The notes: generated by a model not told the origin, from the letters alone. Positions 1-63,381 are shown, counted from the first letter of the whole stretch. The stretch is DNA of 63,381 nucleotides, filler included, from Craspedostauros australis (GCA_030167865.1; 24 parts of 24 records of this genome joined end to end with filler, not necessarily neighbours in it), one strand, 5' to 3'. Numbers and translations: made by a program.

Positions 1-1545
1 CGGAATGTCTGATGGCAGCTCGGAAGGCATATCCGAAGGCTGACTCGATGGGAGATCTGATGGTAGATCGGACGGCAGCTCGGAAGGAAGACTTGATGGA
101 AGATCGGACGGAACACTTGATGGTAGGTCCGACGGCATCTCAGATGGCAGGTCGGACGGTAAATCTGATGGTATCTCAGACGGGAGGCTTGATGGTCCAC
201 TAGACGGCAAGCCTGATGGTAGATCTGACGGCATTTCGGACGGAACCTCAGACGGAAGATCGGANGGAATCTCAGATGGAATATCTGAAGGTGATTCCGA
301 TGGTAGATCCGATGGCAGACTGGAAGGCATTGCAGACGGGAGGCTNGACGGAGCCTGAGAGGGATCCTCGGANGGAATTGAGCTGGGACCCTGAGACGGG
401 ACCTCTGACGGAACCTGGCTTGGATTGGATGATGCAAGAGGTGTGGGGAACGGAGTTGGAGAGAACGTGGGACAGTCTGTTGGAAGCGTGGCTTTGCCCA
501 CGCAGAACTCATCCACCCTCTCGCCCGTTGGACTGCCGTCGCTTCTCTTTGGACACGCTCCACCCGCATCCGAGATGAGATACACCGCATCGAAGTTGCA
601 TTCCGACTGCGTCATGCATCCAACGCAGCTGTCGACGTTCGGACATCCATCGGAAGGGATGACGATGTCCGTCCTCATCGTGTCGCTGAAGCCCAGCCCC
701 TCGCATGATCCACGACGGGCGCACGCACCATCGCCGATGATCAGGCTCCCTCTGTTCTTTCCTCCGAAAACACGGTTGATGGTCGAGTGAGCGTTCTTGC
801 AGGCATTGCCACCGACACAGGCATTCGATCCGATGTTGATGTGACTTTGGATGCGAATGGGGGAATGTCCTTGTGCTGTGCGGCGGCCTGCAGAGTTGCA
901 CGCGTTCGATCCCAAGCATGCGCCGTTCTGGACGACCACATCTCCGTATGAGCGATATCCCACTCCTTCGCAAGAACGTGAGCTGGTGCACGCTACTTCA
1001 CCAACGAAGGTGACTCCTGTGATGACGGGATCGGGATCGTTCTGGTTCATGGACTCGCAAGCACTCACACCAGTGCACGAAGACTCAAGGATGAGGGGGT
1101 TGGGTCCCATGTCCTTGCATGCGTTGTCGCCGGTGCATGCAGTGAGAGCCACGGTAATGAATGGCTGTGATGGAGAGGAAGGGGAGAGAGGAGCGGCCAA
1201 GGTGCATCCTGATGTTCCTTGGCAGCATGCATCGGCGATGGGTGGTGTCTGCGTCATCCCGATCGTCCTGCACGCTTCCTTGATTTGATCTGGCCGTTCT
1301 GTGATGAGGGCTGTTCCAATATCGGCCATCAGCGTGAGTTGGTCAGCGAGCTCTGCGTTCATGGCGAATCTGTTGAAGAGTTTGCGTGCCGCTCCTTCTC
1401 CCACGTTGCCTGCACATGCGAAGTAGTTTTGCAGGTCGGCGGATCTCCTGACGGCGGTCACGGCTGTGCGGCATGATTCCTTGGTGGCGTCACACATGAT
1501 GAGCTTGATGCGGCTTTCATCGGGAGTGAGGACGGTGGCGCCGTC
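1..1545 (-). CDS. Partial probable cell-surface/secreted protein: Cys-x5-Cys repeats followed by Pro-Ser (PSxx) mucin-like repeats
   Basis: Manual translation shows a stop-free minus frame over the whole contig (absent from the ORF track because it runs off the window). ACTGDNACK, SCTGVSACE, ACLGSNACN, ACVGGNACK etc., then about 35 PSxx units at 1-423. Confidence 0.8.
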
Positions 1546-1645
1546 NNNNNNNNNNNNNNNNNNNNNNNNNNNNNNNNNNNNNNNNNNNNTTAATTAATTA
1601 ANNNNNNNNNNNNNNNNNNNNNNNNNNNNNNNNNNNNNNNNNNNN
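1546..1645. other. Artificial contig linker (first of 23; others start at 3369, 4968, 11100, 12744, 15678, 19922, 21430, 23048, 25363, 36980, 39025, 41253, 43331, 45210, 46440, 47874, 49349, 51356, 53263, 58366, 60857, 61964)
   Basis: Identical 100-nt N44-TTAATTAATTAA-N44 spacer with stop codons in all six frames. Confidence 0.98.
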
Positions 1646-3368
1646 CTCCGTGCGCGGAGCCTTCCAACACGTTTATAAACGTTAGCACCAGGGAAGCCCT
1701 GTGCAAGGAGAGATCGAAGAGCAAGAGACACTGCATGAGCGACGAGCGAGAGACGAGCTAGCATACCCTCTCACACCGGTGATCGAGGACGAAACGAAGA
1801 GCGCGAGGCGCTGAATGAGCAGAAGAGACTGAAGTGGCAGAATACCCTCTCACGCGCGTGATCGAGGAAGAGACGAGAAGCGAGACGAGCGCTGAATGAG
1901 CGAAGAAACCGAGGAGACTGCATTCCCTCTCACACCAGTGATCGAGGACGAGACCGAGGGAGACGAGGACGAGACTCTGAACCTCACGCGAGAAGGAGCG
2001 GGTGCGCCCATCCAACAACCAAGAGCTCAGCAAGGAGCTATCATCGAGACAGAAGCAGAGCAAGCTGCACGAAGAGCCGGCGCAGAGACGCGGCAGAGAG
2101 ACCAGCCAAGACCGACATCGGCATCAACAGAGACATCCACATCGACTCCATCACAGCGAGTGTTCAAAGTGGAAGCGTATGAGATAGAAGTACAAGAGAC
2201 AGAAGGCAGGGGTAGCGCGTCAGAGAGAGACAGCAGCATCGATCCCCTCGCATCCAACGACAACGAAGAGTCAGACAGAGAAGAAGAGAGAGAAGAGAGC
2301 CAATCGACAGGCGGCACACGAGACACGAGCAAGCAGGCAACAACGAGAAAGAAGATGACGAAGGACATGTACAAGAGGCGCAAGGCCCCACCCTTCAGTG
2401 GCAAGAAGGAAGACTACAATGCGTGGGAATCGCAAGCCAAGGCGTACGCGCGTACGCAGCGATACAAGGACATCATGATGGGAGAGAAGACCATCCCGAC
2501 GAAAGAAGACATCGAAAGAGAGAGCGATGAGGAGAAGAGGGAGGCCCTCGAAGAGACGTGCGAACTGGCGCTGGACTGCTTCAGCGATCTGATCCTGATG
2601 ATGGATGCAGAGCAAGGAACTGGAAAGCAGGCAATCCAGCTGATCAACCAATGCTGCGACGAGCAGCACCCCGAGGGGAACCCAGCGGCAGCATGGAAGA
2701 TGCTGAAGGAGAAGTACCAGCCAACCGATGCATCCACGGTACTTCGACTGAAGCGCCAATTCAACACCGAGCGCATGGCGAGGGATACGGATCCCGACAT
2801 CTACGTCACACGGCTTGAGCTGCTCCGCACTCGCCTTCACGATGTGAGCTACGAGATCAGTGAGAGAGAGCTGATCATGCAAGTGCTCAGCAGCCTCAGC
2901 AAGGACTACGACGACGAAGTGAGCAACTTCGAATACCAACTGCAGATGGGTCCAGAGAAGGTGACGATCGAGGCCATCCGGAATGTGCTGAACTACAGAT
3001 ACTCCAAACTCCAAGGTGGAAAAGCGTACGTGGACGACTTCGCGGATACTGGCAGCAAGCGCGACGACGCGGCGATGGCTGCGACAGGCGGATTCAAGGG
3101 CAACTGCCACAACTGCGGAAAGTACGGCCATCGGTCTGCGAATTGTCCAGACAGAAAGCAAGCGGCCGACAACAACAACAACCATCAATCCAACAACGGC
3201 CGACGAGGAGGCTACAACAACAGAGGCAACCGAAGAGATCAGCGCGGCAATCAAGGCAACCGCGGCAACAGAGGAAGAGGTCGTGGCAACGGCTTCAGCG
3301 GGAAGTGCCATTACTGTGGCATCCCAGGACATCGAGAGGCAGACTGCAGGAAGAAAAAGTTCAACGAA
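1646..3368 (+). mobile_element. Ty1/copia element 5' fragment: LTR end (..CCAACA, 1669), leader, gag
   Basis: CCGTGCGCGGAGCCTTCCAACA resembles the LTR end at 5941-5962; followed by CGTTTATAAACG and a gag ORF. Confidence 0.85.
1896..3368 (+). CDS. gag: Copia Gag (UBN2-type) with two CCHC zinc knuckles, 3' partial
   Basis: APPFSGKKEDYNAWE, DPDIYVTRLE, CHNCGKYGHRSANC, CHYCGIPGHREADC; clear paralog of ORF 6186-8102. Confidence 0.9.
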
Positions 3369-4159
3369 NNNNNNNNNNNNNNNNNNNNNNNNNNNNNNNN
3401 NNNNNNNNNNNNTTAATTAATTAANNNNNNNNNNNNNNNNNNNNNNNNNNNNNNNNNNNNNNNNNNNNAGACATGCGATAGCACGTGTATGCAACCACAC
3501 AGATTGCGAGATAGATTGGCAACATCTTCATTTGCGCTCATTGACATCGTTGCTAGACGTGAAGAGTTGAGGTAATACTTCTGAAAACTGTACATGCATG
3601 TTCATGTCTGACTATTCAAACAACGGTAGCCTATCCTGAACGTGGATTGGCCTGACTGATGATGCACGTTTGATGGTGCTCGAATTGAGGGGTACCCGGT
3701 AGCAGACATCTTCGTGGTTGTTCTTCCGCTGGCGAGGTTGACCACTGCATGATCGTGACGATCGACCGCGGTGTGGACTGATACGACAATCTATTCTAGG
3801 TTATCCGCATCCCCCAGGCGGTGTTTGTCCGTTGAGTCATTGAGAGTCACGCTTAGTACCTGGGAATGATAGCGCGTTCTTCGTCTCGGATTTCCAGCGA
3901 ACACGAGCGCTTTCGGCACATGTGAGTATCATGATACTATGCCCCAACACAGATGAGGAGCGGTGAAACTACAGTGACCGACGTGGCGAACGCACCCGCA
4001 CATCGAAGAGGGAGGGGCAATACATGGGGGAGAACACGCTCCAGTGTCCAAGCCCTGTCGGATCGGTGTTCTTCCGAAGTTTCGCACTCGCGAACGCGCA
4101 TTGGCACTCGCGTAACCGTCACTGAGTATGTGAAATGAAATGCGTTGGTAGCGACATGG

Positions 4160-4830
4160 TCACGACACAGGATAGACGTGGGATCCCTATGAACACGCCT
4201 TGGACACGACATGGACGTGCGACAAGCACGACATGGACATGCGACAGACACGACAGAGGACCGGATCGACGAGCAAGGGGACGCGCAAGTGACGAGCAAG
4301 GGGACGTCCAAGTGACGACCAAATTTCTCGCAATTACCGTGGTTTTGTCGGTGTGACATGTTGCGAAATGGGCCATACTACCATGTCTAGTCTAGTTGTA
4401 TGTTCAAGGGCGATAGAGTGCACTTTTCAAAAATAGACTGCATGAATGTAAGCGTACGATCTATACCATGGTAGCACACGTATTTGATCTTGATTGCAAC
4501 ATCATTCTGAAACACAGTTGACAACAGAGTTTTGCATCGCAGCGTCTCCAGACTGATCACCTACGATACTGTGACATCTCTCTATAAGTAAAGTGCGGTA
4601 AGGGACATGTCGATTTTTCAGGAATCGACNAGCAAGGGGACGTGCAAGTGACNAGCAAGGGGACGAGCAAGTGACGAGCAAGGGGACGTGCAAGGGACGC
4701 GACATGAGCACGACGTGAGCACGACGTGAACGCGACGTAGACGTGCCTTCGATGTGACATTGGTGCAATGGATACACGACTTGGACGCGACCCTGTCACG
4801 ACTTGGACACGACATAGGTACGACTTCGCA
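4160..4830 (+). repeat. Two blocks of degenerate tandem repeats (23-bp GACGAGCAAGGGGACGTGCAAGT plus CACGAC units)
   Basis: Unit seen twice at ~4268-4318 and three times at ~4627-4698. Confidence 0.75.
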
Positions 4831-5242
4831 CACATGGCTGCACGAGGGGCGTTGCGAATGACAGTGACGCTCAACGCATGCGTGCGGAGAAACTAGTGTC
4901 CGTTCCGTTGGTCCGTCTGTTTCGACCCCATAAATAGGCGCCTGTGCTATCCGCGGGAAATACCCCGNNNNNNNNNNNNNNNNNNNNNNNNNNNNNNNNN
5001 NNNNNNNNNNNTTAATTAATTAANNNNNNNNNNNNNNNNNNNNNNNNNNNNNNNNNNNNNNNNNNNNGTGCAACTGGTCGATTGCTAGGTTGCGGTTTGT
5101 CTGGGAGATGCTATTGGGGGTTGCGGCAATCGTGGGTATCTTTGCACTTAATACCATTCCGGTTCCAGTCAGTCCTCATGGGAGCTGCGGCAGAATACGG
5201 TATCTTTGCAAAGTCGTACCCCCGATTCCTGACATACATTTG

Positions 5243-5962
5243 TGTCGATAGTGAACTGTACTTTGCCAAAATCACATCACGAAATCGAACACAGAAATAT
5301 GAGGAGAATTTCTGAAGGAAATTTGCAATCAACGATTTCTGAGAGTATCAAGAACATCGTCCATCCATCCATCCATCCATCCATCAATGGAAACGTATGA
5401 TACCAAACAAATCTTGAGGTACCTCCCAACTAAACCTGAGATGACAATATCATCTGACAGACCACTGCATCACCAATGGAACGTGACATCTGGAGAGAAG
5501 AAGGACGCCTACTGACGTCAACAGGATGTCATTGTGTCACCACATCGACATCTGTCTCCAAGTCAGAGCAGGAGGCGAAGATCCGATGACCGAAGAGCAT
5601 CAGCATCATGGATACAGAAGGTGAACTTCAAATGGCGAGTACTCATGGAGTAGGAGCCAGTACTGAATGAACGGAGTGTCGAGTGCGGAGTACGCATCGA
5701 ACAGGGAGTATCGTGCGCGACGAGCACACGATGTTGAGAGAGAGAGAGAGAATACAGAGAGGAGCGAGAGAGCATCTTGCTCACCAACTCATAGTCGGAG
5801 ACCAAATCTATGAAACAGATTGAAGCGCCGAGAACATCAGGCAAGAGAACAGGTGTACACCGAGAGGATCGGAGTAGCCAAGTAATGAAATAGCAAACAG
5901 AAGACTATCAACCAACACCATCTTCCACGATCGTAGGTTACCGTGAGCGGAACTTGCCAACA
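5243..5962 (+). repeat. 5' LTR (family A) of copia element; left boundary may lie 30-60 nt further upstream
   Basis: TGTCG...CCAACA termini; parts recur at 15240, 21530, 45310, 53179, 62604 and 63025; directly precedes gag-pol. Confidence 0.85.
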
Positions 5963-6185
5963 CGTTTATAAACGATAGATCAGGGCNNNNNNNNNNNNNN
6001 NNNNNNNNNNNNNNNNNNNNNNNNNNNNNNNNNNNNNNNNNNNNNNNNNNNNNNNNNNNNNNNNNNNNNNNNNNNNNNNNNNNNNNNNNNNNNNNNNNNN
6101 NNAAGAAGAAGGTGCGAGTGAGACTCCACCACGAGAAGAGAAGGAAGCAGCCGCGGCTACTGTCCTATCAGGCGCAGACGCAAGC

Positions 6186-8102
6186 GTGATCGACGAGACC
6201 GAAGAGGAACGATCTGCAAGACAACATCGCGAGAAGGAGAGGATCCTCAAGGCGATTAAGCAAGAGGAGACTGGTGTGACGGAGAGCATTCGCACAGCCA
6301 AACAGAGTGGGAAAAGTGAGACACCACCAGGAGGAGAATTTGTGAGCAAATCAACCCTCGCGAAACAACAAGCGAAAATCGAAGAATCGACAACACAGAA
6401 ACAGACGAAAATCAAGGGCGCGAGCGCACCAACAACAAAACAACGAATCAACATGGCGACATCAGCCAACATGAACAAGCAACGCATCAAGGCGCCGATG
6501 TTCAGCGGTGAACAGGAAGACTACAGNNCATGGGAGTCCCAAGCGAAGGCATACGCTCGTGCACAGAAGACGAGAGACGTGATGTTGGGCAAGACCAAGG
6601 TGCCAACAGTGAGCGAGATCGCGGCAGCCGCCGAGGATGCCAAAGAAGCGATGGAAGAAATCTACGAGCTGGGATGCGACTGCTTCAGCAATCTGATCCT
6701 CATGATGGATGCAGAGAAAGGAAAGGGCAAGCAGGCCATCCAGTACATCAACCAATGCGTCTCCGACGATTATCCCGAAGGAGATGCACACGCAGCGTGG
6801 AACGTTCTCGCGGAGAAGTTCCAACCATCCGACGCGGCAACGAAGATCAAACTCAAGCGCCAATTCAACAACGAAAAGATGAAGAGAGACACGGACCCCG
6901 ACATCTACATCACGCGACTCGAGAGTCTACGATCGCGTCTCCACGATGTCAAGTACGAGATCACAGATGAGGAGATGATCATGCAAATCCTCAGCACGGT
7001 GAGCAGTGAATACAAAACTCACATCGTGAACTTCCAACATCAACTCACGTTTAATCCGACAGTGGTCACTATCAACACGATCAGAGGAGTACTCCGCACA
7101 GCACACGCCACTCATCAAGGAGGCAAGGCGTACATCGACGACTTCCAAGACAGTACCACGAAGAGCAACAACACCGGCTTCACGAGCACCGGTAACTTCA
7201 AGGGTACCTGCCACAACTGTGGTGTGTATGGTCACAGATCTGCCGATTGCCCAGAACGCAAGAAATCGAACAACAAGAAAAACAACAACAACAACAACAA
7301 CAAGATGAACGGAAAGCGCAACAACAACCGCAACAAAGGAAATGGCTTCAACAGGAAGTGCAACTACTGTGGCATCTTCGGACACCGCGAGGCGGAGTGC
7401 CGTAAGAAGAAGTTCAACGAGAACAAGAAGACCAACGAACAGGCCAACACAGCAACGGAAGGACACGACAAGAGCGGGCACGAGATGGTACTCTCGGCAA
7501 AGGACATGCCGCTCTGCATGTTGGTGTCCAACGACTACATCATAGACTCCTTCTTCGATAACTTCGAGTACGTCAGGAATGACGACGAAGTGCAGGACGA
7601 TGAGATCGTCCTGGAGTGGCTCAGTGAGGAGCCCATCATCCACGAGGTGGATCCAAGACGCGAGGTGAGCTACGAGTGCTGCTTCAACGCGCACGACCTG
7701 ATCGGTTCATACGGCGACGAAGCTGAGATGGACGACGAGGCCAACGATAGCGACATCGAAGAGGCCATGAGCAATGACGACGACGACGCCGACGAGGACG
7801 GCGCAGATGAAGACGATGACGATACCACCAGAGACGAGGCGAACCGCGCCGAGGCGCTGCCTCCTCCAGCAATGCGGAACGAGAGAACGGGCATCTTCGA
7901 TGAAGAGGACAGCGACGAAGCTGAAGACCATCCAAGCAATACGTTCAATCCTTATGAACACGTCGTCTACCCAATCCGATCCAATTCCCACCGGAACCAA
8001 ATCCCAGAAGAGTCGACGACATCTACCGACTCCAGACCTTCCCAGAACCAACTGTTACTGCAAAACGAATGCAGAAGCAACTCATCTACGACGCGGTCCT
8101 AA
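6186..8102 (+). CDS. gag: Copia Gag with two CCHC knuckles (first ATG 6453; frameshift near 7978)
   Basis: CHNCGVYGHRSADC, CNYCGIFGHREAEC; similarity to the 58466 paralog switches frame near 7978. Confidence 0.88.
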   Translation: MIDETEEERSARQHREKERILKAIKQEETGVTESIRTAKQSGKSETPPGGEFVSKSTLAKQQAKIEESTTQKQTKIKGASAPTTKQRINMATSANMNKQRIKAPMFSGEQEDYXXWESQAKAYARAQKTRDVMLGKTKVPTVSEIAAAAEDAKEAMEEIYELGCDCFSNLILMMDAEKGKGKQAIQYINQCVSDDYPEGDAHAAWNVLAEKFQPSDAATKIKLKRQFNNEKMKRDTDPDIYITRLESLRSRLHDVKYEITDEEMIMQILSTVSSEYKTHIVNFQHQLTFNPTVVTINTIRGVLRTAHATHQGGKAYIDDFQDSTTKSNNTGFTSTGNFKGTCHNCGVYGHRSADCPERKKSNNKKNNNNNNNKMNGKRNNNRNKGNGFNRKCNYCGIFGHREAECRKKKFNENKKTNEQANTATEGHDKSGHEMVLSAKDMPLCMLVSNDYIIDSFFDNFEYVRNDDEVQDDEIVLEWLSEEPIIHEVDPRREVSYECCFNAHDLIGSYGDEAEMDDEANDSDIEEAMSNDDDDADEDGADEDDDDTTRDEANRAEALPPPAMRNERTGIFDEEDSDEAEDHPSNTFNPYEHVVYPIRSNSHRNQIPEESTTSTDSRPSQNQLLLQNECRSNSSTTRS

Positions 8103-9049
8103 CAGCTGCATTGCCGATGTTCCCAGGGTTCATGAACAAACCATTGCGATACATATGGGTGAACATGGTAAGCACCATCCTTTCCGCTAACTTCAAATCG
8201 ATTGAAGAGATCCTCGCAAACGCAGCCATTCTCAACCGACTACTGCAGGCAGCAGGGGAAGACGAGCTTTCCAAACTCGACTTACACTACATGCTCGGAG
8301 GATGCATGCAGATGCTCCTGCGCGAGCAACCGCGCGTCACACCATATGACACGGTCACCGGAGTTCATCGGAACAGCACAGTCCCAGCGGACTTCGCAGA
8401 ACTACCAAGCGATGATGGAATGGACGAAGATTGCAATCCATACAACGAAGATGGAGTCCACGAAGATGAAGAAGAAGACGGCCTCATGGATGAAATGGCT
8501 GCAGCAGCCGTGGAGCAGCTCCACGAGTTGAGCACCAGATACAAGGACAAGGTCAACAAGGACACCTGGCTCGCCGACAGCGGAGCTTTGTGTCACATCG
8601 TCAATTCAGACGCCGCTCTCTTCAACGTGCGGCACATCAAGTCCTTCGTCCAAGTGGGAGACAGCACGAAGCTGGACTCTCCCAAAATGGGATCCATTCG
8701 CTTGAAGGTCAAGCAACGAGACAACACTGGCCACATCATCCGGCTCGATGATGTAAAGTACACACCGAAAATGGCGGTGAACCTTTTCTCAATGAACAAG
8801 GCTCTGTACAACGGTTACCAGCTTGGTAACAACGGCATTCTGATGGACATCATCAACGGATCCGGAACAAAGATCGTGTTCGATCGAGTCTTCCCCACAT
8901 CCAACGGATTCATCACAGGAGTGCAGATGCATCCCATCATGCCAACGGACGATGGCAAGGCTTCCACAGCCATCATCAAGAACTCATCCAAGGAGATCAG
9001 CACGGTGAACTTGCATCGAATGCTCGGCCACGCGCCACTCGAACCATGA
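8069..9049 (+). pseudogene. pol: Copia pol fragment: linker domain, aspartic protease, start of integrase HHCC
   Basis: WLADSGALCH protease motif, VNLFS, LHRMLGH; 1-nt deletion at ~9044 relative to paralog (HAPLEAMQRTA). Confidence 0.9.
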
Positions 9050-11099
9050 AGCGGACAGCCGCCCAATACAGATGGAAGATCATCGGCGAGATGCCGGTAT
9101 GTCGCGACTGCGCGGTCGCGAACGCAAGAGTGAAGAATATTCCGAAGGCAACGATTCCAAGAGCAACTCGCCGCGGCGAACGTCTGTTCATTGACATTAA
9201 TTACACTAAACACATAAGCTTCGGAGAAAAACGCTACTGGGCCCTGATCGTGGACGACTGCTCGGATCACTGCTGGAGTTTCTTTCTCAAGAACAAAAGT
9301 GATCAACCAGGATACATCAAACGATTCGTCCAGACGATCAAATCACAGACTGGTGACCAACAGATCATCTTCCGAGGTGATAACAGCAGAGAGAACAAAT
9401 CCACGCAGGATACTCTCATCGATGCAGGACTCAACGTGAAATTCGAATTCACGGCATCGAACACGCCGCAACAGAACGGTAGAGTGGAACGCAAGTTCGC
9501 GTACCTCTATATCAAGATCCGCTCCATGCTCAATGGAGCACAGCTCAACGAAGAATATAGGCATGGCCTGTGGGCAGCTGCTGCGAGCACTGCCACTGCC
9601 ATCGCCAACATCACCGTAGCGAAGAATCAGAAAGAGTCACCACATCGACAATTCTTTGGCAACGATCCACCATATGCGGACGCACTCCGCATTTTCGGAG
9701 AGGTGGGTGTTGTGAAGACTACCTACGGCGGGATCACCGCCAAACTCAAGAATAGAGGAGAAGAGATGGTATTCATTGGGTGTGCACACCAACATGCATC
9801 AGGGGTCTACAACATGTACAGACCATCGACCAAGTCACTGATCTGCTCATGTGACATCAAGTGGCTCAACCAATCATACGGACAGTTCCGTGGCTGGGCA
9901 CCAGCACCAAACATATCCAGCGAAGCAGGAACGACGGACGCAGACGGCTTCACAACCATCGGACGGAAGGGAGCAATGCCAAGGACGGCGATGCGTCGAA
10001 CATCAGAAGCGAAGAGAGTATCTTTCGCTGGCACGAACAAGTATCACATCCTATCAGATAGCGACGATGAGGATGATGAGGATGATGAGGATGATGGAGT
10101 AGTGACTCAACTAAGTCATAACGACGAGGAAGATCGGAGCGAATCCAATCATGAGGATGACGAGATCACACCATCCGGCGACGAAGCCGACGATGACACA
10201 GGCGTCACTCCTCCAAATACACCAGTGAGGTCTACACATGACGTACCATCCAGACCTCCACCCAACAAACCAAACAAACGTGACATAGCTAGAAAGGAGA
10301 GAATCCGACGTCATGAAGCACGAGACAGGAAGGGAGAAGCTAATCCTAAGTCAACTACAGGGAAGAGTACTCCCAGAGCTCTGCGTGAGCTCGCAGACTT
10401 CAACGAACGAGGTCGAAAGGAGGAAGGCTATGAGAGCAAGTCATCATCCAATGACGATAGTGACGAACTGAGCGATGAGATAACCGACGAGTCCAACAAC
10501 GAAACTACAGATGACGAAGAAATCGAAGACAAAGATGAAGAGATCGAGATCACTCACCATAGCACAACAGGACTATACGGAATGAATGCAATCATCACCG
10601 AGGCACCAATGATCGACATCGGATTGTCAATGCAGGACGAGAACAAGGAACAAGAGAAGCACATCGAACCAACGACATTCAATGGAGCCTTCAATCATCC
10701 AGATCCCATCCATCAAAAGGGATATCGAGCAGCCATCAAGAAGGAGTTCGACTCCATGAACACACAAAAGGTGTACAGCAAGATCAAACGATACGCCATC
10801 CCACGCGGCCGCAGATGCTGCAAATGCAAATGGGTCTTCAAGCTGAAACGCGACGGCACACATCGAGCACGGCTCGTTGCATGTGGCAAATCACAAATCG
10901 CAGGAGTAGACTTCCAAGAGCATTACTCACCCGTCATCCATGACGTGACCTATCGGGTCATGATGGTGATCATGCTGATCAAGAAGATGGACTGCGCACT
11001 CGTCGATGTCGTAATGGCATTCCTACATGGAGACCTCGACAAGGAGATCTACATGAACTGTCCCAACGGGATGGATCATCAAGCAGACGAAGCCCTGAC
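9046..11099 (+). pseudogene. pol: Copia pol fragment: integrase core and N-terminal reverse transcriptase
   Basis: CRDC, LFIDI, IVDD, RGDNS, TPQQNGRVERK; RT CKWVFKLK..RARLVACG..QIAGVDF, VDVVMAFLHGDL. Confidence 0.93.
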
Positions 11100-11199
11100 N
11101 NNNNNNNNNNNNNNNNNNNNNNNNNNNNNNNNNNNNNNNNNNNTTAATTAATTAANNNNNNNNNNNNNNNNNNNNNNNNNNNNNNNNNNNNNNNNNNNN

Positions 11200-12743
11200 C
11201 TTCTTCCGCACTGCTCGTTGAAGATTGGCATCAGACTACCATGGTGATAGCTGCCACTCCGGATCTAGGGCTCTGAGAGCCCCAATGTTGTCGCATCCGA
11301 TGGTAATCTTCCCTTCAAGTACATTGTGAGCTGCGCGCAGCGCTGCAACGGTTGTCACTATGCTGTACAAACCTGCAAGTTCTGCTCGATGTGACTGCAT
11401 GACATTGCTGCCGCGCGGCGCTTGACACGCCATCCAGGCTCTCGCTGTCAACCCTTCATGCTCTCCGACCATGCCTGCCCCGGCCGCCCCGTTTCCCAGC
11501 GCAACCGACTATCACTGCACGCTCTGAGCTTGCCAGCCCTTGCCACATGAGCTAGAGTTGACTCTGCTCCCATGAATGTGAGTATCTCAGTCGCCCATGC
11601 CGCTGACTCTGGCAGGACTTGTATCCCTGGGGCTGCTGAAGCCGCCATCGCAGCCGCCAGCCTTGGACCTTCCTTTCCTGTCCGTGTCACCACTTGTTTC
11701 CATGATACTCGTAGCTGTCCACAAGGTGAGAACCTGCTGTCGATAGCTCCTGCACCTCGTGATACTCCCTCTGCCATCTTCGCCGCAAAGTTTGCCTGTA
11801 GTGGACACCTTCTTGACCATAGCAGGTGAGTCTTTTGGTTTCTGGTTCCCACTGGTAGTCTGGTCGGAGCGATGTAAACCTTTGCCATGGTCCCAATGGC
11901 AACCGCAGTCGCCTCTCTTGCGCCCTGCTTGCCGGGTATTGCATGATGATTGCTTGCTTCCATTGAGCCCAATCCTGTTGGGTCAGTTGCCCGACTTCCA
12001 GCCACTTGATCATGCTGCTTCACAAGGGGATGAGGCCAGGACTGGTTGTTTCCTCATGTTATCAATCTCCTTGGGCTGATATGGTGTCTGATAACCATGG
12101 CATCTACTTTGACATCCTGCAGAGATTCACTGCTGCATTGTTGCTGCACCATGTTGGCCCACTTTGCTGGATCCTGCTGCATGACCTGCATCGTCTCTGC
12201 TTGAAGCTTCACCAAACTCATTGCATTCCTCATGAGCTTCCCAGTGACTGAGAGACTTCCCCAGTGTTTGACTATTTCTCCCACATGCTTTGTGACTTGT
12301 GCCAGGTAGAGATGCTTGACCCCACTCCAAGACACTGCTGCGGCCCAAAAACCAGTTTCCTCAACACGTTGCATTGTATCTCAGCTGCAGGCAGTGCCAC
12401 TTGAAGCATTGGCCTCATGATGTGCTCTGCCTCTTCCTTGGTGAACGTGGAGCTTGCCAGAGGGTACTCCAACGTCCTGGAGATGGTGGTGTGCAGGGCT
12501 AGCCATGCATGATGTCGGTGTAGTCCCCCTCACACACACTGACGTATTGGCCTGACGGTTTCATGTGTGCTGTGCGCCTTTGCATGGCGGCTAGAGCTGA
12601 AATGGCCTTTTGTCCACATTTGCCAGGAGTACTGGCACAGAACTTTTGCCCAGTTCAGCCCAAGCTCAGAGAGCAGAGATATGTCCATTTTTTTGCGTTT
12701 TGATCCGTTGCCATAAATCTCTGTTCTTCCAGTGTCCAGCTTC
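11200..12743 (-). pseudogene. Decayed LINE (Ambal-like) RT thumb and RNase H
   Basis: EYPLASSTFTKEEAEHIMRP..LVFG (paralogous to the 12844 LINE); SHRAELAGL..IGCDN RNase H motifs; many stops and frameshifts. Confidence 0.75.
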
Positions 12744-12843
12744 NNNNNNNNNNNNNNNNNNNNNNNNNNNNNNNNNNNNNNNNNNNNTTAATTAATTAAN
12801 NNNNNNNNNNNNNNNNNNNNNNNNNNNNNNNNNNNNNNNNNNN

Positions 12844-15239
12844 GAACAAGCGGGACGCCTTCGAGCCGTGTTTGGGCAAGACAAGTCGATGACGACGAAG
12901 GTCTTATTCACGGATGACGAAGGCCGACTGCAGGAATGCACACAACAACCGACATCGTCACAGCGTGCATAAGGGAAAACAAACGACGATTTTCCCAAGC
13001 AGACCAGACCCCTTGCATGACGGGCCAGACGAAAAGGATCATGGACCGGATATGGAACCCGGCACTGGAGACACAACTCATCAACGCGCAGGGATCCACT
13101 CCAGAAGTGCCGGATCCTATGACTCATGCCTTACTGCAGTCCTTGCGACCCATTGCACAAGACAAGGAGGAACTTACAACAGAGGAGCACATTCGGGCAT
13201 GGAAACGACAGACGGAACTGACAAACTCAGAACCGAGCACGCCGCACTTCGGACACTACAAAGCAGCGATGTCCGTCAAGAGCCTGGCAGACGCCGACAT
13301 GATGTTGAGAGACATTCCGTACCAACCAGGCCACTTGCCAAGACCATGGCAACGGATCACCGACGTCGAGATACTGAAGAAGGCGCAAGTCTTCAACATC
13401 AAGAAGATGAGGACCATACAATTGATGGACGCGCAGTTCAATCTGAACAACAAAAGACTTGGACGACAAATGATGCAAACTGCGGAGAAAGCAGGATGGC
13501 TCTCGGGATTCCAATTTGGTAGCCGCAAATGCAGGTCGGCAATCAGCGCAGCACTGAACAAGCGTATCAGCATCGACCTGGGTTTCCAGCGGAAGGTGGC
13601 GGTTTCATTCTGCTCCAACGACGCAAAATCCTGCTACAACAGGATAGTCCCAAACTTCGCGGCGACGGTAATGATGGCGGCCGGAGCGAACAGATTGGCG
13701 ACGAGAAGCATGTTCAAGACGCTCCAAGACGCGCAGTATCACATCAGCACCGCATACGGAGTGTCTGATAGATCATATGGTCGCGGAGTGGATTGCCAGA
13801 TGCACGGCATTGGCCAAGGGAACGGGGCAGGACCGGCTATTTGGGCGGTCATCAGTTCCGTCATGTTTAATGCCATGAGCCTTCTTGGTCATGCCTCGCC
13901 GCTACCGACCCCCGACGAGCAGACGATCTCAATTCTGGGATCAGCCTTCGTGGACGACACGGACCTGGTTAGGCTGGAAACAGGTGGCACAGTGAAGGCA
14001 GACACAGAAGCCTTCAAGGCGATGGTACAAGACTGGAGCAAGCTGCTGCATGTTACCGGCGGTGCTCTCGTGCCGAGCAAGTCAGCGTGGTGGGCAATGC
14101 AACCGGAATTCGTTTCAGGACAATGGACGTGGCAAGACGCCGACCCGCTGACCACCATCAATATCAACGACGGGCACGACTCAGCGGCGGAAATACCATA
14201 CAAGCCAATGGACCAGCCACTCTTCACGTTGGGAGTGTTCATTGATTTTGACGGGAACCAAGAAGCGCAGGCTGACAGACTCCGCAAGAAAGCAGAAGAA
14301 TTTGGGGGACGCATGCGGACGGCGAAGATTTCTCCAGCCAATGCAAGGTCTGCCCTTACGCTGCGGTTCATGAAGACGATCGAGTACGCGCTTCCAATGG
14401 TCCAACTTACTCGGCTACAATGGCGACGGATCATGGCCCCGGCGTTGCTAGCAGCACTCCCAAAAATGGGGGTATCCAGGAACTTCCTGAGAGACTTGGT
14501 ATATGGTACGACGTCACTGGGCGGGCTGGGGATCATCAACCCAGCCAACATGCAGTTGATTTTGCAGGTCCAGTTGGCCTTTGACAAAGTCCATCGTGGC
14601 ACTCAAACCGGAGAAATGATCAAATGCTCTATTCTGGCCTTGAAAGAGGAGCTGGGAGTGGAGCGATCTCTGTTCCGGTACTCACACAAGGCCATAGGAC
14701 ACTGCGCCACGAGTTGCTGGGTCACTGGACTCTGGCAACAGCTTCACGACACCAGCATAGACATCCTCGAAACCACGAAGTCGGCGACACGCCAGCAGAG
14801 AGGCGACAAGTTCTTGATGGACATCTGGCTACGCCAGGGTGTGAAAGGAGCTCAGCTATACCATCTGAATATGGTGCGACAGAAGCTGGGTGTGGTACGA
14901 ATGTCAGACATCACGTCGGCTAACGGAACGAGAATACTGGCGGAGGCGCATGACGGAATCGCCGCGTCGACCCTGCCCAAGCAATGGGCGAGTCAACCTG
15001 ACCGCCTCCCGAGCGGCTGGTGGAAGGAATGGCAGCGGTGGTGCAAATCCATGTGCTTCCGAGGCTTGACGCTCCACCAACCCCTGGGCAGGTGGCACAG
15101 CAATGATCGGACCTGGCGGTGGTGGAAGCTACCGTATACCGACGTGATCTTTGACATGGCTACTCGTCCAATCCAGCGCTATAGGCAGCGTCTCACCAGC
15201 TGGACCCGCCGACAGCGATTCACTAGGGCTGGACACGTC
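12844..15239 (+). mobile_element. Non-LTR retrotransposon (LINE, Ambal-like) reverse transcriptase, interrupted by an LTR at 15240
   Basis: KMRTIQL, QFGSR, SNDAKSCYNRI, GIGQGNGAGP, AFVDDT, LGV. The tail of ORF 12936-15632 after 15239 is LTR-derived. Confidence 0.9.
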
Positions 15240-15677
15240 TGTTGGCAAGTTCCGCTCACGGTAACCTACGATCGTGGAAGATGGTGTTGGTTGATAGTCG
15301 TCTGTTTGCTATTTCATTACTTGGCTACTCNGATNCTCTNGGTGTACNCCGTTCTCTTGCCCGATGCTCTCGGCGCTTCAATCTGTTTTGTAGATTCAGT
15401 CTCCGACTATGAGTTGGTACGCGAGATCCTCTCTCGCTCCTCTCTGTATTCTCTCTCTCTCTCTCGACGTCGTGTACTCGTGCTACACGATACTCCGCGT
15501 TCGATGCGTACTCCGCATTCGACACTCTGTTCATTCAGTACTGGTTCCTACTCCATGAGTACTTACCATTTGAAGCTCACCTTCAGTATCCATGATCTTC
15601 ATGGGTCATCGTATCTTCGCCTCCTGCTCTGACTTGGAGACAGCTGTTGACGTGGTGACATGTTGACATCCTGTCGA
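15240..15677 (-). repeat. LTR family A copy inserted in LINE
   Basis: Reverse-complement match to ~5518-5962, starting TGTTGGCAAG. Confidence 0.92.
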
Positions 15678-15777
15678 NNNNNNNNNNNNNNNNNNNNNNN
15701 NNNNNNNNNNNNNNNNNNNNNTTAATTAATTAANNNNNNNNNNNNNNNNNNNNNNNNNNNNNNNNNNNNNNNNNNNN

Positions 15778-16629
15778 TGGACACACTCATGATCCATGCC
15801 ACTCAGCACATCAGTGAAAACACCAAAAGCAGACACAGTGGATGCTGCTGGGTGAGAAGGATCAGTTTGATTGGGAATTTCAAAGTAGTCAGTTGGCAGG
15901 AGGATGGATGGTGGAGCTGATACCTCCTTTAGTGCACTCTTCAGGCTATCCATTGCAAAGGTGGTCTTTTTGCTGGTGGCAGCCTGCTTTGGTGCTGACT
16001 TCATGGTTTGACGTGTGTTGTTTGATGTTGGGGATGGCTGGGGCTCGCCTTCTGCCTCAGAAAGCACAATTCCGCCGTCGTCACTTTCCAGTTCTGTGTT
16101 CCCAAAGTAGTCACGTCCAGCTCGGGTACTGGTGTTGGAGGGACTGTTGATGCTTTCCCAATTGCGGCGGCTGGTGGGTGGTGGGCGAAGTGATTGTCCG
16201 GGGACGAAGTCTGTTGTGACAGCTCCAGCGATGCTCTGGCGCTCAGTTTCGGTGCTCGCGAGCGTCAATCCGTAGCGGCGACCAAAGGAAGGAGAGAAGG
16301 CTGCAATGGGTGTGAGTGTGTGTGCATGAAGTGAATGGCAGTGACCGAGACTGTGACCATGGCAATGACAGTGACAAGGCAGGTGCGCACTTACTCTTAG
16401 TTGGATCTCTGCCCCAGTGAACGTAGCGGTCCCAGACTTTTCCGTAGTTCTTCCGAAGTGTCTCCTTCTTGTACTTGTTCAGCCAACTGCGGTGATCCAA
16501 ACAGAACTTGTCGAAGGTAGCGGCGTCGTAGGTGTTGTTGTGGAACAGTTGCACGAGGTAGCCAGCGTCCTCGCCTTCTCGTGACCAGTAGGCGCTCTTT
16601 GTTGGTTCGGGTGGGTGTTGGTCGTTCAT
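15778..16629 (-). CDS. Hypothetical, probably spliced gene (exon MNDQHPPEPT..HWGRDPTK, GTAAGT donor at 16394)
   Basis: Protein-like first exon, canonical donor, downstream open frame 16268-15778; acceptor not resolved. Confidence 0.4.
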
Positions 16630-16710
16630 TGTTGTGAGGTTGTTGTGAGGATGAGCCGCAAAAACGACAACAACGACAGCAGCAGTGACACCACCATGAA
16701 CAACCGCACA

Positions 16711-16792
16711 GCAACATCATCATCAACATCAACAACAACAACAACAACAACAACATCATCATCATCATCATCATCAACAACAACAACAACAA
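16711..16792. repeat. Compound (AAC)n/(ATC)n microsatellite
   Basis: Directly visible. Confidence 0.95.
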
Positions 16793-17662
16793 CTCCACAC
16801 TTGTGCAGTACTGTTCCTACACAAACAAACAGCAAAGACCAGCCCCGACCAACTCAAACACAGCGACGAGCACCACAACTTGAGGCAGATCAAGACAGTC
16901 ATGGCCGACCAACGAACATCGCTACAAAGCCCTGCAACTAAAACGGCTGTAACATTCATTTTATTCATTGATGTTTACAATAGTAGGTTACTATTAGATG
17001 TGTTTATCATGCAGCATGAAGACAGCAATCAGTGGAGGTGTTGGGTGGGAAGCCCGTCATCATCTGTTTGTTTTTGTTTTGAGCCGTTTTTGTGGGACCG
17101 CTCTCATTTTGTGGCGAGCATTGGCGGTGATGTTCCGCTACGTTCGTGATTTAGCTGAGGNGTGACAAAGAGTTCGGGAATGTTCCAACATGTTCAAAAA
17201 TGTGCGGAGATGACGTCATCCGGAAAAGCCGACTGACGCCTGCTCATCGAATCACCATCTCTACGAGTGCTGCAGTACTGTTGTACGTAGCCCTGAAAAT
17301 CGCAACACACGACACGACTGGAATCTCCATTCACGAGTTCCAAAAAGGTAAAAAATGTTGAGCAAATTCACTAACCAGGTCGTTTTTCTTGGCAAAGTTC
17401 ACTAACCAGGTCGTTTTGGTATTGGCCAATCACAATGGCCGGCCTTTTGGCCGGCGTGTCTCTGTGACAACTGCGAAAATAATATTTTAGCCACGAAGCC
17501 AACAAAACAAACATTTCTCATGATCGGGTGGGAAGCAAGTTTGATGGAGGCACACATGTCCATGTGGGCTCACATTTGTACTTCTTACTCTCAGATGTCC
17601 ACCCATACAAAAGCCAACAAGTGCCTAATGAACAGTAGCATGTCAATTTTAGATCTTGTATA

Positions 17663-19594
17663 CTAGTAATCTGGAAGGCTGCCTGCCAGTTCATCGATCA
17701 CTTTGGGCATGATCTTGTCCACCTTCTTTCGTTTCTTCTCCACAAGAACCATTGGCATTGGCTTTGGGCAGGCCTGCAGAAAGTGCCCACGTTGGCCACA
17801 GCCTGGACAGATACGCACACCAGTCTTCGCACTTGACGATCGTGCACCGTTGTTGGTCTTCCGACGCTTCCGTCCGGGCTTCCCCACGATTCGCATTGGT
17901 GCCAACTCTTCCTCCACAAGATCATTTCTCATCACCCTGGCCCTTTTGATGTCGATGCTTTTCTTGCCATGCTGTTCCATCCACGTAGTAGTGTGCCATG
18001 CCTTGTCGTACCAGCCAATGTTGAGGACGTCAAAGACGCCAGGTTGGACATTGTTGAGGAGCATGGGAGCCTTGCGGAGTACTGCAGCAACGTGCCTGCA
18101 GGGTCTTTTGTACTCCCATGGGGCATTGCAGGTGCAGGTCATGGCGAAGTCCGAAGTTACCGTGACAGTCTCGGAAACGGCTGGATTCTTCGCGAGCATG
18201 ACACTTGCGTTGATTGCGGAGCCGTGCACAGTATTCACTTCCACGTTCAGTTTCCCACAGTTCTCCACACAAGAAGTCATGTCTTGAAGGCAGCGAGGTG
18301 TCAAGACATTTCCAGATTCGAAGCACTCCGTGGCCTTTGTCGCTTTGCCAATGCGCTTGTCCGCCATATACTTAAGGGTTGCTGCCACCAGGTTGCAGAT
18401 TGGCAGGCTTCTGATCTCTCCGATGGCTGCGTTAGCTTGCTCGCATGAATTGGAGGTGACAACGCCCAAGCGGTGTTGGTTAGGTTCACGAAGCAGCAGG
18501 TGGGTGAGACACTTTGTGCGCCGATGACAAAACCACTCGTGAAGCTTCGGATTCTGTTGTTGCACCTTGCTGAGGTAGAAATCTGCCAAGTTCTTGCTGC
18601 AGGCATACACGGCTTTCTGGAGGAGGCTTTTCTGCTCTGGAGTCATCTTCAGTTGCTTGTTCGCGACGGCGTTCTTTTGGAGGATGTGATACATGCAACG
18701 TGTGTGAGGAACGCCCCATTCGCTCAATGATGTCTGGACATCCGCGCTCTCGAGCCCTTTTGCGCCATCGCTCATCAGCATCCGCACAGTCGGAAAGCTT
18801 TCCTTCACTTGCGAAAGGAACCAATCCCAGTTGTCGGCTGATTCCACTGGCATGATGCCGAACGCAAGGATGACCAGCTGACGATTGGCATCATACGTGG
18901 TGAGGAAGCACAAGTAGCCTTTTGCTGCAGAGCGAAGGTGAGCTGCATCCACACACACCATCCCATCAAAATGATGGAACGTCTTAATGCTCCCACCAGG
19001 AGCGCAAAAGATTCGGCGCAATTGATGCCAAACAGCAACCTTGGAATCATCTTGTGCCAGAATTGTCTCTACCTTGTATACTCCTTCGGCATCATTGACG
19101 GCCAGTGCAGCCATGTAAGACTTGATTAGACGGCACTGGGCAAGGTGTTTCTCGATGGTAATCCCCTTCTCTTTGATGATGTTGTAGAGCTGTCCCTTTT
19201 TCAGGGTGACGGACAATTCCTCCTGCAGCATGTCCCCCAATTGCTTGCAGGCACCTGCCGCCGGTACCTGGTAGTTGCCAATGATGTTGGTGATCTCACA
19301 AAGGACTGCTGTCTTATATGCCCTCTGACGCGTGCAAGGGCCCAGACAGTTGTGACCAACAAATTCGGTGATCTTGATTGCTGTCCCAGCAAGACGCGCA
19401 CGGCATTGGAAGGGGCAGTCCTTACTGACAGAGCACACCAACTTCATGGACGTACCAGACCTATCGAGGACAACGTAGCCAGCACCAACCGACCAGCAAT
19501 GACACAAGACAGCTGCAGCTACATGTGTGAAGCCCACTCCTTCTTTGGTTGCTCTCTTGGCAAGGGTGATGAATGATTTTCCGTTGCTAGACAT
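17663..19594 (-). CDS. Mutator-like (MULE) transposase with SWIM finger and CCHC knuckle
   Basis: CPFQCRA..H.C, VCVDAAHL, ESADNWDWFL, MSDGAKGL, RCMYHI, TSNSCEQAN, CTCN..PCRH, CPGCGQRGH..C. Downstream 20-bp direct repeats (17367, 17398) and hairpin (17438-17455) may mark the element end. Confidence 0.93.
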   Translation of the reverse strand: MSSNGKSFITLAKRATKEGVGFTHVAAAVLCHCWSVGAGYVVLDRSGTSMKLVCSVSKDCPFQCRARLAGTAIKITEFVGHNCLGPCTRQRAYKTAVLCEITNIIGNYQVPAAGACKQLGDMLQEELSVTLKKGQLYNIIKEKGITIEKHLAQCRLIKSYMAALAVNDAEGVYKVETILAQDDSKVAVWHQLRRIFCAPGGSIKTFHHFDGMVCVDAAHLRSAAKGYLCFLTTYDANRQLVILAFGIMPVESADNWDWFLSQVKESFPTVRMLMSDGAKGLESADVQTSLSEWGVPHTRCMYHILQKNAVANKQLKMTPEQKSLLQKAVYACSKNLADFYLSKVQQQNPKLHEWFCHRRTKCLTHLLLREPNQHRLGVVTSNSCEQANAAIGEIRSLPICNLVAATLKYMADKRIGKATKATECFESGNVLTPRCLQDMTSCVENCGKLNVEVNTVHGSAINASVMLAKNPAVSETVTVTSDFAMTCTCNAPWEYKRPCRHVAAVLRKAPMLLNNVQPGVFDVLNIGWYDKAWHTTTWMEQHGKKSIDIKRARVMRNDLVEEELAPMRIVGKPGRKRRKTNNGARSSSAKTGVRICPGCGQRGHFLQACPKPMPMVLVEKKRKKVDKIMPKVIDELAGSLPDY

Positions 19595-20021
19595 GATGAG
19601 AGTTGTTTGTATGATGTATGTTGATGGATGTGATGGCTTCTACTCTGTGTTTTATGACATGTGAGTTACAAACAGAGGTTGTCACTCCTTGGGAAGCATC
19701 ACACCATTCCTATTCGATGCTGTGTACATCCATCGTACATCTGTTGCTCCGAATGGACACTGCATACCAGCGGACAAGTTATTCGCATCCGACTGCAGAG
19801 CTCGGAGACTTTTTGTACTTGCGTGGATCGACTGCATTGCGTACCACAGCCTCATCATGTTTGTCGTGCACGTCATTGCAAGCGAACAACTAGTCCACCA
19901 GCATGTACAGCATCCAATGAGNNNNNNNNNNNNNNNNNNNNNNNNNNNNNNNNNNNNNNNNNNNNTTAATTAATTAANNNNNNNNNNNNNNNNNNNNNNN
20001 NNNNNNNNNNNNNNNNNNNNN

Positions 20022-21429
20022 AACCGGACGCGACAACGACAGCCACCAAGGAGGAACCCCATCTGGGCTCTCCCTCATGCTTGGTGGGAACACCCCGCAC
20101 CGTACTCCACCCAACTTCCCGAACGAAACCCAACTCTCCAGTATCGCCAAGCAAGGATCACAAAACACGTCACCAGTGATCATCGACACCCGTGGCACCA
20201 CTCCGCCCAACGAAGATACCGAACCAGGCACCGACTACGACCAACACCCTGGTAACGACGATACCGTAGACGTACCCGGCAACCGCGGCCCCACAGGACG
20301 AAACCGACTCTTTCCCAACGTAGACCCCGCGACGATCGGCGATTACAACCGCAATCCAACAGGCGCTAAGGTAGTAACCTTCGCCCCCGAAACGACCGCC
20401 AGAGACCCAGGAGATACCAATGCACCCCGGATGAACTACCCGGAGAACGACGGAAACCGTCCACCCCACGATCGGAACCCGCATCCCTACCACGGTACTG
20501 CGGATACACCAGCCTCACACGGCGTGGGTAACTATCGAGGCAACAACGGGCACGAACCCGTGAACCGAAACCCTGCCGGCAACCCACCCACGAACCATGG
20601 GACAAACCGCCCGCACCGTGACAACCATGGACCCCCAATTAACCATGGACACCACGGCGGCAACCCTTATGGGCATTCCCCTACCATGGGAAACCAGTTC
20701 CCTCATGGTCCACCGCCTCCGATGTACCACGGAACCCACCCAGGAGGATTCCCGCCAATTGGAATCCCTATCCCCATGGGCCATTTTCCCCATGGAGCCG
20801 GAGGTTTTCCAATGCCACAAGGAGCCTTCACCCCCGTTGGACACCCTCACCCAGGGTATCCACCACGACCACCCGCGTATGGGTACTGCCCAACCGATCC
20901 CAATGGAGGTTTCGGAAGACATGACCCAAGCAACATGGGCCCGAACACCCCACACGGGCAACACGATCCCGGGTATCCACCACGACCACCCGCGTATGGG
21001 TACCGCCCAACCGATCCCAATGGAGGTTCCGGAAGACATAACCCACCCAACATGGGCCCAAACACCTCACACGGGCAACACGATCCCGGGTATACACCAC
21101 ATCATGGACCCACCCGCGGCGAACCACCAGTCGTCCAGGCCAAGCTAACGAAGCGACGCCCCATCCCCGACTCCGTCAAATTCACGAGTGATGCGGCATC
21201 CTTCCAAGTGGTGAAACACCAAATCCATGCCCACCTCCTGGGAAANGANATGGCGTACCTGATCAACGACCAGTTCCGGCACAGATACCATTCCCAAGGA
21301 ATCCATGCGATCAAGGACCACATCGACCCGGTGACAGGTGTGCCTACAACCACCTCGCCAGAACAGGTTGCGAGCGACGTCAGGACCCTATTCGCGGGAC
21401 TATACTCCGTCTTCGCCGGCGGCCCAGCA
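20022..21429 (+). CDS. Probable CoDi-type copia Gag N-terminal fragment, Pro/Gly/His-rich with a 117-bp tandem repeat
   Basis: Open frame; 39-aa repeat at 20851 and 20968; KFTSDAASFQ..IHAHL..MAYLINDQF resembles a diatom copia gag start. Confidence 0.5.
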
Positions 21430-21529
21430 NNNNNNNNNNNNNNNNNNNNNNNNNNNNNNNNNNNNNNNNNNNNTTAATTAATTAANNNNNNNNNNNNNNN
21501 NNNNNNNNNNNNNNNNNNNNNNNNNNNNN

Positions 21530-21956
21530 CGGTCATCGGATCTTCGCCTCCTGCTCTGACTTGGGGACAGATGTCGACGTGGTGACACGATGACATCCTG
21601 TTGACGTCAGTAGGCGTCCTTCTGCTCTCCAGATGTCACGTTCCATTGGTGATGNNNNNNNNNNNNNNNNNNNNNNNNNNNNNNNNNNNNNNNNNNNNNN
21701 NNNNNNNNNNNNNNNNNNNNNNNNNNNNNNNNNNNNNNNNNNNNNNNNNNNNNNNNNNNNNNNNNNNNNNNNNNNNNNNNNNNNNNNNNNNNNNNNNNNN
21801 NNNNNNNNNNNNNNNNNNNNNNNNNNNNNNNNNNNNNNNNNNNNNNNNNNNNNNNNNNNNNTAGTTATACCGTCCAAGTGCGTATGAGAGAATAACGGGT
21901 GAACGATGCACATATACACGTACATCTCGACATATACTCACATGTACATCTCGACA
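21530..21956 (-). repeat. LTR family A fragment with longer 5' part (gap inside)
   Basis: 21530-21654 matches the reverse complement of ~5468-5592; 21862-21956 matches 45496-45591. Confidence 0.8.
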
Positions 21957-23346
21957 CATTGCCTGGACAGATGGTCGCGTACCAACCACCAATCGATCAC
22001 ACTGCCCAAATCATGGCAGTACTCCGTACCGACCCCAGATCCCCGATTACCTTCAGCACTCTCGCTACAATCCTCTTCCGTGGAGGCCTGACCCACATCA
22101 ACACGGTCCATCAGGTCAGCATCACATCCATGTTGAACGAATGCCTGGAGAAGATGGCAAACGACCGTCACCGTGATCACGCGTTCAGCGATGCCAGTGG
22201 GTATCATGAATGAAGCTCACCTGCCGCCATCTTGGGCGGCTGCATGAACCACACTACGATTAGCTTTCTTGCTTTCAGTCAACTCACATTCCGATGTGAG
22301 ATGAAGGGGAGTAAAAGAGCTAAACTAGTATCCACCTTAGTGAGAGACACTACAAATCACTCGACTCTATTGCAATCCAGTAGATCGAATGCTTGCCTCG
22401 TCCGCACCCACATTTGGGGACCAACCCAGATCATTGAAGCAGATCTTTGGCAACCCATGTCAGGAAAGTTGAAGGGTTCTGATAACCAAGTCACTGATCC
22501 CTCCGCCCCGCCAAAGCGCCGACGCATGAACAAGAGCAAACACTGTGAGGATGACGCCCCACGGAACGCGCATCAACGCCCATCACCTAGCAATCAACTC
22601 GGAGAATGGATCCTTCCCACGGTACTCAAGCTACGTGACCTGTACGCCAAGTCTTTTAGAGCAACATCGGAGATCCACCCCAAGGCGAAGAACCATAGCA
22701 ATAACACTCATAATCCGCATGTTTCTTCACCATCTACCAGTATTCTCAATTGACTACTTGTGGAACAGAAGACTCTCGTCCGGACCCGCTTGCCAATCAA
22801 GCCTCTACAGCCAACAACAGCTAACAAGACTCCAAGCCATTATGTTTAGGCTCTATTCGCAATTACGGCCTATAACCACTCGGAATGTACCCACCGGGGA
22901 CCATACCATAGCCCACCATGGTTGGTTTGTTCGCGCATTGATCATTTGTATGCAGGTCTCGCAGGGCACAATGGGACAGCCAGCGACTTCGGTATGCTGT
23001 CACTATCAAACCATTTCCTACCCTTTAATCCACTTTCAGCCACCACCNNNNNNNNNNNNNNNNNNNNNNNNNNNNNNNNNNNNNNNNNNNNTTAATTAAT
23101 TAANNNNNNNNNNNNNNNNNNNNNNNNNNNNNNNNNNNNNNNNNNNNACGCATGCTGTCGGTGCAATTCGGTGTCACGCAGGCCGCCCAGGATCAGTACG
23201 GTGAGTCAGGCAGGGTTGTGGCAAGCAAAGCGCTGTCTTTGCTACACAATGAAGTTTGCGGTTGTCGTCTTGTCTCATTTGTTTGATCTCTCATCGCACC
23301 GCAAACTCCTTTCTCACTCATCACCATTTGCAACAATGAAACAACC

Positions 23347-24069
23347 ATGGCCAACGCGTGGCGTGCGATGATATCCACCCCAACATTCCGGACTGCAGCC
23401 ATCGATCCAACCCAACTGCCACCCCTCGATGAGAATGGCGTTCCCAAGTACAAGGGCAAGAAACGGGGTCGCAAACCCAAGGCCAGGAAACGCAAGATCA
23501 ATCCCAATCGACGCAAGCGTCAGCAAACGGCGTACACGCTGTTCGTGCAGGAGACGTATCCAACAGTCAAGGCGCAGAATCCAGAATTGCCCAGCAATCA
23601 GCTGATTCGCATCGTCGCTGGACAATGGAAGACGGGAGTGGACGCCGAACAGAAGCAGGCATGGAAATTGCGCGCCTTGGCCATGCGGACGGACACGACC
23701 GCGGAGGATCATGGTGCAGAAGGAATGGCTGCCGTCGACACCCAAGTTGACGAGATGCCGGGTGATGGTAACACAAACGGCAACACAAACGGCAACAACG
23801 ACGTTGAGGAAGAGGAGCAGGAAGACGAAGGCAACGAAGGTGAGGAGATGGTGGATGCACGAATAGAAGACAGCGCTGATCATTCTCATCATCAGAACCA
23901 GGAAAGCACCGAGGATCATGATGCTGACGATCAGACCAATGACGGAGTATTGGTAGATCAGAACATTGGCGATGGTGATGATGATGGTCACGATGCTGAC
24001 AAAGATGGCGAAGAGCAGGTGGAAGACGACGGAAGCGAAAAGTGGATATTAACATCTCCGGCTATATAA
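23347..24069 (+). CDS. HMG-box protein with AT-hook-like motif and acidic tail
   Basis: KKRGRKPK; RRKRQQTAYTLFVQETYPTVKAQNPELPSNQLIRIVAGQWK HMG box; D/E-rich C-terminus. Confidence 0.88.
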   Translation: MANAWRAMISTPTFRTAAIDPTQLPPLDENGVPKYKGKKRGRKPKARKRKINPNRRKRQQTAYTLFVQETYPTVKAQNPELPSNQLIRIVAGQWKTGVDAEQKQAWKLRALAMRTDTTAEDHGAEGMAAVDTQVDEMPGDGNTNGNTNGNNDVEEEEQEDEGNEGEEMVDARIEDSADHSHHQNQESTEDHDADDQTNDGVLVDQNIGDGDDDGHDADKDGEEQVEDDGSEKWILTSPAI

Positions 24070-24858
24070 CCAACTAATGCATCGCAACCCAAAGCTACAC
24101 AATGCTACGCACTCGCTCTCGTCATCCTGGGATCTGCCACAATAGTGTAGAAATGAAGTGCATGATTGCGGTTTCCTTCATGATTCGGAGAGAATCAACT
24201 GGATAGGTGGTTCTGAACAGTTTAGGTTTCATGGGGCTTTTGCAACGCTCTGACTCTTCTCGTACTCCTATGGCGTGCGTTGAATCAGACATGCAATTCG
24301 TGCAATACAAATGGGATGGATCAGCCCAAATGCGCGTCACTCGCCGACGAAGGCCGCACGATGACGGCTTGCCTCACCTTACCTCTTGGAACTATGAATC
24401 AGCCAAGGGACATCGACGGCACCACTCGATCACTTGCTACACGTGCTGGAGATGGTTGATACCACACTCGACGAACCAATTGCTCTGAGCGAAACATCGT
24501 ATCGGCACAGCCTGGATGCAGCTGCAAAATTGTTGCCAGCATTGCGTCGCAACGATCCCATCGATGGCGCCGTGATTAATTTGAGGATGGGAGACTTGTT
24601 GTTATGATTGCTTTACACTGACGCGTTGTCGCGGCATGCTGGAGACGGCCGCCAACAACATGGTGGTCTGTCACGCAGATGATGATGATGATGATGGCTG
24701 GTCGGTCAGGCGGTAAGTCTGTTGGCACCCCCCTGCTTGGTAGTTGGTGAGTCTTGGTGGACGTGCCAGGCGAGCAGATAACGTCGAACAATCATCTCAG
24801 TCGGCTCAGCTCCAAACCAACACCAACATCGACGTCATCAACGCCATCAACGTCACCA

Positions 24859-25362
24859 TCATGCCGACGAGGACAAGCACATCTGCCGCGGACTTGACAT
24901 TTGGCACAGACGGAACATCTTCTTGAAGATATTGCCCGTGCCAGCCACATGCGAGAAGCTGCGGTGCTGCCGGAACAGCTCCAGCGTGGAATTTGTGATG
25001 GAAATGAACTCCTGCGGGCTGACGAAGGGTCCATGACGGATGTTGGGACGATCAAAGCAGCAGCTGCTCGACATGAGATCCGGCACGTCATGCACCACGC
25101 GCTTGCCACCCAAGTCTGCGTCGTTGTACCTCTTCTTGTGCGCCTCCAAAGTCGCCTGCGACACATCCGACGCAATCGAAATGGGTTGGCCTCGATGCGG
25201 AATGATGACGGACGAAGAGAATCGACCAGTAGGTGCTGGCTGCAGCGCATGCCGCAGCAAGTAGTGCACGTCGCGCATGTGCGGCAGCTCGTCGGCCTCG
25301 GTGTAGTAGACGAAATCAAACTCATCCTGGCTGTACACATTCTGCCGCAGCAGCTCCTTCGC
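24859..25362 (-). CDS. 3' part of hypothetical protein (glycosyltransferase-like YYTEAD motif)
   Basis: ORF 24859-25338 open to the contig edge; DFVYYTEADE..IPHR. Confidence 0.5.
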   Translation of the reverse strand, partial: AKELLRQNVYSQDEFDFVYYTEADELPHMRDVHYLLRHALQPAPTGRFSSSVIIPHRGQPISIASDVSQATLEAHKKRYNDADLGGKRVVHDVPDLMSSSCCFDRPNIRHGPFVSPQEFISITNSTLELFRQHRSFSHVAGTGNIFKKMFRLCQMSSPRQMCLSSSA

Positions 25363-25462
25363 NNNNNNNNNNNNNNNNNNNNNNNNNNNNNNNNNNNNNN
25401 NNNNNNTTAATTAATTAANNNNNNNNNNNNNNNNNNNNNNNNNNNNNNNNNNNNNNNNNNNN

Positions 25463-26982
25463 ACCTCACTCACTCGGCAAACCGATAGCACTAGTTGTAG
25501 AGTTTTTGCCGTGTTCCTTGTCAGATTGACTCGTGTTTGGATGATCTCGGGGGTATCGGTAATTATACCAACACCGCAGTTTCACAAGCCAGCTCGTGTT
25601 TAGTGACGTCACTGGTTGTTTGTTTCACGGAAAATTACAGTGGACTCACCAGACTCAGGATTCTTGNTGAAGGTTTGGAGGCATTCGTTGGAATTCTGTT
25701 GTGATTTCCCACACCCCAACAGCAAGAAAAGACCGTCACCAAGAAAAGAAACACAACATGACAATGGGGAAACAAAACAACACTCTGTGAGAACTGCCAA
25801 AAGTCATGGACGGCACTGCATCAACCACCAGTCCAATGCCAGATCCAAGCACATCAACGGAACCGCCATAGAAATATTGGTGGATGGGCAAGAGGGAGCT
25901 ATCAGAGCGGTTCATTTGAATCAGCGATAGTGAAACGAGCGAAACGTGCAAAAATGCGTCAAAAATGCATGTTGGGTACGGGCTGTGTGTGGACGATACA
26001 AGCCATTTAAACAACCATGGATGGGCAAGATGCATCAAGGGGATCAATATTAAGGGTCCTACAAATTTGAGGCTGAAAGAACGCCTGGAGGGTGTCGATG
26101 GAGGGGAACAAGTGGAGTGCAAGAGTTTTTGGGGTGGTGACAAAGCCCATCACGTGGCTTTGCTGGTGTGGTGGCACATGTGAACATCCGCCACATCGCC
26201 AACCCGCCCATACAAGATGTGTTCATTATCAAGTCAAGAATGGGGTTGGAGAAGTGGGGATCAATTACATTGAGTGGAAGAGGTTGGAACCAACCAAATG
26301 CTGCAGTCGCATTTTTTCGATACGAAGAAAAACTGACGATGGCATCAGCGTCGGGATGGATTCAAAACTGGAGATCCATCTTGAGGCGTTGTGGAATGCA
26401 TCAACGTGTACTCAGTTCATCGGGTATCAAGGGAGGCTGTGTGGGGGGAACAGAGATGGTTGTGAGCAGGAGATATGATCAGATGAAGCAGCTGCCTTCG
26501 GACCGTCCTTCATTTTCAAAAATGTTGGATTTCAGAAATGGGCTGCCAATGTGCATTGAACGGAGATCTGACGGTGCATGATTGGCAGTGATGGATACAT
26601 ATGGGGTATATGGAGACAATGAGACGCGCAGGTGGTCGAAACGAGACGGATATGGGCATCATCTTGGATGGCAAAGTGATGGCACCATGGTCCCATCCAG
26701 AATTTTGCGCCGCACACAATCCCACGTTGACAACAAAAATGATGTTAAATTTGAAGTCAATTTAAATTTAAGTTCAATATTCTTATTCGCAGCCAACGAT
26801 TTGTTCACATGGTACACTTATTTTTAATTATGAATGATGTGGTGTTGCGATATAGCATCATAAGCGTTTATTGGGATGGATTGCAATTTTGCTCTAGACT
26901 GGGCTACGCAACACGACTAATCCCACGCTGGAGGGCAAAAAGCTCTACAACTAGTGCTATCGCTTTGCCGAGTGAGTGAGGT
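25463..26982. mobile_element. Non-autonomous/decayed DNA element bounded by ~48-bp inverted repeats
   Basis: 25463-25510 is the reverse complement of 26934-26982 with about 2 differences. Confidence 0.7.
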
Positions 26983-27131
26983 GGAAGGTAGCTCGTATCG
27001 CAGAGCTGGCGAAGTGGAATGCTGATTCGTGGTTTGATCGAGGTTTTGCGTTTTGGGGACTGATGTAAGGAAGAGAAGTGGTCAAGCGGGTCGGCCACAA
27101 ACCGGTAGGGAAGCAGAACAGCAACCGAGCG

Positions 27132-27350
27132 TGTCAAAGATTGAAGGCACGCGCAGGCCACGCGCAGACCAAAGCAGCAGCAAAGCAGCGAAACAGCAGC
27201 GAAACAGCAGCGAAACGGGTCACTTCTGGACATAATTGACTGGTTGATACAGCCGACCCATACGACTCCAGGGCACCATCCGCAGGAAGAAGACGGGAAC
27301 ACAGCGGGAATGCAAGTCGTACGCACGACTCCCCAACAAGAGACCTGACA
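27132..27350 (+). repeat. Putative short LTR (TGTCA...TGACA)
   Basis: Inverted termini; followed by CAACGTTTATAACG, similar to the motif after the other 5' LTRs; single copy in window. Confidence 0.5.
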
Positions 27351-27556
27351 CAACGTTTATAACGGCCACACATGGGACGATCGCTTAAGTAATGACAATT
27401 CAAACCATGTGCGACAACGGCCATCTGATGGCAATGCGGAGCTCACAAAATGGACGACTGCGGCGACAAAACCGAAACACAAGCAAAAATTCGGGAACAC
27501 GGAATGCACTATCTTGAGTAGCATTACAAACCCGCCAGGAGAGATGCAATCGGATA

Positions 27557-30133
27557 GTGAAGCAAGATCAAGACCCGCTCCGAGCAAATGAGAAACAAAG
27601 GAGGCCAAACGCGAAGGATCGAGGAGTCCAAAACAGAAAGAGAGAAGAAGAGAGAGTAAACAACAAAGCAGAGAAGCGACGGAACAACGACGGTCGAAGC
27701 GCCCACAATTTGGAAAAGACAACAGAATTGTCACACCTTCGCTTCGAAAGACGCTTCCTCCAACGCTTGCTCAGGGGTAACCTAGCAACCTTTAACACTC
27801 TTCCACACCATCTTCACCGCCTTCTCGCCAACATCATGTCTCTCAACCTCTCTCACCTCCTCGCCTCCGAGCCTTCTGACCGTGTCGAAGCCGCAACCGG
27901 CCCACGCCCTGACGATCTGATCGAGGGCCTCACCGCCGTCTCCTCCATGGCTAGCCGTTCCTCCGCATCAGGAGGCCTCGTCACGGACTCCTTCCCCATT
28001 GCCATGAGCCTTGGAACCACCATCGGCCATGTGCATGCCAAAGAAGACACCTGCCTCGTCCGGCTCAGTGCCAAGTCCGAGGATGGTCACGTCCTTCTTT
28101 GCGGCGATCCAACCAGCGCCTGCGCCCGTCGCAACCATGGGCACCTCCGTTCCAACCCCACTCGCCGCGGTCTCCCGGGGGTGTACCAGTGCATTGACAC
28201 CACCACCAACAGTGGTATCGCCCGCCGCGATCTCGTGGAGGCCAGCTTCCAAAGCCCTGCCGCATACGAGGCCACGCGTGCCGCCACTCTTCGTGACATG
28301 GCACATGTCGCCACACGCGACACCCCACCGGCCTCCGAGCGCAACGACTCGGACACCCAGACTGTTGGAGTGGTCGGATTCGACCTGGACCGCAAGCCCG
28401 CGGCCAAACGCGGCATCGACGACACGCCGACGCCATCGCTTCCCCGTAAGGAGCATCGCGACGCTCCTCTTCCAACTCTCCGCGTTCCCCCGGCCTACCA
28501 CTCCAATCCCACACCGCTGGCCTTCAAGCAAGAGCGCCCTCAGGGGATCTCCGCCCCAGCAACCCGCATGACCGCCGCCGCCGCCATCCCGGATCCTATC
28601 CATTCGGCGGCAGACGAACTCATGCATGTGGTACGTCACCAAGCCGCGCTCAATCGCGAAAAGATGGAGACCCATCAACGCAAGCTGGATCAGACCAATC
28701 AAACTCTGATCCAGGCTCTCACCACTCAACAGGAGCAGATCAACCATCTCCTCCGTCTTGAGAGCGAGCGTCGGGAACAACCAGCCGCCGATCCGGCCCC
28801 TCCCACGGCTGCATGGTACGTAGTCACCCAAGGCAACCGACCAGGAGTCTACACCTCCCAAGCGGAGGCCTACGGGCACGCTGGAGCTCACCCCGATGCT
28901 AGCGTCCATCGCTTCGACACTCACGCCGAGGCCGAGAACCACCTGCGTGCCTCCATCACCACGGCTCGCCATCGCAACCGCACCTCGTCGCCCCTGGACC
29001 CTCATGCGCCCACGGACCTCCATCGCGCTCCGCCCCACGCCGGCCGCGGATTCTCCGGAGCAACGGCAACGCCAGCCACGGTGCCCACGGCCACGACACC
29101 CCCGGACAGCAACAATATGGGGGTGGAAGGATTTCTTGGTGAGGACACATCGCGCGGAGACAAAAAGAGCATCTTCGGAGAGAGCATCGACAATGAGAGA
29201 AAGATGATCCAGCACTTGGCTCCTCCGCATGCCAGTACTGAGGTCCAAACAGAGCTGGCCAAGGCAGCCATCGACGTCACCAGTCTACCAGGTAAGGTCA
29301 CCGACGAGAGAACGTCCATTGAAGAACTTGCCTCAGCCTTCGGCGACATCCGTAACCAGACCGCTCGCTCCGCCGGACTCATCGCCACCGACACCAATTG
29401 GAGAACCAAGACCCGACACGCCCTCGCACGCGTCAAGAATGAAGACGACCTCAGCGAACTCGCGGCTGACTTCAACAGCATCCGCGACGACGTCATGACC
29501 CAGTACCTCAACAACGTGGGTCACATCCTCCGCCACGCCTACTATACCGACGAACAAGTGGCTATCTACCAACAAGGTGGAGGATGGGTCGCTGTGGTTA
29601 AGCTCTTTCTTACCTACTACCACGAGCTCCTCCTCAAACTACAACAGGAGGCATTCAAGACCCAGGACGGTTGGAACGAATCGGCCAGCATCTACACGGA
29701 GTACTACTCCAAGGCCCTCTTCGACGCCCGTAACTTCGCGAGCTCCCGAAATCTGATGCTCTTCCGCACATATGTCATCGTGCGTGAAGGCGCCCGTATC
29801 GGATGGTGCAATGTCAAGATCTTGGAGAAATTCCAACACCGCATTTCGCTCCAGGGCACTACCCCCTCCACTCAACGCGAGGAGAGCGACGGCGCCAACG
29901 CAGACTCGCACAAGAAACGGTGCAAGCACTGCAATGGAACCAGTAAGGTGCACGAGATCCGGGACGGCGGGTGTCCGTTCGGATATCTTTTTAAGAAGAA
30001 GGTGGCGGTGGGCAAGGCCAAACAGGTCATGAAGAGTGTTGGCCAGGGCGAAAAAGCCCACAACGTGATCACGCGTATTCTGCAGGAAGCCATTTCGAAA
30101 CGCGGAGGAGGAGATGATGACGATGCTGCCTAA
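27557..30133 (+). CDS. Gag-like ORF1 (likely ATG 27836) with RNase H1 N-terminal/viroplasmin-like domain, coiled coil and Cys/His motifs
   Basis: WYVVTQGNRPGVYTSQAEA..HRFDTHAEAENHL at 28814-28945; C-terminal CKHC-x6-H-x6-C; position upstream of pol. Confidence 0.8.
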   Translation: MKQDQDPLRANEKQRRPNAKDRGVQNRKREEERVNNKAEKRRNNDGRSAHNLEKTTELSHLRFERRFLQRLLRGNLATFNTLPHHLHRLLANIMSLNLSHLLASEPSDRVEAATGPRPDDLIEGLTAVSSMASRSSASGGLVTDSFPIAMSLGTTIGHVHAKEDTCLVRLSAKSEDGHVLLCGDPTSACARRNHGHLRSNPTRRGLPGVYQCIDTTTNSGIARRDLVEASFQSPAAYEATRAATLRDMAHVATRDTPPASERNDSDTQTVGVVGFDLDRKPAAKRGIDDTPTPSLPRKEHRDAPLPTLRVPPAYHSNPTPLAFKQERPQGISAPATRMTAAAAIPDPIHSAADELMHVVRHQAALNREKMETHQRKLDQTNQTLIQALTTQQEQINHLLRLESERREQPAADPAPPTAAWYVVTQGNRPGVYTSQAEAYGHAGAHPDASVHRFDTHAEAENHLRASITTARHRNRTSSPLDPHAPTDLHRAPPHAGRGFSGATATPATVPTATTPPDSNNMGVEGFLGEDTSRGDKKSIFGESIDNERKMIQHLAPPHASTEVQTELAKAAIDVTSLPGKVTDERTSIEELASAFGDIRNQTARSAGLIATDTNWRTKTRHALARVKNEDDLSELAADFNSIRDDVMTQYLNNVGHILRHAYYTDEQVAIYQQGGGWVAVVKLFLTYYHELLLKLQQEAFKTQDGWNESASIYTEYYSKALFDARNFASSRNLMLFRTYVIVREGARIGWCNVKILEKFQHRISLQGTTPSTQREESDGANADSHKKRCKHCNGTSKVHEIRDGGCPFGYLFKKKVAVGKAKQVMKSVGQGEKAHNVITRILQEAISKRGGGDDDDAA

Positions 30134-30177
30134 CCCTGCGTTCGGCCCGTTTTATCTCTCTCTTTGCTGTCCACAAC

Positions 30178-33100
30178 TTGCGCTCGATCTCACTACCAAC
30201 AACAGACACACTCGACTACGCCACCTCACCTGCTCCACCCGACACCGGCTCGGTCGTCCCTACGGATGCTCAACTAAGCTCTAACTTAGAAGACATTCTT
30301 GCATTATCCAGCCAACGGTTGCCAGAGCCGCTCTCCTCTACCCTGCGATATGGCACACTGAACTTTGGCCTGCATATGACGTCGTCGGCCTGGCCGGCTT
30401 TCCAGCACGTCTTCTGCACCCATGACGAAGGCCTCCCGGCTGCTTTGCGATCTTATCCTGTGACCACTCATTACCTCGGGTCCACGGCGAGACTGTCACA
30501 CCGAGTGTTGCACAAACACTCAGTTGATGTCTTGGTCGTGTTTGGGATCAAGCAAATGGAATGGCGAGATTGGATCGGGCGCTGCCCATCTATATCCTGG
30601 CCACCCCTCGTCCTTGAAATATGGACGGGACCAGCTATGCCTTGGATCCAGGGAGCTGCCTCCAAGGGTGAATGCAAACGGTGGACAGACCTGGGCTACA
30701 CTACTCAAATCAAGACGATTCCCAACCTACGCGTGGGCGGAGTGGTACGAGTGTCCTATACGATGGTGGTACGATCGGCGACAACGTGGACGGCCTCTGG
30801 CATCGAATGGCCAGACCTCCAACCAGCATCGGAACAAAGCATGGCAAATTGCCTTCGCCACTGCGGGATTCCACGACAGTGCTATACAACGCAGAGTAAC
30901 ACCCAGATGGTCCATGACTGTGCAACATCTGCCATGCCGCTGGACCGGCTGGCCCTGATTCAAACGGATCGAGGCGTGCGCCGCCTCTTTCCAGACGAAG
31001 TGGGGAAAGCCCTGGGTAGCTCGCTCCCCGGAGAGGTGCTGCGGCGGGTGAAATGGCGGGTGCTTTTCCACACACCGTCCCAACACCTGCTGGAGTATCT
31101 CTCCACCCCGCTGGTGGCATTAGCCAACCACATCCACCGGTGGTCTGAGCACGGCAACCCAACCTCATCCAGACGACGACGACGACGAACACGACGAACA
31201 CGACAACCGGAGTCAACATCGCGACCTCCTACGACGACAGAACACGACGACTATACCTTCCATTGGGCGCCTCCCAACCTATCTCCAGGCGAAGCATGGT
31301 ATCAACGACGCGTCGCCAACCTACGACAAGCATGCAACGCTTATGGTGACCGGGCGGGATCTCTCTTCCAAGACGGCCTGCAAGACCTGCGCATACACCG
31401 CACCAACTACACGGCCACACACCCAGATCCCAAGTACTTGCGTGTCCTCTGGTGGGAGTTCCCGGCCCAACACTGGGATCATCTACGCGAAGGCAGCCCC
31501 ATGAACTTCCTGCGGGAACCAACGCCGGGGAACCACCCCAATACCGACATGACACCGGAACAACAACGAGTCGCAGCGGACTTCGTCGACGAGCTACTCA
31601 GCCTCGGTGTAGTAGAGCCGCAAGATCCTTCGCACCCGGTGGTGGTGAATGCACCTCTCTTCGCTCTGCCGAAGCCGATGCAACCTGACCAATGGCGTAT
31701 CATCGCCAACATGCGCGAAAATCACGCGAATGAGCACATCGGATCGGACCCGACGATCTTTCCGAAAAGCCGCGATATTCTGAAACAGATGTATCGCGGA
31801 GGATGGTCGGCTGTGGTTGATGCGTCGAAATATGTTTACCAATTTCGAACACGACCATCGGAACGACGGTACCTCGGCATCCAGCACCCAACCTCCGGAC
31901 GAATGTATCAATACGCTGGACTACCCATGGGGTCAAGTCAGTCCCCCGCCATCGCGTGCAAGTTCGGCACGGCTTTTCTTCGTTTACTACGCCAGCGGTC
32001 ACGTCACTTCCAGGGATCCCACACACCCAACATGTGGTGGTCTTCCTTCCGCTCGGAGAAAGCATACGACCACACCTTAGGTCAGGGTATCATCGCTATA
32101 GGATCCGATGGTCTACCAGCAGCCCTTGTATGGGCACACTGCGATGACTTTATCATCCACGGGCCAACCCACCAGAAGACAACAGCCGCACTCACTGCCT
32201 TCCTGGATCTCTCGGTCGACTGCGGGTTGCTCTGCCATCCGGGGAAGCTCACCCCACCAAGTCAAATTGTTAAATACACCGGCTTGATCTTCGACACCAC
32301 GACGACCCCACAGCTACGGATCCCAGCCCTCAAGAGAGACAAGATCATGGCCGTCATGGACTATGTCGAAGACCATTCCACGCGAGTCTCCAGACTCGCC
32401 CTCGCTGTTCTCGCAGGCATGCTCGAGAGTGTCGCCGAAGCCACGCTGTCGTATCTGGGACGCAACTACCTCCGTGCCCTCTACCATCTCGTCCACCCCA
32501 CCGCATGGAATCAGCCGGAGCTGCCCTACTTCAGTTACACGGCCATCGATCCCCCAGTGCAGCACGACCTGGGCTGGTGGCGGGCAGCACTCCTCAACGA
32601 CACCGCACGGAGCGGACGGGCCACACGCACAGGCGTCCTGGTCAGCAGCTTCGGAGACGGCAGCGGCACCGGAACCGGCGGCACCATCCTCTTCCAACAA
32701 CAAGCATCCCGTATGTGGATGGGAACATGGTCATTGCTCGTTGCTACCCGCCATTCTTCCAACTGGAAGGAGTTGCGGACTCTCCTCAGCACCCTTGAAC
32801 AGGTGGCACGGTCACCGGACTCTGCCGCAGAGGTCACCGGAGCAACATTCTTCTATTTCACCGACAACATGTGCACCTACTGCGTGGTGGACGGCGGCAC
32901 GTCTACCTCTCCCGAACTACACAAGCTGGTACGACGGATCAAGCAGCTCGAACTGCAACTGACCTGCCACCTACAGGTCATCCACATCCCAGGGACTGCA
33001 ATCATTACAGAAGGGACCGATGGTCTCAGCCGCGGGATCTGGGTCAATGCCGCACATCAGCGGCCGACATCGGAGCGGATCCTCACCGCTTGCCTCGCAC

Positions 33101-33564
33101 CAACGCCGCTCCGTCAGCGGCACGTGGCATCCATCGCCCGACTGGCCTTCCCACATTGCTCGACTGATCTCCAACTGCGGGCATGGGACAAGCCCTGGGA
33201 CCCAGAGCGATGCATGGACTGTATCACACTCTGGGCTCCCCCTCCGGAGTTGGCATACCAGCTCATCTACTTCCTGCTGGGCTGCTGGGCCGAGCAGCCG
33301 CTCCATACAGGATTCGTCATCCTCGTCCCTCGCGTGCTACAACGCACCTTCACTCGTCTGTCTCGTCATCTCGTCAGGGTTGGCGTGTTCACCAATCAGG
33401 ATTTGCTTATTCCTTCCTCCTCTCCTCTCAACATCCCTAACCTCATCCTTCGTGTCTCTCCTCATACGCGCTCTCTCACTCCTCCCAGATTGGACACTAC
33501 TCTCTATTCCTGGATTTGGCGTCACCACCAACGGATCGCCGAACAATTGCACGGGCTGCACTAG
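30178..33564 (+). CDS. pol: DIRS-type Pol: C5-MTase-like N-terminus, reverse transcriptase, RNase H, N6-adenine MTase-like C-terminus
   Basis: PLFALPK..WRII, VVDASKYVYQF, LPMGSSQSP, HCDD, KYTGLIFDT; RNase H FGDGSG..SNWKEL..FTDN..HIPG..DGLSRG; W..LWAPPP..FVILVP. Confidence 0.92.
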   Translation: MRSISLPTTDTLDYATSPAPPDTGSVVPTDAQLSSNLEDILALSSQRLPEPLSSTLRYGTLNFGLHMTSSAWPAFQHVFCTHDEGLPAALRSYPVTTHYLGSTARLSHRVLHKHSVDVLVVFGIKQMEWRDWIGRCPSISWPPLVLEIWTGPAMPWIQGAASKGECKRWTDLGYTTQIKTIPNLRVGGVVRVSYTMVVRSATTWTASGIEWPDLQPASEQSMANCLRHCGIPRQCYTTQSNTQMVHDCATSAMPLDRLALIQTDRGVRRLFPDEVGKALGSSLPGEVLRRVKWRVLFHTPSQHLLEYLSTPLVALANHIHRWSEHGNPTSSRRRRRRTRRTRQPESTSRPPTTTEHDDYTFHWAPPNLSPGEAWYQRRVANLRQACNAYGDRAGSLFQDGLQDLRIHRTNYTATHPDPKYLRVLWWEFPAQHWDHLREGSPMNFLREPTPGNHPNTDMTPEQQRVAADFVDELLSLGVVEPQDPSHPVVVNAPLFALPKPMQPDQWRIIANMRENHANEHIGSDPTIFPKSRDILKQMYRGGWSAVVDASKYVYQFRTRPSERRYLGIQHPTSGRMYQYAGLPMGSSQSPAIACKFGTAFLRLLRQRSRHFQGSHTPNMWWSSFRSEKAYDHTLGQGIIAIGSDGLPAALVWAHCDDFIIHGPTHQKTTAALTAFLDLSVDCGLLCHPGKLTPPSQIVKYTGLIFDTTTTPQLRIPALKRDKIMAVMDYVEDHSTRVSRLALAVLAGMLESVAEATLSYLGRNYLRALYHLVHPTAWNQPELPYFSYTAIDPPVQHDLGWWRAALLNDTARSGRATRTGVLVSSFGDGSGTGTGGTILFQQQASRMWMGTWSLLVATRHSSNWKELRTLLSTLEQVARSPDSAAEVTGATFFYFTDNMCTYCVVDGGTSTSPELHKLVRRIKQLELQLTCHLQVIHIPGTAIITEGTDGLSRGIWVNAAHQRPTSERILTACLAPTPLRQRHVASIARLAFPHCSTDLQLRAWDKPWDPERCMDCITLWAPPPELAYQLIYFLLGCWAEQPLHTGFVILVPRVLQRTFTRLSRHLVRVGVFTNQDLLIPSSSPLNIPNLILRVSPHTRSLTPPRLDTTLYSWIWRHHQRIAEQLHGLH

Positions 33565-35011
33565 GCCCATCAACCGGCGCACGACCGCCCATCAGTGCTA
33601 CTTCGCTGATACTGGCTTCACGCATGGCGGTCAACACTACCGGCCATGCCACACACGCTACCATAAGCTGTGCTGCCGAGTGGGCCCACCATTCCACACC
33701 AGGCTGCGCAATAGCAAGGGTCTGACTCTACCGCCCAACCTCGGGATCCTCGGGACCTTCGTGTGCGAGGCGTGCACCGTGCGTGTGCACGCCGGCCGAG
33801 AGTTGACTCCCGCTCCCATCGACGTCTACCTCCTTCGGCTCGAGCGGATGCGCATCATCGATCTGGCGCACAACTGGGCCACAGGCACCCTGGCCACCTA
33901 CGGCAGCAAGATCCGCGTACTGCGCCAATTCGGGGCCGACTACGGGGTCCCCACGCTGCAACCGCCGATTCTCAACAGCCCTCCCTACTCGGACTCTATA
34001 CCACTCATGTGGGCGCAGGAACACTACGCCACGCAAACCCCTGCCCGGCGCAACCGTCAAGACGACGGCGCCATCAAGTTCAGTACCGTGCGGGGTCTCC
34101 GGAGTGCTGCCTCGGCTTTTTGGACATGGAACCTGTGCCACACCCAACCGGATGCAGCCATGATGGACGCCAAGCAACGACCCGTCGTCGTAAATGCGTG
34201 TAGTCCCACCGACCACCTCAGCTACACCATGCTCACACAGGGCATGCGCGCACGCATGGGGGAGGATTCTCGGCCGTCCGCAGCGCTACTCGCGCGCCAT
34301 GTACGGTTCATGGACCACAGCTTCCAGCAGCAGTACCAACATGCTGCAACGACACACCAGCAACGCACCGCCGCCATGGCCGCCATCATCAACTTGGTGG
34401 GTTGGCTCAGGTGGCTCCAAGCTTCCGAGGCGTTCGGCATCACTTGGGAGGACGTCACCCTGCTCCATCCGCGCGACGCACGCAACAACGATCTTCCTGA
34501 CAATACGGGTGCGGTTCTGTTGCGCCTCGCGCTCCAAACCAAGTCAGACCGCAGCCGTCAGGCAGACGTCGTCGTGGCTTTCCGCACGGCCTCTGGTCTG
34601 AGCCTCGGTGATTGGTTGCTGCGAGCACATCGCCTCCGCGGCACGCGCAACCCTGCCGACTTCGTTGCCCAACATCCGTCCGGGCGACCCTGGACATCGC
34701 AGTTCTACCGCACCACGTTCGTGTATCCGTCTCTGCTCGAGTAGCAGGACCGTGGTGATCCCTTCCTGCGGTCTGCTATCGGGGCCCAACACATGCCGAT
34801 CCCGACAAGGTTCAACTCGTTTCACATGTATCGCCGCGGGGCAAGGACACACGTATCCCGACGACGTCCGGGCAGCGTGCGGGCGGCAACCAAGCTGGAG
34901 GTCTCCGAACATGGACGGTGGCGGCGCCAACACGCCAACGAGGACATGCCCACCGCGTATCTTCAGTGGCCGCTTGCCGACCGACTGGCGATCACCGCAC
35001 TCTGCATGTGA
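33020..35011 (+). pseudogene. Tyrosine recombinase with N-terminal PHD-like finger; in-frame TAG at 34742-34744
   Basis: TLATYGS, STVRGLRSA, WLQASE (R->Q), QTKSD; after the stop, in the same frame, FHMYRRG, HGRW, PTAY (ORF 34793-35011). Confidence 0.9.
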
Positions 35012-35162
35012 CCGCCCGGCGCTCACTTTTTCCCGTTGTTCCTCTTTTTCTTCCGCTTCTTTCTCTTTTGGGGGGGGACCCTCTTTTTCCGCCGCCTGCG
35101 ACAAAATCAGGGGGCACCAAGAGGAAGATACTCTCCCTCTGCAAGGGGGGATTCCAGCGCTC

Positions 35163-35684
35163 TGTTGAAATGTCCGGGTGCTGTAGACTTGTTGGTAAAA
35201 GTAGACTGTTTCTGTTGAGGGTTGGTAACCTTTTCTCTGTCAGTATTATGAGCTCTTCTATTTCCGATTCTGCTCTCTCTCTCTCTCTGCTGCTCTGCTT
35301 ATCGTGATCTCGTGTTGTACATCAGCCACTCTGTTGATCTTATCTTGTGTATCCATGTTGCTTCCGGCTATGGAGCAATCCCATTCGTACTCGGAACCAT
35401 TGGTGCATTCATCTGTGGTTCCATCTTGCTCACAGATTGCAATGTTGATGTTCCGAATCTGAACACATAAGGACACACATGGGGAGTCCTCCAATGTCAA
35501 GGTGTTTGCAAGTGTCATGTTCAATCTTGCATTCTGCACACTGGGGTAAAGTATTGAGACCACTACATTTGGTCACAGTTTCGGTCGTGGTACAGACACA
35601 CGATTCATCTGACCTCCGCGAGTTTTCAGTCTCGATTCGAGTCCCGCCTTCGTCTGGTCGGTGACGTCATGCCAAATCTCGACA
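35163..35684 (-). repeat. 3' LTR of minus-strand copia element
   Basis: Starts TGTCGAGAT right after the PPT; best matching end ATTTCAACA at 35163. Confidence 0.7.
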
Positions 35685-36979
35685 TCCTCCCTCTGTACCG
35701 CGTCGAACAAGTGGCGTGCGTTATCATACACTTCCTCCACAATGTCCTCCCAATATACGTACCCGTACACCGTACCGTGTCTGATGTTGTTCCCGTGATA
35801 TGTCTGCAGTTTCTCGGTGACATTCTTCGTGAGGATATCGCTTGCGTTGCTCTTTGACCGAACGAATCTCACTGTGATCTTTTGGTCTTGGTAGAGTTCT
35901 CGCACAAAGTGATAGCGAACGTCGATGTGTTTCGTCCTCTGGCTGACTTGCTGATTCTTCACAAGGTAAATCGCCCCCGTGTTATCCTCAAGTATGATGC
36001 CTGGTGTTGTGATGTGGAGTATCTCCTCCATGAGCATTTGGATGAACTTGACTTCCTGTGCTCCAATGCTGAGAGAGACGTACTCTGCTTCGGTGCTTGA
36101 CAGAGTGGTTGCTTGTTGCGTTTTGGAGATCCAGCTAACGATGCTGCCTCCAATGGTGTGGATTCCTCCGCTGACACTTCGGCGTGTATCCTTGTCTGTG
36201 GCGTAGTTGCTGTCCACCATGGATAACACCCGTAGTTCCTTTGGTTTCCGGTAGGTGAGCTTGATGTCATCACCGAGGTAAAGAAGATACCCAACGAAGC
36301 GCTCCAATTCCTTCCATTGTTGCTCTCCTGGGTTCGAGAAGTGTTTGGTGAGCTCTCGAGCTGCGTTTGCTCCTTCTGGTAGTAGCTTCGTCACAAGATA
36401 CATGATCTGTCCCACAATCTTCCGGTACATGTGGTGATGGATGGGTTCCCCTTCATGTTTCATCATGGTGACTCCTGGTGTACCTGGTGTGTTGTACTTC
36501 TTCGCTGGTCTACCGCTGTGTCTCTCGAATGTTGAGGTGATCTTCTGCACAAGGTGATTCATTCTTGCCTCGATGTACTCCTGTCCATTCTCGTCACGAT
36601 GGAACTCGTACATGATTCCAAGATGCTTTTTGAGCTTCCCTTCGTCAGTGAATTGGAAATGCTTTCCGACTTCTGCCTTGAACCAGTTGACCTCGGATTG
36701 TTCACCGATCAGCATGGTGTCATCCACGAAGCACATGACGATGAGTGTTGTCTCGCCATTGACCCGCTTGTAGAAAACGCATGGGTCCGCCTTGGATTGG
36801 GTGAGTCCGGCGTTGACCATCATGTCATGGTAGGTCTTGAACCACTTGATGGCTGCGTCGACATTGCCATACATCGACTTGAGGAGCATGAAGACATTGT
36901 CCGTTCTGTCTTGCTTGGTGACAAAGCCCAGTTCATGTAGTCCCTCAGGTATCTCGATGAAGGTTGGTCGGTCCATGGT
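35573..36979 (-). CDS. pol: Copia RT C-terminus and RNase H (5' partial), reading into the LTR
   Basis: LLKSMYG, DPCVF, FVDD, VDSNYATDKDTRRSVSG, STEAEY, EDNTGAI, TKHIDVRYHFVRE, DILTKN. Confidence 0.95.
   Translation of the reverse strand, partial: TMDRPTFIEIPEGLHELGFVTKQDRTDNVFMLLKSMYGNVDAAIKWFKTYHDMMVNAGLTQSKADPCVFYKRVNGETTLIVMCFVDDTMLIGEQSEVNWFKAEVGKHFQFTDEGKLKKHLGIMYEFHRDENGQEYIEARMNHLVQKITSTFERHSGRPAKKYNTPGTPGVTMMKHEGEPIHHHMYRKIVGQIMYLVTKLLPEGANAARELTKHFSNPGEQQWKELERFVGYLLYLGDDIKLTYRKPKELRVLSMVDSNYATDKDTRRSVSGGIHTIGGSIVSWISKTQQATTLSSTEAEYVSLSIGAQEVKFIQMLMEEILHITTPGIILEDNTGAIYLVKNQQVSQRTKHIDVRYHFVRELYQDQKITVRFVRSKSNASDILTKNVTEKLQTYHGNNIRHGTVYGYVYWEDIVEEVYDNARHLFDAVQREDVEIWHDVTDQTKAGLESRLKTRGGQMNRVSVPRPKL
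35685..35694 (-). promoter_or_regulatory. Polypurine tract AGAGGGAGGA
   Basis: Purine run abutting the TG start of the LTR, after RNase H. Confidence 0.75.
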
Positions 36980-37079
36980 NNNNNNNNNNNNNNNNNNNNN
37001 NNNNNNNNNNNNNNNNNNNNNNNTTAATTAATTAANNNNNNNNNNNNNNNNNNNNNNNNNNNNNNNNNNNNNNNNNNNN

Positions 37080-37604
37080 GATCACAGCACTCCGGACAAC
37101 GATACTGATACCCGCGATGGCGCTCATGACGATGATGATGGCGCTGACCAGCCAACTTCCACCCTCGATGGACAGGACGATCTACAACAGCTGATCCTTG
37201 TGGCCAACGAGTTCGGCTTCTGGCGACTCAAGCTTGTTCTTGAAGCAGAGTTGGCCTGCACTCATCTCACAGAGGACACCATGGTAGATGCGTTGATATT
37301 CGCTGATCAACACAACTGCGTGGTGTTGAAGGATGCAGCAACGAGAATGGCAGCTGCGAATAAACAGAACTTCTTCACTCATCCAGATTTCAGCAAGCTG
37401 ATTCTACATCCCCAACTGATGGGAGAGATCCATGCCATCTGCAATGGGGGAGCGGCAAGCAATGAAGTTGATGACAAGTACAGTGCCATGTCCATGATGG
37501 ATTTGTACAACGTCGTGGATGAAAGCGAGGGTACAGCACAAGTGGATTCATACATGGATCGTGGAACGTTGATGAACTTTGTGCGGTCCGTCGCACCTGG
37601 CTGA
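37080..37604 (+). CDS. BTB/POZ (SPOP-like) protein C-terminal part
   Basis: LILVANEFGFWRLKLVLEAEL..DALIFADQHNCVVLKDAA; open from the contig start. Confidence 0.75.
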   Translation, partial: DHSTPDNDTDTRDGAHDDDDGADQPTSTLDGQDDLQQLILVANEFGFWRLKLVLEAELACTHLTEDTMVDALIFADQHNCVVLKDAATRMAAANKQNFFTHPDFSKLILHPQLMGEIHAICNGGAASNEVDDKYSAMSMMDLYNVVDESEGTAQVDSYMDRGTLMNFVRSVAPG

Positions 37605-38625
37605 GGCCGCTGGCGCTGCCGCTGGAGAAGAGGAGTGAATCACAACAACAGTAGACAGAGACGTGAGCGCGTCATGAAGAAGAGGAAATGAATAGGCTGT
37701 AATCAGAGCAGTAACTACTTCACCATATTTCGTAAGATAGCTATCAGTGATACATCCAATGGTGCGCCCGGCACGTCTTGGATTTCGCCTTTGGCGACTC
37801 GCGCAGCGTGTTGTTCTACGCACGACCGTATCATTCGCAGCACAGCCTGGCTGGCTGGACAGCAAGGCATGCTCTTTGGCCAATACATTGCTGATGATCA
37901 TGCCGCTGAGCTGCAGATGATCCTGGTTGGTGAACAGCACGTTGGTGTACCATACAGCATCATTGGGCAGTGTGGCATGACGACGATAGTCTGGCCACCG
38001 CTGTTGTCGCCGAGATCGTCGTCGCCAATCAAGTGCTTTCCGCGTTCGTTGGTTTCAATGATGTGGGAGGAGTTGTGTGGAAAAGGATGGTGGTATCCGC
38101 TGGCGTCATGCATGGATCGTCGTACTCCACTGCAACTGGACGGCGCAAGATGAATGCATCGCGACTGTTGGCTTGTTGGTGTTGCTTCCGCCGTTGTTGG
38201 ATGGCATCACGCAAGGCGCAAGCGCACGCCAGCTGCCACATGGGCTCCAGATGCAGCCGGCAAGGATGGCGAGCCATGGGACAAGTTGCTGATGCTGTAG
38301 CAGATGATTTCTCCGACTTGTGGATCCGATGACACGGTGCCTCCATCTCATCGTTTGCAGCTGTGGCTGCGATGCATCGCTTTGAGCTTCAGCATGAGCC
38401 GGCGTTGGCGGTAATGGTGCGTGCAGTGGTGGCTGTAATAGAAGGAGTATCTCCGAACAGCTGATACTACAGGTCCTGAAGAAGTTGCTGCGTCCGATCT
38501 CATGAATGCACTCGTCTAGCAGGTATTGAATCTCAGCTGTCGACGGCGCATCCAGCGTGGGCGCTGCTGCTGATCATGTGATTGTTTACCTATGCAATTG
38601 CCTTGATATCCGTAAGGAATTTTTC

Positions 38626-39024
38626 GGGACTGAGGAGTCCACTTACGGCTAAGTGGATTCCTCAGTCCACTTACCATTTTTGTTGTTTCGTAAGTGGACT
38701 CCTCAGTCCAGTTACCGTAAGTGGACTGAGGAGTCCACTTACGACCACAAAAAAAGTAGTCGAATTTCGCTCATCTGAGAAAAGACCACTTCGACCACCC
38801 CACCCTGTCACATTTTTTGGATTCTTCGTGTTGTTGCGTGTAAACTTGCGCACACAGCGATTTTGCATTGAGACGCACCTCCTCCGTTCCTTCCTTACAC
38901 AAATGCTCTCTCCATCCCCACAATAACAGCAATCAACGCTGACTCTACTCTGCATTATATTGTCTTTCTCTACTGTTATGATACTGTTGTGCTACTGTTA
39001 TGCTACAGTCATCCTTGCGAGCCT
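38626..39024. repeat. Palindromic transposon-end repeat, paralog of 41703-42016
   Basis: About 330 bp of similarity; hairpins at 38627-38668 and 38688-38744. Confidence 0.85.
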
Positions 39025-39125
39025 NNNNNNNNNNNNNNNNNNNNNNNNNNNNNNNNNNNNNNNNNNNNTTAATTAATTAANNNNNNNNNNNNNNNNNNNN
39101 NNNNNNNNNNNNNNNNNNNNNNNNA

Positions 39126-40115
39126 TTGGCTGCTAAACACCCACTCAAAGTTCCATTCGACGAATGCATCGAATTGGACAAGTCCTTCGTGGAGATGAAA
39201 CAGCTCCACGACATCCCTCTTGTGACACATTGTGTGGGTTTGTATTTTTGTGATCTTGTTGATTGCGACAAGCTCATGTTCAACATCTCCCAAAACTCCA
39301 AATACGTTGACTTTAATGAGTGTAAGCTCGCCAATGGGGGTGCCGATTTGTGCAGATGGCTGTCTCCAAACAACTGCGGCATCACCAGAGTATCCTTTGA
39401 TAGCACCCGTATCACTTGCGATAGCTTGGCAAAGCTACTCCAGTCAAACAAGCGCATCAACCAGCTCGAAATCGATTGGTCGCGGCTCTCTAACGGCCAA
39501 CGAATCTACTCACAACAAGAAATCGAGCGGATCATCAAACTCCTTTCAGATGCATCACACCTGAAGAGCCTAGAGGTTTCCAATCTTTGGAACGCGCTAT
39601 CGCGACAACAGCAGGGTGCATGGTTCGACATTTTGATATCGCTCCTGGGAAACAAGAGCTTGTCATGTCTCACATACTGGGAAATGTGGAAGCCCGACAT
39701 GTCCACGGTTCCGCCTGAGACCCTCTCAGCACAAATGGAAGCATTTCAGCAAGCCTTGGAGCAGACTACCCAACTCACCTATCTCCGCATTCGACCACAC
39801 CCGCCTGGCAAACATGCCCATTGGTACTATGCACTTGTTAAACGTATCTTGCGGCGAAATTATTGCAACAAGGTGAGAGCAGCACTGTGTTCCCTTCCAA
39901 CATGGTCGCGGCCGCTGGCCCTGTTTGGGAAGATGCTGATGACAAGACGCCGACGTTGGAATATATTGGGTGCAAAGGATCCCATGAGCGAGACTTTCCA
40001 TCTTCTTCTGCAGGGCAGTGAGATGTTGAAGCAGGCATGGGACGACAAGAGAGCGGGTCAGCTCGTCCAAGTTGAGAAGGATCCCACTGCCCGAGAGAAG
40101 AACCAGCAAGGCTGA
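39126..40115 (+). CDS. RNI/LRR-like hypothetical protein, 5' partial
   Basis: 329-aa open frame with LxxLxL-type spacing (INQLEID, LKSLEVS, LSCLTY, LTYLRI). Confidence 0.55.
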   Translation: MAAKHPLKVPFDECIELDKSFVEMKQLHDIPLVTHCVGLYFCDLVDCDKLMFNISQNSKYVDFNECKLANGGADLCRWLSPNNCGITRVSFDSTRITCDSLAKLLQSNKRINQLEIDWSRLSNGQRIYSQQEIERIIKLLSDASHLKSLEVSNLWNALSRQQQGAWFDILISLLGNKSLSCLTYWEMWKPDMSTVPPETLSAQMEAFQQALEQTTQLTYLRIRPHPPGKHAHWYYALVKRILRRNYCNKVRAALCSLPTWSRPLALFGKMLMTRRRRWNILGAKDPMSETFHLLLQGSEMLKQAWDDKRAGQLVQVEKDPTAREKNQQG

Positions 40116-40390
40116 GATGTCGCCTGGAATAGATCAAAGCGCTTCTGCCAGAGCATCGGAAGTGATAACGGACTGGCCATACTCGTCAAAGCGACGAAGG
40201 TTCCTCTTGACAGTTTGCAAAGCAAGGCGGAGTGCACCGATGATTGAGATAGTACGAGTACGTTCGATGTCACGAGTACAATAGGATACTTTGCAGCCTT
40301 ACTCCGAATAATTATAATGCGTTGGTCGAGCATGGGCGTACTCGATGCATGTGTGCTCGTGGTCGTGGCACAGGATAAGGGAGATGGTTG

Positions 40391-40415
40391 GTTGATCAGT
40401 TGATTGATTGATCAG

Positions 40416-40486
<71 letters not shown>
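40391..40486. repeat. (GATT)n microsatellite
   Basis: Directly visible. Confidence 0.95.
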
Positions 40487-40487
<1 letters not shown>

Positions 40488-40629
40488 GAGGTGTTCGCTT
40501 GTGATTATGATTGCGATTGTGTGTTGTGGTTTGTGAGAAGTATGGAATGTCTAGATCGTACGAGTATGGCTAGTCCATCAACAACAAGCGAAAGCCGTCC
40601 ATAGAACCTATCTGCACCACATCGCGATT

Positions 40630-41252
40630 TCACATCGCCATTTCACACAGCTCCATACATTCTCGTATCCTCAGAATGGCAGCATCCAGAAAGATCTTCT
40701 TCGCAACGCCCATCTTGTCCGTGATGAAGAAGAACACATCCCGGAACTTGGCAAACGATCCCAACGAGGTCTCTCGGTACCCCAATACACCAGCCTTGGC
40801 CATGATGCCGATGATGGCCATGATCTCGTGGTGGTGGACCGTCGCTTGTCCTTGGATTCTGTCTGCAGGATGTCTTCGAGGCTGTTCCCGCCATTGGCTT
40901 GTTCATCGTACTGCATGGTATGCTGCTGAATGGCGTTGACCAGGAAGCATGCGTCTTGGATGGCCTGATTGGCGCTCTGTCCAAGGAATGGTGGCATGGC
41001 GTGCGCCGCATCACCGCAGACAGTCAGGATGGCGACCTTGTCTGCGCCGGTGCTTCCATTACAGTCACAGTTGCGATTTCCGTTGGTGGCCATCATCGAT
41101 CTGGTCCATCGCGCAAAGGTATTGTGGAGCTAGACCCCCAACTCGAAGAAACGATCGGCCTTGTCGATGAGTCGATCGATGATGGTCCTTGTGGCGTGCG
41201 TGGAGGTCTTGGCATCATCGATCTGCTGTCACATCTGTTGCTGGATGCGCTC
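40630..41252 (-). pseudogene. FAD-dependent monooxygenase C-terminal part with apparent frameshift near 40826
   Basis: CGDAAHAMPPFLGQSANQAIQDA motif; C-terminus continues in ORF 40630-40821. Confidence 0.7.
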
Positions 41253-41698
41253 NNNNNNNNNNNNNNNNNNNNNNNNNNNNNNNNNNNNNNNNNNNNTTAA
41301 TTAATTAANNNNNNNNNNNNNNNNNNNNNNNNNNNNNNNNNNNNNNNNNNNNCGTCGAACACAGCATAGGGGGGACGTCGAGCACACCATGGACGGGACG
41401 TCCAAACACCGATCCTGCCATGGTTTGAACGTGTTTCGGATCTAAACACCATGTTTGCCGCCGATCTCAACGGTGTCGCAGAAGACGCTAAATATCTTAC
41501 CACGGAGCATCGCGAGAAAATCTTTTGGCCGGCCGGCGCGATGACCCAACTNNNNNNNNNNNNNNNNNNNNNNNNNNNNNNNNNNNNNNNNNNNGTCTTG
41601 AGGGTTGTGTAGGGTCCTCACATATAGGGCTATCGATGTGTGAAGTTTAAGAGGCAGCAATTTGGAATCATCGGGGAATATCCATCGATCCTGTTGAA

Positions 41699-43330
41699 CC
41701 CGGGTCGTAAGTGGACTCCTCAATCCAGTTACCGTAAGTGGACTGAGGAGTCCACTTACGACCACAAAAAAGTAGTCGAATTTTGCTCATCTGAGAAAAG
41801 ACTACTTCGACCACACCACCCTGTCACATTTTTTGGATTCTTCGTGTTGTTGCGAGTAAACTTGTGCACACAGCGATTTTGCATTGAGACGCACCTCATT
41901 CATTCTTTCCTTCCACAAATGCTCTCGCCATCCCTACAATAACAGCGATCAACACTGACTCAACCCTGCATTGTATTGTCTTTCTCTACTGTGATGCTAC
42001 AGTCATCCTTGCAAGCCGCTTGTGCATGGAATACATCAGTGTGCATTATATGTATTGTGTATCATCGTTTCCGCTTCCTTCCGCGCAGACCATGAGTTAT
42101 GACCTCTGTGTCTCTGCTTTGGATCCTGGCTTTGGCGGCTGCCCTGTGCGCAGCCTGTATCGCCGCTTCCAGATTCAAGACAGGTGCCCTTGGGCTAATT
42201 CTTGTGGCTGCGTTTGCTTGGTTTGTCTCAGCAGTGGTTGCTTCGCCGTTGGCATCGTCTTTGCTTTTGTTTCTCATCTCTCTTCCTATCTCTGTGGCTG
42301 CTTCTGTTGCTGCGGTGGTTGTCTTGTCTGCGCTTGCACTGATAGAGGCGTTCATTGTCATGGCTTTTTCCCGTTGACGCTGGGCCTTTACCTTATCTGC
42401 CCATTCCACGGGCTCCTGGTGCACAATTCGATGGCAGGAGTTCTGAATAATGATTGCGTCCGCTCCCTTTGCGATATTTCTTAGTGCCACAGTTGGGGCA
42501 ATGTCACATTTTGCAAGCCACTCCTGTTTGTCAGGTTCGATGTATCCGCAGGCATACAAGTTGCATCCTGGACAGATCCAGTGTGTACGTGCTGAACAGA
42601 CAACACAGGTCCCCCTCACATCTGGACAGTATCTTGCTGCATGCTCACCCTGCCGCAACCGTTTGGTCATCTTGATCTCCTCCTCGGACTCCATCGTGGA
42701 TAGGCTGGCAAGAATTCCTTTCACTTTTGATGGTCTTTGGGGAGATCCCTGTGGTTGCATCTTGCCATCTTCGACGGCTGGTACGCCTGCTGGAATGATA
42801 ACAGTTTTGTGGACCACCATCTCCGTGCCTCCCTTTTGTTTCTTGCTCTTTCTTTTGTCTGCAGCCGCGACTGCGAGCAACTTGCGCAACCGGGCGATGA
42901 TTCGTCCCATCGACCTGTTCACACTCCACTCATGATTTGCTCTGTTGCGGTAGTGTTCAATGGTGTCTGTGTGGTCTGTTCCAATTTCACGCTCGGATTG
43001 TGCCTCTGTTGTGTGCTGAATCAATCGGTGCAGCACCACAAATATGGTTTGTAGCTGTCGACCGACTGCTACGCACTGAACCGTTGCAATGGGCGGGGGC
43101 GCTTCGTGCTGCCGGATCAGTTTTGTTGTTATGTCGGACCCACCCTTCAGGCAGTTCCATACAGCGCAGTTCAGGGGGAGGAAGGTCTTCACTGGAGGTA
43201 CTGGGAAAGCAAGATTGTTGTGGCAGGTTTGCCAAATCTTCTGGTGATGGAATAGGTCATCCGCTGTGAGGTTCCACAGGTTCTTGCTCGCTCCACGGAA
43301 CTTGTTCGTCTTTGGGTTCAGCTTGAGGAA
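41699..43330 (-). mobile_element. piggyBac-like DNA transposon 3' half with hairpin terminus
   Basis: Transposase-like ORF; TGAA|CCC.. end resembling TTAA|CCC; 61-bp palindrome at 41703-41763. Confidence 0.6.
42062..43330 (-). CDS. piggyBac-like transposase C-terminal part
   Basis: Frame open to the contig edge; WNCLKGGSD (cf. YNxxKGGVD) and Cys-rich CVVC..T..ICPGC..AC..C..H. Confidence 0.62.
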   Translation of the reverse strand, partial: FLKLNPKTNKFRGASKNLWNLTADDLFHHQKIWQTCHNNLAFPVPPVKTFLPLNCAVWNCLKGGSDITTKLIRQHEAPPPIATVQCVAVGRQLQTIFVVLHRLIQHTTEAQSEREIGTDHTDTIEHYRNRANHEWSVNRSMGRIIARLRKLLAVAAADKRKSKKQKGGTEMVVHKTVIIPAGVPAVEDGKMQPQGSPQRPSKVKGILASLSTMESEEEIKMTKRLRQGEHAARYCPDVRGTCVVCSARTHWICPGCNLYACGYIEPDKQEWLAKCDIAPTVALRNIAKGADAIIIQNSCHRIVHQEPVEWADKVKAQRQREKAMTMNASISASADKTTTAATEAATEIGREMRNKSKDDANGEATTAETNQANAATRISPRAPVLNLEAAIQAAHRAAAKARIQSRDTEVITHGLRGRKRKR

Positions 43331-44552
43331 NNNNNNNNNNNNNNNNNNNNNNNNNNNNNNNNNNNNNNNNNNNNTTAATTAATTAANNNNNNNNNNNNNN
43401 NNNNNNNNNNNNNNNNNNNNNNNNNNNNNNGCAACCCATGTTCACAACTGCCAAGAATGATCGCATGCTGACGATCGCGTTGCTCGCAACAGTACATGCC
43501 ATTCAATGAGGTAGATAGTTACCTCCCGATTGATCCTCCCTCGATTCGCCTCTATCACAACCAAACACTGGTTGTTGTCCGCAAGCAGCGTCGCAAGAGC
43601 CAAGTTATCGCGTGATTCTGGCCTCTTTTGTGCCCTTCGTGATACAATGCACCGACACAACTCTCACATGTGTATGAGTGAGATTTAGAAGGCAAAGCAC
43701 AACTATGGCATTGAAATAGCGTTACGACAACACTGCAATAGCCTCGCAATGGCCTCAGGCTTAGTCATATATCCAAGCAAACGACAGCCAAAATCGCCCA
43801 CAAAGTGGCCACCAAATCGATTCTTCTCGCATTTCGCAATTGACCGGCATGCTCTGAGCAACGCAGAGAAGTACATGATGCATCTCCATCAATTGCAACC
43901 AACACATACCGAGTAACACTCCCGTGGCTTGAACACCGAGCGCTTTCGAAGCAATGAACACAAGAGTGTATTACAACCCAACTCTCTCGAGAGCATGGAT
44001 TTCTGGAGGCATCGCTCCATTCACATCATTGCAACCGTTGATTGTGTAATCCCACACAATTCCAAACCAAAGAAAGCATCGACAGGCTATCCTACACTAT
44101 CCTTCCATACATCTTCCATACATCTTCCATACATCTCCCATACATCGTCCAGACGAGCATCCACATCTCAGGTTGGAGCGATCTCTCAGGAGGTCAAACA
44201 ATAAATCCCGACGGTCGCACACTCACAAAGACTGACGAAAACGAGAAACACTATCGGTGACGACGACGGCGAAGAAGGGAGCGACCAAGCAATTGATCCA
44301 GGAGAGAGGGCGACCAAGGAAACGCAGCAGCGGCAGTGCACGTATCGGTTGCGTCCACTGAGTGACTGAGTGTGTGCGAGAGACGCCAATCCAGGCATTG
44401 AACGCATAGATTCAGGCGCATGTGACTGCGACGGCAACTCCAGCTTCGATTCTAGTCACAACAACGCAACCAGCAATACCACCAGCACATCATCAACTGC
44501 ACCAACATCAAGATCAATACTCATACTCATACAAGAACAGCATACATGCACA

Positions 44553-45209
44553 ATGGCCATCCCACAAAGCCCATCGCAAAAGTCACCCCGCTCTGTGAAT
44601 CGTTCACAGAGAGCCGCACCTTCGACGCCCGCTCCCGTGTTCAACACCAAGCGCAGGCAGAGGAGGACACCGACCTCCCAGGAGCATCGGGAAGCCACAC
44701 TGCAGCAGCAACGCCGAACCTCGCTGCCATCCTCGCCTATTCCAAGATCGAACAGGCGAGAAGTGCTACATCCAGCAACGCCGCCACCTGCCGCGGCAAT
44801 TCGCAGTGCGCAGTGCAGCTCGGATTCAATGGTCGCCCACGCTCGATCGCAGCAGGTCGTAGCGGAGACCCGGCGAAGGAGAAACACGGTGCAGTTCACT
44901 CAGATGCCGGATATCTTCGAGTTCCCCATCACTCTCCACGCACCCTGCAGCATGGACGTGCAACCACTCAAGTCATGCCTTTCGTCCGAGTCCTGGTCTG
45001 CAAGAGCCGAGACGTTGAGGGTCCGATTCTCGACCGTCCAAGTCCAGGAGATGCAGGCCATCTTGGATACCGGCGGCGCCATGGTTCCGTCCGGTGGGGC
45101 GCCCTTGTCCATGGGGTGGAAGCCAAAGCGCAGATGGGCGGTCTCTGTGGACTGCGTCGAACATCAACGGCACAACATCGTCATGCACATGGCCTCATTC
45201 AGCGAATCG
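44553..45209 (+). CDS. Hypothetical protein with KSCL and VRFxxVxV..VPSGG.PLSMGW (CSRNP-N/PP1-docking-like) motif, 3' partial
   Basis: Motif seen in ORF 44370-45257. Confidence 0.55.
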
Positions 45210-45309
45210 NNNNNNNNNNNNNNNNNNNNNNNNNNNNNNNNNNNNNNNNNNNNTTAATTAATTAANNNNNNNNNNNNNNNNNNNNNNNNNNNNNNNNNNN
45301 NNNNNNNNN

Positions 45310-45591
45310 TCGTCATCTGAGGTTTAGTTGGGAAGTACCTCGAGATTCTCTTGGTACCATTGATGGATGGACGGACGATCTTCCAATTCTCTCGGAAATC
45401 GTCATTTGCAAATTTCCTCCAGAAATCTTGCCCCTTTTCGTGTGTTCCATTTCCCCTGTAATTCTGACGAATCACAGTATACTATCGACACGAATGTAGT
45501 TATACCGTCCAAGTGTGTATGAGAGAATAGCGGGTGAACGATGCACATATACTCGTACATCTCGACATATACTCACATGTACATCTCGACA
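45310..45591 (-). repeat. LTR family A 5' portion inserted into a copia RT
   Basis: Reverse-complement similarity to ~5215-5446; begins TGTCGAGATG on the minus strand. Confidence 0.8.
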
Positions 45592-46439
45592 CTCAAGAAT
45601 ATCAACTTCAAACAGAGCGCAGCAGACCCGTGCCTGTTCTGCAGGAAGACGAACGAAGGAAGCATGATCGTGGCCATTTACGTGGACGATTGCTTCTGCT
45701 GCGGAGACTCCAAGGCATTGGAGACATTCCTGAAGAACATCCAAGGCAGCAAATTCAAGGTAACAATCGAGCGCGGACTCGGAGACTACCTCAGCTGCAA
45801 CATCGAACTGAACCATGACAAGACCAGAGCGACATTGCGTCAACCACATCTCATCCGACATCTCATCGAAGAGTTCGGGACCAAGGTTGAGAAGATGCAA
45901 CGCTACGCGACACCGGGAACCCCGGGTCAAATCATAGTACGACCATCCGAAGACAACGGACTACAAAAGGTCGGACCGGAAGAACATGAAGAATACCGCC
46001 GAGGCGTCGGCATGCTACTCTTCCTCATCAAGCACTCGCGACCAGATATCGCGAACCCTGTGAGAGAACTCTCCAAGGTATTGATCGGGCCCACCAAGGC
46101 NNNNNNNNNNNNNNNNNNNNGGATCATCAAGTATGTGATCGATACAAAGGACTATGGATTGAAGATCCATCCAGCGCGTCCAGACGACGACGGCTGGGAC
46201 ATGGAGCTCTTTTGCGATAGCGAATATGCAGGAGATAAGAACACGAGAATCAGCGTAGGGGGATTCATCCTATACCTGTGCAAGGTGCCAATCCTTTGGC
46301 GATCCAAGGCACAGAAGGCCGTCACACTCAGCTCATCCGAAGCAGAATACGTTGTCCTTTCCGAAGCGGCAAAGGAGATCTTCTTCGTCGTGCAGCTACT
46401 CGAAAGTGTGGGCGTCCCAGTGAAGACGCCGATCAAGGT
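45592..46439 (+). CDS. pol: Copia RT/RNase H fragment
   Basis: DPCLF, IYVDD, SRPDIA, FCDSEYAGD, LSSSEAEY. Confidence 0.93.
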
Positions 46440-46539
46440 NNNNNNNNNNNNNNNNNNNNNNNNNNNNNNNNNNNNNNNNNNNNTTAATTAATTAANNNNN
46501 NNNNNNNNNNNNNNNNNNNNNNNNNNNNNNNNNNNNNNN

Positions 46540-47873
46540 CGATTTCTCTGGAACGCCGGTTCAGATCCTACCGAGTGTAAGGATGAGATGACGCTGTCTG
46601 CCTCGTCATCCGGATCTGATACCATTGTCGATGGAACGTTGGTTGACTCGGTGTATCCCTTCTGGTCCGTTCCTACCGCGTTGGCTTCGCGATCGATGCC
46701 CAGCTCCCTGTATAGGTGGTCGATGTCTCCCGCGGAGAGATTGTCCACCATGTCGAAAAGGGTGCCTTGGATCGAGATGGCCGTGTCGGTAGCCGATTTC
46801 GCGAACGTTACCGTGTCAATTGCGTGTGTCATTCCGATGAGCTCCTCGAGACTCAGAGTATCAAGGAATGCGTCCACCTTGGGGTACTCCTCGTGTACAC
46901 GGTTGGGCTCTCCTGCGGCGTGCTCGACTGAGTGACGGGCGTTGGGTTCCATGGGTTCTCGTCCTTCCATGGGAATATCCGGGATACCGTCTTTGGTCTG
47001 GCGTGTCCCAGGTTCCATGGGATCCTTCGATGCGTTGTGGGCGTTTGAATCCATCGCTCCAGCGTCATGCGGTGCATCAGGTTGGTCATTCCAGTTGACT
47101 ACCTTGTCTCCTCCGATTGGGTCTCTGGTAAGGTAGCAACCCATGGGCACGTTGCATACGTGTCCTCCTTGGTGATCCGAAGGGTTCCATCCTTGCTTTG
47201 GGGTGATGTCNNNNNNNNNNNNNNNNNNNNNNNNNNNNNNNNNNNNNAAGACGTCGAACGTCATCAGCGCGTCTCGCATCTCCAAGTTGATCGTCGTGTC
47301 TTCGTCAGGCATTAGGCATTGTCGGCCTGTGCCTGGTGTCGTGAACGATGCCCGGTGTTCCGACGAAACCGTATCGAGGACGGCTCCACTAGCCCGAATT
47401 TGGTGGTCGGAGAGCAGCGTCACCCGACTGTCAACGTTCAGAGCGGCTTCGTAGATCCGGAGGATCACTTCATTGCCTTCCCTGGTCCTGGCCTTGATAC
47501 TTGCGTCTACCACCGCGAGGTTGTTCTTCCTCATCGTGCTGGCCACGGCACCGACGATGTTGTACGTCCGNNNNNNNNNNNNNNNNNNNNNNNNNNNNNN
47601 NNNNNNNNNNNNNNNNNNNNNNNNNNNNNNNNNNNNNNNNNNNCATACCGCGTATGTTTGCGGAGAGAAGGTCGCCAGGTTGATCAGCTGTTCGGGTACT
47701 GACTGGTGTTGGTTGGATTCTGGTGGGTCGATGGGACTGGTGGCGTCAGATGAATCACTCATCGTGATCATCTTCACGAGCCGGTCGTTGCCGTTCTCCT
47801 CGTGTCCTCCATAATCCACCAGGAACTTGGCAAGCTCCGAAGCGTCAATCGAGGATAGGTCCGATCCATCCTC
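46540..47873 (-). CDS. CoDi-type copia polyprotein fragment (protease region)
   Basis: YNIVGA..VILRIYEAA..TLLSDHQIRASGAVLDTVSSEH..DITP..WNP pattern typical of diatom CoDi pol. Confidence 0.6.
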
Positions 47874-50456
47874 NNNNNNNNNNNNNNNNNNNNNNNNNNN
47901 NNNNNNNNNNNNNNNNNTTAATTAATTAANNNNNNNNNNNNNNNNNNNNNNNNNNNNNNNNNNNNNNNNNNNNTTTTGGATTGTTCTCACCTAGTCGCTC
48001 CGCCCATGCACGTTTCTTCGCAAATCGGATTGCTGTTGTTGTCTGACGTGAACTTTGCCTCCAAACCGCTTCTGGCGAAAGGCAACGGAGCGTTTTGTCG
48101 ACTTGTTGCTTCGATTGTTCGCCGCTTCCACATGGTCTTCGCGGAGGCTTCTTCGTTTGTGTTGGCATCCCTCTCATCTGATCCGAACTCCCAGCAATGA
48201 TCACATCAATGCAGGTCTTCATCGCGGTTGTTGCCTCCCTCCTGTAATCGGATACTGCCTGCATCGTCGCGCCACCAACTGCTACAAATGCTGCGACGAC
48301 TATTGAGATGGTAGCGATAACTCGTGTGATTTGAAGTCGTCACTATTGTATTATATCTACTGTTACTGTTGCCAATGTCGTGGCTGCTTCGTGATGGTGG
48401 CTTGAAGTCCTGCTGTTGCTGCGATTGCTGTCGTTGTCGTCGATGCCGTGGTTGATTTGGGTTGGCAATCCTTTGGCTTCTGTTGTTGATGCCACGCTTT
48501 TCCGTGAACGACCGCATCCTCCGTGCTCTGCATGCCACTACGATCACTCCTCCTTGCGCGTTTCGCTCCCGCGCTGTGGATCATGTACTAATTGGCAATG
48601 ACGATGCGGTGGCTATTTGGCACGTGTGCATGATCGCCCAGCGTTCCTTCACACTCATGAGCAAACAATGCAATTGAGCCCATCACAGGGCATGTAATCA
48701 TAATATTCATCCTGTTGCGCGATACACAGATGAAGCCCATTGGTGAATTACTGCGAATAGAGTAAGTGTGCGCGTTCAAGTGCATCATGCGAAGAACAGA
48801 GCAGGTGTGATTCAATGATGGCAAAGCAGCCTATTTGCACTCATGACTGATACCACTGGTTGCCTGATCTGCGCACTGAATGAAGCAACACTGGCATGGC
48901 TGGAAAAGAGGTGACGCGAAGAAGTGTCGACAGCGTATGAGCACGAACAGAAGCACCAAACAAGACTTGTGGTTGTTTTGCATGTATTCATAAGGGGGGC
49001 AGACACAAAGTATTCTATTGTATAATATGCTGGAGTAGAGCAGAGCCGAGTAGTGCAGAGTCTTTGTTCTGATATGAGCAAGAGCGTGAAGAGTACCAGC
49101 CAAAGCATTCATCATGCCATGCGTCGGTTTTGGGGTTGGTGCCAACACATCGCCACACACCAAACTTGCGCTGTGTGCTCAAGTCGGCATGCGAAGAAAT
49201 GTGCTGTTTGATTGCATTGCCACGTCTCCAGGACTGTTGCAATGCGTGTGGTGAAGTGCTGGCACGCTCTTCTCCTTCCACCACGCAGAGAACGTTCTGG
49301 CATTCCGTTCTCAGCCTCAACATGACATCCTGGCGAAAGGCGAGAACCNNNNNNNNNNNNNNNNNNNNNNNNNNNNNNNNNNNNNNNNNNNNTTAATTAA
49401 TTAANNNNNNNNNNNNNNNNNNNNNNNNNNNNNNNNNNNNNNNNNNNNAGTTTTGTTGTGTTTCTCCATTGTCGTGTTGTTGTGTTGTGTTTGGTGTTCT
49501 CAAACAGTTTTTGCTGTTGGGGGCCATGGAAACTAACCACAAATCTACCGAATGCGCTCATCAATGAGAACACTTTGCGAGTCCCGAATTGCGAATCCAT
49601 TCCACAACGATACAGCGGAGGCACAAAATCCTCCTCACAAAGTTGACAGAGGAAACACAGCGCATCTCAAACNNNNNNNNNNNNNNNNNNNNNNNNNNNN
49701 NNNNNNNNNNNNNNNNNNNNNNNNNNNNNNNNNNNNNNNNNNNNNNNNNNNNNNNNNNNNNNNNNNNNNNNNNNNNNNNNNNNNNNNNNNNNNNNNNNNN
49801 NNNNGTTCTGTGGTGCGCTGCGCCGTGCTGCGCGTCAATGACTGGTGATGCGCTGTGCTGTGCTGTGCTGTTCTCCTTGTGTGCCTGATGCGCGTCATGA
49901 CCAGCCAATCTCGTACAATTAGCTTGCAACCTCTATTGGCACACAGTTAGTATTCACCATGAGTTCCCTTGTTGTTAGGCCATGTGTACTGAATCAATCC
50001 AATCGTTGTTCGAGTTTTGAGTCCTTTGTGTCAATCACACTTCGATTCGAAAGATCCAAGAAAACTACTCGANNNNNNNNGGAAAATGTGATGCGGGTTT
50101 CAGACCCAAGACAAAATTAGGAAGATGATCCAAGAGGATCAAAGAGACTCTATTAGACCTCCAAACATGTGTCATAGCACATGTTTGGACACAGATACAC
50201 TAATTAGCAGGAGTAACCAGAAGTTTGACATGGTTACAACACAATGGACAATGGTGAATAGCACCATTAGTCGAGCCAAGAAGTAGAAAACAGGAAGATG
50301 ATGAGCTCTTATTGATGAGCTCATAATCTCAACAAACTTAACTTTGTAAACCATCACTTCAAACAAGCACACACAATAACACAGTTCTATCAACCTTCAC
50401 CAACATTGGACGTAGTTGTATCATCCCGCAATCACTGTACTCTGCACCTCACAAGC

Positions 50457-51355
50457 ATGTTGCGCGCTGGGGATTGTGTGAAGGTGGCACCCCACACGGA
50501 CTCAAATGACAAGATCCGTGACCTGGGCATATGCCATGTCCAGTTTCCAATGAAGCAGACCACAGACGGCGCTACCATCCAACGCGATGGGCCTCTCGCA
50601 CCAGGAGAGGTGGCAATGGTCATGGTGACTCCAGTGATGGGGCAGAGCCAAATGTACATTGTTCACAAGGATCTGTGCACACCACACAGCCTCGCTACCG
50701 TTGCAAGGGCTTGCAATGCTGGTGGCCTACATATGCCTTCCCTGCTTTCTCCACACCATCACTCTGTCGCTGTTATGCGTGTCAACAACAAGGCTAAGCC
50801 CCCCACACCATCCCCAACGACCACGGAATCGCAAGAGGCCAACATCACAGCTTTTCTCAAGGTCTCACATCTGCAGAAGGCAACAGCCATCGCCTGCCTC
50901 ACAAAGCAGATGAAGAAAGGGGAGGAAACAAAAGGATGGCTGCGAAAGGATGGAGGGCATAGCAACACTAACCCTACCAACAGAAAGAAACAACTTGATA
51001 AGCAAGACAAGCAGAACTATATCATTCTCTACTTCAATTTGGGCGACATCAAAGCCAAGACGAAATTGATCGCCCACGCTTGGGACATTCACCCTGCCAC
51101 TATCAACCGCAACATCAAGAACTTCCAACAGAACAAGGCGGAACGGAAGAAGCGCAGTGATGCTGGTGGCACCATCTTCACGAGCGCCCAGAAACAAAAG
51201 GAATGCTTCACACCGCGTGCTGCCTTTGCCAAGCAGTTGAGGCTTAAGCATCCAGGACAACAGTTGACAAACACAGAAATCTCTTGTGCATTTGCCTCTG
51301 CTTCGCCTGAAGAGCTGGCATCCGCAAAAGCCCTGTCTGATTCGTGGTTGGAGCG
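50457..51355 (+). CDS. Possible DNA-transposon protein N-terminus (HTH plus RKKRSDAG), 3' partial
   Basis: IAHAWDIHPATINR helix-turn-helix-like segment then ERKKRSDAG; CpG-poor. Confidence 0.4.
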
Positions 51356-52625
51356 NNNNNNNNNNNNNNNNNNNNNNNNNNNNNNNNNNNNNNNNNNNNT
51401 TAATTAATTAANNNNNNNNNNNNNNNNNNNNNNNNNNNNNNNNNNNNNNNNNNNNCCGTACGCAGTGTGACCGTTGGTGTATCAAAGATGACACCAGCCG
51501 CACTGGACAGGCGCACGTCAACGCGCAGGTTAGCGGCATCGACATGCGCCAAAGTTGGAACAAGGTTGCTGTCCACNNNNNNNNNNNNNNNNNNNNNNNN
51601 NNNNNNNNNNNNNNNNNNNNNNNNNNNNNNNNNNNNNNNNNNNNNNNNNNNNNNNNNNNNNNNNNNNNNNNNNNNNNNNNNNNNNNNNNNNNNNNNNNNN
51701 NNNNNNNNNNNNNNNNNNNNNNNNNNNNNNNNNNNNNNNNNNNNNNNNNTTTCGCCCTTGATTGTTGCTTTGGCGGGGATGGAGGACATGGTGTTGATGG
51801 TAGCAAAGGAGGTTGATTGATTGATTGATTGATCGATTGATTGATCGATGAACGGCACTGTAGAACGCTGAATGAAAGCGGGTGGAGGAGGTGATGCCGA
51901 TAGAGGTGTTGGATGCAGCAGCGAGAACAACAACCACCAATGTCACTAGTGCTCTCACTACTCATACTACAACCGCAGCACAACAGATACAATGAGCATC
52001 GCATCGGCGGAGGCACCTTTGGAATGAAGCAAAAAATGTGACGGTTTTTGTGTCGGCGTGGCGACGATGTGTGCGTGCGCATGTGATGATGTGTGTGTTG
52101 TCCACAAGCGGAAAATGTCAATCGATTCCGGAGCAGCTAACGGTGTGTAACGTGTCCCAAACGAACGAGGAGGAAGGAAAAAGCTGGAGACACCAACGTG
52201 AATGGACACCAATTGTTATTAACTCGGAACATCAAAGAACCTTCGACAAAACTACATTGTGGAATGCTACGTTTGACCCATACGACTCCAAATATTTGCT
52301 GGTCCATAAAACTTAAACTATAAACTTTAAGTTTCTGGGTAATTTTCCTGTTGCTATGGAAACTATAATGAGTTGATTGGTATGATTAGTTTTATTGTAA
52401 TCGAAGAAAAAGTGCCACTCTACTTTACAAACGGTAGGTCGACTCACTCACATGGCTCATACTTCAGTGCGAAGCTGGCTTGTTGTCTTGTTTCGCTGAT
52501 CTGTTCTTGTGGTTTGGGTTGGCTTGCGTCACTCCGTGCGAAGTAGTTTTGNNNNNNNNNNNNNNNNNNNNNNNNNNNNNNNNNNNNNNNNNNNNNNNNN
52601 NNNNNNNNNCGATAAATTCTTGAGT

Positions 52626-52750
52626 TTTGTCCGGTCTGTCCGGTTGATTCGTTTGTTTTGTCCGGTCTGTCCGGTCATTTTGTCCGGTTTGTCCGGTCAT
52701 TTTGTCCGGTCTGTCCGGTCTGATCTAGTTTCTCCGCTTTTGTCCGGTCT
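52626..52750. repeat. TGTCCGGT short-repeat array
   Basis: About 9 copies of TGTCCGGT; GTATCGCGGT x3 at ~52918-52970. Confidence 0.85.
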
Positions 52751-53178
52751 CTCCGTGCCTGGACCAACGACAATTGAAGAGAAATAGCGTAACCCTATCT
52801 ACGATTTTCAGGATTTCAGGCGATTCACTTTTCTGTCTCAACTCAGTGTATTAAATCCCGGTAAATTAGGTCACAAGCTAGAAAAGTGAAAATCGGACAA
52901 AATGTTGGGTGTTCCTGGTATCGCGGTATCCTGCTGTCGTAGTATCGCGGTATCCTCGTGGTATCGCGGTGGTATTCCTGTGACGTCATAGTTTTGGGTC
53001 GTGATTCCGCCACCAAATATTCCTGATGATGGCGCGCAAGTGTGACTGATGCATACACATCCGAGTACACACATTCCGACAGAAATGGACCAGCCCAACA
53101 AACAGCCATCGACAATGCAGCTGCAGCCTGGGAGGCACAGATTTGGGATCTCCAGGTCGAGGGGCTCACATGCGAGCA

Positions 53179-53262
53179 TGTTGGCAAGTTCCGCTCACGG
53201 TAACCTACGATCGTGGAAGATGGTGTTGGTTGATAGTCTTCTGTTTGCTATTTCATTACTTG
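53179..53262 (-). repeat. LTR family A end
   Basis: TGTTGGCAAGTTCCGCTCACGG. Confidence 0.92.
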
Positions 53263-53528
53263 NNNNNNNNNNNNNNNNNNNNNNNNNNNNNNNNNNNNNN
53301 NNNNNNTTAATTAATTAANNNNNNNNNNNNNNNNNNNNNNNNNNNNNNNNNNNNNNNNNNNNGACGCTCTCAACCTCATCGTGTGATCACTGATCGACGC
53401 AGAGCTTCATCTTGTGGTTGGTTCTTCATCCAAACAGGGAGAAGAGGGACAGACAGATATTTCATAGTATCTTTTAATATATTCCAGAAAGCAACCCCAA
53501 CACATCGCAAGCAGCAGCACGAAGAGCC

Positions 53529-55415
53529 ATGTCGGAAGAAGCCGCACATGCCGATGCGGCGCCGGAGGAGGACGACCCCAACGACGATTCCGTCGTGCTG
53601 CCGCGCAAGCTGACTGCGGATGAGACGCGCGAGCTCAAGATCGCCTTGCTCCCCTTCTTCCATGCGTCTTCGGACGCAGGGGGAAACAGCACGGAGGATT
53701 TCTCCGACTTTCTGGATTACGCATTCGCCATGGTCTCCAATTCCAAGTCCGTCAACTACATCGTCAAGGAGCTCGTTGGGATGGAGATGGACTTCTGCAA
53801 GGAGCCGCTGGCCAACAAGATCGGGGAGCAGCTCACCAATCTCCTGCAGAACTTGATCGACAAGGACAACGAGGCGGCCGGCGGCGGCGACGTTCATGAT
53901 GCCAATGGCGACGGCGATGCTGCACCTGCTGAAAGCGAGGGGGATGACAAGGTATGTTCATTGTGTGCCGTTCCATCGCGCTGTGTTTGTTTGCACCGTC
54001 TTGATCCATGAATGCATGTATATATGCATGTATATATGCATGTATGTGTGTGCTCATGCGGTTGGCCTTTGGCTCTGCAATACTGCTCTGACGGATCCAA
54101 CCACTAACCCATCCATCAACCATCATCCATCAATTGTCACCATGTGCAAACGCTGTTCGCATTCACCAACTTGCCATACCCATGTGCTCACCATCCATTC
54201 TCTCTCATGATGATGCAGTCTGCTGCCGCTTCGAAGAACGCGCTGCTCATGGCAGGTGCATTGGAGGCTCCACGCCAAGGTGGCAAGGGGAACAAACCGA
54301 AGAAGGACGACAAAACCAAGGGCCCCAAGAAGTCCAAAGACAAGGACAAGGACAAAGACGGCAACAGGGATGATGGCAAGGCCGGTCGTGGCGGACGCAA
54401 CCGTGACCGCGATGGCGACAGAAGGTCGGACCGTCGCCAACGTGATGACCGTCAACGCGATGACCGCCAACGTGATGGCAACCGCCGTGGCGATGACCGC
54501 AGAGGTCGCTCACGGCAGTCGGAAGCATTCGATCGTCTCGCCAACGATGATCACGGCAGACGGGACCGACGCCAACCTCGTGGCCGTGATGCGGAACGAT
54601 GGGATGACCGGCGAGGTCGTGGTCCACGACGTGCTCGCGGCGAGTCCGGCAACCGCCGATCGCGTGACGATTTCGAACGTGAGCCAGACTACGTCCCAGC
54701 AGGCCGCGGAGGCGGGCGTGGTCCCAAGATGGCCCGACGAGATGACGGGTACCACGAGGGCGGTGGACGAGGCAGAGGCCGTGGCGGAAGAGGCGGCAGA
54801 GGCCGAGGCCGAGGCAGGGGTGGTTACCGACACGGAGGCGACGACTACCACGAGTACAACGATTACTCACAGGGCTACGACGAGTACAACGACTACGACG
54901 GTTACGACGATCCGGGATACGGATACGGTGGTCGTGGTGGTGGAAGAGGCGGCAGAGGCGGCTACGGATACCACGAGGGTGGTGGCGGCAGACGCGGAGG
55001 CCGCGGGGGCAGAGGTCGTGGCAGAGGACGCGGTGGACGAGGCGGCAGAGGCCGTGGCGATCACGCCGAGCATCATCATCAGGGCGAGGGCCAAGATCAC
55101 CAAGGCGAGCAGAAGCCTGCCGAAAGCGGTGGCGGCAACAACGCCCAAGGCGGGGACGGATCCGGGGACGCTTCGGCTGCTCATCCATCCCCAATCGTCC
55201 AGGCTGGATACTCCACAGGCTTCTCCGGATACTCTTACCGCGGACGTGGTTACAGAGGCCGTGGTCGCGGTCGTGGCAGAGGCAGGGGATTCCCTGGCCG
55301 TGCCGAAGTCGTCAACATGATGGCTTCCAAAACATGGGTGCGCAAGAAGCCAGAAGAATCTGCCGCAGCAGACGGCGGTGGCGGCGGTGATGCACCACCC
55401 GCCGCCGATGCCTGA
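53529..55415 (+). CDS. PWI/Nab2-N-like domain plus RGG-rich RNA-binding protein; exons 53529-53951 and 54219-55415
   Basis: AAG|GTATGT donor and GCAG| acceptor, both phase 0; DFLDYAFAMVSNSKSVNYIVKEL; extensive RG/RGG repeats. Confidence 0.75.
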
Positions 55416-56320
55416 GGTTCAGCTTCAGCTGGACCGACCAAGCGAGCGAGAAAGCTCAATATGAAATGAATCCAACTGGACGAAACAAAATCATGTCAAG
55501 TGTGTTGTTGAAAATGAAGAAGCAAAGAAATGCAAAAACAAACAGAAAAGAAAAGAACAAAGAGATGGAGTGATTCAGCGGCATGGCGTCGAATGATCGT
55601 TTTCGTTGCACGATCATCCCTCCACCGTTCGCAATCACCCACAAGAAACAAAGAAAAATTAAATGAATGGCATTACACACCAAAAAAAGAAAAACCAAAA
55701 CAATACAAAAATGACATGAAATGAAATGAAACCCACACACTTGCCATCCCGACATCCTGCACTTTCCCTCACAGACACACCCAAAGAAATAGGCGGAGGA
55801 ATCCACGGAGGCGCAGACTCCATGCTGGGAGCCAAGATACGAACAGAGCCTCGTGTAGAAGGGCGACGGCACGAATCCGCAGATGAGATGGGCGGTTACA
55901 CGACGTCCGAATATGTATCTCCCGACAGGAAGGAGCAACAAGAAGCGGCATGCACGAGGGGGGCCTGGCCGATTGGCCATTGTTCAAGGCGCGCGAAGGG
56001 GGTCTGAAATGTGTGTGTGTGTGATGCGCTGTTGTTGATGAGATCTGTCGTTGCATGATGTTCCATTATTGCGCATACGATTAACATTCCTGACGACCTG
56101 TGCAAGTGGCTCATGATTCCATCATGTTGAATTCATTCCATTTGTACTAATATATGAATGGGCACGCATCAAGCATTTTGCGTGCCACTCTATGCTCGCA
56201 TGATCTCACACGCCATCCATGAAAGGATGAGCACGTACGTCTAACAATCTTGCAATTTGAATATCCATATTTACCCAGATTCGAAGCACCCGCTCTCCAT
56301 GGCTCGTTCCATCGCATGTG

Positions 56321-57696
56321 TCATGCCTGAATATCGGCAAGAACATGCAAGCTGAGCGGCAAGAGGTACGGCACGATCTCATGCACACCCTTGGGGTTGC
56401 CAGGAAGGTTGGCGATGAAGGTGCGGTTGTTGTTCAGGATTCCGCTCGTGCCCCGCGACAAGGCAGCCAAAGGCTGGATCTTTGAGGTTTCGGCAGTGCA
56501 GAAGGACATCAATCCAGCGCACTCGTGACGCAGCATTTCTTTCGTGGCTTCCGGCGTGATATCCCGCAGCGCAAATCCGGTGCCACCAGATGTGAGGATC
56601 ACGTTGACACCGCCGGCATCACCATCCTCGTTGGCCCACTGTTCGATGGCACCTTGAATGGCGGACTTGTCATCTGGAACGATTTTCTTTTGAACGTTGG
56701 TCAGCTGAACATTTGGCGAGTCCTTACGAAGACCCTCGATGCATGATGTGACCGCATCCTCAACGGCCGGGCCCGACAAATCGCCCGTTTCGTACTCGCC
56801 CTTGGATGCACGATCGCTGACTATGAGGATACCGAGTGAGATCTTGATCTCAGTCGCTGGTGGCGCCGGTGGTTGATACGGCGGCAGCTCACGGAATTTC
56901 TTCTTTTGTGGTGGGGCTGATGTTGGCGCTGGCGCTGGAGCGTCCGGAACATCTTGGCAGCAAACGTTGGATTGCAGCGATTTGGTTGTTGCTGGCATTG
57001 TTCCTGCCGGCGCCTTGGATTCGTTGGACGGCTGTTGCTGCTGTTGAGCGTCGCTCTCAGTTGCAGTCAACTTTTTCTCCAGCAATTTCTTGTCATGCTT
57101 TGCCCACAATGGTTTGCTCGCATTGAACCGGTCCATTTGATCGTCAGACGCTTTCTTCGAATGCCTTGCCTTCCAGTCCTTGTAGTGCATGCCGTACACG
57201 TACTTCGCAGCCTCATCGTATCCCAAGCCATTGAGGAGAGCGATGGTTTTAGCATCATGGTTGCTGCTGCTGCCGCTGGTGATGCCGTCCGTAGTCTTTG
57301 CCTCCGCCGCAATCTTTCGTGCCTCCAAGACCATCCACTGATGGCCAGCGCAACAAGCAGACACAGGGAATGCCCGAAGTTCATCGAAATTGATTGCATC
57401 ATGAGAGTATTTGAGGTGAGAAAGGCTTACTTCGAGCATGCGAAATCATGTGGCCATGCATCCTTCTCCACCTGCACTGTTTCACAGCTGATGAAACCAC
57501 AAAGCAAAGACCTCGAGACGCTCACCTTCGCCAAGCAATTGCGGCAGAATCCCGTGAGGGTCATCATGTCGATGTTCTGCACTTCATCGCTGCGTTCCCT
57601 CAGATGCGCGCACACGCTTCGGAATGCTCCGGCTTCCAAACGCTCGATTACATCCCGCGGGATGTGCGTTGTGATGTAGTCGTCGTTGCTGGACAT
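56321..57696 (-). CDS. mogA: DUF1244-MogA/Cnx1G (molybdopterin adenylyltransferase) fusion; exons 57696-57526 and 57337-56321
   Basis: EAGAFR..HLRER..VQNIDMMTLTGFCRNCLAK|W..YVYGMHYKDWKARH; then VSDRAS..DLSGP, TSGGTGFALRDITPEAT, ALSRG, NLPGNPKG; phase-0 GT..AG intron. Confidence 0.88.
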
Positions 57697-58465
57697 TGTC
57701 GTCGCCGTTTCTTGTCTCTGGTACTTCAGGGGGTGTCGTGTTGGCGTGGATAGAGTAGGTACACGCTTGTATTGTGCGATAGTGGTGGATCTGCTCTTGG
57801 GTGATCCATTGATTGCGTCCCATCACCGCAGACACAACCACCAATCAACAAGCGAAAGCGAAGGATACGGTGGTGATGTTGGCCGTTCTTTTGGCTTCGC
57901 CATGGTCGATGAATCCAGAACTGTCTTCTGGATCAGTTGAGCCCAAAAATGTCGTCTCCAATTTGATCGAACGGGTCAATCTCATGATTGTCTCATTTCA
58001 CAAAAGATCGCGGAGATTCCTGTTGGACAGAAGGAACTCCCCGTTCCTGTACGATGAATCATGAGGTGCTCCATTCATTCATCATCTAGGTCTGCAACTG
58101 TATCTACGTCTGTATCTACAACCTCACATCAACACAAGGCGCAGGATCCGATACAAAGAGGCGTTCTGCAAGTGTTGGTTGATAGCAAGGGCCAGAACAT
58201 CTGCATGTACAAAGGGCGGTGGTTGCTGCTAGGTCGGCAGCGACCGCCGCGCACGTTCCTGTCATCATAGTAGGGGCCACAAACAATGCCCTTGGGAGTG
58301 GCAGAAGACTGGTGGTACATGGAACAAAGCCAATTGGTATTACTGATGAGTGCTATTGCTGTATANNNNNNNNNNNNNNNNNNNNNNNNNNNNNNNNNNN
58401 NNNNNNNNNTTAATTAATTAANNNNNNNNNNNNNNNNNNNNNNNNNNNNNNNNNNNNNNNNNNNN

Positions 58466-60856
58466 ATGGTGATGACCATGCTCGACACACCCACACAAAC
58501 TCACACTGCCTACGCCGTCGATGATTCATTCTTTGATACCTTCCAACACTTCCCAGGAACGGACGAAGTCCACGACGACGTGAGCATCCCAGCATGGCTC
58601 AACGACGGACCGATCATCCACGAGGTGACGCTCAACAACGAGCCTCGTTTTGATCTCGATTTCGATTACTGCCTCAACACGCACGACTTGCCGAGCAACG
58701 GCAACCGAGAAGAAGACCCCGAGGAGGATATCGATATCCTCGCTATGGAGGAAGCCGGGGAGCCCCCGATTGAGCAAGACATGCTCCTGGACGACAATCT
58801 CTTCGAAGAGACGTCAGCCGCTGGCTCCGCCGAAGAAGAGATCGCTCAAGATGATGGAGATGACGACAGCGATGCAACTCGTCCGCTATACGTCCGGAAC
58901 AGATTCCGTCCTCCCAGGCCAGAAGGTCAACGAGTCATGAACCACCACGAAGACGTGATCTTCCCAACCGGCCTACGCTTTGGGCCCACAGACTTCTTCA
59001 ACCAACGAGGGGCACACGGCAGGCATGACACTACGCCGTACCCAACATTCACGGCCGAGATCAGGCAACGCGAAATCATCAGCAACGCCATCTTCTGCGG
59101 GGCCCACAACCTGTTTCCCAACAATCGACGCATCCAGATGGCATTCGTCGGACGAGTGTCGGCAATGTTCATCATGGCAGAGCTTCTGTCAATCGAGGAG
59201 ATCCTGGCAAACAGCATGATTCTCAACAGAATCCTCGAGCGTCACGGCCAACCACCACTGAGCATCATGGAGCGGCACTTCATCCTTGGAGGATGTATGG
59301 CGGCACTGCTTCACCACCGACTGCAGGAAAGGCGACCTGAGCCACCGCAACAGGCAAGACCGGAGCCGCCACAGCAAGCAGCACCAATGCGCCCTCCAAT
59401 CGATTGGGGCGATTGCAGCACGAGCGACTCATCCGACGACGACGAGTCCTCCGACGACGACGAGTTGGCAATCATGGTCGTGGATCGCACGCGCTTCCGC
59501 GCATCCGACCACCACACCGACACACCCGATGAACACACATGGCTCGCCGACAGTGGAGCCTCATGCCACATTGTAAATTCGGATAAGGGGATGTTCAACA
59601 TCCGCCACATCCAGTCCTTTGTGAAGGTCGGCGACAACACGCAACTCAACTCACCAAAGATGGGGTCCATCTATCTCCGAGTGAAGCAACGCGACAACAC
59701 ACAGCGCACCATCAGACTGAACGACGTCAAGTTCGCACCCAAGATGTGGGTGAATCTGTTCTCAACGAACAAGGCGCTGGAAAATGGATACCAGATCGGC
59801 AACAACGGTATCATCATGGACATCGCGAACGGCAACGGGAACAAGATCGTGTTCGATCAAGTGTTCCGCACGCGAAATGGCTTCGTGACTGGCGTGCAGA
59901 TGCATGCAGTCAAGCCACGCACAGACATCACGGCTGCGACCGTCACATCGGATCCACCGAAGGGCATCAACGCGTCCACACTCCACCGCATGTTGGGACA
60001 TGCCCCACTCGAAGCAATGCAACGGACCGCATCGCATCACGGATGGAACATCATCGGCACCATGCCACCATGCAAGCACTGTGCCATCGCCAACGCACGA
60101 GTGAAGAACGTCCCGAAGGCGACCATCGCGAGAGCATCGCGACGATGTGAGCGATTCTTCATCGACATCAGCTACACNAAGCACACGAGCTTCGGAAACA
60201 AGCGGTACTGGGTGTTGATCGTAGACGACCACACAGATTACTGCTGGAGCATCTTCCTCACCAACAAGAGTGACCAACCGGCCTTCCTGAAGCGATTCAT
60301 CCAGAAGATGCGGCCGCACACCGACGGCAAACCAATCATCTTTCGCGGAGACAACAGCGGAGAGAACAAGGCATCGGAGGCCCACCTGCTCAAAGCCGGA
60401 TTCGACATCTCATTCGAATACACGGCATCCAACACACCACAACAGAACGGCAGAGTCAAGCGCAAGTTCGCATACTTGTACATGAAGATGCGATCCATGC
60501 TGAATGGCGCCCAGCTCAACGAGGAGCACAGACATGGTCTATGGGCTGCGGCAGCCAACGTCGCGACCGCGGTCGCCAACATCACCGTGGCGAAGGGAAA
60601 GACCAAGTCACCACACCATCTATTCTTCGGAGAGGATCCGAAGTACGCAAGCGGACTTCGCACCTTTGGTGAAGTCGGAGTCGTCAAGACGGCCTATGGA
60701 GGCATGATGGCGAAACTCCAGAACAGAGGCGAGGCGATGTTGTTCGTCGGATATGCTCCGCAGCATGGATCTGGCGTCTACAACATGTACCGCCCATCCA
60801 CCAAGTCCATCGTCTGCACCAGAGACGTGAAGTGGCTCAACAGATCGTACGGGCAC
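58466..60856 (+). CDS. pol: Copia pol fragment: linker, protease, integrase
   Basis: WLADSGASCH, LHRMLGH..CKHC, IVDD, RGDNSGE, TPQQNG; paralog of ~7500-9880. Confidence 0.95.
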
Positions 60857-61780
60857 NNNNNNNNNNNNNNNNNNNNNNNNNNNNNNNNNNNNNNNNNNNN
60901 TTAATTAATTAANNNNNNNNNNNNNNNNNNNNNNNNNNNNNNNNNNNNNNNNNNNNGAACTCGATCACAGGCAACCTCACCGAAATGTTTTGCGATGGAT
61001 CATTCCAATTCTCTTTGTTTAGTTCAGACTGCAAGGAACCAGGCGACGGCATCCTGCCTCCGGAGACCGATTGCACATGCTGCACACAGTGTTGTGACCG
61101 AAATGATGTCTGCGTCCCCTAGAGAGCGATGACGCCTCGTCCACCGCACCGTCTGTCATTGACACAACAGGGCGCGACAGGATGGACGGTAAGATGCGCA
61201 GGGCACCAGAAGACCACATTGGCAAACGGTCAAAGATGGAGACTTGGGGCATGCGAGGAGCAGAGACCAGGTAGTCAACCTCCTTGAATTTAGAAGATAG
61301 TCTTTAACCTTCGTTGGGTCTGCAGAGAGAGAGAGAGAGAGAGAGAGTTGGCAGTTTGGTTTGGAGATGTGTCGTCTCTCTCTGTCTCCCCGACTGTGTA
61401 CGGTACAACCTGCACCAAACCATAAACTGGGTCACGATAACGCTAGTGCCTTCAAGAGCCGCCTGGGACACCCGGCAAGTCCATTGAAACGTGCGTCGTT
61501 TGACTCATTTGACCAGGGACACCCGGCAAAAAGCAGCGGAGACGGAAACTCGACTAGTACGACTAATTCGACATTGAAAAACGATTTTGTCACCAGACAC
61601 AAGAAAGCCTCAATTGACATTCCGCGATTGGCGAAGAACGAACCTCCTTTCGAAGAACTTAGTGAGACATCATGTTGGTCCTACTTCGGACAAATACAAC
61701 GAGGCATCGATGCCGNTGGCCCAAATGACCGAGTCCCGTCAATACCGATGACAATCAGCGCCTAAATCTAAATAAGTCGA

Positions 61781-61940
61781 ATGACGACTATTTATTTCGA
61801 ATGACGTCTAAATAAATCAAATAACGTCTAAATATATCTAATGACGTCTAAATAAATCTAATGACGACTATTTAATTCGAATGACGTCTAAATAAATCAA
61901 ATGACGTCTAAATATATCTAATGACGTCTAAATAAATCGA
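61781..61940. repeat. 20-bp minisatellite x8 (ATGACGTCTAAATAAATCNA)
   Basis: Eight aligned units, directly visible. Confidence 0.95.
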
Positions 61941-62603
61941 TACATTTTGTCACTCGTGATCCANNNNNNNNNNNNNNNNNNNNNNNNNNNNNNNNNNNNN
62001 NNNNNNNTTAATTAATTAANNNNNNNNNNNNNNNNNNNNNNNNNNNNNNNNNNNNNNNNNNNNCGGAAATTTTGGTCGAAAATCCGTTGTGTCAGATTTG
62101 TGTCGCATTTCGCGTCGCAAGAATCGTTTTCCCTCAATCACAGATCCGAAAATGTCGCGGAAATTGATTTCTTGCCAAGATGAACCAATCTGCCCAATCA
62201 GGACAGACTTGGATCTTGGGTGTGACACGTGCGAATCTTNNNNNNNNNNNNNNNNNNNNNNNNGATCAATCGTGTGATCGTACTACTAGCAACATCGTGA
62301 GAAGATGTAATTCACAACACGTGGTATCGCGGTGTTTTGTTCATTGATTTTTTGCACCTCATCTTCACGCAGTAACACGCACATTTGCCGTGTTGTCTCC
62401 GTGTTAATTTTACTTGCAATTTGCATGAGACCTGTCATGTCTCTCTCATGCTCACAGTTCCCAAGAATTCAATCTTGTGAGCTCAACAGCATCCATACTA
62501 CCATACGAATATCACTCTAATACAAACACTCATCCTCACCCCAACAACGATCTGATCACTCTACGTTTCGGTGCGGAATCCCATCTTCGATTTCGTTCTA
62601 ACA

Positions 62604-62806
62604 AGGAGCGAGAGAGCATCTCACGTACCGACTCATAGTCAGAGACTGAATCTACAAAACAGATTGAAGCACCGAGAGCATCGGGCAAGAGAACTGGTGT
62701 ACACCAAGAGGATCGGAGTAGCCAAGTACTGAAATAGCAAACGAACAACTATCAACCAACACCATCTTCCACGATCGTAGGTTACCGTGAGCGGAACTTG
62801 CCAACA
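62604..62806 (+). repeat. LTR family A 3' portion, left side cut after ..TTCTAACA (possible end of another LTR)
   Basis: Matches 5760-5962. Confidence 0.9.
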
Positions 62807-63024
62807 AGCATCGTACGATCAACAATTCCATCCACAAAATCCATTCCAAACTGTCGCCGCTCCCAAACGCACGAACATACCAACACAAACGAACGCAAAT
62901 GAATGGGCAGACAAGTGATCACTCCGCACAACAAACAAAATCCACAATTCAGCAGCGCAAATCAACCAACAGACAAACGACCGAATCCACGAATGGCAGA
63001 ACACACAGAATGGACAAACTGCTG

Positions 63025-63381
63025 TGTTGGCAAGTTCCGCTCACGGTAACCTACGATCGTGGAAGATGGTGTTGGTTGATAGTCTTCTGTTTACTATTTC
63101 ATTACATTGGCACTCTGATACTCTCGGTGTCCGTTCGTTCTCTTGCCCGATGCTCTCGGCGCTTCAATCTGTTTCGTAGATTCAGTCTCCGACTATGAGT
63201 CGGTACGCGAGATCCTCTCTCGCTCCTCTCTGTATTCTCTCTCTCTCTCTCAACATCGTGTGTTCGTGCTACACGATACTCTGTGTTCGATGCGTATTCC
63301 GCATTCGACACTCTGTTCATTCAGTACTGGCTTCTACTCCATGAGTACTTACCATTTGAAGTTCACCTTCAGTATCCATGA
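63025..63381 (-). repeat. LTR family A copy running off the window
   Basis: Near-identical to 15240-15595. Confidence 0.92.

Follow-up and report, generated by a model that had tools for sequence, protein, structure and literature searches.

Gene content and order of the locus

In the window (the whole stretch of 63,381 nucleotides, filler included, of Craspedostauros australis DNA that was analysed), three ORFs lie on the + strand within positions 27557..35162, encoding a gag-like protein (ORF1), a Pol protein (ORF2), and a tyrosine recombinase (YR; ORF3). The order of gag-like, RT-RNase H, and YR ORFs described in the initial annotation is real and recurs in metagenome contigs, and the YR lies 3' of Pol in the window as well as in all loci that hold both ORFs (20 of 23). 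The relatives amount to 289 cluster representatives at E <= 1e-30 from environmental assemblies, and relatives with intact ORFs are plentiful. No conserved fourth ORF 3' of the YR is shared outside the circle of close relatives, and nothing matches the 561 nt that follow ORF3 of the window. Three antisense or alternative-frame ORFs (27971-29284, - strand; 34547-35239, - strand; 32288-32959, + strand) match no Pfam family and were read as by-products of the 60% G+C content.

ORF1 (27836..30133, +; 765 aa) is supported by tblastn core matches and by alignment A3, which contains invariant and nearly invariant columns. The protein carries an N-terminal Cys/His cluster (Cys73, Cys89, Cys96), a conserved core at about aa 435-680 with tblastn matches in 12 of 23 loci, and a C-terminal zinc-knuckle-like motif, CxxC...H...CP (Cys696, Cys699, His, Cys713-Pro714; 29921..29977, +), in which A3 shows almost no variation at C696, C699, C713, and P714. 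Pfam scans of ORF1 from the window and its relatives yielded no Gag family match, and the ORF is gag-like by position and conservation only. An RNA:DNA hybrid-binding-like domain had been suspected in this protein, and Pfam supports it: a hybrid-binding domain of the RNase H1 N-terminal type (Cauli_VI, PF01693) occupies aa 327-368 (28814..28939, +) with E 1e-5 and 26.1 bits against a gathering cut-off of 21, covering profile positions 2-43 of 44. The same family was found in ORF1 of two of the 13 relatives scanned, L010 (1e-5) and L033 (4e-3), and an HMM built from these three domains retrieved ORF1 of L029 (2e-5), L031 (1e-3), and L028 (0.011) among 2074 six-frame ORFs. Our literature search found no publication joining Cauli_VI with retrotransposons, and among the 15 papers listed of 118 candidates, none joins the hybrid-binding domain with YR retrotransposons.

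Methyltransferase-like domains on both sides of RT and RNase H

The ORF2 frame (30121..33564, +) is open from 30121, and its first ATG (30376) lies 3' of the conserved Pol N-terminal motif YGT...G at 30349. The reverse transcriptase (31363..32475, +), recognised by Pfam and profile matches (RVT_1 core at aa 453-638), has CDDF at 32140 as the motif ending in DD. It is followed by an RNase H (32626..33045, +; GDGSG...NWKEL...FTDN...DGLSRG), assigned from fold matches.

Upstream of the RT, where a C5-methyltransferase-like region had been claimed, profile matches, hhalign, and motif comparison delimit a degenerate C5-cytosine-methyltransferase (DNMT)-like domain (30349..31155, +), and the claim is upheld. 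The full Pol profile A1 matched M.HhaI at E 7e-5 and the N-terminal profile A5 at 1.8e-4 (chain residues 104-316); in the N-terminal region, both independent family profiles matched only C5-methyltransferases, and the motif order VI-VIII-IX seems to agree. PF00145 itself has no match in ORF2 of the window and only weak matches in two of 20 members; upstream of the RT it was found in two of 26 further relatives, P0174 (2e-21) and P0181 (5.7e-24), whose Pols are 31-32% identical to ORF2, in an alignment that starts at DNMT motif VI and reaches the C-terminal domain. By hhalign, the family matched DNMT-bearing P0181 with probability 100 from motif VI through the C-terminal domain.

The segments that align to M.HhaI and P0181 are a VI-like x-E-x-W, a VIII-like Q-x-R, and R-R-L-x-x-x-E-x-A-x-x-x-G, which we take to correspond to the C5-methyltransferase motifs VI (ENV), VIII (QxRxR), and the IX/X region. 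In the Pol of the window, LVLEIW (30607) is VI-like and RRLFPDE (30979) is IX-like, and no Pro-Cys of motif IV follows VDVLVV (30523). The catalytic Pro-Cys is absent from 17 of 17 family members (the window and 16 relatives) and present in P0174 and P0181; likewise, the Gly-Asn of motif X in these two Pols has no counterpart in any of the 17. Most members keep the Glu of motif VI and part of motif VIII (Q-x-R), and some keep G-x-G at the position of motif I; in the window copy, both Q and R of motif VIII are replaced. In the single suitable close pair (L022/L023), dN/dS of the domain was 0.14, with synonymous sites near saturation. From these sequences, we infer that the DNMT-like domain is catalytically dead across the family. 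That a captured cytosine methyltransferase is conserved after losing its catalytic Cys would suggest that it serves without catalysis, for example in binding DNA, in flipping bases, or in assembly.

The C-terminal domain of Pol (33085..33471, +) probably has a class-I methyltransferase-like fold, judged from fold matches. Among the top 50 matches of the fold search, all that were limited to this domain are SAM-dependent methyltransferases with middling scores, and all but Mtq2 are adenine-N6 or related RNA enzymes. The catalytic motif that defines N6-adenine methyltransferases is (D/N)PP(Y/F); at its position, the window has W-A-P-P-P-E (33235) and the family consensus is W-x-P-P-P-E. The domain has no recognisable SAM-binding half; a Pfam scan of 27 members found no methyltransferase family up to E 10, and no Dam model matched. 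The proposed N6-methyltransferase-like region after RNase H has a probable adenine-N6-type fold and falls short in its motif, PPPE being no DPPY-type sequence, and in its missing Pfam match. In the same single pair, with the same near-saturation, dN/dS was 0.22 over 59 codons. Family-wide, Pol is built of a DNMT-like domain that is probably catalytically dead, RT, RNase H, and a domain of methyltransferase-like fold lacking a DPPY-type motif.

The recombinase ORF and its overlap with Pol

ORF3 (33485..35011, +), delimited by alignment and interrupted by a TAG, is in the +1 frame relative to ORF2, and its conserved coding begins at a DWT/GWT motif (33485), 80 nt 5' of the ORF2 stop. A C4-H-C3 zinc-binding module (33548..33775, +) was recognised from invariant ligand columns and from a predicted model with pLDDT of about 90; its ligands are Cys12, Cys15, Cys28, Cys45, His50, Cys53, Cys84, and Cys87 (numbering of the segment starting at 33515). 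Every one of these eight ligand positions is invariably kept in the window and 19 relatives, the fifth as His in 16 and as Cys in four, although the sequences are only 32-48% identical. In a canonical PHD finger, the third and fourth Cys are 2-4 residues apart; here they are separated by 16 residues in the window copy and by about 14-20 in its relatives. Family matches of the module were weak, with PHD_NSD in two of 21 rows (best E 0.098) beside B-box, C1, and RING; a PDB search with the ORF3 sequence profile gave a Midline-1 B-box (E 0.07, not significant) as its only match, and an Atlas search with the module gave no usable match. The finger on the recombinase is supported by its eight invariant C4-H/C-C3 ligands and is a candidate member of the PHD family.

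The catalytic domain of the YR (34265..35008, +) was assigned from fold and motifs. Pfam Phage_integrase has no match in 21 ORF3 rows, and no PDB sequence match is significant; in Foldseek searches with both models, the larger domains matched RNase H and recombinases only. In the window copy, the Arg-I position is occupied by Gln (CAA, 34418-34420); it is followed by Lys, the TAG, and, 3' of the stop, HxxR, HGRW, and Tyr.

The +1 relation of ORF3 to ORF2 was found in all 20 relatives compared and, by coordinate arithmetic, in the window. Within the overlap, the third-position bases of the ORF2 codons are constant, and the +1-frame Gly codon varies at its third position. From these frame statistics only, +1 frameshifting near the conserved dual-coding site ...R-L-D / G-W-T probably yields ORF3 as part of a Pol-YR fusion. 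Independent translation of ORF3 is a serious possibility to which we give somewhat less than an even chance; it would use a spliced or subgenomic RNA, re-initiation, or a start codon other than AUG. A Met precedes the zinc module in the ORF3 frame of 11 of the 20 relatives, no common slippery heptamer is evident in the aligned overlap, and long ORF overlaps whose expression mechanism is unknown are a described trait of DIRS elements (available portions of PMC3266345 and PMC6681497). Nevertheless, nine of the 20 relatives have no such Met, the ORF3 frame of L001, L007, and L046 opens only 4-10 codons 5' of the conserved G-W-T, and the +1 relation is without exception, all of which argues for frameshifting.

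Decay, affiliation, and possible role of the element

Judged from its sequence, the window copy is dead and cannot move by itself, because ORF3 contains an in-frame TAG (34742..34744, +) at a site that is a sense codon in each of the 19 aligned relatives, the first catalytic Arg (Arg in 19 of 19 relatives) is Gln, no ATG precedes the conserved start of Pol, and terminal repeats were not detected, no direct or inverted repeat beyond chance being present at 26000-37000. Apart from an inverted match of 49 nt (26934-26982 / 25510-25463), the flanks (35000-35700 and 26000-27900) match nothing elsewhere in the window. CpG observed/expected is 1.0, which is indicative that CpG is not depleted and gives no sign of long methylation-driven decay. 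Inverted repeats were absent from 15 relative contigs and from 26000-37000 of the window. One relative, L001, has direct repeats of the split type (A, 1-130 = 8010-8139; B, 7224-7350 = 8154-8280) with 659 nt between B1 and A2; they touch both contig ends, one being exactly 127 nt, and may partly reflect assembly. L021 and L022 have identical contig ends.

We consider it very probable that 27557..35162 is a decayed, non-autonomous copy of a DIRS-order YR retrotransposon with PAT-like gene order, belonging to a large unnamed family present in many environmental eukaryote assemblies and related to elements in which a genuine C5-methyltransferase starts Pol (SymbioDIRS-Dnmt3 type). Consistent with the DIRS order, Pol holds RT and RNase H, a tyrosine recombinase takes the place of a DDE integrase, and a gag-like ORF lies upstream; the placement in a superfamily would follow from gene order and from the repeats of one relative. 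The gene order of PAT-like elements is gag-like, RT/RNase H, YR, and Ngaro-like elements are characterised by the absence of a methyltransferase domain, so the methyltransferase-fold domain after RNase H argues weakly against Ngaro-like membership. Besides RT/RNase H and a methyltransferase-type domain, PAT-like elements have split direct repeats, A1 ... B1 A2 B2, and no inverted terminal repeats (PMC6681497, available portion). The family shares their gene order and the lack of inverted terminal repeats, may share the post-RNase H methyltransferase-type domain, and resembles them, at the contig ends of L001, in a repeat arrangement that may be partly an assembly effect; it differs in the additional DNMT-like domain before the RT and in a post-RNase H domain that matches no Dam Pfam model. 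DIRS1-like elements encode GAG, YR, and a pol with RT-RNase H-methyltransferase, with pol and YR overlapping and the catalytic part of the YR in the non-overlapping 3' end; DIRS1 itself has inverted terminal repeats and an internal complementary region, with the YR ORF second and pol third (PMC3266345, in the part available). Three ORFs, an order of RT, RNase H, and a methyltransferase-like domain, and the pol/YR overlap with the catalytic YR part beyond it are common to both, whereas here the YR is last and no inverted repeats were found at 26000-37000 of the window or in 15 relatives.

SymbioDIRS-Dnmt3 (de Mendoza et al. 2018, PMC5890265, accessible text) is a DIRS-like element that has cytosine-methyltransferase, RT, and RNase H in Pol, encodes its YR in a separate ORF, and carries direct repeats of the arrangement A...B-A-B. 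Like it, the family has a domain homologous to C5-methyltransferases in the same ORF as the RT, but one that lacks motifs IV and X in 17 of 17 members and falls below the Pfam threshold. The hybrid-binding domain of ORF1, the zinc module of the recombinase, and the methyltransferase fold after RNase H are not described in the main text of PMC5890265, as far as it was available. The PF00145-bearing P0174 and P0181 are unnamed database Pols that may or may not belong to SymbioDIRS elements. EpiLTRs, or DAM-retrotransposons, are chromovirus-like LTR elements of Euglena with detectable DAM and DNMT domains plus a chromodomain (bioRxiv 10.64898/2026.05.21.726589, available portion); they too unite adenine- and cytosine-methyltransferase-type domains with a chromatin-reader-type module in one retrotransposon, whereas the present family has a YR backbone, both of its methyltransferase-like domains are degenerate, and the third module, on the recombinase, is of the zinc-finger type. 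The combination, which the initial annotation did not recognise from DIRS1, PAT, Ngaro, or VIPER, has extra modules and is only partly new. For Symbiodinium, DIRS-like elements whose Pol includes a DNMT have been published, and DIRS1 and PAT regularly carry a methyltransferase 3' of RNase H. VIPER-like elements are those of kinetoplastids and form an RT/RH/YR clade of their own.

Three other readings of the locus were weighed against a decayed copy with non-catalytic modules. An intact, active member of an undescribed diatom YR lineage would agree with the long, uninterrupted ORF1 and ORF2, the undepleted CpG, the plentiful relatives with intact ORFs, and the available portions of the DIRS and diatom literature (including PMC2806351 and PMC9998398), in which no such element appears; given the stop and the Gln of ORF3, the missing Pol ATG and terminal repeats, and the DNMT-in-Pol architecture already published for Symbiodinium, it has only a slight chance of being right. 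It is very improbable, too, that the methyltransferase and zinc likenesses arise by chance or from fold commonality in an ordinary Ngaro/PAT-type element with lineage-specific linkers, when two independent profiles find only C5-methyltransferases in what seems to be the same motif order, homologous Pols carry bona fide PF00145 at the same position, those of the top 50 fold matches that are confined to the C-terminal domain are all SAM-dependent methyltransferases, and eight zinc ligands are invariant in such divergent sequences.

Conceivably, the domains derived from methyltransferases retain enzymatic activity, either through non-canonical residues or with RNA or cDNA as substrate, and the element methylates itself as proposed for SymbioDIRS-Dnmt3; de novo methylation of CG sites by a retrotransposon DNMT is reported (PMC5890265, accessible text). 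Purifying selection on both domains (the one pair L022/L023) and the motif VI, VIII, and I residues that members retain favour this reading; it is nevertheless improbable with the nucleophilic Cys and motif X missing throughout, PPPE in place of (D/N)PP(Y/F), no recognisable SAM-binding half, and the altered motif VIII of the window copy.

By analogy with PAT, Ngaro, and DIRS models, a decayed copy of this kind would descend from elements that were transcribed and whose gag-like protein bound the RNA and the RNA:DNA replication intermediate; Pol would make the cDNA, the split direct repeats would permit a closed or complete DNA intermediate, and the recombinase would insert it by site-specific recombination. 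The two methyltransferase-derived domains would no longer methylate and may persist as structural modules or as binders of DNA or chromatin, and a possible function of the zinc module is to direct the recombinase towards DNA or chromatin. A bolder and rather unlikely proposal is that this widespread YR family turned C5 and N6 methyltransferases non-catalytic under selection and combined them with the hybrid-binding Gag and the PHD-like recombinase finger into an 'epigenetic reader' toolkit, in which methylated or flipped bases and chromatin marks would guide or protect the cDNA and a conserved +1 frameshift would join Pol and recombinase in one protein.

Capture of epigenetic enzymes by retrotransposons is a recent topic, with DNMTs in elements of Symbiodinium and Klebsormidium and Dam-type domains in DIRS and LTR elements. 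The family would show that a single Pol of the YR type can hold both a C5-derived and an N6-like module, and that Gag and recombinase can gain nucleic-acid- and zinc-binding modules. Since it is abundant and yet unnamed, its proper description would improve the annotation of protist transposons, and the fixed +1 arrangement of ORF2 and ORF3 offers a testable case for the expression of DIRS-type recombinases.

Organization of the element and its family

The element carries three ORFs on the + strand: ORF1 (27836-30133; 765 aa), ORF2, which encodes Pol (30376-33564; 1062 aa from the first ATG, in a frame open from 30121), and ORF3, the recombinase gene (33020-34744, in a frame open from 32963), which overlaps ORF2 and whose frame resumes after a TAG to 35011. 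The initial annotation had read these as gag-like, RT-RNase H, and tyrosine recombinase (YR) genes in that order, and the three-ORF observation is real. From a scan of metagenome contigs we obtained 58 loci, and all 23 of those of at least 5 kb match the element. Eight of these 23 carry all three ORFs on one strand, in the order ORF1, ORF2, ORF3, a further 10 have ORF2 followed by ORF3, two have ORF2 and ORF3 with ORF1 farther along, one has ORF1 and ORF2, and two have pieces of ORF2 alone; in 21 loci an unbroken match covers 85% or more of ORF3. A word-indexed search with ORF2 found 36 relatives at E ≤ 0.001, the closest being 44% identical over the full length, and an exhaustive search at the same threshold gave 2496 cluster representatives, 1138 of them at ≤ 1e-10 and 289 at ≤ 1e-30.

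The Pfam model RVT_1 matches ORF2 of the window at E 3.4e-5, which is under the Pfam cut-off, and the same model matches all 20 aligned members; the family Pol profile also matches the RTs of foamy virus, Ty3, and MMLV in the PDB. Searches of ORF3 against Pfam and PDB sequences gave no recombinase match. An ORF3 alignment with 19 of the 21 intact relatives shows conserved columns for the catalytic Arg, Lys, His-x-x-Arg, His/Trp, and Tyr; it omits L027, which is partial, and L010, which is nearly identical to L030. Protease and DDE integrase families have no Pfam match in the element. Such an enzyme set characterises the DIRS order, in agreement with the class first assigned.

ORF1 is putatively gag-like, a label taken from its position and nucleic-acid-binding features. 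In the alignment of ORF1 sequences, a conserved core is preceded by a Cys/His cluster near the N terminus and followed by a CxxC...H...CP knuckle at the C-terminal end. The RNA:DNA hybrid-binding domain proposed for this protein was recovered by Pfam as the RNase H1 N-terminal domain (PF01693) at aa 327-368, over the gathering cut-off, and PF01693 was also found in 2 of 13 ORF1-like frames of relatives (L010, 1e-5; L033, 4e-3). A three-sequence HMM (window, L010, and L033), run on 2074 six-frame ORFs, matches the equivalent site in ORF1 of L029 (2e-5), L031 (1e-3), and L028 (0.011). These matches in the ORF1 of relatives show that the domain recurs in part of the family. By eye, ORF1 of four other loci (L003, L005, L006, and L021) appears to hold two divergent hybrid-binding-like beta-beta-alpha units (alignment columns about 320-375 and 575-650), a duplication not recovered by the three-sequence HMM.

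Methyltransferase-like domains of Pol

The first 260 or so residues of Pol, together with about 10 residues 5' of the first ATG, are conserved throughout the family. Positions 108-290 of a full-length Pol profile align with chain residues 104-316 of the C5-methyltransferase M.HhaI at E 7e-5, and there are weaker matches to other C5 methyltransferases; the profile of the N-terminal region alone matches M.HhaI at 1.8e-4. PF00145 gave a weak match in 2 of 20 members, and a clear one at the same position in 2 of 26 further relatives, P0174 (2e-21) and P0181 (5.7e-24), which are 31-32% identical to ORF2; in hhalign, the family profile and P0181 align from DNMT motif VI to the end of Pol (probability 100). 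Compared with these two relatives, the family keeps counterparts of motif I (partly), motif VI (x-E-x-W), motif VIII (Q-x-R), and an R-R-L-x-x-x-E-L-A-K-G-L-G segment. The motif IV Pro-Cys and motif X Gly-Asn have no counterpart in any of 17 members, window included, and in the window copy the motif VIII Gln and Arg are also replaced. In L022/L023, which are 82% identical and the sole pair close enough, the DNMT-like domain has a dN/dS of 0.14, and its synonymous sites are close to saturated; for L029/L031, pN is 0.33 vs pS of 0.80. These sequence comparisons indicate that the domain is under constraint. We conclude that the C5-methyltransferase-like region noted before the RT is methyltransferase-derived and probably catalytically dead.

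Downstream of RNase H, Pol has a further domain (aa about 900-1040), whose predicted structure has pLDDT about 90. In a fold search of 48,161 representative chains, each of the 50 best matches that is confined to this domain is a SAM-dependent methyltransferase, and nearly all of these act on adenine N6. The closest Atlas cluster by language-model features is eukaryotic, with Nematoda as the commonest taxon and PF05869 Dam in 11% of its members, and its score of 0.89 is only a lead. N6 methyltransferases carry the motif (D/N)PP(Y/F), and where it would stand, after a beta strand, the family has a conserved W-x-P-P-P-E. No Pfam methyltransferase family was found in this domain in 27 members, even at E ≤ 10. 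The fold matches to adenine-N6 methyltransferases have middling scores. In PMC3266345, the MT domain of DIRS1-type pols sits after RNase H, which is the position of this domain; with moderate confidence, we take the domain to be a degenerate derivative of the DIRS1-type MT domain.

The combination of domains had not been recognised from DIRS1, PAT, Ngaro, or VIPER; it is new only in part. For Symbiodinium, PMC5890265 describes DIRS-like elements in which Pol holds a Dnmt3-type domain, the recombinase has its own ORF, and the repeats run A-B-A-B. Both that paper and a preprint (10.64898/2026.05.21.726589) state that DIRS elements can carry Dam-like domains; according to the preprint, adenine and cytosine methyltransferases combined with a chromodomain were undescribed before its LTR "EpiLTRs". 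Literature searches on DIRS elements and diatoms turned up no account of such an element in diatoms. What appears to be new is a DNMT-like domain that is degenerate yet conserved over a large family, its occurrence with a methyltransferase-fold domain within one YR-type Pol, and the ORF1 hybrid-binding domain together with an invariant zinc module on the recombinase.

Zinc module and expression of ORF3

ORF3 starts with eight ligand positions, spaced C-x2-C-x12-C-x16-C-x4-H-x2-C-x30-C-x2-C in the window, which are invariant across 20 sequences (the window and 19 relatives) except that the fifth is Cys rather than His in four. A PHD-like finger had been suggested here, and the ligand set is indeed that of a PHD finger. 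The PHD consensus, however, has a short third-to-fourth spacing, and that of the zinc module is much longer; family matches are weak and point several ways (B-box, E 0.07; PHD_NSD in 2 of 21 rows, best E 0.098; also C1 and RING).

The ORF3 frame is +1 relative to ORF2 in the window and all 20 relatives, the first zinc Cys is encoded 13-193 nt upstream of the ORF2 stop, and in 9 of the 20 relatives no Met precedes that Cys in the ORF3 frame. In the dual-coding overlap (33440-33564 in the window, and the same place in L001-L046), a conserved +1-frame G-W-T-x-L-P, 5' of the zinc module, is read from bases coding ORF2 R-L-D. There the third-position bases of ORF2 are constant and the +1-frame Gly codon varies at its third position, a pattern that favours +1-frame coding as the source of constraint. 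Three relatives have a +1 frame that opens no more than 4-10 codons ahead of G-W-T-x-L-P. Production of ORF3 as a Pol-YR fusion through +1 frameshifting would fit this arrangement. Independent initiation or splicing may produce ORF3 instead, and no shared slippery site was seen in the aligned overlap.

Ends, decay, and surroundings of the window copy

The window copy is non-autonomous. Its recombinase gene has an in-frame TAG (34742-34744) at a position that is a sense codon in all 19 relatives, and the first catalytic Arg of the recombinase, also Arg in all 19, is Gln. The conserved start of Pol lies 5' of the first ATG, before which 85 open codons hold no ATG; the relatives have their own starts. 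No terminal repeats were detectable in the window copy, and no inverted repeats in 15 contigs of relatives. L001 has two direct repeats of the split type, A (1-130 = 8010-8139, 99%) and B (7224-7350 = 8154-8280, 100%), which may partly be assembly effects because they sit at contig ends. The contig ends are identical in L021 (1-127 and 10222-10348; unit about 10.2 kb) and L022 (1-111 and 9041-9151; unit about 9.0 kb), a finding compatible with tandem copies of the element, with terminal direct repeats, or with circular DNA forms.

The coding part of the element has 60% G+C vs about 50-52% in the flanks. It lies in an N-free 11.5-kb stretch (25668-36979) and holds none of the many short N runs of the window; paired 44-N runs, 12 bases apart, recur roughly every 1.2-3 kb outside it and look like masks or scaffolding marks rather than biology. 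On the 5' side we noticed an inverted match of 49 nt (96%; 26934-26982 vs 25463-25510) beside an N-masked stretch, and a tandem 11-nt unit, AGCAGCGAAAC, at 27173-27216 inside a purine-rich stretch 5' of ORF1. On the 3' side, 561 nt separate ORF3 from an adjoining Copia-type piece on the opposite strand (35573-37027, -). The rest of the window is transposon-rich, with further Copia-type gag/pol pieces on the + strand (1896-3368, 6531-11100, and 58466-60856), the set jointly showing Retrotran_gag_2, zf-CCHC, Pol_BBD, rve, and RVT_2, and a MULE/Mutator transposase domain in a 658-aa frame (17666-19639, -). In a G+C-rich stretch at 54108-55412 (57.5% in 54001-56000), long open frames overlap on both strands and match no Pfam family; the stretch is possibly another decayed G+C-rich element. 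Possible host genes are an HMG-box frame (23287-24066, +) and a MoCF_biosynth + DUF1244 frame (56324-57445, -).
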